This document shows, one piece after another, positions 1 through 64,000 of a stretch of 64,000 nt of DNA; within the stretch, counting starts at the first letter, position 1; every line of letters begins with the position of its first letter. Both the position numbers and the translations under genes were made by a program. The stretch lies in the IMG/VR virus record IMGVR_UViG_3300030339_000005. The stretch is one strand, 5' to 3'. Origin of the DNA: a virus. Its lineage: Duplodnaviria > Heunggongvirae > Uroviricota > Caudoviricetes. The notes below the pieces were generated by a model. That model had not been told where the DNA came from. It did no database searches and saw nothing but the letters and a program-made list of their open reading frames with translations.

Positions 1-1
1 G

Positions 2-577
2 AAAACAGTAGAAGCTCAAGGTTATAACAAAGAAAAAGCACTTGAATCAACAGGTTTAGACGTCCAATTGGACATGTTAAAGAACGCAACACAGGCTTGG
101 AAGAAAGCTGGTTCGCCGATGAATACCAAAGATCTTAATAGATTTATGGCAGAATACATCAAACGTAATAAACTTGTAGGTGCATACTTAGTTGTTGAAG
201 CCTCCTCTGACGACACTCGTCTTCGTCCTTACAGCGTTATCAACGAAACAACAAAAGGAAAACGCAAAACGACTACAACTTATCAAATTAAAGAAGCTGA
301 ATTGAAAGTTAAGTTTACAACTATGATTACTGACGAAAACGAAGAAATCGCAGTACCAGTTGTTGATGTAGTAGCTGTCGGAGCTGTTGAAGCTCGCGCA
401 GACAAGAAAGACACTGCTCTGAAAATTATGAAAGAGCTTATCGAAGTAAACAAAAAAGATTATGTAGTTGAAATTGTTAAGGAAGTTACCGAAGGACAAA
501 AATATGCCGGTTATGGCCAATATACACCTTCGAAATCTGCTAAACTTGGCAAATTCTTATTCTTTGTACAAGAATAA
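2..577 (+). CDS. Conserved hypothetical phage protein, 5'-truncated by the window edge
   Basis: Frame is open from base 2 (KTVEAQGYNKEKALES...) into the 68..577 ORF; ends in TAA; followed by a terminator. Confidence 0.75.
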   Translation, partial: KTVEAQGYNKEKALESTGLDVQLDMLKNATQAWKKAGSPMNTKDLNRFMAEYIKRNKLVGAYLVVEASSDDTRLRPYSVINETTKGKRKTTTTYQIKEAELKVKFTTMITDENEEIAVPVVDVVAVGAVEARADKKDTALKIMKELIEVNKKDYVVEIVKEVTEGQKYAGYGQYTPSKSAKLGKFLFFVQE

Positions 578-602
578 TCATTGATTAACTAACTAATCAC
601 AC

Positions 603-638
603 AGGTCAGCAGTCGCAAGATTGCTGACCTTTTTCTTT
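603..638 (+). terminator. Intrinsic terminator
   Basis: AGGTCAGCAGTC-GCAA-GATTGCTGACCT, a 12-bp stem with a GNRA loop, followed by TTTTCTTT. Confidence 0.9.
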
Positions 639-673
639 AATATTAACGGCGTAACAGCTTATAAAACTAATAC

Positions 674-2011
674 ATGAACACAGACGTAACACACGATGCC
701 ACTATTGATGAGGCTATGCAGGAAAGATCCAGCATAGAAACCTTAAGAGATAGTGCAAACAGAATTACTGGATATAGATTTAGCATTTTAGTACATGATA
801 AACCTACATTGTCTGGAGAGATGACACGTGAGGAAGTTGAGAAAATGTATAGATTGTATTCCCAAGAAGGAGCAAGTCTAACTCAACGTACAATCGTAAG
901 AGAATTTCCGAATTATACATTTCCGCAATTCAAAAAGATCCTTCGAGCTTTTAACATCACCAAATCGTCTGCTCCGTTAGCTCCTCATACTCTAGAGGAA
1001 CTTACAACGGAAGAGGCTGTAGAGATTGCTTTACAGAACAAAGAAAATGATTTCTTTAAGAAATTAGAGCAAGAAAGGGGTAAACGCACCGAACAGCGTT
1101 TAAAAGAAATTACAAAAGAGTATCAAACATTTAAAGAAAAGGCCAATGACTTTGAAGCCTTCTTCGCATCTTTAGACATTACTGCTCATATTGAAGCCAT
1201 TAGGCCTCAAGAAAATGCAGATAAAGTTATTGTGGTATATCTAAGTGATATGCACATTGGTGCTGATGTTAGTAGATATTCAATCTTTGCAAATGAGTAT
1301 AATGCAAAGGAAGTTAAGAAAAGATTAAACAAAGTACTTCAATCTGTTCTACAATTGGCTCAAATGACCGGAGCTACAGATATCATCGTATGTAATATTG
1401 GTGATTCTCTGGATGGATATGATGCCCAAACTACTAGAGGTGGGCATAATTTACCTCAAAATATGGATAATAAAGATCAACTAAAGAACTTTGTTCAACT
1501 AATGGTAGATTTCTTCGGAAGTCTTGCTAATAGTGGATACTTTATGTCGATTAAGTATTACTGTGTAGAAGGTGGTAATCATGACGGAGATTTTGGATAT
1601 GCTGCAAATTTTGCATTGCAATCCTATCTTCGTTCAGCTGGTATCGAAGCTGTGATATTTGACCAGTATATTGACCATTTCAAATATGGTAAACATACTT
1701 TTGTCCTATGTCATGGTAAAGATGCTAAGGATGTCTTTAAAAATATGCCTTTAGTTTTAAGTAAAGGTGTAGAAAATCAAATTGATGAATACTTAGACTA
1801 TCACAGTCTAAAAGGCAATATTCACTTTGTAAAAGGTGATTTGCACCAATCAGCAACCACTTATGGAAAGCGTTTCAGATACAAGTCTGTAGCTTCTTTA
1901 TTTGGCTCAAGTGCTTGGATTCATAAAAACTTTGGTAATACCAAAGCAGCTGTTGATATTGACATTATTGATGGAGATAAGATTTTGGAAACAAGAGTAA
2001 TTCTCAATTGA
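674..2011 (+). CDS. Calcineurin-like metallophosphoesterase with N-terminal helical/coiled-coil region
   Basis: Motifs SDMHIG, GDSLDG, GNHD, CHG and GDLH in canonical order; TGA stop. Confidence 0.85.
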   Translation: MNTDVTHDATIDEAMQERSSIETLRDSANRITGYRFSILVHDKPTLSGEMTREEVEKMYRLYSQEGASLTQRTIVREFPNYTFPQFKKILRAFNITKSSAPLAPHTLEELTTEEAVEIALQNKENDFFKKLEQERGKRTEQRLKEITKEYQTFKEKANDFEAFFASLDITAHIEAIRPQENADKVIVVYLSDMHIGADVSRYSIFANEYNAKEVKKRLNKVLQSVLQLAQMTGATDIIVCNIGDSLDGYDAQTTRGGHNLPQNMDNKDQLKNFVQLMVDFFGSLANSGYFMSIKYYCVEGGNHDGDFGYAANFALQSYLRSAGIEAVIFDQYIDHFKYGKHTFVLCHGKDAKDVFKNMPLVLSKGVENQIDEYLDYHSLKGNIHFVKGDLHQSATTYGKRFRYKSVASLFGSSAWIHKNFGNTKAAVDIDIIDGDKILETRVILN

Positions 2012-2012
2012 T

Positions 2013-2615
2013 ATGACAAGACAACGCATTCACATAGACTTTGATCGAAATGTAGTAACTGGAAAAGAGTTGAAGGAAGCGTTCTTTAGAACAACTCTGG
2101 CTCCTCTAGAAAAAACTATCGAACAAGTCTATGTGTCTAAAGCTCCTAAAGCAACTGATTTCCATGTGGAAATTGCTGCCGAAGGCCATAATGATGGAAC
2201 AGTTTTGTTTTATTATAAAGGAAAGATTGCGTTTATGGGTGAGCAGGAAGTTAAAAGAAATGTTTCAGCAACTCGAACAGAGTTAAGTAAACAGCTTTTG
2301 CAACTTCTTCATTATCATTACCAAAAAGTAGTAGTGCCCCCCAATCCTCCTAAATATAATTATAAAGTCTTTATATTAAACAGTAGTAAATTCTTTGCTT
2401 ATGTTTATTTAGAAGATTTAACAGAAGTTCTTAACCAGCTTGTTCCGTTATTTAAAGAGATTGAGTGTTCTGCTTCTCAGACTTGGAATCAACCAAGATT
2501 ACAAATGGCCATGAAATCTATTATGGATAGCATTCCTATTGTTGTTCATGAGATTACAGATGGCTTTAAGTTGAATGATTGTTATCGAGAAATGTATTTA
2601 CATTGTTTAGATTAA
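2013..2615 (+). CDS. Hypothetical protein
   Basis: 200-aa ORF tightly packed between neighbours; TAA stop. Confidence 0.7.
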   Translation: MTRQRIHIDFDRNVVTGKELKEAFFRTTLAPLEKTIEQVYVSKAPKATDFHVEIAAEGHNDGTVLFYYKGKIAFMGEQEVKRNVSATRTELSKQLLQLLHYHYQKVVVPPNPPKYNYKVFILNSSKFFAYVYLEDLTEVLNQLVPLFKEIECSASQTWNQPRLQMAMKSIMDSIPIVVHEITDGFKLNDCYREMYLHCLD

Positions 2616-2616
2616 T

Positions 2617-2820
2617 ATGAAAGAAGTAATTGTTGCCTTAAATGAAGACATCAAAATCAATTTGCAAAAAATAAAATTATTGCAGAAAGAAATTGATGAT
2701 AATAAAGTTGCTATTGCAGCTTTACAAAGAGTATGTAAACATGCTTACGGATGTACAGGTCATGATAGTCATAAAGACCATTTTACTTGTTTAATCTGTG
2801 GCGATACTTATAGTGCCTAG
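2617..2820 (+). CDS. Small coiled-coil plus Zn-ribbon-like protein
   Basis: CKH...C...HDSHKDHFTCLICG; operon-like spacing. Confidence 0.65.
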   Translation: MKEVIVALNEDIKINLQKIKLLQKEIDDNKVAIAALQRVCKHAYGCTGHDSHKDHFTCLICGDTYSA

Positions 2821-2867
2821 ATATCATACTTATAGATACAGTTGTTAAACGAATTTAATATACCTTA

Positions 2868-3626
2868 ATGGATATTACTGTATCAGAATTGTTGAAAGGA
2901 AAACCGACAATTATCAAAAATAAAGAGTTTTTCCAAACTAAATCATATGTAGAACCATTCTTAAATAAGATGGCAGCTCTTACAAGTGATTTTAGGATTC
3001 AAGTTAAAATGCCAGATCAAATAACTTTTGGTCCAGATGCACAAGACTTGACTTATAATAGAGTGTTGATTCAGGCAGTGATGCCTCAACAACAGATGGT
3101 AGATGGTCATGAAGAAGTAATTGGCTTTCTATATGGAATTGATGTCAAACGTCCTGTTGTAAAAATTTACAGAGGATATTTAAATCAAGCCTGCACTAAT
3201 CTAACTGTATTTAATCCTCAATGGATTCAGATACAAGAGTTAGTTCCAGGTGATCCTATTAATTATTCTGCTATTAAGAATCTTATGGAGCAGACTAGTG
3301 ACTTTCAAACTAGACTTCAGAAAATGAAAGAAACCACAATTGAGCGCGATAAACGTAAACAATATCTAGGGGAATGGGTTGATTACTCTTTGAGAGAGGC
3401 CCAAGATTATGGATTTGGTAAAGTCAAGATCGCTGTAAGTACTCCTATTGATGCCTATAAACAGTTGTTTATTGATCAAGATAGTGAATACTATATTCCT
3501 GAAGGAATTGATCCAACTTTGTTCGATGTTTATAATAGCTTTACTCAAATTGTTACTGACGATAAGAAAGATATTATGAATAAATTTGAGAAAACTATGA
3601 TTATTAATCGTTTACTTAACGTCTAA
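2868..3626 (+). CDS. DUF932-like protein of crAss-like phages
   Basis: Resembles recalled crAss-like DUF932 proteins (GLDV-K-PV-K-Y-G-LN-ACTNL-VF segment); not searched. Confidence 0.55.
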   Translation: MDITVSELLKGKPTIIKNKEFFQTKSYVEPFLNKMAALTSDFRIQVKMPDQITFGPDAQDLTYNRVLIQAVMPQQQMVDGHEEVIGFLYGIDVKRPVVKIYRGYLNQACTNLTVFNPQWIQIQELVPGDPINYSAIKNLMEQTSDFQTRLQKMKETTIERDKRKQYLGEWVDYSLREAQDYGFGKVKIAVSTPIDAYKQLFIDQDSEYYIPEGIDPTLFDVYNSFTQIVTDDKKDIMNKFEKTMIINRLLNV

Positions 3627-3841
3627 TGAAATTTGCGGTAGGATATATTAATTTCTTTGATAATGATCTTATTATTGAAGTCATTGAAGCTAATAACTGG
3701 AAATTAGCATTGTCTAAGCACAGTCATTTAATTAACTCTGGAATTGATTTATTTTTCGGAGATACATTAGAAAATGTAAAAGTGCAGGCTTTTAATTGTG
3801 ATATGATGATTGATGTTGTTTTATTAGATGAAGATTGTTAA
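3626..3841 (+). CDS. Hypothetical protein
   Basis: TAATG-coupled to the upstream gene; 71 aa. Confidence 0.65.
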   Translation: MKFAVGYINFFDNDLIIEVIEANNWKLALSKHSHLINSGIDLFFGDTLENVKVQAFNCDMMIDVVLLDEDC

Positions 3842-4097
3842 AGTTATCTATGATGATAAAACGAGCTTTATTCTAGACATTGTTAATAATCTAGACGTAA
3901 AAGTATTGATTGATAGTTTTAACATTGATGATTATCGACAAAAGAAAAAAGCTCTCCCAATTATGACAAGAAATGGAACTACTCAAGTTCCTCTTGTCGT
4001 ATTTGCGGATGAAAACTTAGATGAATATGCTGCTATTTGGAGCGAAACAAAGCCAGATTGGGAATTAGAAATAAAGAAAATTTTAGAAAATGAATAA
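3828..4097 (+). CDS. Hypothetical protein, possible glutaredoxin-like fold lacking CxxC
   Basis: TTQVPLVVF resembles the glutaredoxin T-V-P cis-Pro loop. Confidence 0.5.
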   Translation: MKIVKVIYDDKTSFILDIVNNLDVKVLIDSFNIDDYRQKKKALPIMTRNGTTQVPLVVFADENLDEYAAIWSETKPDWELEIKKILENE

Positions 4098-4260
4098 ATA
4101 TCGAATTTATTTAAACAATAATGATCTCACAGATAGTGTTGATATATCAGCAGATTATCCTCAGGTTATGGGAAACATAATCATCTTTTATATAGGAGAT
4201 GAAGTTGTAGCAAGTATACCACCAGCCTTAGTTTTTATTAGATTACCTAAAGAAGACTAA
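4090..4260 (+). CDS. Small hypothetical protein (56 aa, absent from ORF track)
   Basis: Hand translation MNKYRIYLNNNDLTDSVDISADYPQVMGNIIIFYIGDEVVASIPPALVFIRLPKED*; fills the gap exactly. Confidence 0.65.
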   Translation: MNKYRIYLNNNDLTDSVDISADYPQVMGNIIIFYIGDEVVASIPPALVFIRLPKED

Positions 4261-4261
4261 T

Positions 4262-4483
4262 ATGATGATGTTTTTTACAGAAGATGATATTGTTTCCTTT
4301 GGAAATTATATGATGTCTTCATTAAGAGAAAGAAAAATCAGAGAGGCTGTAGAGCTTTCTGAAGACGAAGATCAAATCCAAGCTAGATTGAGATCAGTGA
4401 GTGATGCCGATCTAGGTAATTGGGCTTATCTAATGAATCAAGCTGTTGCCCAAGGTACAGCAAATAATCGTTCTGAAGAATAA
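4262..4483 (+). CDS. Hypothetical protein
   Basis: FTEDDIVSFGNYMMS...DADLGNW; TAATG-coupled to the dUTPase gene. Confidence 0.7.
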   Translation: MMMFFTEDDIVSFGNYMMSSLRERKIREAVELSEDEDQIQARLRSVSDADLGNWAYLMNQAVAQGTANNRSEE

Positions 4484-4977
4484 TGAAAGTAGATGTTGTA
4501 AATCAAGGAATTAATGAACTTCCAAAATATGCTAAAGCTGGTGATTCTGGAATGGATTTAAGAGCTAATTTTTCAAATGGTTTGAATGAAGATTTAATGT
4601 ATGGCTGTGCTTTTGATACTGAAAGAGAAGTTTTGATTATGTTTAGTGGCGGTCGATGTGTAGTTTCAACTGGATTATACACAGCATTTCCACCTGGATA
4701 TGAAATTCAAGTTAGGGGAAGAAGTGGATTAGCTATCAAGTATGGTATTCAAGTGTTAAATGCTCCTGGCACAATTGATTCTTCTTATAGAGGAGAATTG
4801 GGAGTAATCTTAATGAACTCGGGTAGTGAACCTTTTGAAATTGTACATGGAGATAGAATTGCCCAAGCTATACTTGCGAAAGTATGCTTAGTAGAATGGA
4901 ATCAACTGGCAAGTCTAGAAGATCTTTCTGCTTCAGATAGAGGAAAGACTGGATTTGGTGATAGTGGTATTAAGTAA
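4483..4977 (+). CDS. dut: Trimeric dUTPase
   Basis: Motifs GMDLRA, RGRSGLA, GTIDSSYRGE, GDRIAQ and RGKTGFGDSG. Confidence 0.97.
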   Translation: MKVDVVNQGINELPKYAKAGDSGMDLRANFSNGLNEDLMYGCAFDTEREVLIMFSGGRCVVSTGLYTAFPPGYEIQVRGRSGLAIKYGIQVLNAPGTIDSSYRGELGVILMNSGSEPFEIVHGDRIAQAILAKVCLVEWNQLASLEDLSASDRGKTGFGDSGIK

Positions 4978-6149
4978 TGATAATTGAAACAATATATCTA
5001 GTTACAAGAAATGCTCGAGACAAAGTTCAAGTAGTTATTGCTGAATTAGAACAAATTGGAAACAACTTTGTGATTCACAGAACTACTGGACAATATGAAG
5101 GAAAAATGACTGATCAACCTGAACTTGTTATTGAGAAAGGTAAAGCTAAACGATCAGTCATACAACAAGCAGAACTTGAATTTAATAGTATTGTTAGTAA
5201 GTATCAAGACAAAGGTTACAAAAGATTAGCCTCTCTTACTAATAAGAAGTTTGAAGATATTTTAGCAAGTGAGATGGACGCTTTAGTTCCTACTATAAAA
5301 TCTGACTCATCAGGAAATCTAAAACCAATGTTAGCTAAGGATTACAATAAATGTCAGAATTCAGTTCTAGACAAAAGAATGTATTGTAGTCGTAAGTTAA
5401 ATGGTGTAAGATGTATGATGAAATGGGGTGGCAATAATGTTGTAACCGTTTCCAGAGGTGGAAAGAATTACGACAATGCTTGTCAACAACTAACTCCACA
5501 ATTAAGCGAGTATTTACGTTCACATCCAGATGTAATTCTAGATGGCGAGCTTTATCATCATGGTCATTATCTACAAGAATTATCTGGTATAGCCCGAAAG
5601 GAAACTTGGGACGAAAGATGTGAAATTCTTGAGTATTGGATTTATGATATAGCTGATGATAAAATGGAATTCGTAGATAGACTTGGCATTCTTAATGAAT
5701 TGAGAGTTGAAACTTTTAAAGATCTCCAAAAAATTAAAGTTTTAGAACATTATCCAACTGAATGTTGGGATGATGTCAAACGGCTCCACGATAAGTGGGT
5801 AGGAGAAGGTTATGAGGGCGCAGTAGCTCGAAAACCGAACAAACCATATGAGTTTGGAAAGAGAAGTTCTACAATGATTAAGATTAAAGCTTATCAAGAT
5901 GCTGAGTTTACAATTATTGATTATCGAGATGGTTTAAGAGATGAAGATTTTTGCTTCATTTGTGAAACTGAAGATGGCAAAGCATTTGCTGCTAAGCCTA
6001 TAGGTGATCGAGAATTAAAGGCTGAGTATATGAACAACATAGATAACATAATTGGAAAGAAAGGGACCATAAAATACTTCGAGATTTCTCGAGAGGGTAT
6101 TCCAATGCAACCAATCTTTCAATCAGTACGTTACGAGGAGGATCTATAA
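4977..6149 (+). CDS. lig: ATP-dependent DNA ligase
   Basis: PMLAK, SRKLNGVRC (motif I KxDG-like), LDGELY, GYEGAVAR, KRS...KIK and an OB-fold C-terminus ending PIFQSVR. Confidence 0.93.
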   Translation: MIIETIYLVTRNARDKVQVVIAELEQIGNNFVIHRTTGQYEGKMTDQPELVIEKGKAKRSVIQQAELEFNSIVSKYQDKGYKRLASLTNKKFEDILASEMDALVPTIKSDSSGNLKPMLAKDYNKCQNSVLDKRMYCSRKLNGVRCMMKWGGNNVVTVSRGGKNYDNACQQLTPQLSEYLRSHPDVILDGELYHHGHYLQELSGIARKETWDERCEILEYWIYDIADDKMEFVDRLGILNELRVETFKDLQKIKVLEHYPTECWDDVKRLHDKWVGEGYEGAVARKPNKPYEFGKRSSTMIKIKAYQDAEFTIIDYRDGLRDEDFCFICETEDGKAFAAKPIGDRELKAEYMNNIDNIIGKKGTIKYFEISREGIPMQPIFQSVRYEEDL

Positions 6150-6442
6150 TGAGCGAAAATTTAAAAATAATGGTTGAATCCAATGAACATGTTATCATTG
6201 ATTTTTCAGCCGAATGGTGTGCTCCATGTAAGATAGTGGGGCCAATTCTTGATCAAATTGATGAAGAAAATCCAGATATATCTGTATTTAAAGTAGATAT
6301 TGATGATGATCCTACAGGATTAACATCTGAATTTGCTGTTCGAAATATTCCTACCCTTTTATATTTTAAGGGTGGACAAGTGATTGATAGAACAGCAGGT
6401 TCTCTACCAAAAACAATGATTTTAAGTAAGTTTAATAAGTAA
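6149..6442 (+). CDS. trxA: Thioredoxin
   Basis: DFSAEWCAPCK active site; VRNIPT cis-Pro loop. Confidence 0.95.
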   Translation: MSENLKIMVESNEHVIIDFSAEWCAPCKIVGPILDQIDEENPDISVFKVDIDDDPTGLTSEFAVRNIPTLLYFKGGQVIDRTAGSLPKTMILSKFNK

Positions 6443-6446
6443 AGCT

Positions 6447-6584
6447 ATGACAATAATTAAGCCATGCACATGTGAACATAAATTTCAAGACGCAATTTAT
6501 GGAAAAGGTAAGAGAGTTCATAACGAAAGTTTTGACGGTAAGCGTTCTAAGTGTACTGTTTGCAAATCTGTAAAGAATAAGTAA
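6447..6584 (+). CDS. Small Cys-rich protein (45 aa, absent from ORF track)
   Basis: Hand translation MTIIKPCTCEHKFQDAIYGKGKRVHNESFDGKRSKCTVCKSVKNK*. Confidence 0.7.
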   Translation: MTIIKPCTCEHKFQDAIYGKGKRVHNESFDGKRSKCTVCKSVKNK

Positions 6585-6585
6585 T

Positions 6586-7092
6586 ATGTATTTTAAAGGA
6601 ACAATAATTATAACAGATCCTTGTTATTTAGACATTGAAAATGTTGAAGATAAATTAGAAGGTTTGTTTGAAGAAACTGGATATGGTGATTGGAGTTGCA
6701 CAACTTTTAAAGATACTCCTGAAGCCACTGCACTTTATAATGATTATAGTAGAGAATATCTTACGTTCTTTACTGCTTATAATTTTGGGCCACAAAGTCC
6801 AGAAGAAAAAGAAGTAATGCTTAACGAGTATATGGAAAAACATCAAGCCTTTATTCATTCGGAAGCTGTTCTTGGACAATTCTGTGCTGATGGAGGTATG
6901 GTTTGCGTTGCTCTTTTAGACGATGTCATGAAATTAAATCCTGAGTTTTCTTATGATGAAGAAAGCCATTGGATAACGGTTATTCCTAACTTTGAGGGAG
7001 ATGTTGTTATTGATTGGGATGATTCTACAGATTCAAGCAAAGTTATTGGCAAAGGAAATATTAATTTTTATACTGCTCAGACAGGTTTATAA
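6586..7092 (+). CDS. Hypothetical phage protein
   Basis: GTIIITDPCY...GQFCADGGMVCV...GKGNINFYT; 168 aa. Confidence 0.75.
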   Translation: MYFKGTIIITDPCYLDIENVEDKLEGLFEETGYGDWSCTTFKDTPEATALYNDYSREYLTFFTAYNFGPQSPEEKEVMLNEYMEKHQAFIHSEAVLGQFCADGGMVCVALLDDVMKLNPEFSYDEESHWITVIPNFEGDVVIDWDDSTDSSKVIGKGNINFYTAQTGL

Positions 7093-7349
7093 TGGAAGAC
7101 ACAGAAATTATAGTAGCTGAAGAAACTCCAGTTACTGAAACACATGATTTGGAGTATCCCGAGATTAGTCTCGAGATGCTTCAATCTCGTGCGGCTCGGA
7201 AAGCATTTGGTATTAGATTTAAACCATATGTTCGTGAGACGCCAAAGATACAAAGAAATGACTTATGTTACTGTGGCAGCGGCAAAAAGTATAAACATTG
7301 CCACATGGAGCTTGATAAATTAGAAGAAAATGCCGAATATTTGCATTAA
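7092..7349 (+). CDS. SEC-C motif zinc-binding protein
   Basis: RNDLCYCGSGKKYKHCH matches the SEC-C consensus RNDxCxCGSGKKYKxCH. Confidence 0.88.
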   Translation: MEDTEIIVAEETPVTETHDLEYPEISLEMLQSRAARKAFGIRFKPYVRETPKIQRNDLCYCGSGKKYKHCHMELDKLEENAEYLH

Positions 7350-7791
7350 CACTATCAACATCACATATTACGAAGTTGAGGAGAAAGAACTAAAAAAGAT
7401 TTCCAGAGCTATTCGTGATAAGATTGATGAAAGATTTCTTATTTATAAAATGTGGGGCAAAGACGATACTCCTTATCATCTTGATGAACCTGTAATTATT
7501 ACTAATTATGAGTTTGGAAGTGATTGGGTAGCTCCTTTAGAATTCTTAGATCAGCTTTGTATAGATCACAATGTAGACATTTGTGGTGTTGCATATGAAT
7601 TTGAGGATGGATACGTCGAATCATTTGAACTACAAAATCGAATGGAAGACGGAACACTAGAAACCCATTGGGTAAGTATGGAAGCAGAAGACAGAGAAAA
7701 TACAACTACATTACCACTTAGTGGTGATGAGTCTGTATTGGATGAAGATATTAACTTTGAATTACCACCAGATGAACAGATTTTGGAATAA
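7330..7791 (+). CDS. Acidic hypothetical protein
   Basis: 153-aa ORF overlapping its neighbours in operon fashion. Confidence 0.65.
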   Translation: MPNICINTINITYYEVEEKELKKISRAIRDKIDERFLIYKMWGKDDTPYHLDEPVIITNYEFGSDWVAPLEFLDQLCIDHNVDICGVAYEFEDGYVESFELQNRMEDGTLETHWVSMEAEDRENTTTLPLSGDESVLDEDINFELPPDEQILE

Positions 7792-8281
7792 ATTTTCGGA
7801 ACTTATTTATAACATACGTACTTATATTAAAAATATAATCAAATGGTCACCCATTCTTTGGAAAGACCAAGACTGGGATCATGATTATATTTTTAATACT
7901 TTAAGCTTTAAGATTGAAAATACCTCAAAGTATATTGCAGAGCATAAAAGGTACGTAGGTTATGAAAGAGATGTGGAAATCATGAATACTTGCGTTAGAT
8001 TACTAAAGCTTGTTAAAGAAGAGGGTTATATGGTAGAGTATCATGACTACTATATAACAGAACTTTCTATAAAAGATCATAAATTAGAATCTAAAGTATT
8101 ACAAAATAATTTAGATTTATATTTTGATAAATATCGTCACGAAGTTAGAATGTTTAAGAAAGTTGAACATCGTGAAGATGAATCCTATATAGCCCTAATG
8201 ATAGGCTACCGCGTTCATGAAAAAGCTAGAAGAATTTTATTTAAATTACTTGAAAGAAATATTGAACGATGGTGGGATTAA
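7772..8281 (+). CDS. Hypothetical phage protein
   Basis: Start taken at MNRFW; KWSPILWKDQDWDHDY...IERWWD. Trp codons checked are TGG. Confidence 0.7.
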   Translation: MNRFWNKFSELIYNIRTYIKNIIKWSPILWKDQDWDHDYIFNTLSFKIENTSKYIAEHKRYVGYERDVEIMNTCVRLLKLVKEEGYMVEYHDYYITELSIKDHKLESKVLQNNLDLYFDKYRHEVRMFKKVEHREDESYIALMIGYRVHEKARRILFKLLERNIERWWD

Positions 8282-9342
8282 AGAAAACAATAAGTGCAGA
8301 AATTGTAGCTGATTCTATTAACTCTATGGGAGATAGAATCACTTCATTTCTGTTAACTTATCCACGAATTATACATGCAGAACTAATGACTCATAGAGTT
8401 TTTAGTAGAAATTCTGCATCATCAAGGGCTATACCATTTGAGAAAATGGTTGAATCTGTCAGAACAGATCCTTTTATTCCTATTGCTTGGCAAGTTGCTC
8501 ACAAAGGAATGCAAGGAACAAAATATTTAACTAAATCAGCACATGTTGATTTTCGACGTAGTCAATGGTTAGTAGCTAGGGATTCTGCAATTAAACATGC
8601 TGAAGAATTAAACTCAACTATGGGAGTTAGATATTCTATGGATGAAGATCCGCATCAATTAGCTGATACTTCAGTTACAAAACAACTTTGTAATCGTCTT
8701 TTAGAACCTTTCATGTGGCATACTGTTCTTATAACAGCTACTGAATTTGAAGGATTCTTTGAACTTCGTTGTCCTAAATATTTTGGGCAATATAAAAGTT
8801 GGAAAGATGCAGTATCTTCAGGAGCTACACTTGAAACTCCCTTTGAGTTTCGAATGAACGATTCACAAGCAGAAATTCATATTCAAGCTCTTGCAGAAGC
8901 AATGTGGGATGCGAGAAATGAATCTATTCCTATTAAGCTAAAAGATGGAGATTGGCATATTCCTTTTGGGGATAGAATTACTCTACCTCCGACCATTCCA
9001 ATTGATGCAGGATATACTCTAGAGCAGGGTGTTGCAATTCGAAAAGTTAAAATAGCAACAGCACGATGTGCTAGATTATCCTATATGACATTTGATGGAG
9101 AAATTAATTATGTCAAAGACATTGGTTTACATGATACTTTGCTAGCTAGTCATCACATGAGTCCGTTTGAACACTGTGCTCGTGCAATGAATTCTGATGA
9201 GTATATTCAATTTGATAGAGCCTCTCCACGCATAATCAATGGAAAAATGAATAAGTTTTTTGTTGATATTGAACAGGCTTGGTGTAATAATTTTAGGGGA
9301 TTTATTCCTTATAGATGGTTTATTGAAAATGGAACCAGTTAA
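8269..9342 (+). CDS. thyX: FAD-dependent thymidylate synthase (ThyX/Thy1)
   Basis: ELMTHRVFSRNSASSRAIP signature; ARCARLSY; HMSPFEH. Confidence 0.9.
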   Translation: MVGLKKTISAEIVADSINSMGDRITSFLLTYPRIIHAELMTHRVFSRNSASSRAIPFEKMVESVRTDPFIPIAWQVAHKGMQGTKYLTKSAHVDFRRSQWLVARDSAIKHAEELNSTMGVRYSMDEDPHQLADTSVTKQLCNRLLEPFMWHTVLITATEFEGFFELRCPKYFGQYKSWKDAVSSGATLETPFEFRMNDSQAEIHIQALAEAMWDARNESIPIKLKDGDWHIPFGDRITLPPTIPIDAGYTLEQGVAIRKVKIATARCARLSYMTFDGEINYVKDIGLHDTLLASHHMSPFEHCARAMNSDEYIQFDRASPRIINGKMNKFFVDIEQAWCNNFRGFIPYRWFIENGTS

Positions 9343-9856
9343 TTTACAAGAGTTGAAATCAATTAACGAGTTATTTGATTTCTTTGTCCACCATCACTAT
9401 AAATGTAGTAAATGTAGTTCAGCAGTCTTTTACTCTATGGGAGAAGTGCAAAGTGAATTTGATGTTGATTATATAGATTGCCCATTCTGTGGACAATCTC
9501 AAGCAATTGATATTGATGAGTTTTTAATTAAAGGGCGAAAGCAATCTTTAATTACTAAGAAGAAACTTTTGCTTGCAGAAGATTGGGTCAGGGTTGTTCA
9601 TGGAGGACGAGGTGATTATATTGAACTTGATAGAGAACAAATACTCTCTAATCTTGAGAATAAGTTTACTAAAAAATCCGACCAGGAGCTTTTAAATGGA
9701 GAGCATTTTTATGAATGGTTATATCCATCTGGAGATCCTGATTTAAAAATCTATAGACAGCTCAAAACAGTGACCTATGCTGATTATAAGATAGGAAAAT
9801 ACTATATCAGTGTTGACGAATTTCCAGATTTTAAAGATCCTGAAAAATTATTTTAA
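9329..9856 (+). CDS. Hypothetical protein with N-terminal Zn ribbon
   Basis: CSKC...CPFC followed by HGGRGDYIE...KIYRQLKTVTYADYKIG. Confidence 0.65.
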   Translation: MEPVNLQELKSINELFDFFVHHHYKCSKCSSAVFYSMGEVQSEFDVDYIDCPFCGQSQAIDIDEFLIKGRKQSLITKKKLLLAEDWVRVVHGGRGDYIELDREQILSNLENKFTKKSDQELLNGEHFYEWLYPSGDPDLKIYRQLKTVTYADYKIGKYYISVDEFPDFKDPEKLF

Positions 9857-9857
9857 A

Positions 9858-10160
9858 ATGAATAAAGAAGAATTTGTTAAGTTATTAGCAACCTACGAGA
9901 AATGTTTAACTAACATTCATGAGTTGTATAATGTCGGTGTTGATGTTACTGAGTCTAAATATGCCCTCCCAATTGAACCTATAGTGGACATTATTCTAGG
10001 TTCGATCTATGACGAAAATGGTGTAGATTGGATTAATTGGTTTATTTATGAAACCAATTTTGGTAAACGAGCTGAAATGGAAGCTCATGACGAATATGGT
10101 GCTCGTATTTGTCAAACAGTTGAAGCTTTGTATGATTTTGTAGAGCAATATAAAAAGTAA
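9858..10160 (+). CDS. Hypothetical protein
   Basis: DWINWFIYETNFG motif; TAATG-coupled to the next gene. Confidence 0.7.
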   Translation: MNKEEFVKLLATYEKCLTNIHELYNVGVDVTESKYALPIEPIVDIILGSIYDENGVDWINWFIYETNFGKRAEMEAHDEYGARICQTVEALYDFVEQYKK

Positions 10161-10576
10161 TGAAGAAACTTATTTGTACAAATGATGGTCGCAATTACAC
10201 TTGTGACCACGACACATTAAATCCTTTAGTTTCTTGTGGGGCTTGCTCATATCTTAAACAATATGAGGAACAAGCTCCACAGATAGATGGGGGAGCATTA
10301 AGATATAACGCTGGTAAGCGTAAATGGGATTTAGTACACTATAAATCTCTTGAGCCGATGATTGAAGTTTTGGAGTTTGGTGCTCTAAAGTATGCTCCAA
10401 GAAATTGGCAAAAGTCAATGAATACAAGAGAGATTTTGAATTCAATGCAAAGACATCTTGCAGCTTTAATGGATGGTGAAGAAGTAGATGCTGATTCTGA
10501 AATTTCCCATATGGGACATATTCAGGCAAACGCTATGTTTTATAATTATCACCATGAAAGGAAAGGCGAAGTTTAA
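10160..10576 (+). CDS. DUF5664 dATP/dGTP diphosphohydrolase-like protein
   Basis: RYNAGKRKWDL...EVLEFGALKYAPRNWQK...SMQRHL...GEEVDADS...HMGHIQANAMF. Confidence 0.85.
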   Translation: MKKLICTNDGRNYTCDHDTLNPLVSCGACSYLKQYEEQAPQIDGGALRYNAGKRKWDLVHYKSLEPMIEVLEFGALKYAPRNWQKSMNTREILNSMQRHLAALMDGEEVDADSEISHMGHIQANAMFYNYHHERKGEV

Positions 10577-10739
10577 GCTTGTTGCAGGCGATCCTGTTTT
10601 ATTATGTTCTAAATGTAGTAAAATTATAAAGTACGCAAAGTACTTTTCAGAAGAAGACTGGCAAGCGTATAAAGGAGAGATTAAGCTCTCTCCACAGATT
10701 TGTGATGAATGTTTAGAAAAAGAACTAGATTATGAGTGA
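10554..10739 (+). CDS. Small Zn-binding hypothetical protein
   Basis: LLCSKCSKIIK...CDEC; ends TGA TAA. Confidence 0.65.
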   Translation: MKGKAKFKLVAGDPVLLCSKCSKIIKYAKYFSEEDWQAYKGEIKLSPQICDECLEKELDYE

Positions 10740-10977
10740 TAAGCACAAAGAATCAATATTACCAATCGACTGGTTTGGTTGGGGTGGAAGATTTCCGCAA
10801 TTTTATTTTTACTCAGTAACTTTTACTGAAGACTTTGGTGTTTTCAAGAAAGGTGATGAGTGTACAGATTTAAAAGTGAATTATGAAGAAGGAGTCGTTG
10901 AAGAAATGCTAGATGGTGTTTTAGGGCGAACTCAAAAATTCAGATGTTTTCCAATTCCGGATGATAAAATTGACTAA
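10732..10977 (+). CDS. Hypothetical protein
   Basis: 81 aa, TAA stop; last gene of the + strand block. Confidence 0.65.
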   Translation: MSDKHKESILPIDWFGWGGRFPQFYFYSVTFTEDFGVFKKGDECTDLKVNYEEGVVEEMLDGVLGRTQKFRCFPIPDDKID

Positions 10978-10984
10978 AAATTTT

Positions 10985-11206
10985 AATGTAGATACGCTTT
11001 AGAATCCCTGAGTGGCATTTTCTATGCTGTAGTGGAGACTTATATATTTCTTATCTTGAAAGTCCAAGGTTGGTCTTAAAATGAGTCAAGTGTATTTTAC
11101 ATTAAAGTAACAGTTTGGTCATGGCAAATTCTTATTGCGAAGGAATTTCAATAAGGATTTCGTAGTCATTGGGACTGCCGTTTATAGAAATGTCTGTAAA
11201 CAATTT
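10985..11206 (+). ncRNA. Candidate structured non-coding RNA or leader
   Basis: No convincing ORF. Consecutive hairpins: GCAT/ATGC, GACTT/AAGTC, AGTGTA/TACATT, ATTCTTATTG/CAATAAGGAT, GTAGTC/GACTGC, GTTTATAGA/TCTGTAAAC. Several contain G-U pairs that work only on the + strand. Confidence 0.5.
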
Positions 11207-11248
11207 AGGGGAACTACGATGTGAATCGTGGTTCCCCTTATTTTTTTC
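11207..11248 (+). terminator. Intrinsic terminator closing the early block and RNA candidate
   Basis: AGGGGAACTACGAT-GTGA-ATCGTGGTTCCCCT, 14 bp with a GNRA loop, followed by a T7 tract. Confidence 0.9.
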
Positions 11249-11281
11249 ATTCATTATATAAGTTATTTCCAATAATACTAT

Positions 11282-11289
11282 TACTTTTG
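11282..11289 (+). promoter_or_regulatory. Possible Bacteroidota sigma70-type -7 element
   Basis: TACTTTTG fits TAnnTTTG, 26 nt upstream of ATG 11316; no clear -33 TTTG. Confidence 0.4.
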
Positions 11290-11315
11290 TAAGTAACTGT
11301 AAAATCACTATAACT

Positions 11316-12002
11316 ATGGATGACTCAAAATTCGCTACTTTTAAACCTATAATAAATCAAGTATCTCAAGATAGAAATGAAATGGCTGCATATTATGCAG
11401 CTAATAATCTAACTCCTGATAATGATTATTTATCTAGATATCTTTCTGGAATTACGCCTACTATACCTGCGGTTCAGACAGCACAGAAAATATCTCCTGT
11501 GCCTCAAGTTCAAAGTATTAGAGACTTGCTTAATCAAGCAATAGCAAAACGAGTTGCTGTAAATCCACCAATTGCAGCTAATGTAGAAAATGTTGCTTTA
11601 GATGATAGACCTAAAGAAGCTATGAATTTCTTTATAAGAAAAGGTCTTAAAAAAGAATGAGCTGCTGGAATTGCTGGAAATTTATATCATGAATCTGGAT
11701 TTGATACTACTGTTCCTGGAGATCATGGATCTGCTTATGGGTTAGCTCAATGAAGAGGTGCTCGTAGAGAAGGTTTAAATCAATTTGCTAAAGTACATAA
11801 TACTGATCCCGCTGCTTTTGGAACTCAATTAGAATATATCTATCATGAATTACAGAATGGTGAAAAAGATGCATTTGCTGCACTTCAAAGTACAAATAAT
11901 GTAAGAGATGCTGCAAGAGCCTTTGCCTTAAAATTTGAACGGCCTAAAGTTTATAATACTGAAAGAGCTGATACAGCCGAACTTTATTATAAAAATTGAT
12001 AA
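11316..12002 (+). CDS. Phage tail lysozyme (Phage_lysozyme2-like) with in-frame TGA=Trp
   Basis: Reading through TGA 11658 and TGA 11751 gives KE-W-AAGIAGNLYHESG...YGLAQ-W-RGARR...QLEYIYHEL...FALKFERP; ends TGA TAA. Confidence 0.9.
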
Positions 12003-12048
12003 AAATAAAATAGCCCGACCACTTAATTGTGATCGGGCTATTTTTTTT
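12001..12048. terminator. Bidirectional terminator between convergent lysozyme and late operon
   Basis: AAAATAGCCCGACCAC-TTAATT-GTGATCGGGCTATTTT with an A tract on one side and a T tract on the other. Confidence 0.85.
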
Positions 12049-15000
12049 AAGATTGTTGATCTGTATCAATGAATTCAAAAGCTTTTACGTCTGTTAATAA
12101 TCGTTTGATTGTCTTATCTCCATCCATAGTATCTTTAACATCACCCATAACTTTTAAACCATAAGTTCAGAATGCAGGCTCACTTCGAAGATTACCAAAA
12201 GTATTATTCCAAAGCATAGCTTCATTAATCATTTTTTTATTTACAGCCATTGAGAATGCTTTTGTTTCAGCAGTCATACCCTCAGGATTATCTCCAAAAG
12301 CAGCTTCTAATAATAATTTAAATAAACAAAAAACTAAATACATAAGAGCTCCATCAGCTAATCCATATTTTACACGATTAAGTCTAAGTTCATCTTGTGT
12401 ATTAATATCTTCTGCAATTTCGGTAAATGATTTATGATCACATAATCCTTTATAAGTGTCTCGAATAGTTTTAGCCATTGAGAATACAACACCTTCATGA
12501 GGTAGTCCTGTTCACTCAATTAAAGGATCGCCTGTATTTTCTCTTACATGGTCAAACCCAACAATTTCTCCAGTATTTTCATCATGGATTGCTTTTCTCC
12601 ATAATTTAATTTTCTTTCCATCAACTAACTCAGTAGCTTGTCTATGTACTCCAGTAATTTTAGTAGATTCGTCTACGGGTTTACCAAATCACATATCCAT
12701 TTTACCTGGTCAGAATTGCATAAATTGAAGATATAATAATCCAAATACAGTGTAATGTCAAGAAGGAGATTGTTCTTTATCATAATATCCATATACTGTA
12801 TCAGTATAAGATTTATAACTAGATCGTTCTTTTTCAGAATAAGCTTGATCAATTAAATCCTCTTCTCCAAATTCTTTCATCTTGGCAATACGTCTTTGAT
12901 CATTAATTTCTTCTCTAATAACATCATACATTTGTTTTTGTTCATTATATTTTGTATCAGTTGCAGAAGGTAAAAAGATATACTTACCACTAGGAGCTCT
13001 ATATTGTTCTCTTACACTTAAGTAATGAGAGAATCGTTTATCCTTTCTAGGATCATATGTAATAAAACCATTCTTATCTAAAGTGTGGGCATCCATACTT
13101 TCATCATGAATCATTTTAGCAACAAATAAAGACATACGATTGTAATAATCTGGAATTGTATTACAAGCATACATATAAGGATGTAATCCCATAAATATTC
13201 CTCGACGATTTGTTTGAATCTTTCTTGCGTATGAATTTAAATCCATATTAGCAAAGGCATAGAATTTATTTAATGCTTCTATTTTATTAAATTCTAATGA
13301 CATTTGCTTATCAATGGTTAACATCATTCCTAATGCTTTTCCATAATCTGCAAATGTAAATTGATCTTTTCCAAAGAATTGAGTAGCAGCTAATGCAGCC
13401 CCTTTATACATTCCAATAGCTAACTCTTTAACTAAAATGGCAGGTCTAAAAGCAAGCATTTGTGCAGTTGTAATTTTCTTAGCAACACCGGCAGCACTAA
13501 TAATATCTGAGAATTCTTTATCAATAATTGGTCTATCATAAAAGGCCATATCAATTCTTTCTTGTATGTATGTAAGTGCCTTAGAAACATCTTTATTTTG
13601 TTTAGCTCCAGTAAGTTGAATTCATCATGCATAATCATTTAAAACTGGCAGAATATTATCAACATATTTTTTTCTAACTTTTTCTTGAATTACTCTATGT
13701 GCAATAGCATCTAAATCAATTTCAAAACTCCAATCACCACGATCTTCAATTTGTTGAGCAATATATGAAGCAGACTGCTTTCCATATATTTCATACATTT
13801 CATAATAACCTTTTGAGACTTTTTCAGCTTCATTTCGATCTTTAGGATCCAATTCTCTGCCATCAACAAAATCTCTAACATTAGCTCCAAAAGTTCTTGC
13901 TGCGCGTTTTAGACCTTTGCCTCCTTCAGCTACAACTCCTTTATATTGACTTATAGTATTAGTTCAAATTAATGGCATTCTGAAGTACTCTCCATTTTCA
14001 ATATTAAACATAATTTTATCGACTCATTTCTTTGGAGCTGTTTTTTGAATAGTTTCAATTGAAGTTGGGTCGATTTTTTCTGCTATATCATTAGGAATAT
14101 GCATTAATTGTCTTTGAATTTTAAAAAGGATGTTAGTTAAATACTTTCTTTGTGCAGGAAGCATTACATTATCTTTTTCAAAATTATATGGATTTTTAAC
14201 CTGTCATTTATTTGATAGTTTATTTCCTTCATGTAATCATAGTGGATTAAAGTGCTTACGATAATCACCTATCATTTGTTGTTCTAATTGAGTATAATGA
14301 ATATCTGCATAATACTCAGTAGTGTCTCCATGTACTTGAGAACCTAATTTATCAATTTCATGCCGCATTAAACTGATACTACCTGTAATAATTCCATTGA
14401 TTGTAAACAAATCTTTTGAAGCAATTTTATCAGGTGTTGTTGTTTTCAAACCACCAATAATACCAAGAATCTTTTCTTGTTCTTTATTGTATTCATCTAA
14501 ATTATCAGAATAGAATGCTTTTAAAACACCAAAAAAATCTTGATATTTAATAGCATAATCACGCAATCCAGTGACATCTCCTTCAGGAACAATTCCATAA
14601 CGAGTTAATATTAAGCTTTTAACTAATGCATATAAATATTCAGCCGGTCTTTTAAAGTCTACTGCCGAATTAAATGTTTTTTCACCTAAACCAAAGAGTT
14701 CTCTTAACCCTTTTTCTGCAGCTCTTAAATCTTCAAGAGGAGCGTCAAGCATATTACCTCTAATATTGGCAAAAAGATTATAAACAGATTCTTTTTCTTC
14801 AGAATCATAAGTACGTAGTACTCCATTAATAGCTTTGAAAACAACATCTTTAAATTCAGGAAGATCAGAATCTTTATTAATTCTAATTTGATAATTTTGT
14901 TTAGCAGCCACCTCTTGAAAATCACTAAATGCTTCTCGAATATTTCGTTGCTTACTTACACCTTGATCTACGTCTAAGATTACAATATCTTGAATCTTAT

Positions 15001-16726
15001 TAAGATTTAGTTTTAAATCATCATACATTTCATTGAGTACAGCAAACACTTTAAAATATTCTGCATCTAAATATGTATATTTATTATCATATTTACTTAA
15101 GAAATTATTAGCAGTAATAGCTATAGGAATGATTTGTCCAGAAGAAGTATTACGTAATAGAATAATTCCTAAACTATCTAACTCTGAAACTGATTCAATA
15201 ACTGCATATTGTCCATTAAGGTATGGTTGCAGTGCATGTCTTGCTTGTTTTTGTTGATTTTCACTTGATAATTCTAATTTATTAGCGTTTCCAGCATTAA
15301 TAGCTACTGTAATTGCACTCTTTAATTGAATGACATTTCTATTATCCTTATTATCAAGAAAGGATAAGAATTGGTCTGCAATGTCTCCAGCTTTTTTAAC
15401 TTTTTCTGCTTCAGTAAAGCTCGTAAAATTCTTAATTGCAATACGATTTGATTTAGCTGTAATTGGACTGTCTTCATCCAATGGATTTTCAGTAACAAAT
15501 TGATCTAAATCAGCTTTGTTAACAGTAAAGTAAGCTTGCTTTAGGATATCCTCAACTAATTTTTCTCTATGATATTCTCTACGAGTTGTTCTAATTTTAT
15601 ACTTTGGTAATAAAGAGACTAATGTATTAATTAATCGAAGTTCTCTATCTGGATTAGTTTCTAATTTAATAGAGTCTGGAATAAATTTATTTGCAATCTT
15701 AAACAACATACCATCATTAAAAATTAATCCAGCTTTTGGATCACCATTTCTAACTTGTTCATTACCTTTAGTCAATGCTTTAGGATCTAATTTTCCTCCT
15801 ACTAAGCTTCCAGTTTCAATTGGAATAATAGTTAAATCAGAGTGTGAAACATCAGTATATTGTCCTAATAAAGCCCTTTCAAAAGCTAATTGGTAATCAG
15901 ATTGTAATTTCTTAGCGCTGTCTCACTTTTCAAAACCTCTTTTAGAGCTTTTAATTGAATAAATATGAGGAACTCCTTCGGAAGTTACTGTAACAAAATC
16001 AATATGTCCTGAGATATGAAAAGGAGGCTCTCCTTCAGTTGTTAATAAAATATCAAACATTGGAGTTCCTCTAGTAAATATTACTTTAGAAATTTCGTCA
16101 ACAATACTATTTAATTTTGTATTTAAGTCTGTTGCTTGTTCAGCTTCAATTAAGTTCTCTGCAACAGCTTCTTTCACTGCAGTAGCTATTGTAAGTTTTG
16201 ATTGAGCTCGTGGGTCATTACTTTCAAAGTCATCAGCAATATTTCCAACTGCATTCTTAATTGCAATAATTAGTTTATTAGTTTTTTCTTCAGCTTCCAT
16301 TACTTCAAGAATATCTTTTTCATATTCTATAGATTCAGACAAAGTTGGATCTGCCTTAATTTCTGCTAAAGTCATATCTTTTAAACTATCTTCTGTATGT
16401 CCTGATTCAACCAATTTATTTACAACTGATTGATACACACGTTTTGGTGCATCATATTCAGGACTTAATCTAGAAGCTGATATACCCATAGGTTTGAGGG
16501 TTTCCTCATTTTGTTGACTAATAAATTTAGTCAATGGAATTCTTTCAAGCTTACCTATCTCATCTCTACGAACTATTTGCTTATGTATTGATTCTAAAGT
16601 AGAATCTTCAGCATTAGAACTATAGATATTAGAGTTTGCTAATGGAGTTTTTGATTTATAAAACTCCATTAGCACTCTTGCTAAAGATAGTGAATCCTGG
16701 TCGTTTACACTATATGTACATGCCAT
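12047..16726 (-). CDS. Giant cargo/ejection-type protein (about 1559 aa, code 4) with a degenerate PD-(D/E)xK-like domain
   Basis: Fragments ending at 15923, 14237, 13625, 12758 and 12167 share one frame and end in TGA; hand-read gaps are open; TAA at 12047; GHIDFVTV...PHIYSIK. Confidence 0.8.
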
Positions 16727-16733
16727 ATTATTA

Positions 16734-19700
16734 CTATTTACAATTAATTTTTATTTTCTTTTCTTTAATAGATTTTTGTAGCCAATCTCTAAAGTTAGCG
16801 TCAAAAAATATTAAATTAGCATTCTTAACATCTTTGCTAATATCTCTTTTATTAAAACCTGTAATGTCTTTTACAGATGCAGAAAGTAATCCTTCTAAAT
16901 CTTCAATGTTTAAATCATTAAATGATTCAGCACTTAAATCTTCAGACACTTCTGCTAAACCAGCCACAATACCATCAAATAATTGATTTTTAAAATCATC
17001 TTCAATATCAGCCAATCCATTGTCTAATAACTTTTGAGATAAATATGTTACTAAGTCTTCTTCAATAGTAAAGGCATCTAAGGCCTTTTCTTTAAGTTTT
17101 CCAACTCGATGCCCTTCAATAATTTTATCATATAAAGTAGGTTTGGTATATCTTAAAGACGTTAAAAATAGATGTAAGAATTCATGAACAACATCATCTT
17201 CATTTGCTTTACTATTATACATATTAATTACAATAGTAGGTTTTCCATCTACATCGGGCTCAATTCAAGCCTTTTTATTTTTATATTTCCTATATTGTTC
17301 ATCATTTGTTGTATCTCAATTTACTCTTGAGACTTCAATATCAAATAAATTTGCAAACTTATAACCTACATAGGCAGCTAATTCATCACGATCAGTTAGT
17401 GTTTTTCTGCTTGGTTTAATATCAAGATTAGCATCCAAATCTTTTTGATTTTCAGAAGTAAATGGAAGATACATTGCTTTAAATACTTTATCATTAAATG
17501 CTTTATCAATATTTAAAGATCGGCGAATTGTAATAATTTTTCCATCGTTATTAATTCCATTATATTCTAAAGTCATTATACCATTGTCTGTATTTACTAC
17601 TTTAAACATTTTATTACTAAAGTCAATATTAGCACTTCCTGCAAAAGATTTAGCAAAACAAAAATAAGTATTTGTCTTAATATAATCTCTAAATTTATTA
17701 TAATTTGGTCTAAGAATTCCACCTTTATCCTGCAAGATATACTCTTTTAAAGATTTGTTATATCTTTTAATATAACCATTATCCTTTTGTAAAAGAAATA
17801 ATTGTTTACCACGAACATTTTGAAGTTTATTTAAGTCCTTAATTAGCTCTTCAGTTACATCACTAAATTGATCTGCAATCGCATCCATACGAGGCCCTCA
17901 TCTAACACTGCCAACATCATAATTGCCAGATTTTAATAGAGTGGGACTTATATTATCATTTACAAGTTTTGGTATAACATAACGAGCAGGTACTAATTTA
18001 AAGCCATTAGCTTTATCAAGCATAAATCTATTTGTATCAATTTCATCAGCACTATTAGCTGATACTAATGTAAAATTATTAAAATCAGCCATTGTTCTTC
18101 CATCTTCTGGAGCAATATCTCTTTTAGTAATAAATAAATTAGCTTTAGAAAAATCAGCAAATTCATAACTATGTCCAACGTCTACTCCATTTTTAATTTG
18201 AAGACGAACTGCATAGTTATCCTTTTTACTAATGATTTTATATAGAGTCCCTGAATTTTCTTCTTCTCCTGGAATTACAAAGTAATCTCCGTCTTGAGCT
18301 GCTTCTGCAGTTAAGAAATAGGAAAAATTAGCATCACGAACTGATTGTTCTTTTAGATAGATATTGTCATATTCTTTAGCTACATCTTGTAACTCTTTAA
18401 TTGTTAACTCCGGTAACTTAGGAGTAAACATTTCTACAATACTTTCTCTTGGTTGTGCAATAATTTTCTTAAGTGTACGAGTTTTATCTGCATCTCTTGT
18501 TTTAACAATAATATAAACTTTATCATCAGATACAGCAGCAACTTGATTATAGAAAACGGAATCAGGATGGCCTTTGACTCTAGTTACGATTTTAACAAAA
18601 TCTTTGGGTTTAATTGGTAGATAATTCTTTCCTACTTTTTGAACGCGATCTAATGTTTCTAATAAATCACGTTTTTTACTTCATTCTTTATCTGTAAAGC
18701 TATCACTCAGTTCACTATTCAAAATAGTAAATGATTTAATATTTCTAAAGTCTACAGGAAAAGAACGACGTTTTTCAGTCTTAGAATTTAATCTAATTTC
18801 TCCAGGGAATATATCTCGAACAACACCTCAAGAATTTTCAATTGTTTTATTTTTCTTTTTATCGTAATAATCATAGCTAACAGTTGACCCACGTTTTACT
18901 AAAGTTTTAACAATATCCTCAGGTAATTTCTCCTGATCTTTAACTGTTACAATGAATTCTCCAGGAAATTGTTGCTCTAATGTTAAGGCATCTTGATGAC
19001 TATCTATATCCTCAATTGGATTTAAATTATTTAATTTTTTAAAATAGAATAAACTATCAGGAGTTAATATAATAGATTGATCTTTAGCTAATTCAGTTAT
19101 GATACCATTAGCAGACCAAAATCCAGAATCTATTCTAATTCCACCCTTTTCTCTAACAATACTTGTGGGAATCAAATTCATAGTTCAATTTGAATCTGAC
19201 CTTTTTCCTTTTTTAACTGGGCGACCATCATTCAAAGGAATGCTAATAATATCTTGATATAGTTTTACATTAGATAATGCTCAATCTTGTAGACTATTAA
19301 TATCATCTTTAGTTATTTCTTCAGCTTTATCAAAATGATAATTAATTACATTCTTATGTATAAAATTTTGAATGGATTCTTTACGTTGTTTCTTAAGAAA
19401 TTCCCTATTTTCTTGATCCTCTTTATTAAACTCTTCTAGAACTTGAGCCATTCGACTTTTAGTCCCACTTCCATACTTATCAGGACTGATATGTTTAAAT
19501 AAAGTTTGTAGTACTTTTATATGTTGATTTTTACGCTTCTGTAATTTAGTAACAAATGTTTCTTCGTCAGTTTCTTCGGGTTCATAATTAACTAATAAAT
19601 CATCAGCAACTAAGTTAATAATTTTATCAATTGCAGATTTAGTCCCAGTTTTATGAGATAACATCTTAAAGAACTCTGGATCCATATATTCACCCTCTTC

Positions 19701-20633
19701 ATTAATATAACCTAAGAAGAATTTTTTAACATCAAAATTTGTTAAATTAATTTTATTTGTATAACCTTCATTATATTCTTTAACAATACTAGATACATCT
19801 GATGCATTTAATTTTGATGAAAGATAAGTAAATATTCCTAAGAATAAAGAAAGTTCATTAGAATTATTATAAAAGAAAATTGGGGTTTTAGTAGCTTCAT
19901 CTTCAACAACAATAGTAGTATTTAAAGAACCCTTATTAAAGGTTGCATTATAAAATGATTTAGTAGATCGAACTCCATTTTTATTTGGAAATGCATAACC
20001 AATTAAATCTTTTAAAGCAGTTAAAGCATCAGAACTTTGATTAGCACCTTGCAACTTACTTATTTCAGAATTAAAAGAAGTAATCTGCTCATTAACAGAT
20101 TTAACCCCAATTAAAGAATCAACTTCAACTTTTTGAAAGTACTTTTGACTTAATGTTTTATTTAATTCAAATAATAAATCAGATATAGAAATCTTACTTT
20201 CTGTTCCCCTAGTATTTCTTTTAATAATAGTAGCATCACTACGTAATATTTTAAATAAAGCATCATTAATATTTGTAATAGTTAATTCTTCATCTATTTT
20301 AGAGTTTATTCTATTAATGAATTGTTCTGTAATAGAAGTTTCTAATTCAGGATTAATTGCACTTATAGCTGCAGAAACTTTAGGGCCTGATAAGCCTGAA
20401 TTAATATGTTCAGAGATTTGATCTTTAATTGCTTTAAGTTCTTTGTCTCTAGATTCTTCAGCAGTTGTAACAGCTTCTTCGCTTAAGTCATCTGCCGAGA
20501 GAGCCTCGTTTTTTAATGCCACATAATCCCTTAATAATCTATCTAATAGGGGAGTTTGGGCGGCTCTAGTAAGGTTAGCGGAGAATTTTACTTCTCCGCC
20601 ACCTGGTAATTTTATAATATAAAAACAATTCAT
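16734..20633 (-). CDS. Large cargo/ejection-type protein (about 1299 aa, code 4) with a C-terminal zincin HExxH
   Basis: Fragments at 19281, 18828, 17898, 17316 and 16734 are in one frame; VVHEFLHLF at 17172-17186; TAG TAA stop. Confidence 0.8.
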
Positions 20634-20634
20634 A

Positions 20635-23600
20635 CTACTCGCACTTATAATTTATGAGTAAATTTTGACTTCTTAATAATGATCTTATTGTTGCAACAGT
20701 TTGGTAATAAACACTTTCTTGGAAATTATTCTTAGCGGCTGTGGTATTAATAACGAAGTCACTATTTTTAATTTGAATCATATCTCCATCAAGAAGCATT
20801 TTCCCTCTTACTTGATTAATTAGATAAAGAATATTATTAATCTGTTGTTCTTTTAAAATCTTCTTCTTTTTTTCAGTTTCATTTGTAATTTCAAAAATAT
20901 CTTTGATACCTCTATCAACTCTTGAACTAAACATTAAATAATCATTGGCAATAGATGATCCATCTTTTACATAATCTTGAAATAATGGAGTAAGACGATT
21001 ATCACCGTATGTTTCATTATTTACAATTAAATTATATAGATAAAATAAATCTTTTCATTTAACAATTTGACCATTTAATGCTGTAACTTTATTTGATGGC
21101 TCAATTGAGCTATCAATTTTATTAAATTCATTTAATAATTTAAGAAAGTTTTCAATACTAATAGGATTATTTAATGTACTAATTCCATATGTAGGGGCTA
21201 TTTGTGTACCAAATAAACTAAATGGATTTCTCATACTTCTTAATGTTAATGTATCACTTAGATCAGATGTTTCTGATTTTTCTAATACACTAAATAGAAC
21301 TTGTTCCATCATTATTTTAAAATTTGCTATTCCATAATCAGATGTTAAATCAATAATAACATCATTGTCTGAACTAGGTTCAATTTTTAAAACCATATCT
21401 CCAACATGAGGAATTTTATTTTTAGTTGCTCCTCTTAAATCAAGTGCTGAATGCATTTTGGCTCCGTCTGAAGTATATAAATGAACATTTGGAACGCCAG
21501 CTAATTTTAATAAATCTTTTGCACTAAATTTAAAATTTGCAATTTTAGACTCTTTATCAGCTGTTTTTAATCAAGAAGAAATCATATAATTATCAAATGC
21601 CGAAAATGCACGACTTAACATTTTATCGTCCATAGGAATTGGTAATGCTGAATTTCCTCTTTGATGTTTTAATACTTGATCTTTCTTAACATCAGTTGTT
21701 AAAGCTTTTTCATTTGTTCTAAGTAAATCTCTATAATATGAGAATACAAAGTTAAACTTTTTTGATGTTAATAAAGCTATATTAAAGGTAGTTCCTACAC
21801 TATGAATCATTTCTCTAAAGTGAGGCACATTTTCTAATACATCAAATACATTAACTGTATTTTTAATTAAATTATAGTAATTTGCTGCAGCCTTTCTATA
21901 TTTATCATTTTTAGGATGAATAAAATGACGACAGTTAAACTCTCCACCAATAATTGATTTTGTATGAATTTCTTCTTTATTATAATAATTAATTGATGAT
22001 ACTTCAATTTCTGAAGCATTACGAAGTGTGTCAAAAATATAATCAAAAACTTGAGTCTTTGAGTCATTAGACATACTATATAATTTACTTAGATGTGTAT
22101 TATTATTTAAAATAGCTAATACAATATCCTTATAAGTTTTATTAGTATCTGATAGAGTGGTAGTTTTTGTTCCATCTGCATCAGTTTGACTAATACTATT
22201 TACTACTACATTAGTTTCAAATTCAGCTCTTACAGCTGCAACAACTTGATTATAATCATCAGTTCCTTTTAGTAAACTATTAGCTGTTATATTCTTTAAA
22301 CTCTTAAGTTTAAAGCCAAAAACTTTATGTTCAGAATTAAACATTGCACTTTCAATAACATTTAGAAAATTGTTTAGAGCATCAACGTTTGCATCAATAG
22401 AACCATTAACTCCAAAAATCTTAGCCATTGCTCCAAATTCAGCACCTCCATTAAAGATGTCTAAGAAAGTTTTACAAATAGCATCCATATCAGTTCTTGA
22501 ATTATTATATAATGCAAGTTTACCTTCAATTTGTTGATATTGTTCAACTAATGCTTCAGCATAAACTGGTTTAGTTGTCAGAAAAGTATTTGATTGAATA
22601 TTATGAGCTACATATTGTGCTAAGTCAGAATTCATATAAATAGAAACATCTTTAGCAGAGAAACCTACAGCTAACATATATAAATGCATAGCGGCTAAGT
22701 CAACCACAGCATTAATTTTAGCCATAATTAATTCTTTAGCATTATCAGTTGCTCCAGAAATAAATCCAGAAATTGCTAATGCAGCTTGAATTCTATTAAT
22801 TTCACTTAATTCTTTTTGTAAGTCTTCATATCCATATAATCCTAAAATAGATTGAAATGTAGATTTAGAAACTCTAGTGTCAGCAATACTTACTCTTGTA
22901 TGTTTTTTTAATACTCCAGTAGCAGGATCTTGCATATAAAATTCCTTTAAGAAGACTTTATTATCAGATATTCCTTTAATGCTAACTAAACCTTCATCTA
23001 ATTTTTCATACCAACTATTATAGTAATTGCTAAGTGCAAAGAAAACTTTTAATCCATTAGCTCCAATACCTACGTCTTGTTTACCCACAGCTGCTTGATA
23101 TTGTTGTTTAAACATGCCAACAGCATTAGTAGACGAGAAACGATCTTTTCTCCTAATTAGATTTTTTGTAAAATCGGTTAAAGTTTTAATCTTAAGATCT
23201 GCTTTAGCTCTACTATTGATTGTTTTAGTTAAATCTGCAATTTCTGAATCAGTAATTGAGGCAGGATTAACATCAGCTAAAGTAGAGATTATAGTAAGTA
23301 AAGGAGCTTTTTCTCCAGAATTACTAAGTCACTCAGTTAAGATTTTATCAATTTGTTGAAGTCTTACTTTACCAGCCTCTGCCGCCCCAGAGTGCCACAT
23401 ATTAATACTAATAGGCACAGTAGCTAATAATTGATTACTTGGAGCACTAATTGTACTGTTAATCTTAGACACAATTGAATTTTGCAAAGTATGTCTAGAA
23501 GAAATATAATCAGTGTATTCATTATAAAAGTTTAAGAATGTTACTAATTTTGATACAGATGGATCAGTTAATATTACTTGATTTGATAAAAGTTTAATAT

Positions 23601-26600
23601 CTTGTGGCGCTAATTCTGAATCAGTTAATAGATCCTTAATAGTTTTTGCCCCTTTATTAATTTTTCTTAAAACTTTACCTAATCTATTTATATCTTCTGG
23701 TGCCATTAACTTAGCAATTTCAAATGAATTAGATAAGTTACCTGCAATATTATTAAATCATGCAGCATCTTCATTTAAATTAATAGCTCTTTTAAGAATA
23801 TATTGAGGAGAACTTTCATTCGTAACACTTACTAAAGTATTAGATGGTATAGGTAATGTACTTAATGCATCCAACTCTTCTTTAGTATTGTAGTCAAACA
23901 TATTAGTCCATAAATCAAATTGAGAACCTTTATTAAATCCATAACCCATAATGTAGGCCTTATCAATATCAAAGTCAGATCCCTGTAATCAAATTTGTCA
24001 TACTGATACATAAGCATTATTACTTGGTGTATTAAAGTATGCAATATTTTTCATAGGCATAAAAGACTGCATTGATTGAGCTGGAATACGAGCGGCAATA
24101 AATTCATGTGATTTCTCTCATGATGCATATTGTTTCTTTGCTAATTTTTCAATAATTTCTTGTCTATTATTATTAAATCAATTAGCGTCAGGAATATCAG
24201 ATTGTCCAATCTTAACCTTAGTTAAATTATAATAATATCTTAGTAATTCATTACGTAAATTAACTGGCTGTAAAGTAGATTCATTGATTAAATCTTCTGT
24301 TGTATCATTCATTAGAGGAATAATAGCTCTAATCTCTCTAGCTGATTCTATAAACTCTTTAAATCATTTACCAGCATTAGGATTAAATACATACTTAGAT
24401 TTTGTTGTATTGGCTGCTTTAATGTATAAATAATCATCGCCATCTTTAACTAAAATTTTAGAGCCTAGTTTACCACCTGGCTTCTTATATAAATACTCGC
24501 CAGTTTCCCCTAATCTATAAGTTACTGTTTTACCATCTTCTGAGTCCTGTTTTAAAATATTTCCATTTTGTTGTTCAGTTGGAAGTTGAGAAACTAATCT
24601 AACAAATATACGTTTCCCATTTTGTAAAACAATTTTAAAATCTGCAGGAGTTGAATCTTCTGCATAATCTTCTTCAAGCAATTCTTTAAAGTAAGAGGAA
24701 CCCTTAGCTTTAACAGTAGAGATAGTATCATTACCATTACTGAAAGTAGATTTATAAATATTAGGAAGAACTAATTCAGCAGCACTAAATTTATAATTAT
24801 AAACTTGTTGTGAGTTATTTGTTAAATAATGTTCTTTAACATCATCAAAAATATCAGCTACTAAGGAATCATTCCCAAAATAACCTGTAAAATTAATAAT
24901 GCCATTTGCATCAGTAAATTTATTTAATTCTTGTAAAGTAATACCTTGGTCAAGTAAGTCTAGATTTCTTTGGGTTCAGAATCTAAAGTAATTATCCAAT
25001 TTATTAATATCAAGTTTGCCTTCTGCAGTTAAAGTATTAAATCTAGCTGCAAATTGCATTAAAGTATTTAATTCTTGAGGAGTAATATCAGTATCATTTT
25101 TATTAGCTAAGAAGTCCTGATGCTGAGTTAATGAGTAACGTAATCTTACTGAATCTAAATCAAATAAGGTTTTTGTTGTCATAGTAGGCAAATATCTCTC
25201 ATTTTCATTCATTTGGGTAGTAAATGATTGACCTGATGCCGCAGCTTTTTTAGACATTAATAACAATTCAATAACACCTTCTCATCCCATTGGTTTATTT
25301 AATCCAAATACTTTTGCAAGTAATAATTGAAGTCTACCAATTGTTTTTTGAATTCATGATAAGCTAGGATTTTGTTCAGCTTGGCGTGCTAATAATTCTT
25401 CTATGATTTCTAATTGACCTTCTTCTGAGTTAAGATTAACACCATATTGAGTGGCCATATCTTCAACTGATGCCATATTAGAGCCATCTAATAATTTAGA
25501 AGCATTCTTATATAAATAGTCTCTGGCAGATAATAATATATTTTTATATGTATTAGCATCTTCTCCATTAAATAATATACTTAGTCCATGATGACCTACT
25601 GCTTCATGAATAATCAATTGATTTCCTTTAGCGGTTCCTTTATAAGCCCCATTTAAAGTAATCTCTTGTGTACTAGGATTATAGAACGAATTAACGATTG
25701 CATCAATTCCAGCAGCCTTAGCAATTCCTCGCATAGAACCCTCATCAACATATTGTACTTTTAATTTATTTAAACCAGCTAAAGAAAGACTTGTATATAA
25801 TTTAGTATTTCTTTCTTTTTCTAACTTAGTGTCAAGGGTGGTGGCCACTTGAAAAGTTAATTCTGCAGGTTTTAAATCACGTGTAACTCGAACTACTTTC
25901 TTAATAGCTTTATTTGGGCCATATGCTTTAAGTTTATAATATTCAGCAGGATTAGAAATTTCTCATAATTCTCCAGTTTCTGGATTAATTACAGTATCTG
26001 CTAAATTAATTTTATCAACTGTAGTATCAACATCTGGAAGTAATTGTTCAATATAACGATCAATTATTTCATTATTTGTTAAAGTTTCCTCTCCAGGGAT
26101 ATAATTATCAAGAGCTTCGCGAATCATGTCTTCTTGAGAATAGATAATCATTTTTTCAACACCATCAACAATCTTTGGAACTTCATAAATTTTATACATT
26201 TTATGTGAGGGGTTTAAGATAGCTCCTAAACCACTATAATAACGAGTTAAGAATTTATTATTAAGTTTAACAATTAAATCTCTCATAAAATGTTGAAAGA
26301 AGTTTTTATTGCTAAATGGTAATAACTCCCCATCTTTAAATGATTCGGCAATTGAAGTTGCTAAATCGACAGAAGGAGAATTTGCTAAGTGTCTCGCAAA
26401 TTCCTTAGATAATGATTCATATAATTTATTTAATTCTGCTTCTCCTAATTTAGAAATAGAATTTACTCATGGTTTTGCAGCTTGTTGAATTAAACGAGCT
26501 ATATCTTCATAAGCTTCATTAGCTATTCCAGCTGTTCTTTCATTCTGTGATAAGGCTGAAATTACTTGTGTTATTTCTTTAATCTTAGCAGCATCTGGAC

Positions 26601-29600
26601 TATGACCAGCATCAAGCTGTGGTCCAATATGAACACTATCAAAACTAAAACTTCTTAATTCTGTGTCTCCAGTAAATCAATCAGATGATGGATTTAAGTT
26701 AATTGCTCCAGATTTAAAGGCACCACTAGTAGATACAACATGAATCATTTTATCTTTTAATGGATATGCGCCATGTTCATCTTGATAATTAGTAATAATA
26801 TGATAAAGAATATTTTGAGAATCTTCATTATAAACAAAAGACCCATCTTCTAAAACCCCAGAGAACTGCTCTCCAATAGATTTTCATATATCAAATAAAT
26901 TCTTTACCTCACGTGGTTCTTCAATAATATTTTCTTCAATATTTAAACCATTCTTATCAATTTGTTGTAAAGTTCTAACTAATTGATTATCATTAATTTG
27001 TAATCCTAGCAATTTAAAAATTTTACCATTTTCTACGAAATGATAATTAAAAGAACTTCCTAAATTAAATTTCTTAACAGTAATAGGAAATGCAGATAGC
27101 ATTTGTTTATTCTTCGAGTAATAATTTACAGGAGATCTTGACGAGGCTTGCATTGAAGCATTTGTAATAACAAATTCGGCATCTTTTTTAACAGAGCTTC
27201 CATAATCAGTAATACCTACCCCAAAACGTTTTAAAGTGCCATCATATTCTTTACCTGGATATGAAGCCGCAATCATTTTACTATAAACAGCTGTAATTAA
27301 ACTAGATCCATCTTGATAGTTAACTCCATCAGTATCCCCACCAATATTATAAACGTCATCTTTAGGGTCCTCAATAATAGAGATATTAATTTTATCAGGA
27401 ACACCAGTTCTAGAACCAAGAATAGCTCGCTCATAAGTAGCTGTAAATAATGAATTACGTTTAGCCATACCAGAATATCTAGCAGATGATTCTTCAGCAA
27501 ATGCTTCTAAGTTACCAATTTGTGATACATTTCTTTCAGCTAACTTTTTAGCTGTATGCATATATTCGTGCTTAACTGTAATATTTAAATATTCATTTCT
27601 GAATAGCATATTTGTTAACATCCATCTTTCTAATAATGGATTAATTTCTCCTTTATCATTTTTAATCAGTAATGCTGGTACTTCTTTAACTGTAGCTACA
27701 TCTAAATCATCCTCATTATCTTCATATTGTTCTTCATGAGTAATAAATGATTCTAATACAGCTGGATCAATTCCAAAGAATTTGGCCAGATGAGTTAAAT
27801 CTCCATCTTCTCCAATAAGCTTACCAAGTTCATTACTGTTAAGTAATAATTTAGCACTTTCTCCATTTCTAAAATTTAATAAATCAAATACTAAATTATT
27901 TAATTCAAAATCAATATATTTATTAAATTTTTGAAGATTTGCAGAGGAGTCTTTTGATGGATCAATTGTATCAGAATAGAAATAAAAATTATCAAAAAGG
28001 TTTTGATTAACCATTACCTTCTTGCCATAGACAGCATAATCTTGTTCTTCAACAATATCAATACCTGTTTGCTTAACAAAAACTAAAAAATCGTCTTTAG
28101 TAAATTTTGATAATTTATCATTAATTGCTACAAAAGCATCATTTGATTTAGCCATATCAGTAGATAATGTTAATCCAAAAATAGTATTAAACTTACTAAT
28201 AATAGTTCTATATAAATCTGAATAATAAGCAGCTTGTTGATCATGAGCTAATGCTCTTAATTGTGGCACATTAATAACTTTATTTTTTTCTGTAACTAAT
28301 CCGCCAATAATGAAATCTTGATTTAATTTAGCATTTAATGCAATTTGTTTAGCTAAAATAGTATTTTTATCAGAATAGTTACCAATAACTACATTATAAT
28401 ATTCAGATTTCCTTTTGCTTAATCCTAAATAGTCAAAAATAAAATTAGCTGTAAAGTTTTCAATAGGTAATCACTTTGCAGCATCTTTGCTTGATTTTTC
28501 ATTAACAATTTCTAACTTCGTTGTAGTTCCCAATAGTATTGGTTCTGAACCTAAAAATAGATTTTTATATGAAGTATTATTTGCATTATGTGGATCCTGT
28601 TCAAAGTTTAATCTACGAAGCATAACTTCACAATCAGAATATGCTAGATTTGCAACTTTGAAGGTTGGGATTTTATTTCCCGAAGCAGTTGTAATTGTAG
28701 TAACAGGTCTTAACATGTAAGACTGTAAACTTATTTCTAAAGGATCTTGAATGACTTTTAATAAGTCAGCTAATGGCCCACCTTGTGTTGTGGCTTCATC
28801 AAACTTTCCTTGTAAAAGAGATTCTTCTCTAGCAATAATTAAATCAAATACAGTTTGACCATCTTCTCTTCCTGATCCATTAACAGTGTTAATCATTAAT
28901 CTAAGTTGAGAACGTAAAGCTTCAGTCTTTATCTTATCAATATCGTCACTAGATGTTATAGATTGTCCTGATATAATCTTATTCTTTAAATCAATTATGT
29001 GCTCTTCTGGAATAAGGATTTGAAATCTCTTATTTAAGTATTTAGAAAAGTCTAAATCTGTAGACAAATCGTCCATCTCATCAACATTATATAAATGTCG
29101 ACGATTAGAGTTAGCTAAGAGTTTAGCATAGACACGTCCTTGTGCTTGAATTTGTGATAAATTCTGAGAATATAATTCTTTATAAATAACCGATCCAGTA
29201 CTTGGATTATAAATTGCATACACAGCTCCATTTGAGTTATTTAATGGTTGTGAAATAACATCATATAATGATAAAGCTGGATTATTCTCTTCTTTTGTTT
29301 TTACAGAGTCAAGATATGATGATACGGAGTGTACTACATCAATTACAGCTTTAAAAGGCAAATACATTTGATATACTCCAGCATAATTAACAGCATCCGC
29401 TTCTTTAATTTTTTGAAAATAATATTGTAATGCTTTCTTTGGATTTTTAGATAAAAGTGTTCATTCAGTATCCTTACTTAAAGTAATTAAATTTCGTGTT
29501 TGAAAATCTCTAAAAGTCGCGGACAATCCATAGAAGTGAGTCATTGATAAGTATTCGTGAGTTGAATCTCCTTGACGATCTAAGTGTGGAATTGTATTTA

Positions 29601-30573
29601 AGATTTTTTGAGTAAATTCATCATTAAGTCTATCAACTGATTCAGATTCATGTGTATCAGTATGGGATAATACTTTTTCTCCCGAAGTTTTAATTTTATA
29701 CTTTGGAGATCCTAAAGAATCAACAAAAGTATTAAATGATTTAAAATCAACATCTAATATATAATTAAATTCTTGACTAATTACACTATCAAAATTAGTT
29801 AGAAACACAGCTGCATTATAAGCATCATGTTTAGCTCTAACACCGATACGTTGAATATCTCCCGATAATGAAGGAATTACACGTTGTTCTTCAGCAAATC
29901 TAATTTTTGGATCAATAGAAGTTAAGTGCTTAAATAAATCTATTAAAACCTTTTTATATGTTTCATAATTTTCTACTTGGAATGTATTTCCTACATAGAG
30001 ATTAGCTGTGAATTTTCTATCAGTATAATAATCATCTTTATGTAAAACGTCTTGAGCAATTAAATAATCTACAACCGTTTGAAATAATGAATTCTTTAGA
30101 TCTTGAATTCCTTGACTAATTTCAACGTTGCCTCTAACATAGGTATCACGATTGAGAGGGCCTCTATAGATCGCATTTATTACAAGTTCATTAATCCTAT
30201 TATGAAAATAAGATTTGGCAACTTGTAAATTAGTAAACATATCATCTACAATTGGAGATGTAAACTCATTAATTGCATCAGTTCTAAACGCCGCAGTGGG
30301 TCTAGCAGCTAGATTTCTAAGTTTACGATTAGATGTTCTAGCTGTAACAATTTCTGGAGCTAATGCACTAAGCCGTTCCAAAATAGTTGTACTATTGATG
30401 TCTTTATATTTTTGTCTTAATTCTTCTATTGTCTCAGTCTCGGTAGTCTCAGGCCCGTAGAAAGCCTGAGCTGCTTGAAATAGCAGCCCAGGAATATCTG
30501 CGGGAGACTTTGCCATTAAGATCTGTCGCCCAAATTTCATGAGTACAGGTCTAGGACATTGTTGTTTACCCAT
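20635..30573 (-). CDS. Single-chain virion RNA polymerase of crAss-like phages (about 3312 aa, code 4)
   Basis: Twelve ORF fragments share one frame. ARIPAQSMQSF...VSV-W-QI-W-LQGSDFDIDKAY, with DxDxD at 23962-23976; upstream KRN, DG and GPQLDAGH segments; TAG stop. Confidence 0.92.
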
Positions 30574-30584
30574 ATTTTATATTT

Positions 30585-33500
30585 TTAACAGGTTCATAGT
30601 TTTTCTATATTATCTCAAGCTTCATTATTTGGATCTATAGCCATAACTTTATCCCTAAAATTAGCGAAGTTTTCTGGTATATCTCCCGTAGTAAAGAGGG
30701 TATTTATATCTATCTTATTTTGAGTTAAAATTTCAAGAATAGCAGTAATTTCTTCTTGAACTTTTGGATCAAAACTATCACCCTCATCCATTTTTCCATC
30801 TAACATTAGTGTTATTCTATTTCTAACTAGATCTTGAATAGAACCTGGAGTAAAATCTAATTGTTTTAATTTTCCAGTTCAAACTGATTCGGGTTTTGAA
30901 TTTCCAAGAATTACATTTAGTTCGGCAACTGATTTAGTTTTTAATAAATCTATCTTACCTTTTCATTCTGCGAGTTTTAATGCAGATTTGACTAATTGAG
31001 CTCTAACTACTTTTACTTTTAATTGATCTATATTATCACTAGCTTCTGCAGTAAAAATAGGTTTTTTATTAAATACTATTTGATTTAATTCAAATGTAGT
31101 GGCTATTTTTTCTTGTTGTTCTGGACTTTTACTCCTTAATATCTTAATTGCTTTCTTAATTTCATCAATAGATACTCCAGAATTAGCAATCAGATTTCTA
31201 ACTGTAATAGGCAAAGCTGTAGTTGATGGCTGTAAATTTAATGCTTTTGCAACTTCTAAGTATTCTCCTTCGGAAATATTACTTGGATTATTTAAGAAAT
31301 CTAATTTATCTATAGAAGATTCTGCCCCTAACTTAACTTTATCTCTTAAATCTACTAAAATTCGTGGACCTTCTGGAGATAAAGTTGTATAAAGATTATC
31401 TAAAATACTCGGATGAAAAGTATCACCGACTAATTCAGTTCCTTCGTTTTTTGTTAAAATTGGAATATTATAATAAATTGAATCTTTAAGACCCTTTCAA
31501 TAATTCACCACATCATTTATAACAGAAAAATATTGTTTATCTAAATCAACCCCAATACCATTCTCTTGAATTTTAGCTTCTAATGCATTTTGTAATTTAA
31601 AAATATTTCAGAATGCTTTAAATCAATAACGTCCTTCTTTTTGACGGGCGACAGTATTAATTACATAACTTTTAAATTCTGTACGATATTTTGCAGATTC
31701 TTCTGGACTAACATTCGTTGGTTTAGGATGAGTTTTAACATAATCTCTAACAGATTCATAGACTTTTTGAGCACCTTTATTACTATAAGTAATAGCATCT
31801 AAAATAGTCTTACTAGCATCTTTATGAGCGTTTGCAAATAAAGCTTTTAAGATTTTTTGTGCTGAATCATCACGATTCCCCATTACATCAGTTAATCAAG
31901 AATTTCCATCATTTAATAGTTTATCAAATAATTCTACTTTTTCTGTTGCTAAAGAAATTAACAAATCTAATACATCATTTCCACTAAATAAACTACCAGA
32001 TAAAGCATAGACTTCATCTAATGCTTTTTTACCCTGAACAGTTTCAGAAGTTTTTCTTGCATCAAAAATTCTCTTTGTTAAACTTGGAGTATCAGATGTT
32101 CCATTAACAATTTTATCAATTTCTTTTCAAGTACGAGTAGTGCTATGCATTGTGATAAATCTAATAGTTCTATCATTAGGTCCAACACCAGTATCATCCA
32201 TATAAGAAGCTGTAATATAAGGTCGTCCAGCTCTTTGTTCATATGATTTTTTAAGTCTATCTTCAAAGTCTACTTTATCAGCATCATTTCAACCTTCAAA
32301 AGATTTTCCAAATAAAGTACTTTTAAATAAAGTTTTATATTTTTCAAAATCTTTAGGAAAGAAATTAATAACTGGATCATTAACAACTTTAAAGTTAGAG
32401 TCATAAAATAATAAACCAGGTGTTTCAGTTAATTCTTTTAAACTCGTTTGTAATTTTTTGCCATTAACTGGTGGTCACATACGAGTAGACGTAATATTAA
32501 CTACTGTTTTTGGATTATTAATTTCAACATACTTACCAATTTCTAAATCATTCATTAGAGTTTCATAAGTTTCTAAAACTCGCTGATTGGTAGGAGAATT
32601 AGCAAATACAGAACCAATAACATTTTTTAAATTTTCTAAATCTGGAAATGTTCCAAGATGCACAAAGAAATCTTCTCCAGTTGTTGGATTAATAAGTCTA
32701 TACATTAAATTTAAATATTTCGATTTATCAGGCAAATGTTTACTTGCATCATCATATTTAAGAGCTACAGGTTTATTTGAAGCTTCGTGATATAAATCAG
32801 CTGTAATAACAAAACCAGAAGTAGTTTTACCATCTTGACCTTTTGGTAAAACATCACTTAAAGTTAATAATGGATTAGCAAATATTTCTTGAACAGTTTT
32901 AATGTCAATAACTTTATTCTTTAAGATTTGATATTTAGCTTTAATTAATAAATTAACTGCTTTATCATAATCTGCTTTTGGCATCGTTACTTTACTAGCT
33001 CTTTGATTTTTAAGTAGATAATCCAATCCATAAGAGAACTTAGAAGCACCTCTTGCAATAGTTGCTTTATCACCATTTAAAGAACTGATAACACTCATAT
33101 CATTGTAAAAGGTATGAACCATTACATTTTGAGAGCCTTTATGTGATTCACTAAAACGAGTTAAAGAGAATTTTAATACAGTATCTTGAATATCATTATT
33201 TAATGAGTCAGTGACATCAATTCTATCATCAGTTGACATTAACATATCTTCTGGACTTACTGAACCAACATCAGCTTTTCTATTAAATAAATAATCATTA
33301 TCAAGAGTAGTTGTAGTTCCTAAGAGTTTTTCAAGTTCTTTAATTCTTGCGGCCTTTAATTCAGTAACCATTGTAGCATCTAGAGGATTTAACTCGTCTG
33401 TATATGAATCAGTTTTTTGATGTAATTCTAAACGTTGTCCAAAATCAATATCAGCATCTCTTACAATAATAGAACCATATTTAGCTCTAGATAAATAAGT

Positions 33501-36500
33501 ATAGAAAGCTTTTAGACTATCAAAGATACTCTTTTCTTTTGCTGCGGATAAATTAAAAACAAAATAATCGAACTCTCTACCTTGAACCTTTTTAGGAGTT
33601 ACTGCAATGTAACTAGGTTCAAATATTCCAGCTTTATCTAATTTAATTTTTAAATCATCAGAGATAACTCCAGAACTATCTGTTAGAATACCAATAGTTC
33701 TTTGCGGGTTTTCTTTAATTGCTTTAGCAATTGAAAGTAAAGCATCCATTGGAACAGCTCCTTCTACTACTTTATCGCCATTAAAGACATTTGCACTTTG
33801 AAAATATTTTAAAGTAATTCCATCTTTTAAGAAGTTCTCAAAGACAGATTGAGTTGATTTTTGAGAATCTAATCAAATTCTACTAATATTTCTAATTGTG
33901 GTAGAAACAATATCATTATTGTCTCTTTTTTGATTATTCTGTGCTCTAATAGTTAAGAATAAACTCGGAGCAAAAATTCCTGAAACACGACCAACATTAT
34001 AGTTAATCCCATTAAAATCAACACCTTTTTGTAAGGTGTCACCGGCTGCAAATATTTTAACGACTTTTCCATCATTAGCCATTGCTCTTTTAGATACTTC
34101 ATTAATTAATGATTGCTCTAAAGCTGTATAATGACTAATTTCATCAATAAAGATAATTTCAGGCAAATCAGTAGGAATATCAAATTCAGGCGTACTCTTG
34201 AAGAACAGATGATCTTCATAATTAGACTTTAAAGTAGCCCCTTCGGTATTTCGTTCAATGTCAGTATTTTCATCCTTCTTGATATTATCAATTACATCTT
34301 TTAAACCAAGTCTGGCAAATAACTGATCTTTCGATAAAGTATTTGTAGTATATTTAGTTTTATCTAATCCACTTAGTACATCATTTTCAAGCTTTGTAGC
34401 CTGTTCAATTTCAGGACCAGAGAATCAAACATCAAGATGAGAGTTAGATTGAGACATCATTGCTAAGTACAATTTATACATTACTGTAGTCTTCCCTGTA
34501 CCAGCATTACCTAGAATATAAGTTATTAAAGTAGTATCATATGCTCAAACGCCATCTATTTCATCAGTTTTTTGAATAGGAGATAACTCTTGAAGAATTT
34601 CTGAAAATAATTCAGGATTAATAGTTGAGGCATACATAATTTTAATTCCTAATTCTTGTGTAAAGAATGGAGCTTTATCAAATGTAGTCTTTAGTGCATT
34701 TAACATTTTAATATTAAAGTCACTTGATTTTACAGACATTGTTCCTAATAAATATAATAACATGTCATTGTTACTAACTGCCTTAATGTCTTTTGTAATT
34801 TCATCTTGACCATTAGAAGAATAAATACTTTCAATCCTATTATCAAAAGAAAATAGATTACTTAATATTTTTCCAATTGCAACTTTATCTTGTATACTAT
34901 ATTCTTTTACATTTTCATAGAATGAATTCTCTATTGTTAATAATTTTTCTTCATCAGATAGATCTGAACTTAAAGTATCAGTAATATTAGGAATAATTGC
35001 TTTATCCTTATATGTTAAATTCTTTTTAATTAGTTCACTTCAATTATTAATTAAAAGCTTATTAAATTTGGTCTTAATTAATATTTGTTCCTTAGCTAGA
35101 AGACCTGAGTTATATTTAGATAGATCTTTTAAAAATTGTAATTTTATTCTAACTCTTTCTAACTCTTTAATAATTAATGCTGCTTGATCAGAGGTAATTG
35201 AAACCAAGTCTTTCACATCCGATTCAATTTTATTTCGCGCAGCAAAACTTTGACGAGCTGCAATAAATCCTATAGGATCAGCATAAGTAAGTTGAGTACT
35301 ACTTGCACCCCTTACAATGCTTTCAAGCATTTTAATTGTATTAATTGAAGTAGTTAGATCAGAAGTTTTATAACCACTGGAGAAATAAGAATCTAGGGTT
35401 GAACTTTCAGCTAATTTAGCTTCTTCACTCTCTAAAATATCTCAGATTTTTCCAACAGTTAGTTTTGAATCTCGGTCCAAAAATACATCAAATTTTCTAA
35501 TAAAATTATATACTGAGTTTTGTTTAAACATCTTATCATTAGCAGTTAATTGATTTAACTCTAAGACAGGTTTAAGTGCGTTTCCATTATTTAAGATCTT
35601 TGATACAACTTGTCGGAGTCCAGTAATATTTGAAAGTAAATATTCTTGTTGACTTGGATTTGCAGATGCAATTGAGTCAATTGCTCTTTTTATTCCTTCT
35701 GGTAAATTTTCTCCTATAGCTCCAGCATATTGTCAAAACCCATCAATAAAATCTGGATTTTCGCTTTGTGATTCTGACACCATTTGACGCAAGCCAGATA
35801 AGATAGATTGCAGTTCTGAATTAGATAATGAAGCTAATTTTAAGATATCTGCATCAGATAGACTAAATGTAGAGGAAAGTGCTTTAATAGGTTTTAAATA
35901 ACCTGAGACAACTTTCTTAGCTAATATTAATAATTCTCCATCCAGATTTTTATTATTTTTTAATTCTCCAATTAAAGCAGGTAATAAAGCATCTGTTGTT
36001 CCAAAAATTGAAGGCTGATTTGCTAACAATTCTTGTTTTAATTCATTTGTTGCGCTTTGAAAATTATTATATGTATTAGCATCTTGATTATAGCGTTTGA
36101 TTTCTCCATTAAGTAGATTTACCACATTATCTAAGGATGTGTTAAATGTTTCTAAAGCATTAATAATATCAGGATTTGTTCCAGTATATTCATCTCCAGC
36201 TAGAATAGCTTTCTTTTCTTCATCAGAAATATTAGCATTATTAACAACATTAGTAAGATCTTCTGTAATTTTAGGTAAATCAGCATTTACTCCAAGAGTT
36301 GAAGCATATCGTACTAATTCATCAATTGGTGTTTGTTCAGTAACTGAAGGTAGAGCTGTGACCTTTCCAGGCATACTAATAAATCTATCTAAAATGTCAG
36401 TAGATAATCCTTCGGTAGCTATATGAGATTCTTGTAATTGTTGAACTGAGTCATTAAAATTCTTCTTGAATTCTTCTAATTCTTCATAAGGTACTAACTT

Positions 36501-39500
36501 AGCAACTAGCTGTCTTTTATTAATTTCTTTGAATAATTCTTCTTTACGTGCGTATTTATTAGGATCAGACTCAGCACCATCAATTGTAATTGAATTAAAT
36601 TCAGTTACTAATGGATTAAAAGCTGCATCATTTTGTTCTCTAATTTCACCATTTTCACGTTCAATTTGATCACTAAAGAGTTTACTAATTGTATCATAGT
36701 TAAGTTGTTCAGGAGGCAAAGAATCAATAATTGATTCTAAAACTTTAGCTACAAGTTCTTTCTTTTTAATTACTTGATCACCAAATTGAATAACTCCATC
36801 TTCATCTTCCATAGTAAAAGCTTTTGTTCCCATTAATGTTTGTGACATTTGAGAATTAATAGCCTCTCATGGAAGGACTCTATTACCAGTCTTTTCTTCA
36901 ATTTGTTTAGCTTGTTGTAAGAATCTTTGAACCTTTGGAACAGAACTTTCTCCGTCTTTAGTATCAAATAAATCTTGAGTAATAGCTAGATTTAATAAAT
37001 TTTTTCAAGTTTTTGCAGATTCGTCTATATAACCTGATGCTACATGTTCTCCTAATATAGGATTAAATTTTTGTTCAAGATTTAAATAAGCTTTATATCC
37101 TAAGTCTAAATATTGTCTTAAATCTTTATTTGCAACATAATCTGCAAATTCTTTATCAACTCGTTCCTTACTTAATGACATTGTGCCTTTGTCTGGCAAA
37201 TTATTATACGGAGTATTATATTTAGCTTCAACAAACGATTCTTTATCAATTGCAACAAAATCACTACTAATTGGTTTAGATAAGTATCATGCAGCTTCTC
37301 CAAAATAACGTTCAGCTTGATTACCCTCAAGAATATCTTGAACAATTAATTTATAACTATCGCGTTCTTGAGATAATCTTTGTACTTCTTCTGAGTTTTC
37401 ATCAACCTTTTCGCCAGCTTTTCCATTTAAGCTATTAATTTTAGAACTTAAATCTAAGATTTTTCCTCTATAAGATTTATACTCTTCTAATATTAAGCCC
37501 TCTAAACCAGTTCCTGATGCTTTTTTATCAGCTCTTAATTGCTGAATTAATATATCATCACGAAGAGCTTTTCTTACAACTTCTTCATCACTAGATCCTA
37601 AATCTTGAGAATTTAATAATCCATCAATAGATTCTACCATATTAATTGCTCTTCCAGCAATAATATCAGCAGAAGATAAAGTGCCACTATCAGCTATATC
37701 AAATGTTCCATCGTCCTTGATTGGGCTAATGTAAGTATTACCCCATGAACTTTTATGTTCATTGATAATCTTAATAATATCATCTTTTTTACCATTTGCA
37801 ATTAAATCATAAATATCCTCTTTAGTATCAGTAGGCAATTGATGATGAATTCAAGGATCAATTCTTGATTGTTGAAATTCAAACATAGATCCACCAATAA
37901 GACCACCAACAAAGTTAGCTAAATAATTTTCTAATCCAGCTTGACTAAAGACAGTACTAAAACCACCCATAGATCCTTGATTTTTAGTTAATCCAAGGTA
38001 AGATAAAATATCTACAACTCCTTTAGTAGCATCTAATACAGCTTGTTCTGTAACTTCTTCAACACCTTCTACTACTGAATTCTTTCACATAGCTTCGCCT
38101 AAAACGGCTGGTGTCATAAAAGTATTATGTAAAGCATCTTTGATTTTTCCGAATGTTCCAGCTAAGCTAGCTTTTCCAACAGAAGCGTCTTTAGCCACTT
38201 CTGTTAATCCATCTTTAACATCATCAAGAAATGGCAATATACTTTTTCTCATAAGAGCTTGGTTTGTACCAAGACTATATCCTGTAGTTTTATCTAAGAA
38301 TCAGTCACCCATTCTGTTATTGGCCATGATACCATACTGTCCTGCAGCTGCACTTAAGGCAGCAAAACCAGCAGTACGACGATCATATCCTCCAGCTAGT
38401 GCTTGAGAATATACATCTGCTGACTGTAACATTGACATATAACCTAATGATAATGCTTTAGATAATTTAGATTGTGAATCCATTTCAGCAGCTAACTCAG
38501 GAATTTTATTAATCGCGTTTTGACGAATTTTTAGAAAATCGTCCACAGATAATTTATTATCAATTAAATCGCCAGTTAATTCATCATCAATAGTTTTTAA
38601 GAGTTCTTCACCTTTTGCTGAAATCTTATTCATTGCAGGCTTCTTAATAAGCATTGATAAACTAGCAGCTGCTCTTTGTTCATAAATCTGACTAAAGACT
38701 GAGCCAACCATTTGACTTAATTGCTCGTAATTAAAGAAAGAATTCGAACCTTGATCTGATACTGATTGTTGGTTAAACTTAGACATATAACTTTCAGCTG
38801 CTGTTGCAGCATCATTTAAAGGCGTTTTTGTATCCCCCAATAACATTCCTTCAAATGCTTTATAAAATGTTGGAAGTATAGAACCTAATGAAACAGCAGC
38901 TTTTAATCCTCCATAAACTTCAGCAACACCTGCCACAGGAATAAAGAATGGAGCAATTTCAAAGATCATTTTCGCTGTTGTTCCCATAATAGATTTATCT
39001 CTACTATCCGAGTCTAAAAAGTCAAATTGATTTGCTAATGAGCCGTCTGTAGTTAATAAATCCATCGGACTTACAACTTGGCGGCCATAAATTTCTCTAT
39101 TACCTAATTTTTCTAAAAATAGATTTCCATTATCATCATATTTTCATTCACCTTTTTTATGATTGACCATGCGATTTGTCTCTGGATCTTTATGCATTCC
39201 ATCCTCATCCCATTGACCATAAACTAATGTATCCCCAAAGAATTTAGTTAATATTCCTAAATCATTAGCAGATTCATTACTCCATGTCTTAGTATCTGGA
39301 TCATAAACCTTATTTTGTTGCGCAAGTTCTCTAACACTTAAAGGGTTCTCGTCAACACTATTAATACCACTCCTACTATATAAGTATTTAAATGGATTAA
39401 AGTCTAACTTAAACTCTACTTCAGGTGTAAACGTTTTTGATTCTAACGGGCGAGTTATATCAAATGGACTATAAACAGCTTTTCCTAGATTATCTAGGAA

Positions 39501-39746
39501 ATTTTCATCTGTCATCTCTTTATAATGTGATGCTGCTTTATTAAAAGCCAAATCAAATCCTGATGAGTCAAACTGACCATCAGGTGTTTTAAACTTATCC
39601 TGCACGAATTTACTTTGCAAATAATCCTCTTTCTTATAAAAAGAGGTATTATCTGGCGTAAGATCTGCAGACATAAGATCATAAGTTGTTGATTCTGGGT
39701 TATTTAATGAGGCAACAAATATATCATTAGGTTTTGTTATTTCCAT
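30585..39746 (-). CDS. Giant cargo/ejection-type protein (about 3053 aa, code 4) with hydrophobic segments and an SF1 helicase domain
   Basis: Thirteen fragments in one frame; GNAGTGKT (34488-34511), IIFIDE, AGDTLQ, QGREFD and YTYLSRA; TAA at 30585. Confidence 0.85.
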
Positions 39747-39749
39747 ATA

Positions 39750-41600
39750 TTATTTATTTAAAAATGCTCCGCTAGTTGAATTAACAACTTTCTGATTAGA
39801 GTATAGATTATTTGTCTGAACTGTTCCCATAGTAGGGATCTGTTCCCTAGGCCCTTGTCCTACCATAGCATCTACGATAGCAGCATAACCTTGTCTATAT
39901 GGAATTGTGATCATTCCTTTATAATAATCTTCAACATGTCAAGATTTATCGGGAGTATGATTAATTGTTTTCTTTCCAACTGTTTCTACTCACACCTTTT
40001 TAAGCTGTGGCATAATACGTGTTTCTTCATCTCGTGATAATTTTGTAATAAATGAATTATTATCTGTTAATGTTGTGCCATCATTTGTATAGCCTCCCAT
40101 TACTCAGAATGGCTTAACTTTAGAGTTGTCTCTAATAATTTTTACCTTATCTCCATCTTCATACTTTTCATCTATCTGCAAATTGTAATTATTACGTTTG
40201 AAGAAATCCATGGATTGTTGCGCAGACCAATGATCTTTATTTGACTCATATACTGCATAGATTTCTTTAAACTTGGCAAACTCCTTATAATCTGGGGCAC
40301 CACTACTGTCCACAGGCATATATACTTTCGCACCATCTTGGCCATTATAAATTAAGTTATTAAATTCGGTTGGATCCACTAATTTATCACCAAAGTAAAC
40401 TTTACTTGGTTCTAAGAATTGATTATATCCTGCATTTAGGACATTTTGTAAAGTTGTCATTCCAACACTTTGCCCATCTGGAGTAATTACTGGAGATACT
40501 CCAGCAATAGATCCATTAAATAGAACTCCAAGTTTTGGATCATTAAAAGTAAAGTGACTTTGAGGAGACATTAATTTGTCCTTATGTAAAAGTTGAAATT
40601 GAGTTAATGATCTCATTCCAGATCCTCCAGAACCATCGCTCGATGCACCAGTAGATGTAACTGGAGTAACAGATGATGATTGAGAAATATTTGTTTGAGT
40701 CATAATCATATCATAAATAAATTTACTTGGATTTGATTCTCCATTAAGTGCTGCTATTGCGGCTAATTTTTGTTGTTTATGTGGATCTAGAGTTCTTCAA
40801 ATATAATTTAAAGCTACATCCGCATGAGCTCGTTCAGTCTTAACTCCAGAAGTTATTTTATTTAATTCCTGAATTCCGGCCATTTCAGCATAACTAGGTT
40901 TAACACCTGTAGCTCCTGCCATCTTTTGTGCTAACTGAGCTTTTGAAACAAATTTAGTATCTTCAGAAGATTCTTCTCCTAATGATGCTATAATAGCTCT
41001 AATATCATTATTAATCTTTTCTACTCCAGTAGAGTTTTGAGCGACGTCAAAAACATCTTCTCTACCAGTTAAATTTGGATTATAACGACGTTCACTTAAT
41101 AACTCACTAACAGTTAAGGCTTGATATTTTCCTTTGCCTTTTGCAAAATCTTTAGTTGAGATGGTTTGAACTTGTCCACCATCATTTTTGACATACATCA
41201 ATCCACTACTATTTACAGCCACTTCTCCTATTCCACCTGAACTTTCAGCAACAGAATTTGCTTTATCTCAAGCAAGTTTACTATTTCGAAGTTCATTAAC
41301 CTTTCCAATCATTCTTAAAGCTAATGTTCGATTAGCTGAACTAGTATAAGGAGTATTTCCTTGAGATTTTTCCAAATCAATTAATTCTGAAACAAGTGCA
41401 TTAACATCATTAGTTAGTCCACCCTTTGTTAAGAGTTCTTTAAAAGTATCATCATCTAATATTGAAGCTGGTTCTTTTGAAGTAGTACTAGAATTCGTTT
41501 GAGAATTTGTAGATCCAAAAGAACTGGCAGGAGAGTGTATAATAGGGGTGAATGTTGCAAATCCACCCCCATTTTGAAATTTTTCTATATTTACTTTCAT
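39750..41600 (-). CDS. Virion cargo-type protein (about 616 aa, code 4)
   Basis: Fragments at 41268, 40797 and 40104 are in frame; starts MKVNIEKFQNGGG; TAA at 39750. Confidence 0.8.
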
Positions 41601-41601
41601 A

Positions 41602-44600
41602 TTATTTAAAGACCTTTATTAAAGATTTTTCTAGCATTTCATTATTATGTAAAATAGCTTTAAAGACTAAATCCAAGTCTTTCTCATTACTTCTTTTTGC
41701 ATCCCTCATGTTATCGTAATCAATTTTATCTTGTAGTGTCATAGTTCCTCCAGATTTTCTAAAATACATTTGACTTTGTAAATTATATAATTTTAATTTA
41801 TTAGCTTCAAGTTTTTTAGTTTGAGGTTCTAATTTTGCTGCAGTTCCCTTTTTGAGAGCATCTCAATTTTTAAAATAATCCGATTCTTCTCATGGTGTAG
41901 CATAGTTTCCTCCAGCTAATTTAGCAGCTCCAACTGCATCAGTATATTGTTTATAATATGCTTGTTGTGTTTCAGGTGATGCTGCATCTGAGGCTTCCTT
42001 TATTAACTTTTGATAATTTTCATCATTATATAATGAGGAACTTTCTTCCATAGTGTTTCTCATTTTTTTAGGTAAAATATTTCTTTCTAGTCCTGTTAAT
42101 AAATTCGTTACTGCTGTATTTTGAGCTAATGCTTCATTAGAACTAACTAGTTGAATTTGCTTATTTACATTGGCATCTATAGCTCTATTTTGTCCAGTAA
42201 TTTGAGCATTTTGAGCATCTACTCGAGCATCTGCAGCAACTTGTTGATTTGTTAATTGATCTAAACGCTCTCTATCAGAATATTGACCTTTTGCAATCAT
42301 TTCTGCACTTTTATTTGCTCCTTCTGATTGAATAGCAATAGAACGGTCTAAATCGCCTTGGGCTCCTGCCATATTTTGATATTTCCTCTGAAGCTGTGTA
42401 GCTTGTCCCTGAGCCATTGTTGTAAATGGAGTAGATTTTCTTGTATATGATTTAGATAATGTTGGAATTGTATAACGACTTTCATTTGCGGCAGCTCTTT
42501 GTCTATTACCTACAATTTTATTAGTAGCAATTGTTGAGGCTGCCATTCCAAGATTTGATAAATCGGTTAAATCAAATCCTTTAGCGGCTCCACTAATTGC
42601 TCCAAGAGCTTGATTAAGAAAACCTGGTTTTTGATTAACTTGCTTGGATCCTGTAATAGTAGTCATCATGCCCATTAAAGCTTTTTCTTGTGCTGTTAAT
42701 TGACGTGCATATCCACCAGCTTGAAATTTTATAATTCCACCTCTAGCTTTTTTAGGAGCTCTTGTTCTAGTTTTTTTAACTTTTGAAGCAACTGGTACTT
42801 CAGGAACAGCAGGTGTTTCTGCTAATTTCAAGGCTGCTAATTCATCAGCTTTTGCTTTAGCAATTTTTGCTTCTTCGGTAGCTTTAGCTGTAGCAACTTG
42901 TTCAGTGACTTGTTTAGTTTTATTTCGAGCATCTCATCCAGATTGGATTCTGGCACGTCTAGCCTCAGTAATAGATTCTACAATTTCGGGTTGATATTTC
43001 TTAATATGAGCTTTTGCTAATTCATAATCTCTAACATTAATAGAACGATCTTTATTAATTGGTTGAACATTCTTAGCTAATTTATAAGCCCCAGAAGTTT
43101 CACTAGGAATAAATTGAGATTTTAGAGTACTTGGGTCTAATAATTCATTAATTTGAGTTTCAGTTAATGTTTTATCTTTGCCAACTAATTTAATTACAGA
43201 TTCTTTAAATTTCTTTGCAGTTTCTGAATTTGCTGCATCTACAGTTTCTTGTTTTCCAAATAATGATTTTTTAGCAAATTTTGGTATTTCAAGTTTTCCA
43301 TTAATTGTAATTGGTTCTTCATCAAGAGTTAAAATAGTTTTATCAGACGTTGAAGCGGTTGGTACAGTTTGACGTTTAATTGCTCTAATACCCATGGCAT
43401 CTTTTGCTCAAACATTCCCCATAGCACCTGTCATAAGTATATTTTTTAGATCAGATGGTTTTGTATATTCAATACCATTTTCATGCCAATCCTTTGCAAA
43501 ATTAACTCCAGAAATTACTCCTGGTGCCACTGTTCCAACTCTTAATAAGGTTTGAGCTGTTTTTGATTGAGTTAAGAATTTTAACTCACCTTTTGCAGCA
43601 TCTCCCATTCCTTTAGCATAATGTCCTAAAGCTGCACTTCCTAAAATTGGTTTTGAAGAGTCCTTTAAAGTATTTAATACTTTTAATCCTTCTTCAAACG
43701 CTGCTTTTTCTTCTTTTCCTTTTAATCCTCTTGATAGGGAAACATGTTCTGCTAATTCACCAGTAGTTTTAGCCCCATATTTTTCTCCGAGACTTATTAC
43801 TTTTTGTAGTGATTCTAATTCTGGTTCTGCAAGAGCTATTTTACTAGTTCTACTTGCTATTTTAGCTAAATCCAATCCAGTTTCAGCTACTTTTCCAGCT
43901 TTTAGTAAAGCTTTTACTCCACCCAATCCAATTGCAGAAAGACCTAAAAATCCTAAATTTAATAGATGATTTCCTCAATTATCAATTTTACCATCTCTAG
44001 CATCCTTAACAAAATCAGCACCAAGTGTAACACCAGCTCCAAGTGCTCCATAAACAGGAATAAAAGAACCTACTGATCCAGCAATTGATGCCACATCTAA
44101 AGCTTTATCGATTCCATCCTCTTCTTTTCAAGTTCCAGTAATATTTTTTACTTTTGAAGTAGGTGATGATGTATTTGAACTTGTCTGTGATTCTAATTGT
44201 TTTTTATACTCTGCAAAAGACATACCTTTCTGAGCCATAATTATACCACCTTCTTTATGTAACTGTGTTCCATTAATTAAGGCATAATATTTAATTAGAG
44301 AATCATATACTTGTTCTTTAAGACCAGGGTTACTTAATAAAGCTGGATCATGAGTCAATGCTCATTTTAATGAGCCAGCTGCTTTAGTTCGATCATCACT
44401 AATTTCATTATCATGAATCGCCTGAGCAATTTCATTATAGTCTACTTTATAGTCATAAGAATTAGAATTATGTGTTCCTTGTTGTAAGGCTGGAAAAATG
44501 TTATTATAGTCACGAATTTTAGTGGCAGTATTTCCATATCCTAAAATATTTAGTTTAACAGGTCTCAAATGTTGATCTAAATACATTCCTGTATTATTAT

Positions 44601-45870
44601 CTCAATTTAACTTAAATTTATTTCCACCCTGTTCAACAACTAAACTTTTAGTAAAATCTCTACGTCCTAATTTATCCGTATTATATTTACTTCCATCATC
44701 TTCAGATCAACCATATACTTTAGCATCTGGAAGGTCAGTTTTGAGGTCCATTCCAATGTTATCCTTTTCATGTGGATCTAAACCTCATTGCATATCTGCA
44801 TTATTCTTATGATTTTGTGGATTATAAAAATGAAAACCTTCTAAATCATTATTTCATGAATATCCATATCCAGGATGAAACCTGTCTTGAATACCATAAT
44901 TAAAGAAATTATTGTTGGCTATCATTACATGTTTGCCTGCATCATTTTTAAGAATTTTAACCTGATGTGCTTTTAAAATATCGTCTAATCAAGGTGTTTT
45001 TTCATATCCCTGAGGTCTTCAATTTGCATCTTCAGTTGTATAACCCGCGTTGGTTAAAACATCCTTAGCAGGTCCAGTAATGCCTATATTATGGAAAAAA
45101 TCACCAGATTGTTTAGTCTTTGTTGCAAGATTTTTTTCTTCATAAATTTTAGCCTGATCTTCATCAATTAGATAATCATTTAAAACTCAACCTAATTTTG
45201 AAGAAGCTTGTTTAACTGATTCTCAGTCAGGAGTTCCAGAATTTAAAAGTTGATCTAAGTGTTTAACATCTTCTAGATCACTATAATCAAATTTTCCTTT
45301 ACTTTCAGCATAACTATTTAAATACTTTTTAACATTGCCTTTTGCAAGATCATATATCTTGGTTTTTCTTGCATCATCAGTATTAAGTTTTAGTCACTCT
45401 GTTTCAAAATTATCTGGAGTAACATAAGCATCTTTACTAAATGTATAATCTCTTAGATTTTGAATTGAAATTTTTGGTAAGGACGAAACGATAGGAGTTG
45501 TGGGTGAGGAAGGCCCTTTCATATTTTTTAAGGCTTTACTATAAATAGCGGCAGCAACAGACATAGCATCATCATCTCCAGCAATTTTTAAATTTCCTGT
45601 AAGTCAATTACTATGAATTTCATCCGCACTACCTTTAAATTGACTATTGTTTGGTCCTGTGACTGTATATGTTTGCGCAACATCATCTGTATTAAAGGCT
45701 TTACCTCCATCAGATGTTGCAAAGTAATCACGAAACTTAGTTAAAGCATCGCGAACTTTTCTTTCGTCTTTACTTCTTAGCTGAAATGAACCTAGTTGCT
45801 TATTTAGTTCCTCGTCTAAAGCATTGCGGTCTATTGTGTCACCAGCTTTTAATTTTTTTATTAACGCCAT
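41602..45870 (-). CDS. Large cargo/ejection-type protein with membrane-like segments (about 1422 aa, code 4)
   Basis: Six fragments in frame; hydrophobic stretch ASIAGSVGSFIPVYGALGAGVTLG...LLNLGFLGLSAIGLGG; TAA at 41602. Confidence 0.8.
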
Positions 45871-45896
45871 ATGTTTATATTATTGTATGTTTATTC

Positions 45897-45931
45897 AAAA
45901 AAGGGGAAACAGGTCATACTGCTTCCCCTTT
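45897..45931 (-). terminator. Intrinsic terminator or attenuator upstream of the giant-protein block
   Basis: Minus-strand AAAGGGGAAGCAG-TATGAC-CTGTTTCCCCTTT followed by a further U tract; the G-U pair works on the - strand. Confidence 0.75.
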
Positions 45932-45952
45932 AAGGTAGGCCTCATTATCTGC

Positions 45953-46231
45953 CTAGTTTGTTCTTACCAATTTACCACCTTTTCTTTGATAAGTTGGTTG
46001 TTGAGGTTGTTCTTGGGCACCTTGTAACAATTGCATAATCATCTGTGCTAACATTGCTGCTGCCTCTGGACCAACTTGTTGAATGATTTGTTGTGCCATT
46101 TGAGCTACTTGTTCTTCAGGTCCTCCTGCTGCAGGTGCTCCACCTTGTTCTCCACCTTGTTGTTCTGGTGCTGGTGCACCTTGTTCGGGGGCTGGGGCAG
46201 CTCCACCTTCTTGAAATCTTTTAATTTTCAT
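45953..46231 (-). CDS. Small Gln/Pro/Ala/Gly-rich virion-associated protein
   Basis: MKIKRFQEGGAAPAPEQG...QQIIQQ...YQRKGGKLV; TAG stop. Confidence 0.8.
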   Translation of the reverse strand: MKIKRFQEGGAAPAPEQGAPAPEQQGGEQGGAPAAGGPEEQVAQMAQQIIQQVGPEAAAMLAQMIMQLLQGAQEQPQQPTYQRKGGKLVRTN

Positions 46232-46238
46232 TTTTTAA

Positions 46239-47165
46239 TTAATTTTTGGATTTTACAAATTCAGGCTCATTTGTTTCTTGAGTCTGTAGAAATTTAAATA
46301 CTCGTTTGCCTAAAGCTTTATAATCATTATCATTCTGTGTCGAATATGCTTTCTTAGCAAACCTAATTAAGGTTCTAGTATTTGCTCTACTAAATATTCT
46401 TTCTCCTCCATCAAGTTCCATTTGGGATTCTCCGTTAGAGTCTAACACAAGCATTTTGTCTTTATTTATCTGACTTTCAGGAGAGAGATCTAACTCATCT
46501 CCTGGCTTTATTCCGGAGTTTACATTTACTTCTAATACAAAAGAGACATTCATTTCTGACATTGGTTCTTCTGAATTTGGAACTCCTTGATGAACTGATA
46601 TAACTTCTAATTCATCATTTATAAAAATTATATCTAAAGGAATAAGAGTATCTTTCATTCAAAAAGAAACTTCATCTGGTTCATCAAACACAAATAACAT
46701 TCCTTTATTATTATCTAAGGATTCTCTATTTGATAATCCAATTTCTTTTTCTTCTTCTGTTTTAGCAATTTCTACAGTAAAAGTTTTATCGCCAATAGCA
46801 ATCTTAACAAGTTTACTATCAACTTCTATTTCATGTTGTTTAGCAACTTGGTTGTCCTCTTCTTTCTGTATATTAGTTAATTCATTATTAAACGAATTAA
46901 TTTTTGTTTGAAGATCTTGAACTGTTTTACTATACTTAGCTTTAATATCTATTAAACTTTCTATAGTTTTAATAGGAGATTGTGATAAATTAGATGCTTT
47001 TCTTAATGCATTAATTTGCTTTTGTAATTGTTTATATTTATCAAGAACTAAAGTAATTCCAATTTCTTGTTGTTGTTCTTCTGTAGTGACATCTTTAGTT
47101 AAATCATTAAACTTAGTTTTTAATTCTTCTAATGACGTATTATTGAAACAAGTTATTTGTGTCAT
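46239..47165 (-). CDS. Coiled-coil plus DUF192 protein (about 308 aa, code 4)
   Basis: ORFs 46659..47165 and 46239..46658 abut at a single TGA that restores GMLFVFDEPDEVSF-W-MKDTLIPLDIIFI. Confidence 0.92.
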
Positions 47166-47186
47166 ATAAATAGTTTAAATTGTAAG

Positions 47187-47447
47187 TTAATTTTGACATT
47201 GTAAAAACATCTTTAAAATATTAAGAATTTCATCATCTTCATTATAAATTCTTCTTTGTCTATGAAGATATTCAGCAATTGGTTTTTGATGTTCAATCAC
47301 ATTTCTTCCTGCATGTCCACTATCTCCACCACGACCTTTAATAGGTGTTGGTAAGGCTAAATAATCTAAATATCCATTACTAGCTATTGCTAATGTCTTT
47401 TTTTGTTTGGATAAATATCCGTCTGATGTTATTCCTAATGTAAACAT
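47187..47447 (-). CDS. Small hypothetical protein of the tail cassette
   Basis: 86 aa; ITSDGYL / IASNGYL duplicated motif; TAATG-coupled. Confidence 0.7.
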   Translation of the reverse strand: MFTLGITSDGYLSKQKKTLAIASNGYLDYLALPTPIKGRGGDSGHAGRNVIEHQKPIAEYLHRQRRIYNEDDEILNILKMFLQCQN

Positions 47448-48670
47448 TATTGACGACTAACTATAGATAATGTTTCACCATTACCTTCGATTTTTAACTC
47501 AATATCTCCAGCAGTTCTAACTGATGGTGTAATAGTCATAGGATTATCCTTATCAAGACCTTGTATTTTATATAACTCAGTTAATTTTTCTTGTAAAATA
47601 CTGAGGATTCCTCCCATAGTATTTGGATCTGTATAAGTTCCACTTATAGATTCTCAGATTGTATCCGCTAAAGCAACATAATCTACACCTCCACTAGAGG
47701 CTAAATTTAGTTTACTTCCCATTGTCCCAGTTTTATTAAAATCAGTAGCTATACTGTTTCATACATTAGCTGCTAAACTTTCTGGGGATAATTCTGTAAA
47801 AGGAGTAATATCAGCAGAAATATTAGCTGATGCTTTTATGTTAGATTCTAAGGATCCAATTGCATTAATAGCAATAACTAAATTTGCAATAGCTTTAATA
47901 TTAGCAGTTAATGCTCCAATTCCTTGTATATTAGAAGTAATATTTCCAGCAATAGAAGCTCTTCCTATTAAGGAAGACAATCCATGCATTGTTACAGAAA
48001 TATTTTCTGTATAAATGCCAGTTCATAAATTTGCACTAAATATTTGTCCATATCCGCTAAGATTAGCAGCAGCCTCAATAATACCTGAAAGAACAGGATC
48101 AGTAAAAAATTCTCCTAATCCACTTATAGTAGATTCGAGTTTAGCTATTGCAGTAATGTCAGAACTTAGTAATCCTTGTCCATCAATAGTAGAAATAACA
48201 TTAGCAATTGCTTTTATGTTAATATTAGTAAATCGACCTAAACCATTAAGATGGGATGAACTAATTCCAGCTTTTGCAAGTATATTAATATTATTGAATA
48301 ATCCTATTCCACTAATTTTATCTGTAGAAACAACATCTGCAGGAGCTTGAATTGCTGTATTTGAATCAAATTGTCCTATTCCATTTATTAATGTAGTTTC
48401 AATTCTTCTACCAGCAGCTGCATAAGCATTAATGAAATTACCAGTCGCTAAGATTGATGACGTTGCTGCCATCCCTCCTTCGCGAATTGGTAAATTTCAT
48501 GATGTTGGAGTTAAATTTCCAATTGGAACCCCATAATAAATACTCATGCCTCCTTCACCAACATATCTATTTAACATGCGAGATAGTTGAGAAGTTCTCA
48601 TCTCACTTGTATATCCAACTGAATTATATGGTTCAGCGAAACGTAATGATATATTTTGAAGAAGTCCCAT
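47447..48670 (-). CDS. Tail/virion-appendage protein with Ala/Ile/Gly-rich repetitive middle (about 407 aa, code 4)
   Basis: Starts MGLLQNISLRF; VPIGNLTPTS-W-NLPIREGGM; joins the 48023 and 47759 fragments; TAA at 47447. Confidence 0.75.
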
Positions 48671-48673
48671 GTT

Positions 48674-50770
48674 TTATGATCAAGCAAAATCTACATAACC
48701 CATAAATGCTGTTCCTGAAGCAGTAACTGCACCTGAATGATGTAAGAACATTAAACATGCACCATCTCTAACACGTGGTAATGATGGTAATTGATTCATT
48801 AAATCTCTTTCAGCAGCTACAAACGCTGTAGTTAGAGGAATCGAAGCTAGTTGTTTACAGACAATTAAATCTACAGCAGCATCAGCAGTTGCTTGAGCTG
48901 CAGAAAATTGAAATAAATCAGCTTTTTGTATACCATAATCTCCTGCAGCCAAAGGAATAAAAGGACCATATTTACCAGCACCAACTCCTGAATGAGGAAT
49001 ATGTGATACGACGTCTGAAGCAGTCATATTAATAGTAGCACCATTTCATTTATTATCAACATTTGATTGATTGGTATAACTAATTACTGATGTTGCAGCA
49101 TTAGCTCCATTACTTAAAGCATTATCCATTACGTAATACATTCTTACTCCACCACCATAATTTGCAGTAGTTTCAGCATCACATCTTGGTATTAAAGGAG
49201 TACAAATAACATGACTTATACGACCATTAAATGATGCATCGGGCGTAAAAGCTAAAGTATAATTACTTGTTCCACAAACAATAATTTCTTCATATGTTCC
49301 ATCAGTACTTCTAGAAGCACTTGCAGTTCCTCCACCTAATGATACAGCAACTGTGCCAGCACTTCTATTAGCAATAGTAAAAGTTACTCGATATGGACAT
49401 TTTGCAACTACTGGTAATAGAGCCTGTTCTAAAGTAGTTGATGCACTTGCTGTACGTTCAACATCATTTGTTCTATATGCCCATCCTGAATTAGCAGTCC
49501 ATCCTGTAGCATTACCAGCAAAGTTTCCATTATATAGAACTCCATCATAATTTGCCCATCTTATATCGTCCCAATAAACACTAAATCCTTGTGCTTTATT
49601 ATTAACTACTTTCATCCCAATAGAAATAACAGTATCTTTATCTGTTGCTGTTACACCTGATACATCAAGACGAACTCTTGTTCAAGTGTTAGCTGTAAGA
49701 GCAGGAAGAGCAACATCTTGAGATGATGCTAAAGAAGCACTTTCGTCTGTACAAAAAGCTATATCTCCTGCATTTAAATTAATAGTAGGTCTTACTCAAG
49801 CATATATATATTTAGCTTGTACATAATTATAACTTGTAGACGCTAAAGCAACTACTCTACTTCCAACAATACCTGTTGTAAAAGTTGCATTATTTACTGT
49901 TAGTTTAACACAATAAAGATTACTTGTATTAGCGCCAGTAACTCCTTCAGTTGTTTTAAGAACTAAAGAGTTGGCTGTATTTGCTGGAGTTTGTTCATTT
50001 CATCCAACTTGACAATTATGTACTATGTTTCCTGTATCTGAATCAGATCCATGTAAGCATTGAATTGCTGCAGAATCAGTTTTTATTCTTGGATATACTC
50101 CTAAGACATCTACTATTGATAATACAGATGGTACACCTGTTGCAGCATTAGTTCATGCCCCAAAATTTATCATATGTTTTGTATCTCCATTTGGAGTATC
50201 TCCTCCGTGTCACATTGCACCTTCAGTTAAATCATTATACGGAATAAATGATCCATATGCTGGTTGAACAGAAACTAAATCAACTGTTCCTGCAAAAGTT
50301 GCATCTGGTGTAAATGTTATATTTTTATCAGTTGATCCACACACTAAAATTTCTCTAAATGTTCCTGCAGCTGATCTTGCTGTTCCAGCTGTTCCACCTA
50401 GTGAAACTGTAATTGATCCAGCAGTTCGAGTAAGAACATAAGTAACCATATAAGACTGCCCTCTTGTCATTCTTATAGTTTGATAAAGAGTGGATAGATC
50501 AGCATTAGCTGTTCTAGTCATTATATGTGATGCAGCAGTGTATGCTCAGTTTGATGTCGTAACTATTCATGGTTGTTGTGATGTAACAAAATCATAATTT
50601 GTTACTAAATTCCCATGTAAATATTGTGCAGGATTTCCATTTCCCTGTTGCAAGTCATATCAATTACCAGCTACAGCAGTACCTCCTGCATATAATTTTA
50701 TAAAATCTTGTCTCCAAGTTTTTCCTGCGGATACTTCACTTATGAAGTTATCTATACTTGTAAATCCCAT
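48674..50770 (-). CDS. Putative tail/receptor-binding protein with inserted beta-rich modules (about 698 aa, code 4)
   Basis: Starts MGFTSIDNFISEVSAGKTWRQDF; joins the 50210, 49046 and 48680 fragments; ends DFA-W-S*; paralog of 50783-51634. Confidence 0.8.
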
Positions 50771-50782
50771 TGTTTATTTTTA

Positions 50783-51634
50783 TTAATTTCATATAAATGT
50801 AAATTCTCCCAGAACTGGCACAGCCGCGATTCCTCCTGATGGCATTACTAATAAATTAAGATATGCACCATCATAAATTCTTGGAAGTGATGCTTTATCT
50901 TTGATAAAGTCATATTCTGCCCATGCAGTAGCTTCTCTTGTCATTAGAGTAGCTATAGGTCTTACTAATACTAAAGTAGCTAGACCACCATTTGGAGAAA
51001 GAAATGTAATTGATTGTATACTTTTTATTCCTAAATCTCCAGCAACTAATGGAATGAAAGCTTGATAATTATTTAAGCCTGCAGTATTTGAATTAACAAT
51101 AGTTCCAATAAATGTAGAATTATTAGTAATTAAAATCTGACTAGTTCTTGCCTCATCCTCTGTGTTTGTATATTTTATCTGAAATCTTGCTCCTCCTACA
51201 TAAGGGTTAGTTGCTACAAGAAAGGCTTGCACACCAACGCCATCTGTATATCTTGGAAGAGAGGTTGTACTATTATCAAGTAGTTGTTCGTCTGTGTTAT
51301 CCATATCTATAAGTGGATAATACATTAAATAATCACAAAGAAGAAATGGGGCGGGAGCCATTACAGCATTGCTAGAATATAACATTGCTTTATGTAAATA
51401 TTTTGTTTTAGGACTAACCGCTCCCCCATGATATATTCCTTTTTTGTATCAATTACTTGGAATAGTAGCTTCTTTTTCTCCTCCTACATAATAGTTAGGA
51501 GCGGGATTACCAGTGGTCATAGATAAATCTACTCAGAATCCTGCTCCTGAGCTAATAGCAGGAACTTTTCTAATATAGGATAATATATTTTGTCCACTCT
51601 CGTATCCAGATACTACTAAATCTTTAATACTCAT
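50783..51634 (-). CDS. Putative tail protein, paralog of the downstream gene (about 283 aa, code 4)
   Basis: Starts MSIKDLVVSG; GF-W-VDLS...GNP, LPRYTDGVGV, SLPRIYDGAYL; ends FI-W-N*. Confidence 0.8.
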
Positions 51635-51774
51635 TATTTTATATTTATGCCTCCATTAGACGTTACTTTGCTACTTATTTCAGCGATAATAGGCGCATTA
51701 CAAGTGCAAGCTTTAATCATTGTTTTATCAGGTAATATAATTACTGATAATTTACATTTTGAACACTTATACAT
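51634..51774 (-). CDS. Small Cys-rich protein (46 aa, absent from ORF track)
   Basis: MYKCSKCKLSVIILPDKTMIKACTCNAPIIAEISSKVTSNGGINIK*; TAATG-coupled at both ends. Confidence 0.75.
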   Translation of the reverse strand: MYKCSKCKLSVIILPDKTMIKACTCNAPIIAEISSKVTSNGGINIK

Positions 51775-52184
51775 TAGTCTTCAGTTATTACAAGTGAACC
51801 TATTGCAAATTGTGGCTGAACAAGTTGGGCAATAGCTAATTGATCATTTAATGCTCCAGAATAGAGAATTTGTCCAGGACCGCTGGCTGTAGTTACAATA
51901 GCTACATGTGTTATTGGACTTCCAGGTGTTGCTCCACAAATATCAAATTGAATCTGTGCAGCATTTGAAAATGAAGATCCTCCATCCGTCCAACCTGTAG
52001 CTTTAACAATTTGTTTGCGAACATAGTTAGTGTATGTAGTTTCATTTGTAATAGCAGTTCCTGCTTCATCTGGGTTTGCTGTATAGAGCGCGACATATAA
52101 ATTTGCACTCGCTCTCCAAGAAGGATCTGTTCCTTGTAAAATTGCTTTGAGAACATCATTCTCAGTTAGATTACTTTTACTCAT
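51774..52184 (-). CDS. Phage tail-associated structural protein
   Basis: SNLTENDVL...LYVALYTANPDEAG...NETTYTNYVR...SFSNAAQIQF...ITHVAI...GQILYSGAL pattern, common in tail modules (recalled). Confidence 0.75.
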   Translation of the reverse strand: MSKSNLTENDVLKAILQGTDPSWRASANLYVALYTANPDEAGTAITNETTYTNYVRKQIVKATGWTDGGSSFSNAAQIQFDICGATPGSPITHVAIVTTASGPGQILYSGALNDQLAIAQLVQPQFAIGSLVITED

Positions 52185-52193
52185 TTTAATATT

Positions 52194-52607
52194 TTATTTA
52201 TTTATTTTATTTGCATCTACTTTAGTTATAAAGCCTTTACTATCTCTATGAACTATAAATTCTCAATTAGTTTTTTCCTCTTTATTAAGAGTTTTTAATT
52301 CATCTAATTTATTTTCTATTAATTTACCAAGATTCACAATAGAACTTGGTAATGCACTTTTTACAGTTGCTATTTCTCTTATAATTTCTGATGCATCAAA
52401 TTGTGTTTCTGAATCAGTTTTTGATAAAGAGATTAAAATCTCTTTTAAGACATTAATGATTTCTTTATGTCTTTTGTCCTCTAAGAGCTTTTGAAAATCA
52501 TCTTCCGAATCAGAAGAATCCTTTAAAGCATCTAAAAGTTCTTTGTGTCTTTTATCCTCTAAAAGTTTATTAAAATCTTCTTCTTCGGAATGATTTTCTA
52601 ATTCCAT
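52194..52607 (-). CDS. Hypothetical protein (about 137 aa, code 4) with an internal repeat
   Basis: TGA at 52263 reads on into W-EFIVHRDSKGFITKVDA; duplicated DFxKLLEDKRHKE. Confidence 0.75.
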
Positions 52608-52831
52608 AATTCTTTAATTAAATTATTTAATTCTTTTAATTCCTTTTTAATTTTATCCTGTGTTGCTTTTGCTGTAACAGGATCATTACTATCAACTAAT
52701 TCCTTGGTTGTTAAGAAGTCAAGTTTTAAGGTAGGTTTACTTTTTTGAATCTCATTACTTAATTGTTCCTTTGTATCCTCGATTTGAAGCTTAGTCGCAG
52801 TAATTTGATTTTGAATTTCTAATTTTTCCAT
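52598..52831 (-). CDS. Coiled-coil hypothetical protein
   Basis: 77 aa; TAG stop. Confidence 0.65.
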   Translation of the reverse strand: MEKLEIQNQITATKLQIEDTKEQLSNEIQKSKPTLKLDFLTTKELVDSNDPVTAKATQDKIKKELKELNNLIKELWN

Positions 52832-53352
52832 ACTTTTAATATATTTGAAATATTATAATTAATGGATCCTCCTTTATGAAAGGTGGGATAAAATTTCTTA
52901 TAATTTTCTGTAAATTGCTTTGCTAATTTAGGTTTTTCCATAATAGTGTCACCATGAGCAATAGCATTCTTTAAGCCATCTCATTTTTTAAATGCAGGAT
53001 TGGTAAAATCAACTAAATTTCCATTAACTTCTTGAACTTGTGGATAAACGACAGCTTGTCCATTATATCCAGCTCAAGCTATTTTATGTGTTGAGTATCC
53101 ATTAGGATCCGCTCAATTTGGCATAGTTAATCTATTTGGATCTTTAAGTCTATTAATAAAATTAACGTCTTTTTTATTAATTCTATCAATAAGTATTTTA
53201 AGTTCTCCTCCTTTTTGATGCTTACTGAATCCTTTAGATTTAAATCTTTTAGCCAAAGCTTTTCTACTTGGTGTACAAGTAGCTTTAGTCATTGGAGTAC
53301 AATATCCTTTATGTTTAGGATTTACAGCTGTTTTGATTCAATCTTTTGCCAT
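52819..53352 (-). CDS. Basic virion-associated protein (about 177 aa, code 4), invisible in the standard code
   Basis: MAKD-W-IKTAVNPKHKGYCTPMTKATCTPSRKALAKRFK...HQKGG...FHKGG; TAATG-coupled start; TAG at 52819. Confidence 0.75.
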
Positions 53353-54344
53353 TATTCAATTTCTTCTAAAAGTCCAGTTCTATCATCAGTATTTTCAAGA
53401 ATTTCCTCAGTTAAGAATTTTCCACATTTAATAGCTAATTCATCAGAAGGATTTTCTTGATATTGTTTGAAATATTCTTCAAGTTGATTCGTAGTATCCT
53501 TTGCAAAAATAATTTCATTTGCTTCAATTTCTGCATGTTGAGTAATATCCCCACCTTCATTATATGTAATGACAGGAATACCTTTATCAGTCACTTGCTC
53601 AGCTATTTCTTCTGGAAGATTATTTTTTCTTGCATGTAAGGCTCCTTCTGGAATTACATTAAGTTTACCACCATCTTGAAACTTTTTAACATCAAGTGAT
53701 TTATTTCTACTACTTATTAATTTTCGAATATCATCAAGTTTAGCCCCATCTTTTGCACTTAACATTTTAGTTTTATAATTTCCCATTAATCCACTCATAA
53801 GTTGATTTTGGTTATTACTTGCTATATCCTGTGCATAAATAGCTCCAGCTTGAGCTCGATCATTTGCAGCACTTTCAAGTGCGCCAGCATTAGAATTAAA
53901 TTCATCAGCTGCTTGGGTTTGTTTATTAACTAATTTATTTTTACCAAATCAAGTTGATATTAAAGAACCCTTTTTTCCAGCATTTGTACTTGTTTGCTTC
54001 TGATATGCATTTAATGTTAATCCTGAAGTTTGTTGTTTTGCAGTTGTTTTACCAAAAGATCTATTTGCAAAGTCTAATGCTTTAATTCCTAATCCAACTG
54101 CTGGATTAAACATCGTGGCTGCATCTCCTGCAGCAGATAATACATCATCCGCTCCAGTAGTTAATTCAGCTTGTGGAATAAAGGCTTTTCCAAGATCCAT
54201 TGCCATAGAACCAATGATGCCAGCTGGAGAAATTCCTTTCCCCAGGGCACCAGCAGCTTTATTTTGAAATCCCATGAATGTTTGTAAACCTATTGCAGTT
54301 AATCCACCAGCAGGAGTTTGATATTTTTTTATTAATTTAGGCAT
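53352..54344 (-). CDS. Cargo-type virion protein (about 330 aa, code 4)
   Basis: Fragments 53949 and 53352 join at one TGA (ST-W-FGK); KFQDGGKLNVIPEGALHA...AEIEANEIIF. Confidence 0.8.
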
Positions 54345-57300
54345 AGCTTAATGTAAATAATGTTTTAATTACGCTAATTAGAGCTAACTCAGTTCCTGAA
54401 TAATTAATTCTAATTTTAACATATTTGTCTCTTGTCTTCATTTCTTTTAATGGAGTATATTTTAAAACTCCTCCACTTAAATAAGCATACTTAAATGAAA
54501 GTGGTTTAATTTGTACATCTCATGAATCTTCTACATAATGCATATTTCCTCTAATTCGACCATACTTTGGATTACCTATATTTAATCCCCTTTGTTTATA
54601 TTTAACTAAGTATTCATTTGTTCTATAGTCTTTAACCAATTGAACCATATAATCACTTAATACCATATCACTGGGTAGATCTTCATCAAAATTTCGACTT
54701 AGGTCAATATAAGGTAGTTTTTTAATCTCTGGATGAAGTATCAAATATGTTAAATATTTATCTTCAAGTGTTCGAATCTCAGGATGAGTATTCATATAAT
54801 CAATATATGCTGTACCAAGTACAGGACTTGTATTTGTAACATCATTTAATGCATATACTAAGGCTTTATTATCAACTCACTCATAACCTTCACCAACAAT
54901 ACTATAAGAAAAACTTTCAGGCGATACCTTATTAGATATAATTTTTATATTATCAAAAATTTTCTGAATACCTGGAACACCAATAACTACAAATTCAAAA
55001 CTGAATTTCTCTTGTTCTCCGTACCATTTGGTTGGATATATTAATTGTTGACCATCAATAATTCCAGCAAAGCCATGCTTTCAAACGCGACTTTTCTTAT
55101 CAGGTTTAAGAAATGCTAATCCATCTAATAATATGATATCTGTTTTATTGGAAAAACCATAAGCAGCTAAACTAACCCCTAAAATATAGGAACAGTTTTT
55201 TATCATATTATTGTCAAAGGTATAAAAAATATTGTTAATATTTTCTGAAAATCCTGGAATTCATGAATATCTCGTTACAAACTTTTCTAAGATCTCGTTA
55301 AAACAAATACTCCATTCTGTAAGTCCATTAATAAATGTAAAAATAACATCTTGCTTATTTGCATTATAATGTGTTTTAATATTTCTAAATCCAATAATTG
55401 GATACTTAGCAGATTCCGTTAAATCAATATTCTCATTTAGAAACTTCTGCAATTTTAAATCTGAAATTACTTCAAATTTTTGTCCATTGGTTCTCCATAA
55501 TTTCTTAGCATTGGTATCAAAGCCATAGATATAATTAGGAGTTTTAATTATAGAATCTTTTCAAGTAGAGCCAAAAGTTTCGGACAAGACTTTTGGATTC
55601 TTTGGAAGAACATTTTCAGTATTAATGTAGACATTTTCTCCGTTTGCGTTAGTCATTAGTGCTCGTTCATTAATAGGAATTATAACAACCCCATTTTCCA
55701 TTACGCAGACTAATGATCCAAATCAATCTACTAATTTAACAATAGCGCCGTAATTCATTGTATAATCTTGATAATGTCCACTTCTAAATACTTGATATCC
55801 ATTACGATATAAGTCTGTAATATGAACATCGGAGTATGCAATTCTATTATAGAATTTTGTTTTTAAGTATTGTGATTCAGGTAATTCAAAATTATATTTA
55901 TCAGAAGTAGTTTTACTAATTCCTGAATTTATTACATTTGATTCTGGTAATGAATTATATCTATTACCTTTATCAAGAGGAAAGAAACTTCTTTTTCTTC
56001 TATGCAAAGCTTCCTCTTCAGCTCTTGAAAAGTCAACATCTCTTAAAGATAGATTTACATTACTAAAGATTTTAAAAGTAACTCAATGTCCTAATGGGAC
56101 AGCATTAACATCAGGAGAACTAATTTTACTGCATCCAAAAGTTCCAACCTTATCAGAATATTTAGCATAATTACTATCTCCAGGTTCTAATATTTTAGTA
56201 CCTTTTAATGTATATAAAGGAATAAGTCTTTTATAATTAATCAAACCTGTACCAGCAGTATCTTCAGCTGTTGTAGCCTCTAAATGACCTGTTGGAACTA
56301 TTGCATTTGAGGCAGATTCGCCTGTTATTCCAGCATTAGTATCAGTAATCCCAGGAGTAGAAGTTAAGTCCTTATAGTACTTAGTAACAACATGGTAATT
56401 TTTATGTCAGCCTAACTTATCTAATATTTTAGTATTAGTAGGCATTTGAGGATCAATAAAATTCCAGTTCATTCTATGTGTATAAGTACAAATATAACAA
56501 TCTCCTCTATATAAACTTGAAGTTATATAATTTTCAGAAGCTGTTATATTTTTTCAAGCAAAACGATCTGAGATTGCATTGAAAGGAGTTGCATCATCAT
56601 AACGAATTTTAAAATAATCATTTCAGTACTTATTAAAGTCATAATTACTTTGATAAATATTATAATAATGACAATCTAATAATGATTGAGAAACTCCTAA
56701 ATAAGTATTAAACTCTCCTCTAATTAAGTATGGAGATTTAGATAATAAATTTGCATCTGCTTGCGAGTCAGTTGTAGTATAATCATCGACACTTCCATAC
56801 TTAATATCCTCAGCTTTATATGCTACATAGGGATCTCCAGCTTTTGAAGAGAAGTAATCAATACCATTTGTTGTTAAGTCAATACCAGGTTCTACTAAAG
56901 TTACTCTAGTAAGAATATCTGGAGTTGATTCTACTTCAGGACTTTTGACTATATCTTTTAAAGTAAAGCGATAATATTTTGTATTGGTTTTATCAGTACT
57001 TAATTGATCAAAAACTTTACTTCCTTGATACTTAGACAAACGTAATTTATAATTAGATGAGTTAAAGAAATTATTTAATATTGAAGTTCGAACACTTGCC
57101 TCAGGACAAAGTGCGGCTTTAGTTTCTACATATGTTGGAGAATTTAATAAAAAAGCATAACTGCCAATTGATAAAGTATTTTTATCAGATAGAGGAGTTA
57201 AAAAAGATTGGGCAAAATACTGTCCATTACTATTTTTAAGAACTGGAATATTTCCATTTTTAGTTTTAGCAATTGCAATTGTTTGGGCAATAATATCTGG

Positions 57301-58737
57301 AATCCTTGGTTGTCTTACAACAAAGAATCCTTTAGTTAAAGATTGCAAACCTGATCGTATAATTTGTCCTGACTCATCTTTACAATCTGCCATAATATTA
57401 GATGGGATTGTAATTCCTAATCCAATAGGTTTAATTGGATCTGATTTATTTATAATTTTTACAGTATTAGAATTAATTTTAAAGACTCCTTTTGCATTTT
57501 CTAATGGATTGACCTCAAGACTATAATTATCATTTACTTTTATTTTATAAATTCCTTGTGTGTTAGTGTCAATAATAGGAATTGAATTAAAGGTTGTAGA
57601 ATCTGTTAATTCTTTAACACCTCTAATATTAAATACAGGAGATAATGAATAGTCATTCATAATATAAACAATACCTAGTCTATAAATCTCTTCATCCCAA
57701 TATCCAAGTCTGTAATAAATATTATTTGGATTATAATACTCATATTTATTTCCAGTATTACTATTTGCAATTTCTTGATAATTAGGATCTAAATTTCCAA
57801 TAGTTTCAGTATGAGTTAATCTTGGTGTAATTCGAAGACTTAGGTCTTTTAATTCTTCATAAGTACTGTAACTATTAGTTATATTTCCAAGAAATAGCAT
57901 ATTTTGAACTTGTGCTTGAGTCTTTACGGTATCAATTGTTTGAAATCCAGAATTAATATCAGTTATTGATACTTCTTCTATATCCTCATAACCATTAATA
58001 ATGAGTTTAGTTGAAGTGCCCTTAACTTTATACGGTTCCTTAATTACAAAAGCCTTTAAGATTGATTGAATTGAGTCATTTCCAGTATTAATTGTATAGT
58101 AAACCTTAATATAGGGAAATGATAAATCAATATTATTAAGAGTAAAAGAGATAAGTTTTTGACTATTTTCAAAATCTAATCCACCTCTAATTGATTCAGG
58201 TTCATTAACTGTTCCAATATAACAAACAACTTTTCCAGACTCTGATACAAAATCAGTCTCATTTCCATCCGCATCCGCATATTTAAAATAAAACGTATAA
58301 TTTCCAATTGATAATTTTCCGCCCGATTCAACTCCATTAAAAGTTAAAGTTGGAATCTCTTGAGCTACTTTTAATAAGCCTGCTTCTACTTCGAAATAAT
58401 TTTCATTATAGATGTTTGTATCAATATCTCCATTTCTGTCAGCTACATCAAATGTATTATCTTCACCTACAATAAATCTTGAATTTATTAATTTTGGTTT
58501 ATTCTTATCATCATTCAGAATTAAATTTACAGAACCATCATAGGATGGCTGTACTTCAATATCAATGGGATTTGTTAATGATGCTCCAAATAATTTATTA
58601 TCTATTTTTAATTCTTTTAGTTGTCCATCACTTCCTAATAAATTATAGAAGTTAGCATAATTATACACAAGATTTCCAGATTTCTGTAAACCTTGTGTAT
58701 AAGTAGTTAGGATAAATGATAATTTTGGTATCTTCAT
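54337..58737 (-). CDS. Tail stabilization/muzzle-type protein, C-terminal part (about 1466 aa, code 4)
   Basis: Four fragments in frame; YRGDCYICTYTHRMNWNFIDP; C-terminus RDKYVKIRINYSG...IKTLFTLSYA* resembles recalled crAss muzzle proteins. Confidence 0.75.
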
Positions 58738-58738
58738 A

Positions 58739-61531
58739 TTATATATTTACAATAGTGCTAAAAACTAATCCTATATTTGAGCCAGTATTTTTTATATAGA
58801 ATTCTACTCCAGCTAATAAGGTTGGCTCATCAATTTGATAAGCTTCTGCTTCTGAAATAAAATTCGATGCAAAAAGTTTATACTTATCATATCAGAGATA
58901 ACGATCTAATGCTACAGGTTTTAATCTTAATAGTTCAACATCACTCATAAACCCAAGGTCTGTATTGTCAATCATTTTAAGATCTAAGAATAATGGTGCA
59001 GAATTAGGTGAATTCTCATCTCAAATTTTAACTACAGCTCCAGAAGTATAATTTATTGGGATCTCATTAATAGTTCCAATTAAATGTCCAGTTGGAAGTT
59101 CAGTGGTTAACTCTCCAATATTTTTTAAAGAAAATGTTTGTAAAGAAGTTATATAATCAATTCCTCCATATTTAAAATTTAATAAGAGTTCTGAATTTGT
59201 TTCTAGTGGTTGTTTCATATATAGATAAACTTTCTTTAAAACATTTCCCACTTTAACTTTTACTAGATCAAATAAATTGCTTGATAAAATAAATTTATCA
59301 GATTGTCCTGATAGATTAAATAAATTATAATCAAATAAATCTTCAGCTTGTTGTATTCCATTCAGAGTACGTTCGACAGCATATAAACCTGGAACTATAT
59401 CTTGGGAATAATTAGTTTCTTCAGTAAAAGAATAAGTTAATGCTTCATTTACATTACAAATTCTTGGATCATAATCATAACCAAAACTAATGCCATTATG
59501 TAAAATAACGTCTGTTTTAGTCGAAGAATTAGGATTAATATCAAGATTATTAAATAATATTTTTGTAAAATTATATAAATGGAATGGATAGTTACCACTA
59601 TCAGGATCAACAACTCTTAATGCAGTTGAACTTTCAAATTCTAATTGTAATCCTAAATTTTGAAAACTATTATTATCCACATTTTCAGATGTAACTAAAC
59701 TTGCCAATGATCCTATATATTTAAAATACGATAATAGTACATATCCATTAGGATATAAAGTTTCTAATGTTTGACTAGAAATTCCTAACTGTACAAAAAT
59801 ATTTGGTTTAGTAGCTTGAGAATATGTAATATCTATTAGATCTCCTCCGGAATTTCTTAATTCAACAATCGTAGCTTCTTTTATAGATAATTCTGGATGT
59901 GTAATATTTGGAACTCTAGTTGTAGCTTTTGTAATAAATTGAAGTTTAGTTGTAGTAGATGTAGTAACTAGACTACCAGTTAATGTATATTTTTCAATAT
60001 ATTTTTGAGGTATATTCTCATAATTAAATATAGGAATGATTTTATATGTAAAAGTTTTTCCGCTATCATTTTTTGATCGTTGAAATTGAATTACTTTTTG
60101 ACCATTAATTAATTCAAATTCAGATACATTATTTTTATCTATATACAAAATATCATCAATATATAATGAACATTTTGTAATAGATATTAGAGAAGACGTT
60201 GTTGTATTTACTCCTATTGTAACATCTCAAACTGGAGATGCCCCACTATAATTTGCAGTAATAGTAGGATCTGTTACTTCAAATAGATCAATATCTTCTA
60301 ATTCTAATTTAGCTACTAATTTACCTTTAAAGCGATTTTGTATATAACTAGAATAAGAACTACCATCAGTTGCTGAACCATCAGAACCTGTATTAAATCA
60401 ATAGTATAAATTCCCTAATTGATAAGTTCTTTTAAAATTATTAGTAATATCAATAGATCCATTTGATAGAACTTGATATATTTTTAATTTAAATAGTTTT
60501 CTAACAATTGTATTATCTGTATCAGTTGAATAACTTGATAAATAATCATACAGTGTTGGATAATTTGGGTAGACTCCTTCAATTTTTTCTACTTCTCCAA
60601 GATAAGTTCCATGAATTAAAATCAAGTCCTCTAATTCGGTTAAACTATTATAATTAGCGATAAAACCATAATTAACTAAATAGAATTTTTTAATTGATCC
60701 AAAATCAATACTTGCCATAGAGTGACCGCTGACATATTGTCCCGAACTTATAATAGGATTTTCAGTATATTCTCCTGGCAAATTAATTACAAACTCTAAA
60801 TTATCACCACCTGAAATAGTTAGATTTCCAAATTGTTGTTGTAATTCTAAACTACCAAAAGTTGTAGTATTATCAATTGTTTGATCTAATAAATCTCAAG
60901 TATTAAATTGAACACTTGCTGTTTTTCCTAATGAATTTGCTTGCTCTGGTGCAGGGTAACTTCCAACCTGTGTTTCAATTAAAGTAAATTCAGTTGGAAT
61001 ATCTTTTGCAAATAATTTTCAATTAACTTGGATATCAGTAGTTAATAAGGGAGCATTATCACCACTTGAAATATTAGTCTTTGCTTTATAATATCAAACT
61101 ACATCAAGATTTGTAATTAATCCTGTATTAATATCGGTGCTTTTAGTAATCTCCGTAATTTTAACGTAATCACCAGTAACATAAGATTTTAAAGATGAGT
61201 ATTCTTCAGGAATAGGAATAGTAATGCCTTGAGCTGTAATTGTTTGCACTCCTTTAGCTGATACTATATATAAAACTCCTCCATATTCTTTAACTCCCAA
61301 AGGAAAAAATCCTTCTCCTAAATTTACATCTTGCCAATTAGGATTATCTTCTGTGCCAGCATTATATTGAATAGGAATATTTCCCATATCATTTTGTAGC
61401 ATCATTTCATCCCCATTAAAAGTTATAAAAGAGCCATTAAGAACATCTGTTAATACATTATCTGGAGTTACCAAAGGATTGAGGTCTTTTACCATCCCTC
61501 CATTAAATCGATTTACACTCTCCTTTTTCAT
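58739..61531 (-). CDS. Tail stabilization (P22 gp10-like)/muzzle-type protein, N-terminal part (about 930 aa, code 4)
   Basis: NRFNGGMVKDLNPLVTPDNVLTDVLNGSFITFNGDEMMLQNDMGN...FFPLGVKEYGGVLYIVS; three fragments in frame. Confidence 0.75.
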
Positions 61532-62543
61532 ATTCTTTTATTAATTGTTTTCATGTTTTATCAGATGGGATAAAATTATGTTCATATGCCTCACCTAAAT
61601 ATTCTAAATCTCTAACTTTTAATGAATCTGCTCAATAAGCATAACCTTTAAATGTTTTTCTTTTAAATCTAAAAATATGTAAATGTTTAGCTTTATAATA
61701 TAATTCAGGTTTTAATTTTCTCGGAATTATATTAGTAAATCTTACAATACGTCTTGAAGATTCATTTTCTTGTACTCATCGTTCAAACCCTGTTGGATTT
61801 AAACCAATATAATAATAACCATCGAATGGTTCTTTTTTTCACCCTGCGATTTTTCTTAATTTTCGATCACGGCGAATACTGTATTCCTTAATTTGTTGCT
61901 CTGGAGTTAAAGTTAATTTACCAATATATGTATAACAATTTATATTCTTATTTGAGGCAATTGTAATAGCACAGCCAAATTTAATAGCCGAATGCATACG
62001 TCGAAAGCCATGTAATAAAAGACGTTTTAATTCTCCTTTAGGAATATCCATAAACCTTAAATGAACTTCGTCTAAAATATCATCTAATACTATATCTTTA
62101 GTTGTATAAAATTTAGTACCAGTATTAATTTTATTTAAAAATTTCTTTTTAAGATCTCCACCTAAGTAAATAGGAATTTCTTTTTGATAAGCTTTTGCTT
62201 TAAAGTAGTAATTAATTGCATAGCCAGTAAAATCTGATTCAATAAAGTCAATTTTGGAAAATCTTCCATTTTGACGTTGTTTTATAAATTTATCTCCAGA
62301 TACAATTTCAAAATCAATATATGCTTCTGAATTAACTGGAATTTTAAACCTAATTTTATCATCAATTATTTTATTAATCACTAAACCTATGCAGTATTTA
62401 AACGGAACAGAAATAGCATCTTCATATGAATTAGTACTTCCATAATTTCTAATTCATCATCTTCATGGTCTATTTGTGATTGACTTAGGAGTATTAGTAT
62501 ATAATTCTCCTGGAGTCAATCCATGATTAAATAAGATTCTCAC
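61503..62543 (-). CDS. crAss-type IHF/HU-like protein (about 346 aa, code 4, GTG start)
   Basis: GTG overlaps the upstream TAG; P-W-R-W-W-IRN (three TGAs); position between ring and stabilization genes matches crAss gene order. Confidence 0.65.
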
Positions 62544-63247
62544 TATCTTACTGGCTTAAATGATTTGCCAAATCGTTTTCTATCTCAAGAAGTTGCAACA
62601 TTTAAGATTTCGTCCATTTCATTTTGATTAATGTAAATAGGAACTCTAGCTTGTGTACACTTAATCTTCCATTGTTGTTCTAACATTTGAGCCATTTGCA
62701 TAGCAACTTGGTCTTTAGTCATTAATGCTTTTTTAAACATATTTGAATACATACAAAATGATGCAATTGCATCAACTTCTTTTTCATTTATATATGGAAG
62801 TCCTTCTTCATCAGCAATAAATCCTTTATATAGTACATTTAGTACATCAAATTTATCTGAAATATAAATACGATTTAATTCTTGTCTATATTTAACATAT
62901 TTTCCACTAACATATAGTGTTCCAGTATTAAATTTTCTGGATTCAACATAACCTTCAATTCATCCATTTTGGTTATTTCCAGCTAAGTTTGTTGGGGTTG
63001 TTTTTTGATAATCTTCATAGTTAGTTGTAATTGCCTCAATTACATCACAATTACAAGGAAGATCAATGTAATATTGTCCTAATCCATCTAATAATGGAGT
63101 AGTTTGATATTTATATAATCTATAAGATTTATTTCCAATTTTATCTCAAGCAATTAGACCAATAGTTTCAAATTCATCTGGATTAAGTTCTAATCCATAT
63201 AATTCTCGAGCTTGAGTATATGCAGTTTTAAAGGAGTATTGAGCCAT
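62543..63247 (-). CDS. Tail ring/tubular protein (about 234 aa, code 4), absent from ORF track
   Basis: MAQYSFKTAYTQARELYG...LIA-W-DKIGN...DLPCNCDVIEAIT...GLPYINEKEVDAIA...ATS-W-DRKRFGKSFKPVR*; 3 TGA and 1 TGG Trp codons. Confidence 0.85.
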
Positions 63248-63912
63248 TATTTAGGAGCTTGAGTATTAGGTGTAGGCTGAGTAGCTAATTGTCTATAATA
63301 TCTTAATTTCTTTTCAGTTAGACGTTTTTTAATCTCAGCACTTAAAAAAGAATAATTTTCTAAATCATCGTCAGCACAGCAACTATAACTTTCTAATTGT
63401 CTTGGATCTTTAAAGATTGCAATTACTGAAACTTTTTTTATGAATGGGGCATTAAAAATTCATACATCATAGAAATTATTTTCATTGGGTGTAGGCTCAA
63501 TATAAACAAAAGGAATTTGAGCTCCACGACGCATAAATTTATGAAATTGAAATGCTGTACTTGTGTAAATTTTAAATTGAACTTCTCTATTTACTGAACC
63601 TATAAATTCGATAGCTTCATCAGCGAAGTCGTTAACTAGTTGTGGGATCTCAAAATGTAATTCTGGTTTAGTATAGGTTGTACCACAAGGGCATCTATCT
63701 AATGATTTACAATCAACATCTACACAATTTATAGCCATTAACAAATCATTTCTTGGAATTAAGTTTTTTAAGGAGTATTCTTTAATAATCTGAAGTCTTT
63801 CATCAACTACATCATCTTCTAATTGTTCTAGAGACATTTTTGGTGTAGAAGTAATTCCAGCTAATCCGGTAACTACGTCATTATATATTGCAGATGCTAA
63901 TTTATGTACCAT
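63247..63912 (-). CDS. Tail ring/adaptor protein (about 221 aa, code 4)
   Basis: TGA at 63460 reads on: FYDV-W-IFNAPFIKKVSVIAIFKDPRQLE; TAATG-coupled. Confidence 0.8.
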
Positions 63913-63914
63913 AT

Positions 63915-63957
63915 GGTTTAAAATAAGAAAAGGCAGGCAAGTGCTGCCCGCCTTTTC
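63915..63957 (-). terminator. Intrinsic terminator upstream of the ring genes
   Basis: Minus-strand GAAAAGGCGGGCA-GCACT-TGCCTGCCTTTTC followed by TTATTTT. Confidence 0.8.
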
Positions 63958-63980
63958 AATTATTAAATAAGTAAGAAAGG

Positions 63981-64000
63981 TTATGCTTGAACAGTAATAG
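63981..64000 (-). CDS. C-terminal end of the upstream gene (...ITVQA*), possibly the major capsid protein
   Basis: TAA at 63981 just before a terminator; identity is inferred from crAss gene order only. Confidence 0.3.

Follow-up and report, generated by a model that had tools for sequence, protein, structure and literature searches.

The locus raises the question of what fills the stretch of about 270 nt between the last early gene and the lysozyme gene of this phage, which an earlier note had proposed to be a new non-coding RNA or a switch tied to the early-to-late or code transition. The window, meaning the whole stretch of 64,000 nucleotides that was analysed, comprises bases 59425-123424 of a 178,320-bp virus record. 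From position 12047 onwards, the - strand is filled by giant ORFs (the longest 3312 aa) containing numerous in-frame TGA codons (translation table 4), and under the same table in-frame TGA is absent from nearly all + strand ORFs of 2-10977. The dGTP/dATP pyrophosphohydrolase encoded at 10160-10576 has its best matches in a Maribacter phage and in the crAss-like Cellulophaga phage phi14:2. Furthermore, 27 tRNAs were predicted in the genome with ARAGORN, including a UCA (TGA-reading) and a CUA (TAG-reading) tRNA. Given the TGA-filled late ORFs, the pyrophosphohydrolase matches and the UCA tRNA, the source is therefore a large crAss-like phage in whose late genes TGA encodes tryptophan. These two tRNA genes lie at 24197-24271 and 161242-161337 of the genome (G000:C1), the CUA gene within the tRNA array.

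The element sits between the last early ORF and the lysozyme gene (Table 1), at the boundary between standard-code early genes and a TGA-recoded lysozyme, as expected from the early/late junction that had been claimed for it. It had also been described as the largest ORF-free interval, which is true for the + strand block, where the other apparent gaps are occupied by tightly packed ORFs of 56-73 aa. Among 5.8 billion proteins, the sole match of the 81-aa ORF upstream was itself. The cumulative GC-skew maximum is close to the element, and the genes change from the + to the - strand near 12 kb. At this meeting point, the 16-bp hairpin scored as a - strand terminator may also stop + strand transcription, judging by the A and T runs on its two sides.

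Table 1. Features of the element and of its immediate surroundings (positions in the window)
Feature	Position	Strand	Details
Last early ORF	10732-10977	+	81 aa, orphan; stop codon immediately adjoins the element
Conserved 5' boundary motif (AAAATTTTAAnnTAGA...)	10978-11004	+	Local hairpin possible, 10981-10989 with 10996-11004
Domain 1 of the minimum-energy fold	10980-11108	+	20-bp closing helix, 10980-10999 with 11088-11108
Domain 2, long bulged hairpin	11111-11177	+	About 27 bp; GGAA tetraloop at 11142-11145
Hairpin before the terminator	11180-11201	+	GTTTATAGA, loop AATG, TCTGTAAAC; z -5.6
Intrinsic terminator	11207-11247	+	14-bp stem with 7 G-C pairs, GUGA loop, then TTATTTTTTT
Putative Bacteroidota-type -7 promoter box (TAnnTTTG) for the lysozyme	11282-11289	+	TACTTTTG; outside the RNA
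Lysozyme (PF18013), downstream neighbour	11316-12002	+	Three in-frame TGA codons
16-bp hairpin flanked by A and T runs	12007-12044		Meeting point of lysozyme and convergent late gene; scored as - strand terminator

No credible ORF was found in 10978-11248 under table 11, table 4 or table 4 with TAG read as glutamine, apart from frames that merely read the terminator, and a conserved short ORF that would explain the region was likewise not observed under any of the three codes. The earlier statement that the region is not a recognisable tRNA or tmRNA is in line with ARAGORN, which placed none of the 27 tRNAs in the window and predicted no tmRNA. A covariance-model search against Rfam 15 gave no match at the gathering score in the whole window. 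The best sub-threshold matches, BSnc120 in the window (23.5 bits; cut-off 114) and BTnc231 in the relative L004 described below (26.7 bits; cut-off 80.4), both rest on the terminator. No match to the element was obtained by blastn among GenBank phages, and neither the IMG/VR single-protein scans with both flanking proteins nor the IMG/VR DNA-pattern scans with the terminator (exact and degenerate) and the 5' motif found any. Within its own genome the element is single-copy, and its 5' motif occurs once. Other contigs that carry the 81-aa ORF or a lysozyme variant contain an identical element and are hence uninformative.

Folding of the + strand (10978-11255) yielded -89.4 kcal/mol, compared with -57.0 +/- 4.6 kcal/mol for dinucleotide-shuffled sequences (z -7.05; none of 200 shuffles was as good), so the fold is far better than that of shuffled sequence. 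The - strand of the element reaches -54.2 kcal/mol (z -3.8), much of which comes from the terminator palindrome. The same asymmetry relative to shuffles was observed for 10978-11110 (z -4.6 on the + strand, -1.7 on the - strand) and for 11109-11178 (-3.2 and -1.5), and 11176-11204 has a z of -5.6 on the + strand. All hairpins listed in the earlier note are present in the sequence: ATTCTTATTG (11128-11137) with CAATAAGGAT (11149-11158), GTAGTC (11162-11167) with GACTGC (11172-11177), AGTGTA (11089-11094) with TACATT (11098-11103), and GTTTATAGA (11180-11188) with TCTGTAAAC (11193-11201). The 14-bp terminator stem described there (11207-11220 with 11225-11238, GUGA loop, then TTATTTTTTT) was also confirmed. 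Each of these hairpins and the terminator contain, as had been pointed out, exactly one G-U pair that becomes an A-C mismatch on the opposite strand.

In the minimum-energy fold, the closing helix of domain 1 encloses hairpins at 11005-11036 and 11037-11087; the alternative is a set of four local hairpins. The terminator has a folding energy of -24.6 kcal/mol (z -6.4) and the features expected of an intrinsic terminator, with a GC-rich stem, a loop of 4 nt within the usual 3-8 nt and a U-rich tract directly after it. A scan of the whole 178-kb genome on both strands in 3564 segments of 200 nt ranked two segments covering 11077-11376 as 7th and 19th, in the top 0.5%. The element region is thus among the most structured of the genome and is not unique. 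Relative to their composition, window positions 16477-16676 (both strands), 39477-39676 (- strand) and 7777-7976 (+ strand) fold as well or better, as do genome positions 19201-19500 (+ strand, just upstream of the tRNA array) and 171701-171900 (+ strand).

Sampling around this phage is sparse, with one lysozyme relative at 55% identity (the L004 type, represented by a contig of 13.7 kb) and the next at only 37-38%. All relatives share the layout of the locus, consisting of a last early ORF, a strong intrinsic terminator, a TAnnTTTG box, the lysozyme and convergent tail genes. The terminator was identified in L004, L005, L006, L012 and L015 and is kept at this position in every relative. In all five lineages compared (window, L004, L005, L006 and L015), the box is located 25-35 nt before the lysozyme ATG, in L004 at about 1721-1728. 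TAnnTTTG is the established Bacteroidota -7 promoter consensus, and its conservation points to a Bacteroidota host and to transcription of the + strand, late-type lysozyme by the host polymerase. Under table 11, the lysozyme of L006-L010 (215 aa) translates without TGA, and those of the window, L004 and L005 need TGA to be read as tryptophan; the recoding of the lysozyme therefore differs among relatives with the same locus layout.

The interval before the terminator differs markedly among these phages. The gap between ORF and terminator is 18 nt in L005, about 40 nt in the L006 type and, in L015 and L045, about 200 nt of unrelated AT-rich spacer. Only the L004 lineage has a comparable element at the same place, of about 267 nt compared with about 270 nt in the window, and on this set of relatives the element is lineage-specific. 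In L004, 390 nt lack an ORF, and their fold has a z of -5.7 (+ strand) and -2.6 (- strand); for the L004 element itself, + strand values span -5.1 to -5.7, likewise against -2.6 for the - strand. The 81-aa ORF is missing from the L004 lineage and 57 nt of poorly conserved spacer take its place. With base-pair span limited to 60 nt, the window and L004 RNAs each form seven local hairpins plus the terminator.

Similarity between the two lineages is concentrated at the two ends of the element. In segment-wise local alignments against shuffles, the terminator together with the hairpin that precedes it reached z 15, the 5' motif z 3.6 (common to L004 1422-1448; 3 of 500 shuffles were as good), the promoter region z 3.3 and the centre z 2.7. 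A covariance model of window 11109-11250 (R2) matched L004 1570-1686 with 41 bits (E 1.7e-10). This match aligns the terminator, the GUUU...AAAC hairpin, which in L004 reads GTTTGC/GCAAAC, and a shortened domain 2 stem. The base of the domain 2 stem thereby aligns with a shorter L004 hairpin in an alignment that is fitted to the model, and sequence-level similarity between domain 2 and L004 was not found by local alignment against shuffles. In an RNAalifold analysis of the window and four L004-type strains, both the 5' hairpin and the terminator were retained, with compensatory exchanges; between the lineages, the 5' helix (columns 8-32) differs by a single exchange of A-U to G-C and by three wobble changes.

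For the remainder, no homology was detected. The model of the 5' and central part (R1) scored 11 bits in L004 (E 2.3, not significant), the corresponding model in the reverse direction (R3) had no match at the window locus, and the central 130-150 nt show no detectable homology in this comparison of only two diverged lineages. A single conserved 260-nt fold was therefore rejected as a description of the element, since only the 5' hairpin and the 3' part of about 115 nt are alignable. The 20-bp closing helix was likewise rejected as a shared feature. It has no counterpart in L004, where helices are only 8-12 bp long and the corresponding duplex reaches -7.6 kcal/mol at best, compared with -18.8 kcal/mol in the window.

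Constraint within a lineage was measured on six further L004-type contigs that were obtained, with variation counted among five clean strains. In the element (L004 1419-1685), 10 of 267 sites are variable (3.7%), compared with 117 of 923 third codon positions of the flanking genes (12.7%; p = 8e-6), which shows purifying selection on the element. At first and second codon positions of the flanking genes, variation is 5.3%, and the two genes that adjoin the element vary at 21-23% of their third positions. The centre alone (L004 1449-1570) has 4 variable sites in 122 (p = 0.0013). The 57 nt from the upstream stop codon to the 5' motif vary at 10.5% (p = 0.04 against the element), and conservation in the L004 strains begins exactly at the 5' motif. 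The conserved unit therefore extends from the shared 5' motif to the terminator, with a lineage-specific centre that is constrained within its lineage. About 70% of the sites of the element appear to be constrained. Six substitutions fall in predicted stems. Four of them keep pairing through G-U (C-G to U-G, G-C to G-U, U-A to U-G and U-G to U-A). The other two break pairs, the first at the closure of a loop and the second in a weak stem that is absent from the centroid fold. The pairing-preserving substitutions suggest a + strand RNA and are not significant alone. Together, the fold statistics, the strand asymmetry and the purifying selection in the sister lineage support the earlier proposal of selection on a + strand RNA.

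These data bear directly on whether the region functions as RNA at all. Hairpins acting at the DNA level, such as a protein-binding palindrome or a recombination or replication-terminus site, or a fast-evolving spacer that folds by accident beside a terminator, would account for the centre not being conserved between lineages, and the AT palindrome in the 5' motif (TTAAAATTTTAA in L004) could bind a protein; the proximity of the GC-skew maximum and of the strand switch near 12 kb would also fit such a site. We nevertheless consider this explanation unlikely, because the folding asymmetry between strands is strong in both lineages, purifying selection covers the whole element including its centre, and the G-U-compatible substitutions would be mismatches on the other strand and in cruciforms derived from the duplex.

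A short hydrophobic protein, such as a holin-like partner of the lysozyme, was also considered, since a same-register open frame with a Phe-rich tail crosses the terminator next to the lysozyme in both lineages (46 aa at window 11135-11275; 58 aa at L004 1562-1738), the TGA of the terminator loop being read as tryptophan. However, the tail results from translating the U tract and the 3' arm of the terminator, and upstream of it the two peptides share almost nothing even though the nucleotides align. Both ORFs start with TTG instead of ATG, three of the five strain substitutions in the L004 frame fall at second codon positions, the frame passes through the putative lysozyme promoter, and L005 and L006 have the terminator without such a frame. 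A protein of this kind is extremely improbable, and we judge the open frame to be, in all likelihood, a by-product of the terminator sequence and not a gene.

The regulatory proposal in the earlier note was that TCGTAGT (11160-11166), located in domain 2, pairs with ACTACGA (11213-11219) in the 5' arm of the terminator. Read-through into the lysozyme would then be staged or depend on a bound factor, tying lysis to the early-to-late or code transition. The complementarity over 7 nt does exist, and the element directly precedes a lysis-type gene, a placement comparable to that of the lambda 6S RNA and tR' before S and R. When the 7-bp helix is forced, however, the fold reaches only -65.0 kcal/mol, 24 kcal/mol worse than -89.4, and the predicted nascent transcript does not adopt the helix. 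A complementary 7-mer is expected by chance in 7% of shuffled upstream sequences (p about 0.07). In L004, too, one 7-mer could pair with the terminator arm, but it is a different one at chance level (7-8%), located at a non-homologous place and directed at another part of the arm, and L004 has no equivalent of TCGTAGT at the homologous place. A mutually exclusive helix of comparable stability that is conserved in relatives, as expected of an attenuator or riboswitch platform, was not found in the element. Nor does the lysozyme seem to depend on read-through, as its putative promoter box follows the terminator in all five lineages.

The proposed tie to the code transition fares no better: L005, which is recoded, lacks the element, and the unrecoded L006-type phages keep the same terminator. 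A conditional terminator is thus very unlikely, and a terminator/anti-terminator or code switch was rejected as the main reading on the grounds of energy, chance level, non-conservation, the putative lysozyme promoter and L005. Hence, of the two possibilities raised at the outset, a structured RNA outside the known families stands, while the switch is disfavoured by its energy, its chance-level complementarity and its non-conservation. By comparison with the relatives, the element does not belong to the recoding machinery. In an antisense search of the genome, no complementarity of the element to the suppressor tRNA genes was observed.

We therefore interpret the element as a genuine structured RNA of about 270 nt, encoded on the + strand and kept by selection, which forms the terminated 3' end of the early (replication-module) transcription unit, and assign this reading a probability of about one half. 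It draws on the analogy with the early gene class of phi14:2. In that phage, the complete replication module belongs to a single early rightward class, which an injected virion polymerase transcribes, middle and late genes are transcribed by the host polymerase from sigma-70-like promoters, and the early promoters of crAss-like phages have no known motif (bioRxiv 10.1101/2020.03.07.982082). In the proposed mechanism, the polymerase would leave the last early ORF and the transcript would fold into the 5' hairpin and a variable set of four or five further hairpins, followed by the conserved GUUU...AAAC hairpin and then by the 14-bp GC-rich hairpin with its U7 tract. This last hairpin would act as a constitutive transcription stop that keeps early transcription out of the recoded lysozyme gene and the convergent late genes, and the lysozyme would be transcribed from its own host-type promoter. 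The stacked upstream helices would shield the 3' end and probably leave a discrete, stable 3' RNA fragment. The variation of 10.5% in the 57 nt upstream of the element in L004 makes a conserved promoter immediately ahead of it less likely and favours co-transcription with the early genes.

Several observations speak against this interpretation. The distant relatives of the L005 and L006 types have the terminator alone, and the extra 220 nt are therefore not needed for termination; furthermore, the window and L004 lineages do not share the central part. As early promoters of crAss-like phages lack a recognised motif, a promoter belonging to the element itself may also exist. The apparent constraint on about 70% of the sites exceeds what a protective stack of hairpins needs, which hints at a specific partner, and the strength of this constraint suggests an additional specific role involving a protein or an RNA. 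For one candidate protein partner, the Ro60 (TROVE) protein of a Y RNA/Ro module, no PF05731 match was found in the phage genome, and the controls responded.

The main rival of the 3'-end interpretation is that the element constitutes a free-standing sRNA gene of about 270 nt, read from a phage-specific promoter of its own located at the 5' motif or immediately ahead of it, whose product would act in trans by binding a protein or by base-pairing with phage or host mRNAs. A constraint on the whole element that matches the one at first and second codon positions would suit such a gene, as would the sharp 5' boundary common to both lineages and a terminator at the end, as in bacterial sRNA genes; in phi14:2, non-coding RNAs accumulate and persist (bioRxiv 10.1101/2020.03.07.982082). 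On the other hand, no host-type TAnnTTTG box was found upstream of the element, and the 57 nt preceding it are not conserved in the L004 strains. This explanation is possible but rather doubtful.

A specific target for a trans-acting RNA was suggested by two segments that flank domain 2. Positions 11102-11115 and 11182-11193 have exact direct matches of 14 and 12 nt, 3 nt apart, at genome (G000:C1) 137785-137813 (L076 2786-2814), inside a giant late ORF of more than 1999 aa on the - strand. As the matches are direct and the ORF is on the - strand, the RNA is complementary to that mRNA, with domain 2 looped out. A split match of this length occurred in only 4 of 650 control segments of the genome, which counts in favour of a free-standing sRNA, while the predicted fold hides both pairing segments within helices, which counts against it. 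No wider homology was observed at the 137785-137813 locus, and Pfam was silent on the target ORF. The element acting as a riboregulator that pairs with this mRNA, forms a three-way junction and blocks translation or guides cleavage is quite unlikely; if true, a stable RNA made early would time or throttle a late recoded gene. The search for other antisense targets in the phage genome returned only 15-mers at E about 0.04.

Considered as the terminated 3' end of the early unit, the element can be compared with several known systems. Lambda 6S RNA with tR', which is subject to Q antitermination, is a short terminated RNA immediately upstream of the lysis genes. The element shares this placement and differs in that the putative lysozyme promoter lies after the terminator; neither a Q-like factor nor a conserved alternative pairing was found for it. 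The put RNA hairpins of HK022 act on the polymerase just downstream of promoters, whereas the element is located at the end of an operon. Stable 3' ends in the early transcripts of T7 are set by long and imperfect RNase III processing hairpins between the genes. With 20 bp in its closing helix and 27 bp in domain 2, the element would likewise offer duplexes long enough for RNase III, but the L004 version has only helices of 8-12 bp, and long duplexes are therefore not the conserved feature. As in Rho-independent terminators and sRNAs derived from 3'UTRs, the structured RNA at the operon's 3' end is closed by a GC-rich hairpin with a U tract. The element differs from such terminator-bearing 3'-end RNAs by about 220 nt of extra selected structure before the terminator, and its stable fragment is putative. 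Among candidate structured RNAs from IMG/VR, 1241 of 8495 potentially have a Rho-independent terminator (Fremin et al. 2023, PMC10690425), and the element belongs to this general kind of terminator-capped structured phage RNA.

A further parallel comes from the early-strand lncRNAs of phi14:2, located in the g004-g005 and g005-g006 intergenic regions, which are abundant and persist late (Drobysheva et al., bioRxiv 10.1101/2020.03.07.982082). Like the element, they are non-coding and lie on the early rightward strand of the replication module of a crAss-like phage. They are found at the start of the early module, whereas the element is at its end, and their regions, of about 700 nt each, fold no better than shuffles when taken whole (z -0.3 and -1.2). 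No significant match of R1 or R2 was obtained in positions 1-7000 of phi14:2 (NC_021806), and its early module finishes with a gap of just 60 nt, without a counterpart of the element. As a separate observation, ARAGORN predicted a tmRNA at 4031-4500 on the + strand of phi14:2 (L078, NC_021806), in the g005-g006 lncRNA region, with the tag peptide GSSVQKLAMVA*. Rfam tmRNA models remained below threshold for it, and the record has no RNA feature annotation in 1-7000.

The crAss-like phages are among the most abundant phages known. To our knowledge, their non-coding RNAs are almost unstudied, the work on phi14:2 being the only experimental report. In this context, the element represents a lineage-restricted structured RNA and not a new principle. 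In a phage with a recoded stop codon, it adds a clearly bounded RNA that is under selection, is closed by a terminator and, compared with the phi14:2 lncRNAs, lies at the other end of the early module.

Follow-up and report, generated by a model that had tools for sequence, protein, structure and literature searches.

Does an in-frame TGA in a phage lysin gene act as a gate, withholding the enzyme until the codon can be read as tryptophan (Trp), or is it simply the spelling of a gene that is translated late? The question is raised by a predicted peptidoglycan-hydrolase gene in a stretch of 64,000 nucleotides (the window), which corresponds to bases 59425–123424 of a phage record that is 178,320 bp long and has a GC content of 32.5%. 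In this genome the − strand late block (71.4 to 154.6 kb) contains 220 TGA versus 60 TGG codons and giant ORFs of up to 4301 codons. In the + strand block (1 to 70.7 kb), which contains 230 TGG, what look like in-frame TGAs come from reading past a stop or from extended starts. The + strand genes of the window include a dUTPase, a DNA ligase, a ThyX-like protein, and a dATP/dGTP diphosphohydrolase. Apart from the lysin, none of the + strand ORFs in the window needs TGA read-through, and the code-4 "extensions" at 674–2089, 9239–9856, and 10488–10742 either run past a TGA stop or begin at an upstream start. The initial annotation described the lysin as the only + strand gene to use TGA as Trp. 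This holds within the window but not genome-wide, where four other + strand ORFs carry in-frame TGA, namely two GIY-YIG endonucleases, one HNH endonuclease, and a 603-aa ORF. ARAGORN predicts 27 tRNAs in the genome, including tRNA(tca) at 161242–161337 on the − strand and a tRNA(cta). It found no tRNA in the window, and the suppressor is located outside it. The tRNA(UCA) predicted by ARAGORN would read TGA as Trp.

The phage appears to resemble the Zeta-type group of crAss-like phages, whose genomes range from 145 to 192 kb. The likeness to members such as Lera covers size, tRNA set, gene order, and recoding, and the gene order common with Lera comprises the dUTPase, the DNA ligase, and a convergent ~1540-aa "exonuclease V" gene. 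A search of GenBank phage DNA with positions 9000–14000 of the window gave no match, and ten late proteins gave none in PHROGs. Publications on crAss-like and other gut phages already describe recoded late and lysis genes (Yutin et al. 2021, PMC7886860; Borges et al., 10.1101/2021.08.26.457843; Lera, PMC12386605). Homing endonuclease recoding, suppressor tRNAs, and recoding as a block on premature lytic proteins have likewise been described for these phages. As in other TGA-recoded crAss-like phages, the early and replication genes here use the standard code, TGA encodes Trp in virion, lysin, and homing endonuclease genes, and the phage has its own tRNA(UCA), here accompanied by a tRNA(CUA). 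The lysin is unlike those of other recoded crAss-like phages in its setting, as it forms a single insulated cassette opposite the strand of the late block and does not belong to a lysis cluster. Lera, moreover, has no lysin at the equivalent junction.

On sequence evidence, the lysin gene is real and its full translation needs TGA to be read as Trp, because of its match to PF18013, its invariant E126, S127, and W146 residues, and its likeness to gp13 of phi29. The code-4 product matches PF18013 (Phage_lysozyme2, "Phage tail lysozyme") with 115.8 bits (E 2.3e-33) against a curated gathering score of 28.2 bits. The match covers residues 100–226 and profile positions 4–138 of 140, runs through both internal TGAs, and was returned again by a six-frame search of the genome. 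The family suggested in the initial annotation is therefore confirmed by the profile itself. All three family motifs are present, namely GNLYHES with E126, GLAQ-W146 with the Trp written as TGA, and FERP. A sequence search also found phi29 gp13 (3CSR, E 8e-4), aligning E126 with gp13 residue 45. In the AlphaFold2 model, residues 95–228 have pLDDT values of 84–97, one loop excepted, and the best Foldseek matches are 3CSR and 3CSQ (probability 1.00, TM 0.65 by target). The founding PF18013 structure, gp13 (3CSQ/3CSR), thus shares with the lysin the motifs GNxxxES, G(L/I)xQW, and (F/Y)ERP and an all-helical fold. The two differ in that gp13 is a tail-tip protein of a Gram-positive podophage with a C-terminal M23 peptidase, whereas the lysin has a novel N-terminal module and a linker instead.

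Table. Features of the lysin locus and in-frame TGA codons in orthologous loci (window positions unless stated otherwise; L numbers denote individual loci).
Feature	Position	Strand	Remarks
Intrinsic terminator	11207..11247	+	14-bp GC-rich hairpin + T-run; ends the upstream + operon/structured RNA and insulates the lysin unit
−7 box	11282..11291	+	TACTTTTG (11282-11289) then TA; Bacteroidota sigma-A type; start 34 nt 5' of ATG
Lysin gene	11316..12002	+	ATG start, 228 sense codons with TGA=Trp, then TAA (12000)
N-terminal module, ~residues 1-45	11316..11450	+	M..FATFKPI..YY..N..P; conserved
Pro/Thr/Gln-rich linker, ~residues 46-94	11451..11597	+	Poorly conserved; mostly low-confidence model
phi29-gp13-like lysozyme domain (PF18013), ~residues 95-227	11598..11996	+	Pfam E 2.3e-33; 3CSR
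In-frame TGA, codon 115	11658..11660	+	Lineage-specific Trp; L001 = TGG, family mostly Gln
Catalytic-motif Glu126 (HESG)	11691-11693	+	Aligned with phi29 gp13 residue 45
In-frame TGA, codon 146	11751..11753	+	Trp of GLAQW, invariant in the family
TGA-TAA tandem	11997..12002	+	Codon 228 TGA, then stop; otherwise in L001 only
Bidirectional terminator	12007..12052	.	Common to the lysin and the convergent 1559-aa late gene
1559-aa late gene	12047-16726	-	Convergent with the lysin; shares the terminator
GH24 lysozyme	146935-147321 (genome)	late block	Single-domain, two TGAs; second muramidase
In-frame TGA codons, window	codons 115, 146, 228
In-frame TGA codons, L001	codons 145, 227
In-frame TGA codons, L065	codon 156
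In-frame TGA codons, L071	codons 152, 177
In-frame TGA codons, L011	codon 141
In-frame TGA codons, L041	codon 122		Within the glucosaminidase domain
In-frame TGA codons, L073	codons 37, 216, 224		SLT-domain version
In-frame TGA codons, L074	codon 151
In-frame TGA codons, L002, L008, L072	none

The open code-4 frame contains three TGAs and not a single TGG. The second TGA was proposed in the initial annotation to be the family-conserved Trp of GLAQ-W, and an alignment of 12 homologues agrees, with W146 as invariant as E126 and S127. TGA is also used at this position in L001, L011/L012, and L074, and eight database entries end exactly at GLAQ, immediately before it. Codon 115 is TGG in L001, the closest orthologue (55% identity), while residue 115 is Gln in nearly all other family members (K-E-Q-A-A-G-I context). 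Non-Trp residues in homologues, to which the initial annotation had drawn attention as a point against its reading, are hence found at codon 115 and not at codon 146. A route from Gln to Trp at codon 115 by way of a stop codon was considered and dropped, as an ordinary Gln-Arg-Trp path exists. TGA-115 was also thought to mark the boundary of the lysozyme domain. However, residue 100 is the first of the Pfam envelope, and in the AlphaFold model the lysozyme helices start as early as residue 95. W115 sits in helix 113–127 of that model, which is helix 2 of the catalytic domain and also carries E126. The third TGA, in tandem with the TAA, was absent from the earlier description. It is a stop in the standard code and, if suppressed, would add one extra Trp ahead of the TAA. 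With a stop at either codon 115 or codon 146 most of the fold is lost, and the enzyme would therefore need the phage tRNA(UCA) for its synthesis.

The N-terminal module is modelled as two short helices (pLDDT ~80) and has no match in Pfam. Searches with tblastn found no paralogue elsewhere in the genome, a word-based search with residues 1–95 returned the query only, and an ESM Atlas look-up returned nothing. Scans of viral contigs found two relatives of the lysin and one of the N-terminal module. At the level of protein clusters, the module occurs in 53 and holds the N-terminal position in every one of them. Its partners are PF18013 (32 members), Glucosaminidase (4 detected), SLT (2), or an unassigned domain. 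In L011 and L041 the upstream DNA and the N-modules are near-identical, yet the catalytic domains differ, which indicates that the catalytic domain was swapped recently. Conceivably, the N-module defines an undescribed class of crAss-like phage lysins, whether for entry or for lysis, which swaps PF18013, glucosaminidase, and SLT domains at one fixed slot.

The initial annotation assigned the gene its own terminators and a possible host-type −7 element, and both are found here and are conserved in relatives. Eleven orthologous loci, the window included, were compared. A GC-rich hairpin with a T-run precedes the lysin in all of them, ~40–50 nt upstream of a TAnnTTTG box, which is present in ten and starts 27–39 nt ahead of the ATG. 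The flanks are otherwise too diverged for alignment, and this upstream pattern over diverged loci is a phylogenetic footprint of the putative signals. The bidirectional terminator after the lysin stop codon is also kept in relatives. In every sufficiently long locus the lysin is the last + strand gene and faces a ~1540-aa − strand gene.

Bacteroidota primary-sigma promoters have TAnnTTTG as their −7 element, as seen in B. thetaiotaomicron by dRNA-seq (PMC7366714). As in Bacteroidota and phi14:2 promoters, the −7 box lies at a conserved distance from the start codon, the predicted leader is short, and there is no Shine-Dalgarno sequence. Unlike in Bacteroidota promoters, a −33 element is not evident, with no clear −33 TTTG seen by eye in the upstream regions of the related loci. 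Genome-wide, the plain TAnnTTTG 8-mer occurs at chance frequency, and weight is given only to the cross-locus footprint and to the extended motif TAnnTTTGT[AG]. The latter has 38 copies in the genome, with 18 falling in the non-coding 10.6% of bases (p 1e-8). Twelve non-coding copies face a start codon 28–93 nt away. One of them precedes the lysin, and others stand before several metabolism genes of the + strand, before a single gene of the late block, and before the small unit with tRNA(UCA). Sigma-70 consensus promoters were also searched for and not used, as 20 were found versus 16.4 in shuffles. The conserved signals suggest that the lysin is transcribed by host RNA polymerase (RNAP) from its own promoter.

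A structured RNA at 10978–11250 (z −7.6) was previously taken for the leader of the lysin. It ends at the terminator 5' of the promoter box and, because this terminator precedes the promoter, lies outside the lysin mRNA if the TAnnTTTG promoter is used. The predicted lysin 5' leader is only ~20 nt and unstructured. Several relatives are without the structured RNA and have a short intergenic space, and an Rfam scan of the whole window returned no family.

The position of the lysin on the + strand had been equated with early transcription. This is not supported, given the terminator, which cuts the lysin off from upstream genes in 11/11 loci, and its own TAnnTTTG box in 10/11. Nor is it supported by the late-like synonymous codons described below or by phi14:2, the only crAss-like phage with transcript mapping (10.1101/2020.03.07.982082). 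In phi14:2, early genes are transcribed by an injected virion RNA polymerase from sites without a common motif, while middle and late genes are transcribed by host RNAP from sigma-70-like promoters (10.1101/2020.03.07.982082). The "early strand" is thus an assumption. A terminator separates the lysin from the upstream operon, and its promoter type is not early by analogy to phi14:2. Timing is read here from codon usage, promoter type, and analogy to phi14:2, which is a distant crAss-like phage. The same promoter type also stands before + strand metabolism genes and the tRNA(UCA) unit, so the promoter alone does not denote a late gene.

Codon usage places the lysin with the late genes. With Trp excluded, its synonymous-codon log-likelihood ratio (LLR) is +0.060, where late genes average 0.062 ± 0.034 and early genes −0.066 ± 0.082, and only 6% of early-gene chunks reach this value. 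The GH24 lysozyme of the late block is similarly late-like (+0.059). Across the 11 loci the lysins contain 12 internal TGA versus 16 TGG codons (43% TGA), although these loci are related and do not give independent counts. The + strand genes upstream of the lysins contain 0 TGA versus ~115 TGG and differ from them (p 3e-10). Adjacent late genes contain 71 TGA versus 57 TGG (55%), from which the small sample of lysins is not different (p 0.30). In the window phage both internal Trp codons are TGA, which has a probability of 0.62 at the 79% TGA share of the late block. With late-like codons and a TGA share like that of adjacent late genes, the lysin behaves as an ordinary member of the suppressor-dependent late-translated gene class, though on the other strand.

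The placement of TGA varies between relatives. A TGA at codon 115 is found in the window phage only, and no other locus has one in the part of the catalytic domain that precedes the catalytic Glu. L073 is the sole relative with a TGA 5' of the catalytic Glu, and there it lies in the N-terminal module; in the remaining recoded relatives the first TGA is 3' of this residue. L002 and L008 have TGA-recoded late neighbours and a TGA-free lysin, while the sequence of L072 is too short to include neighbours. The idea of a gate set before the catalytic ES is therefore correct in that TGA-115 precedes E126, but it does not extend to the relatives, whose positions vary and of which 3/11 are TGA-free. 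A conserved functional truncated fragment was considered and dropped, as the predicted products range from 36 to 155 residues (truncation codons 37 to 156). Among 49 database representatives of the N-module, 17 were cut short under code 11 immediately ahead of an expected Trp (GLAQ|W, ALETG|W, HGPR|W) and at least six more were called with TGA=W, so that in-frame TGA occurs in at least 23/49 clusters overall. Such frequent TGA fits a gene that is always translated with the suppressor present, and it does not distinguish drift from selected dependence. A selected suppressor dependence would likewise give rise to such a pattern.

The best explanation as a whole, and a probable one, is an insulated late-class cassette whose TGAs arose by drift. 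The cassette would be an autonomous monocistronic peptidoglycan-hydrolase unit, consisting of a terminator, a host sigma-A-type promoter, the gene, and a bidirectional terminator. It would occupy the junction between the + strand block for nucleotide metabolism and replication and the − strand virion block. Despite its strand, the lysin would belong to the late-translated, suppressor-dependent class, with its Trp codons spelled TGA as in the late block. Production of full-length enzyme would require the phage tRNA(UCA) in charged form, and under the standard code ribosomes would halt at codon 115 to leave an inactive fragment. The earlier proposal of a non-lytic fragment until TGA is suppressed is retained in so far as the enzyme is impossible in the standard code, and loses the early transcription that was attached to it. 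The TGAs may have appeared through ordinary TGG-to-TGA drift, tolerated in a late-translated gene. Suppressor dependence would then be a by-product or a safety margin, with no positioned gate.

The enzyme may act at either end of infection. The label of "the" lysis enzyme is uncertain and is withheld here, because a GH24 lysozyme is encoded in the late block and the characterised PF18013 relatives are virion enzymes; a role in entry is no less likely than one as a second endolysin. In GenBank phages, PF18013 is almost always part of tape-measure, tail-lysin, or DNA-transfer proteins. Tentatively, a virion-borne or ejected entry enzyme is slightly favoured. The other candidate role, that of a second endolysin which would attack the wall from inside as infection ends, aided by a holin encoded at another site, is also quite possible. 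The lysin is a small stand-alone protein of predicted muralytic function in its own unit, as endolysins often are, and modular swapping of catalytic domains is a typical endolysin trait. One PHROG match is annotated as an endolysin, and the annotation of the Zeta phage Lera has four lysins, three of which contain TGA, as does its holin (PMC12386605). However, the late block already has a canonical single-domain GH24 lysozyme. Tail, tape-measure, or DNA-transfer proteins make up nearly all annotated phage matches and include the closest solved structure. A search of the lysin for a signal peptide or transmembrane (TM) segment found neither, and it has no SAR segment. No holin or spanin candidate adjoins it, and no TM protein was found among the lysin neighbours in any locus. 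The swap partner SLT also points away from an endolysin, as SLT domains are typical of ejection proteins, for example T7 gp16. Of five other peptidoglycan-hydrolase families looked for in the genome, SLT, Amidase_2, and Glucosaminidase were not found. Whichever role applies, the protein would be required late, in agreement with the code class of the gene.

Under a selected code gate, host RNAP or read-through out of the + strand operon would transcribe the gene early or at all times, and its TGAs would be kept for lysis timing or as a safeguard, with a harmless fragment as the sole product until enough suppressor tRNA has built up. There is a precedent for a lysozyme transcribed before its translation is allowed in gene e of T4, in which the early transcript is reportedly untranslatable and the late transcript is translated, so that the block is lifted late and post-transcriptionally. 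The T4 block is an mRNA hairpin over the ribosome-binding site, whereas here it would be the genetic code. A gate of this kind agrees with the predicted strict need of the active enzyme for TGA suppression and with the frequency of TGA in the family, as 8/11 loci contain it and the 17/49 truncated entries stop before a conserved Trp. A delay while tRNA accumulates is also mechanistically possible, given that the lysin and the tRNA(UCA) unit share a host-type promoter, and the model has been published for recoded phages. Nonetheless, a selected gate is unlikely. Neither the number of TGAs (0–3) nor their position is conserved, with codon 115 being TGG in the nearest relative and otherwise mostly Gln. 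Three of 11 relatives have a TGA-free lysin, including L002 and L008, where late genes are recoded. The codon usage of the lysin is late-like, the gene is insulated from the upstream operon, and its product may not be a lysis enzyme. Nor does the TGA share exceed the share in adjacent late genes, in contrast to the "preferential recoding" described for certain lysis genes. Preferential TGA use relative to other late genes, as would be expected of a lysis timer under the Borges et al. model, was not seen, as the difference lies in the opposite direction (p 0.30).

A related proposal is a minimal two-part timer, in which the lysin cassette and the equally insulated tRNA(UCA) unit, both with host-type promoters, are transcribed by host RNAP. 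The enzyme would then appear only after charged suppressor tRNA has built up, and selection would keep one TGA or more in most members of the lysin family. This proposal, to which the possible N-module class is linked, is considered improbable. A decaying pseudogene with true nonsense mutations, to which the two breaks in the standard-code frame might point, is effectively refuted, since the frame has zero TAA or TAG across 228 codons despite the 32.5% GC genome, the Pfam match spans both internal TGAs and one of these coincides with an invariant Trp, the identical protein occurs on at least 24 contigs (many ~178 kb; index of 40 blocks), the orthologues are conserved with their signals intact, and the genome has 220 TGA in long late ORFs along with its own tRNA(UCA).

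The dependence of a recoded lysin on TGA suppression is a further case of a published phenomenon. The locus adds a little to this. Its recoded gene forms an insulated unit of its own on the strand that otherwise keeps to the standard code, muralytic domains are exchanged at a conserved slot downstream of a new N-terminal module, and the comparison of relatives indicates that TGA placement in the lysin is not conserved. The N-module with its interchangeable wall-cutting domains provides a modest new annotation handle, and code-11 pipelines shorten about one third of the database entries for this gene. If the code gate were true, the locus would offer a handy bench test of the lysis-timing hypothesis, with one promoter, one gene, two to three TGAs, and a separate tRNA unit. 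On the preferred reading of a late-class cassette, recoding tracks the time of translation independently of the DNA strand, and the placement of TGA looks like drift in a permissive gene class, unlike engineered gating.

The head of the - strand block is written in the standard code. It comprises eight ORFs, lying between the recoded late block and the unit of tRNA(UCA), the phage suppressor tRNA that reads TGA. Across these eight ORFs there are 14 TGG codons, and TGA is practically absent. The tRNA(UCA) unit is laid out as a TATATTTG -7 box (a Bacteroidota-type promoter element), a 70-aa ORF without TGA, then the tRNA itself (96 nt) and a terminator hairpin. Divergent from this unit, a TAACTTTG box is the predicted promoter of a 603-aa ORF, for which no Pfam match was found.

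HNH and GIY-YIG homing endonucleases with in-frame TGAs sit within the standard-code half, the + strand early and replication block that uses TGG for Trp, and a GIY-YIG gene of a relative has five TGA and no TGG codons. The presence of TGA in these endonucleases agrees with Borges et al. (10.1101/2021.08.26.457843).

Features inside and outside the window, with positions in the window, the whole phage genome, or the named locus
Feature	Position	Strand	Remarks
Gene ending in TGA	window 674-2011	+	only + strand gene in window with TGA end
MazZ-like dATP/dGTP diphosphohydrolase	window 10160-10576	+	PF18909, E 2e-25
Structured stretch	window 10978-11250	+	273 nt, ORF-free
Convergent late gene, 1559 aa	window 12047-16726	-	12 TGA
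Adenylosuccinate-synthetase homologue, candidate PurZ	genome 11361-12119 (locus L075)	+	PF00709, E 6e-36
HNH and GIY-YIG homing endonucleases	genome 27986-28465, 31912-32526, 46607-47257	+	1-4 in-frame TGAs
Eight standard-code ORFs	genome 154620-161081	-	outside window
tRNA(UCA) unit	genome 161160-161600 (locus L066)	-	outside window; own small unit
603-aa ORF	genome 161817-163628	+	2 in-frame TGAs
GIY-YIG gene of a relative	L065 149-850		
Peptidase_M15_4 gene	L073 1287-1805	+	in + strand block of relative

Upstream of the lysin, the PF18013 lysozyme gene, lies a structured stretch that folds at -89.4 kcal/mol (z -7.6 vs shuffles) and whose 3' end is the terminator preceding the lysin promoter. 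The longer spacer of one relative (L001) aligns to it only loosely, and relatives with short spacers have no counterpart. The convergent late gene adjoins the lysin in all relatives, where it encodes 1534-1558 aa. Its product has no Pfam or PHROG match here; one relative's counterpart gives a weak PDDEXK_1 match, and that of Lera, a published Zeta phage, is annotated 'exonuclease V' (PMC12386605). The repertoire of wall-degrading enzymes varies among related phages, as one (L073) carries a Peptidase_M15_4 gene a few genes upstream of an SLT-type version of the lysin cassette.

The co-occurrence of a MazZ-like protein and a candidate PurZ in one crAss-like phage genome hints, from homology, at a possible pathway for 2-aminoadenine (Z-base) DNA.

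TGA is the terminal codon of 11 of the 106 + strand ORFs overall. The ATG of the gene following the single case in the window, at 2013, lies one base past that TGA. If this TGA were suppressed, the protein would gain 26 residues, up to the TAG at 2087-2089.
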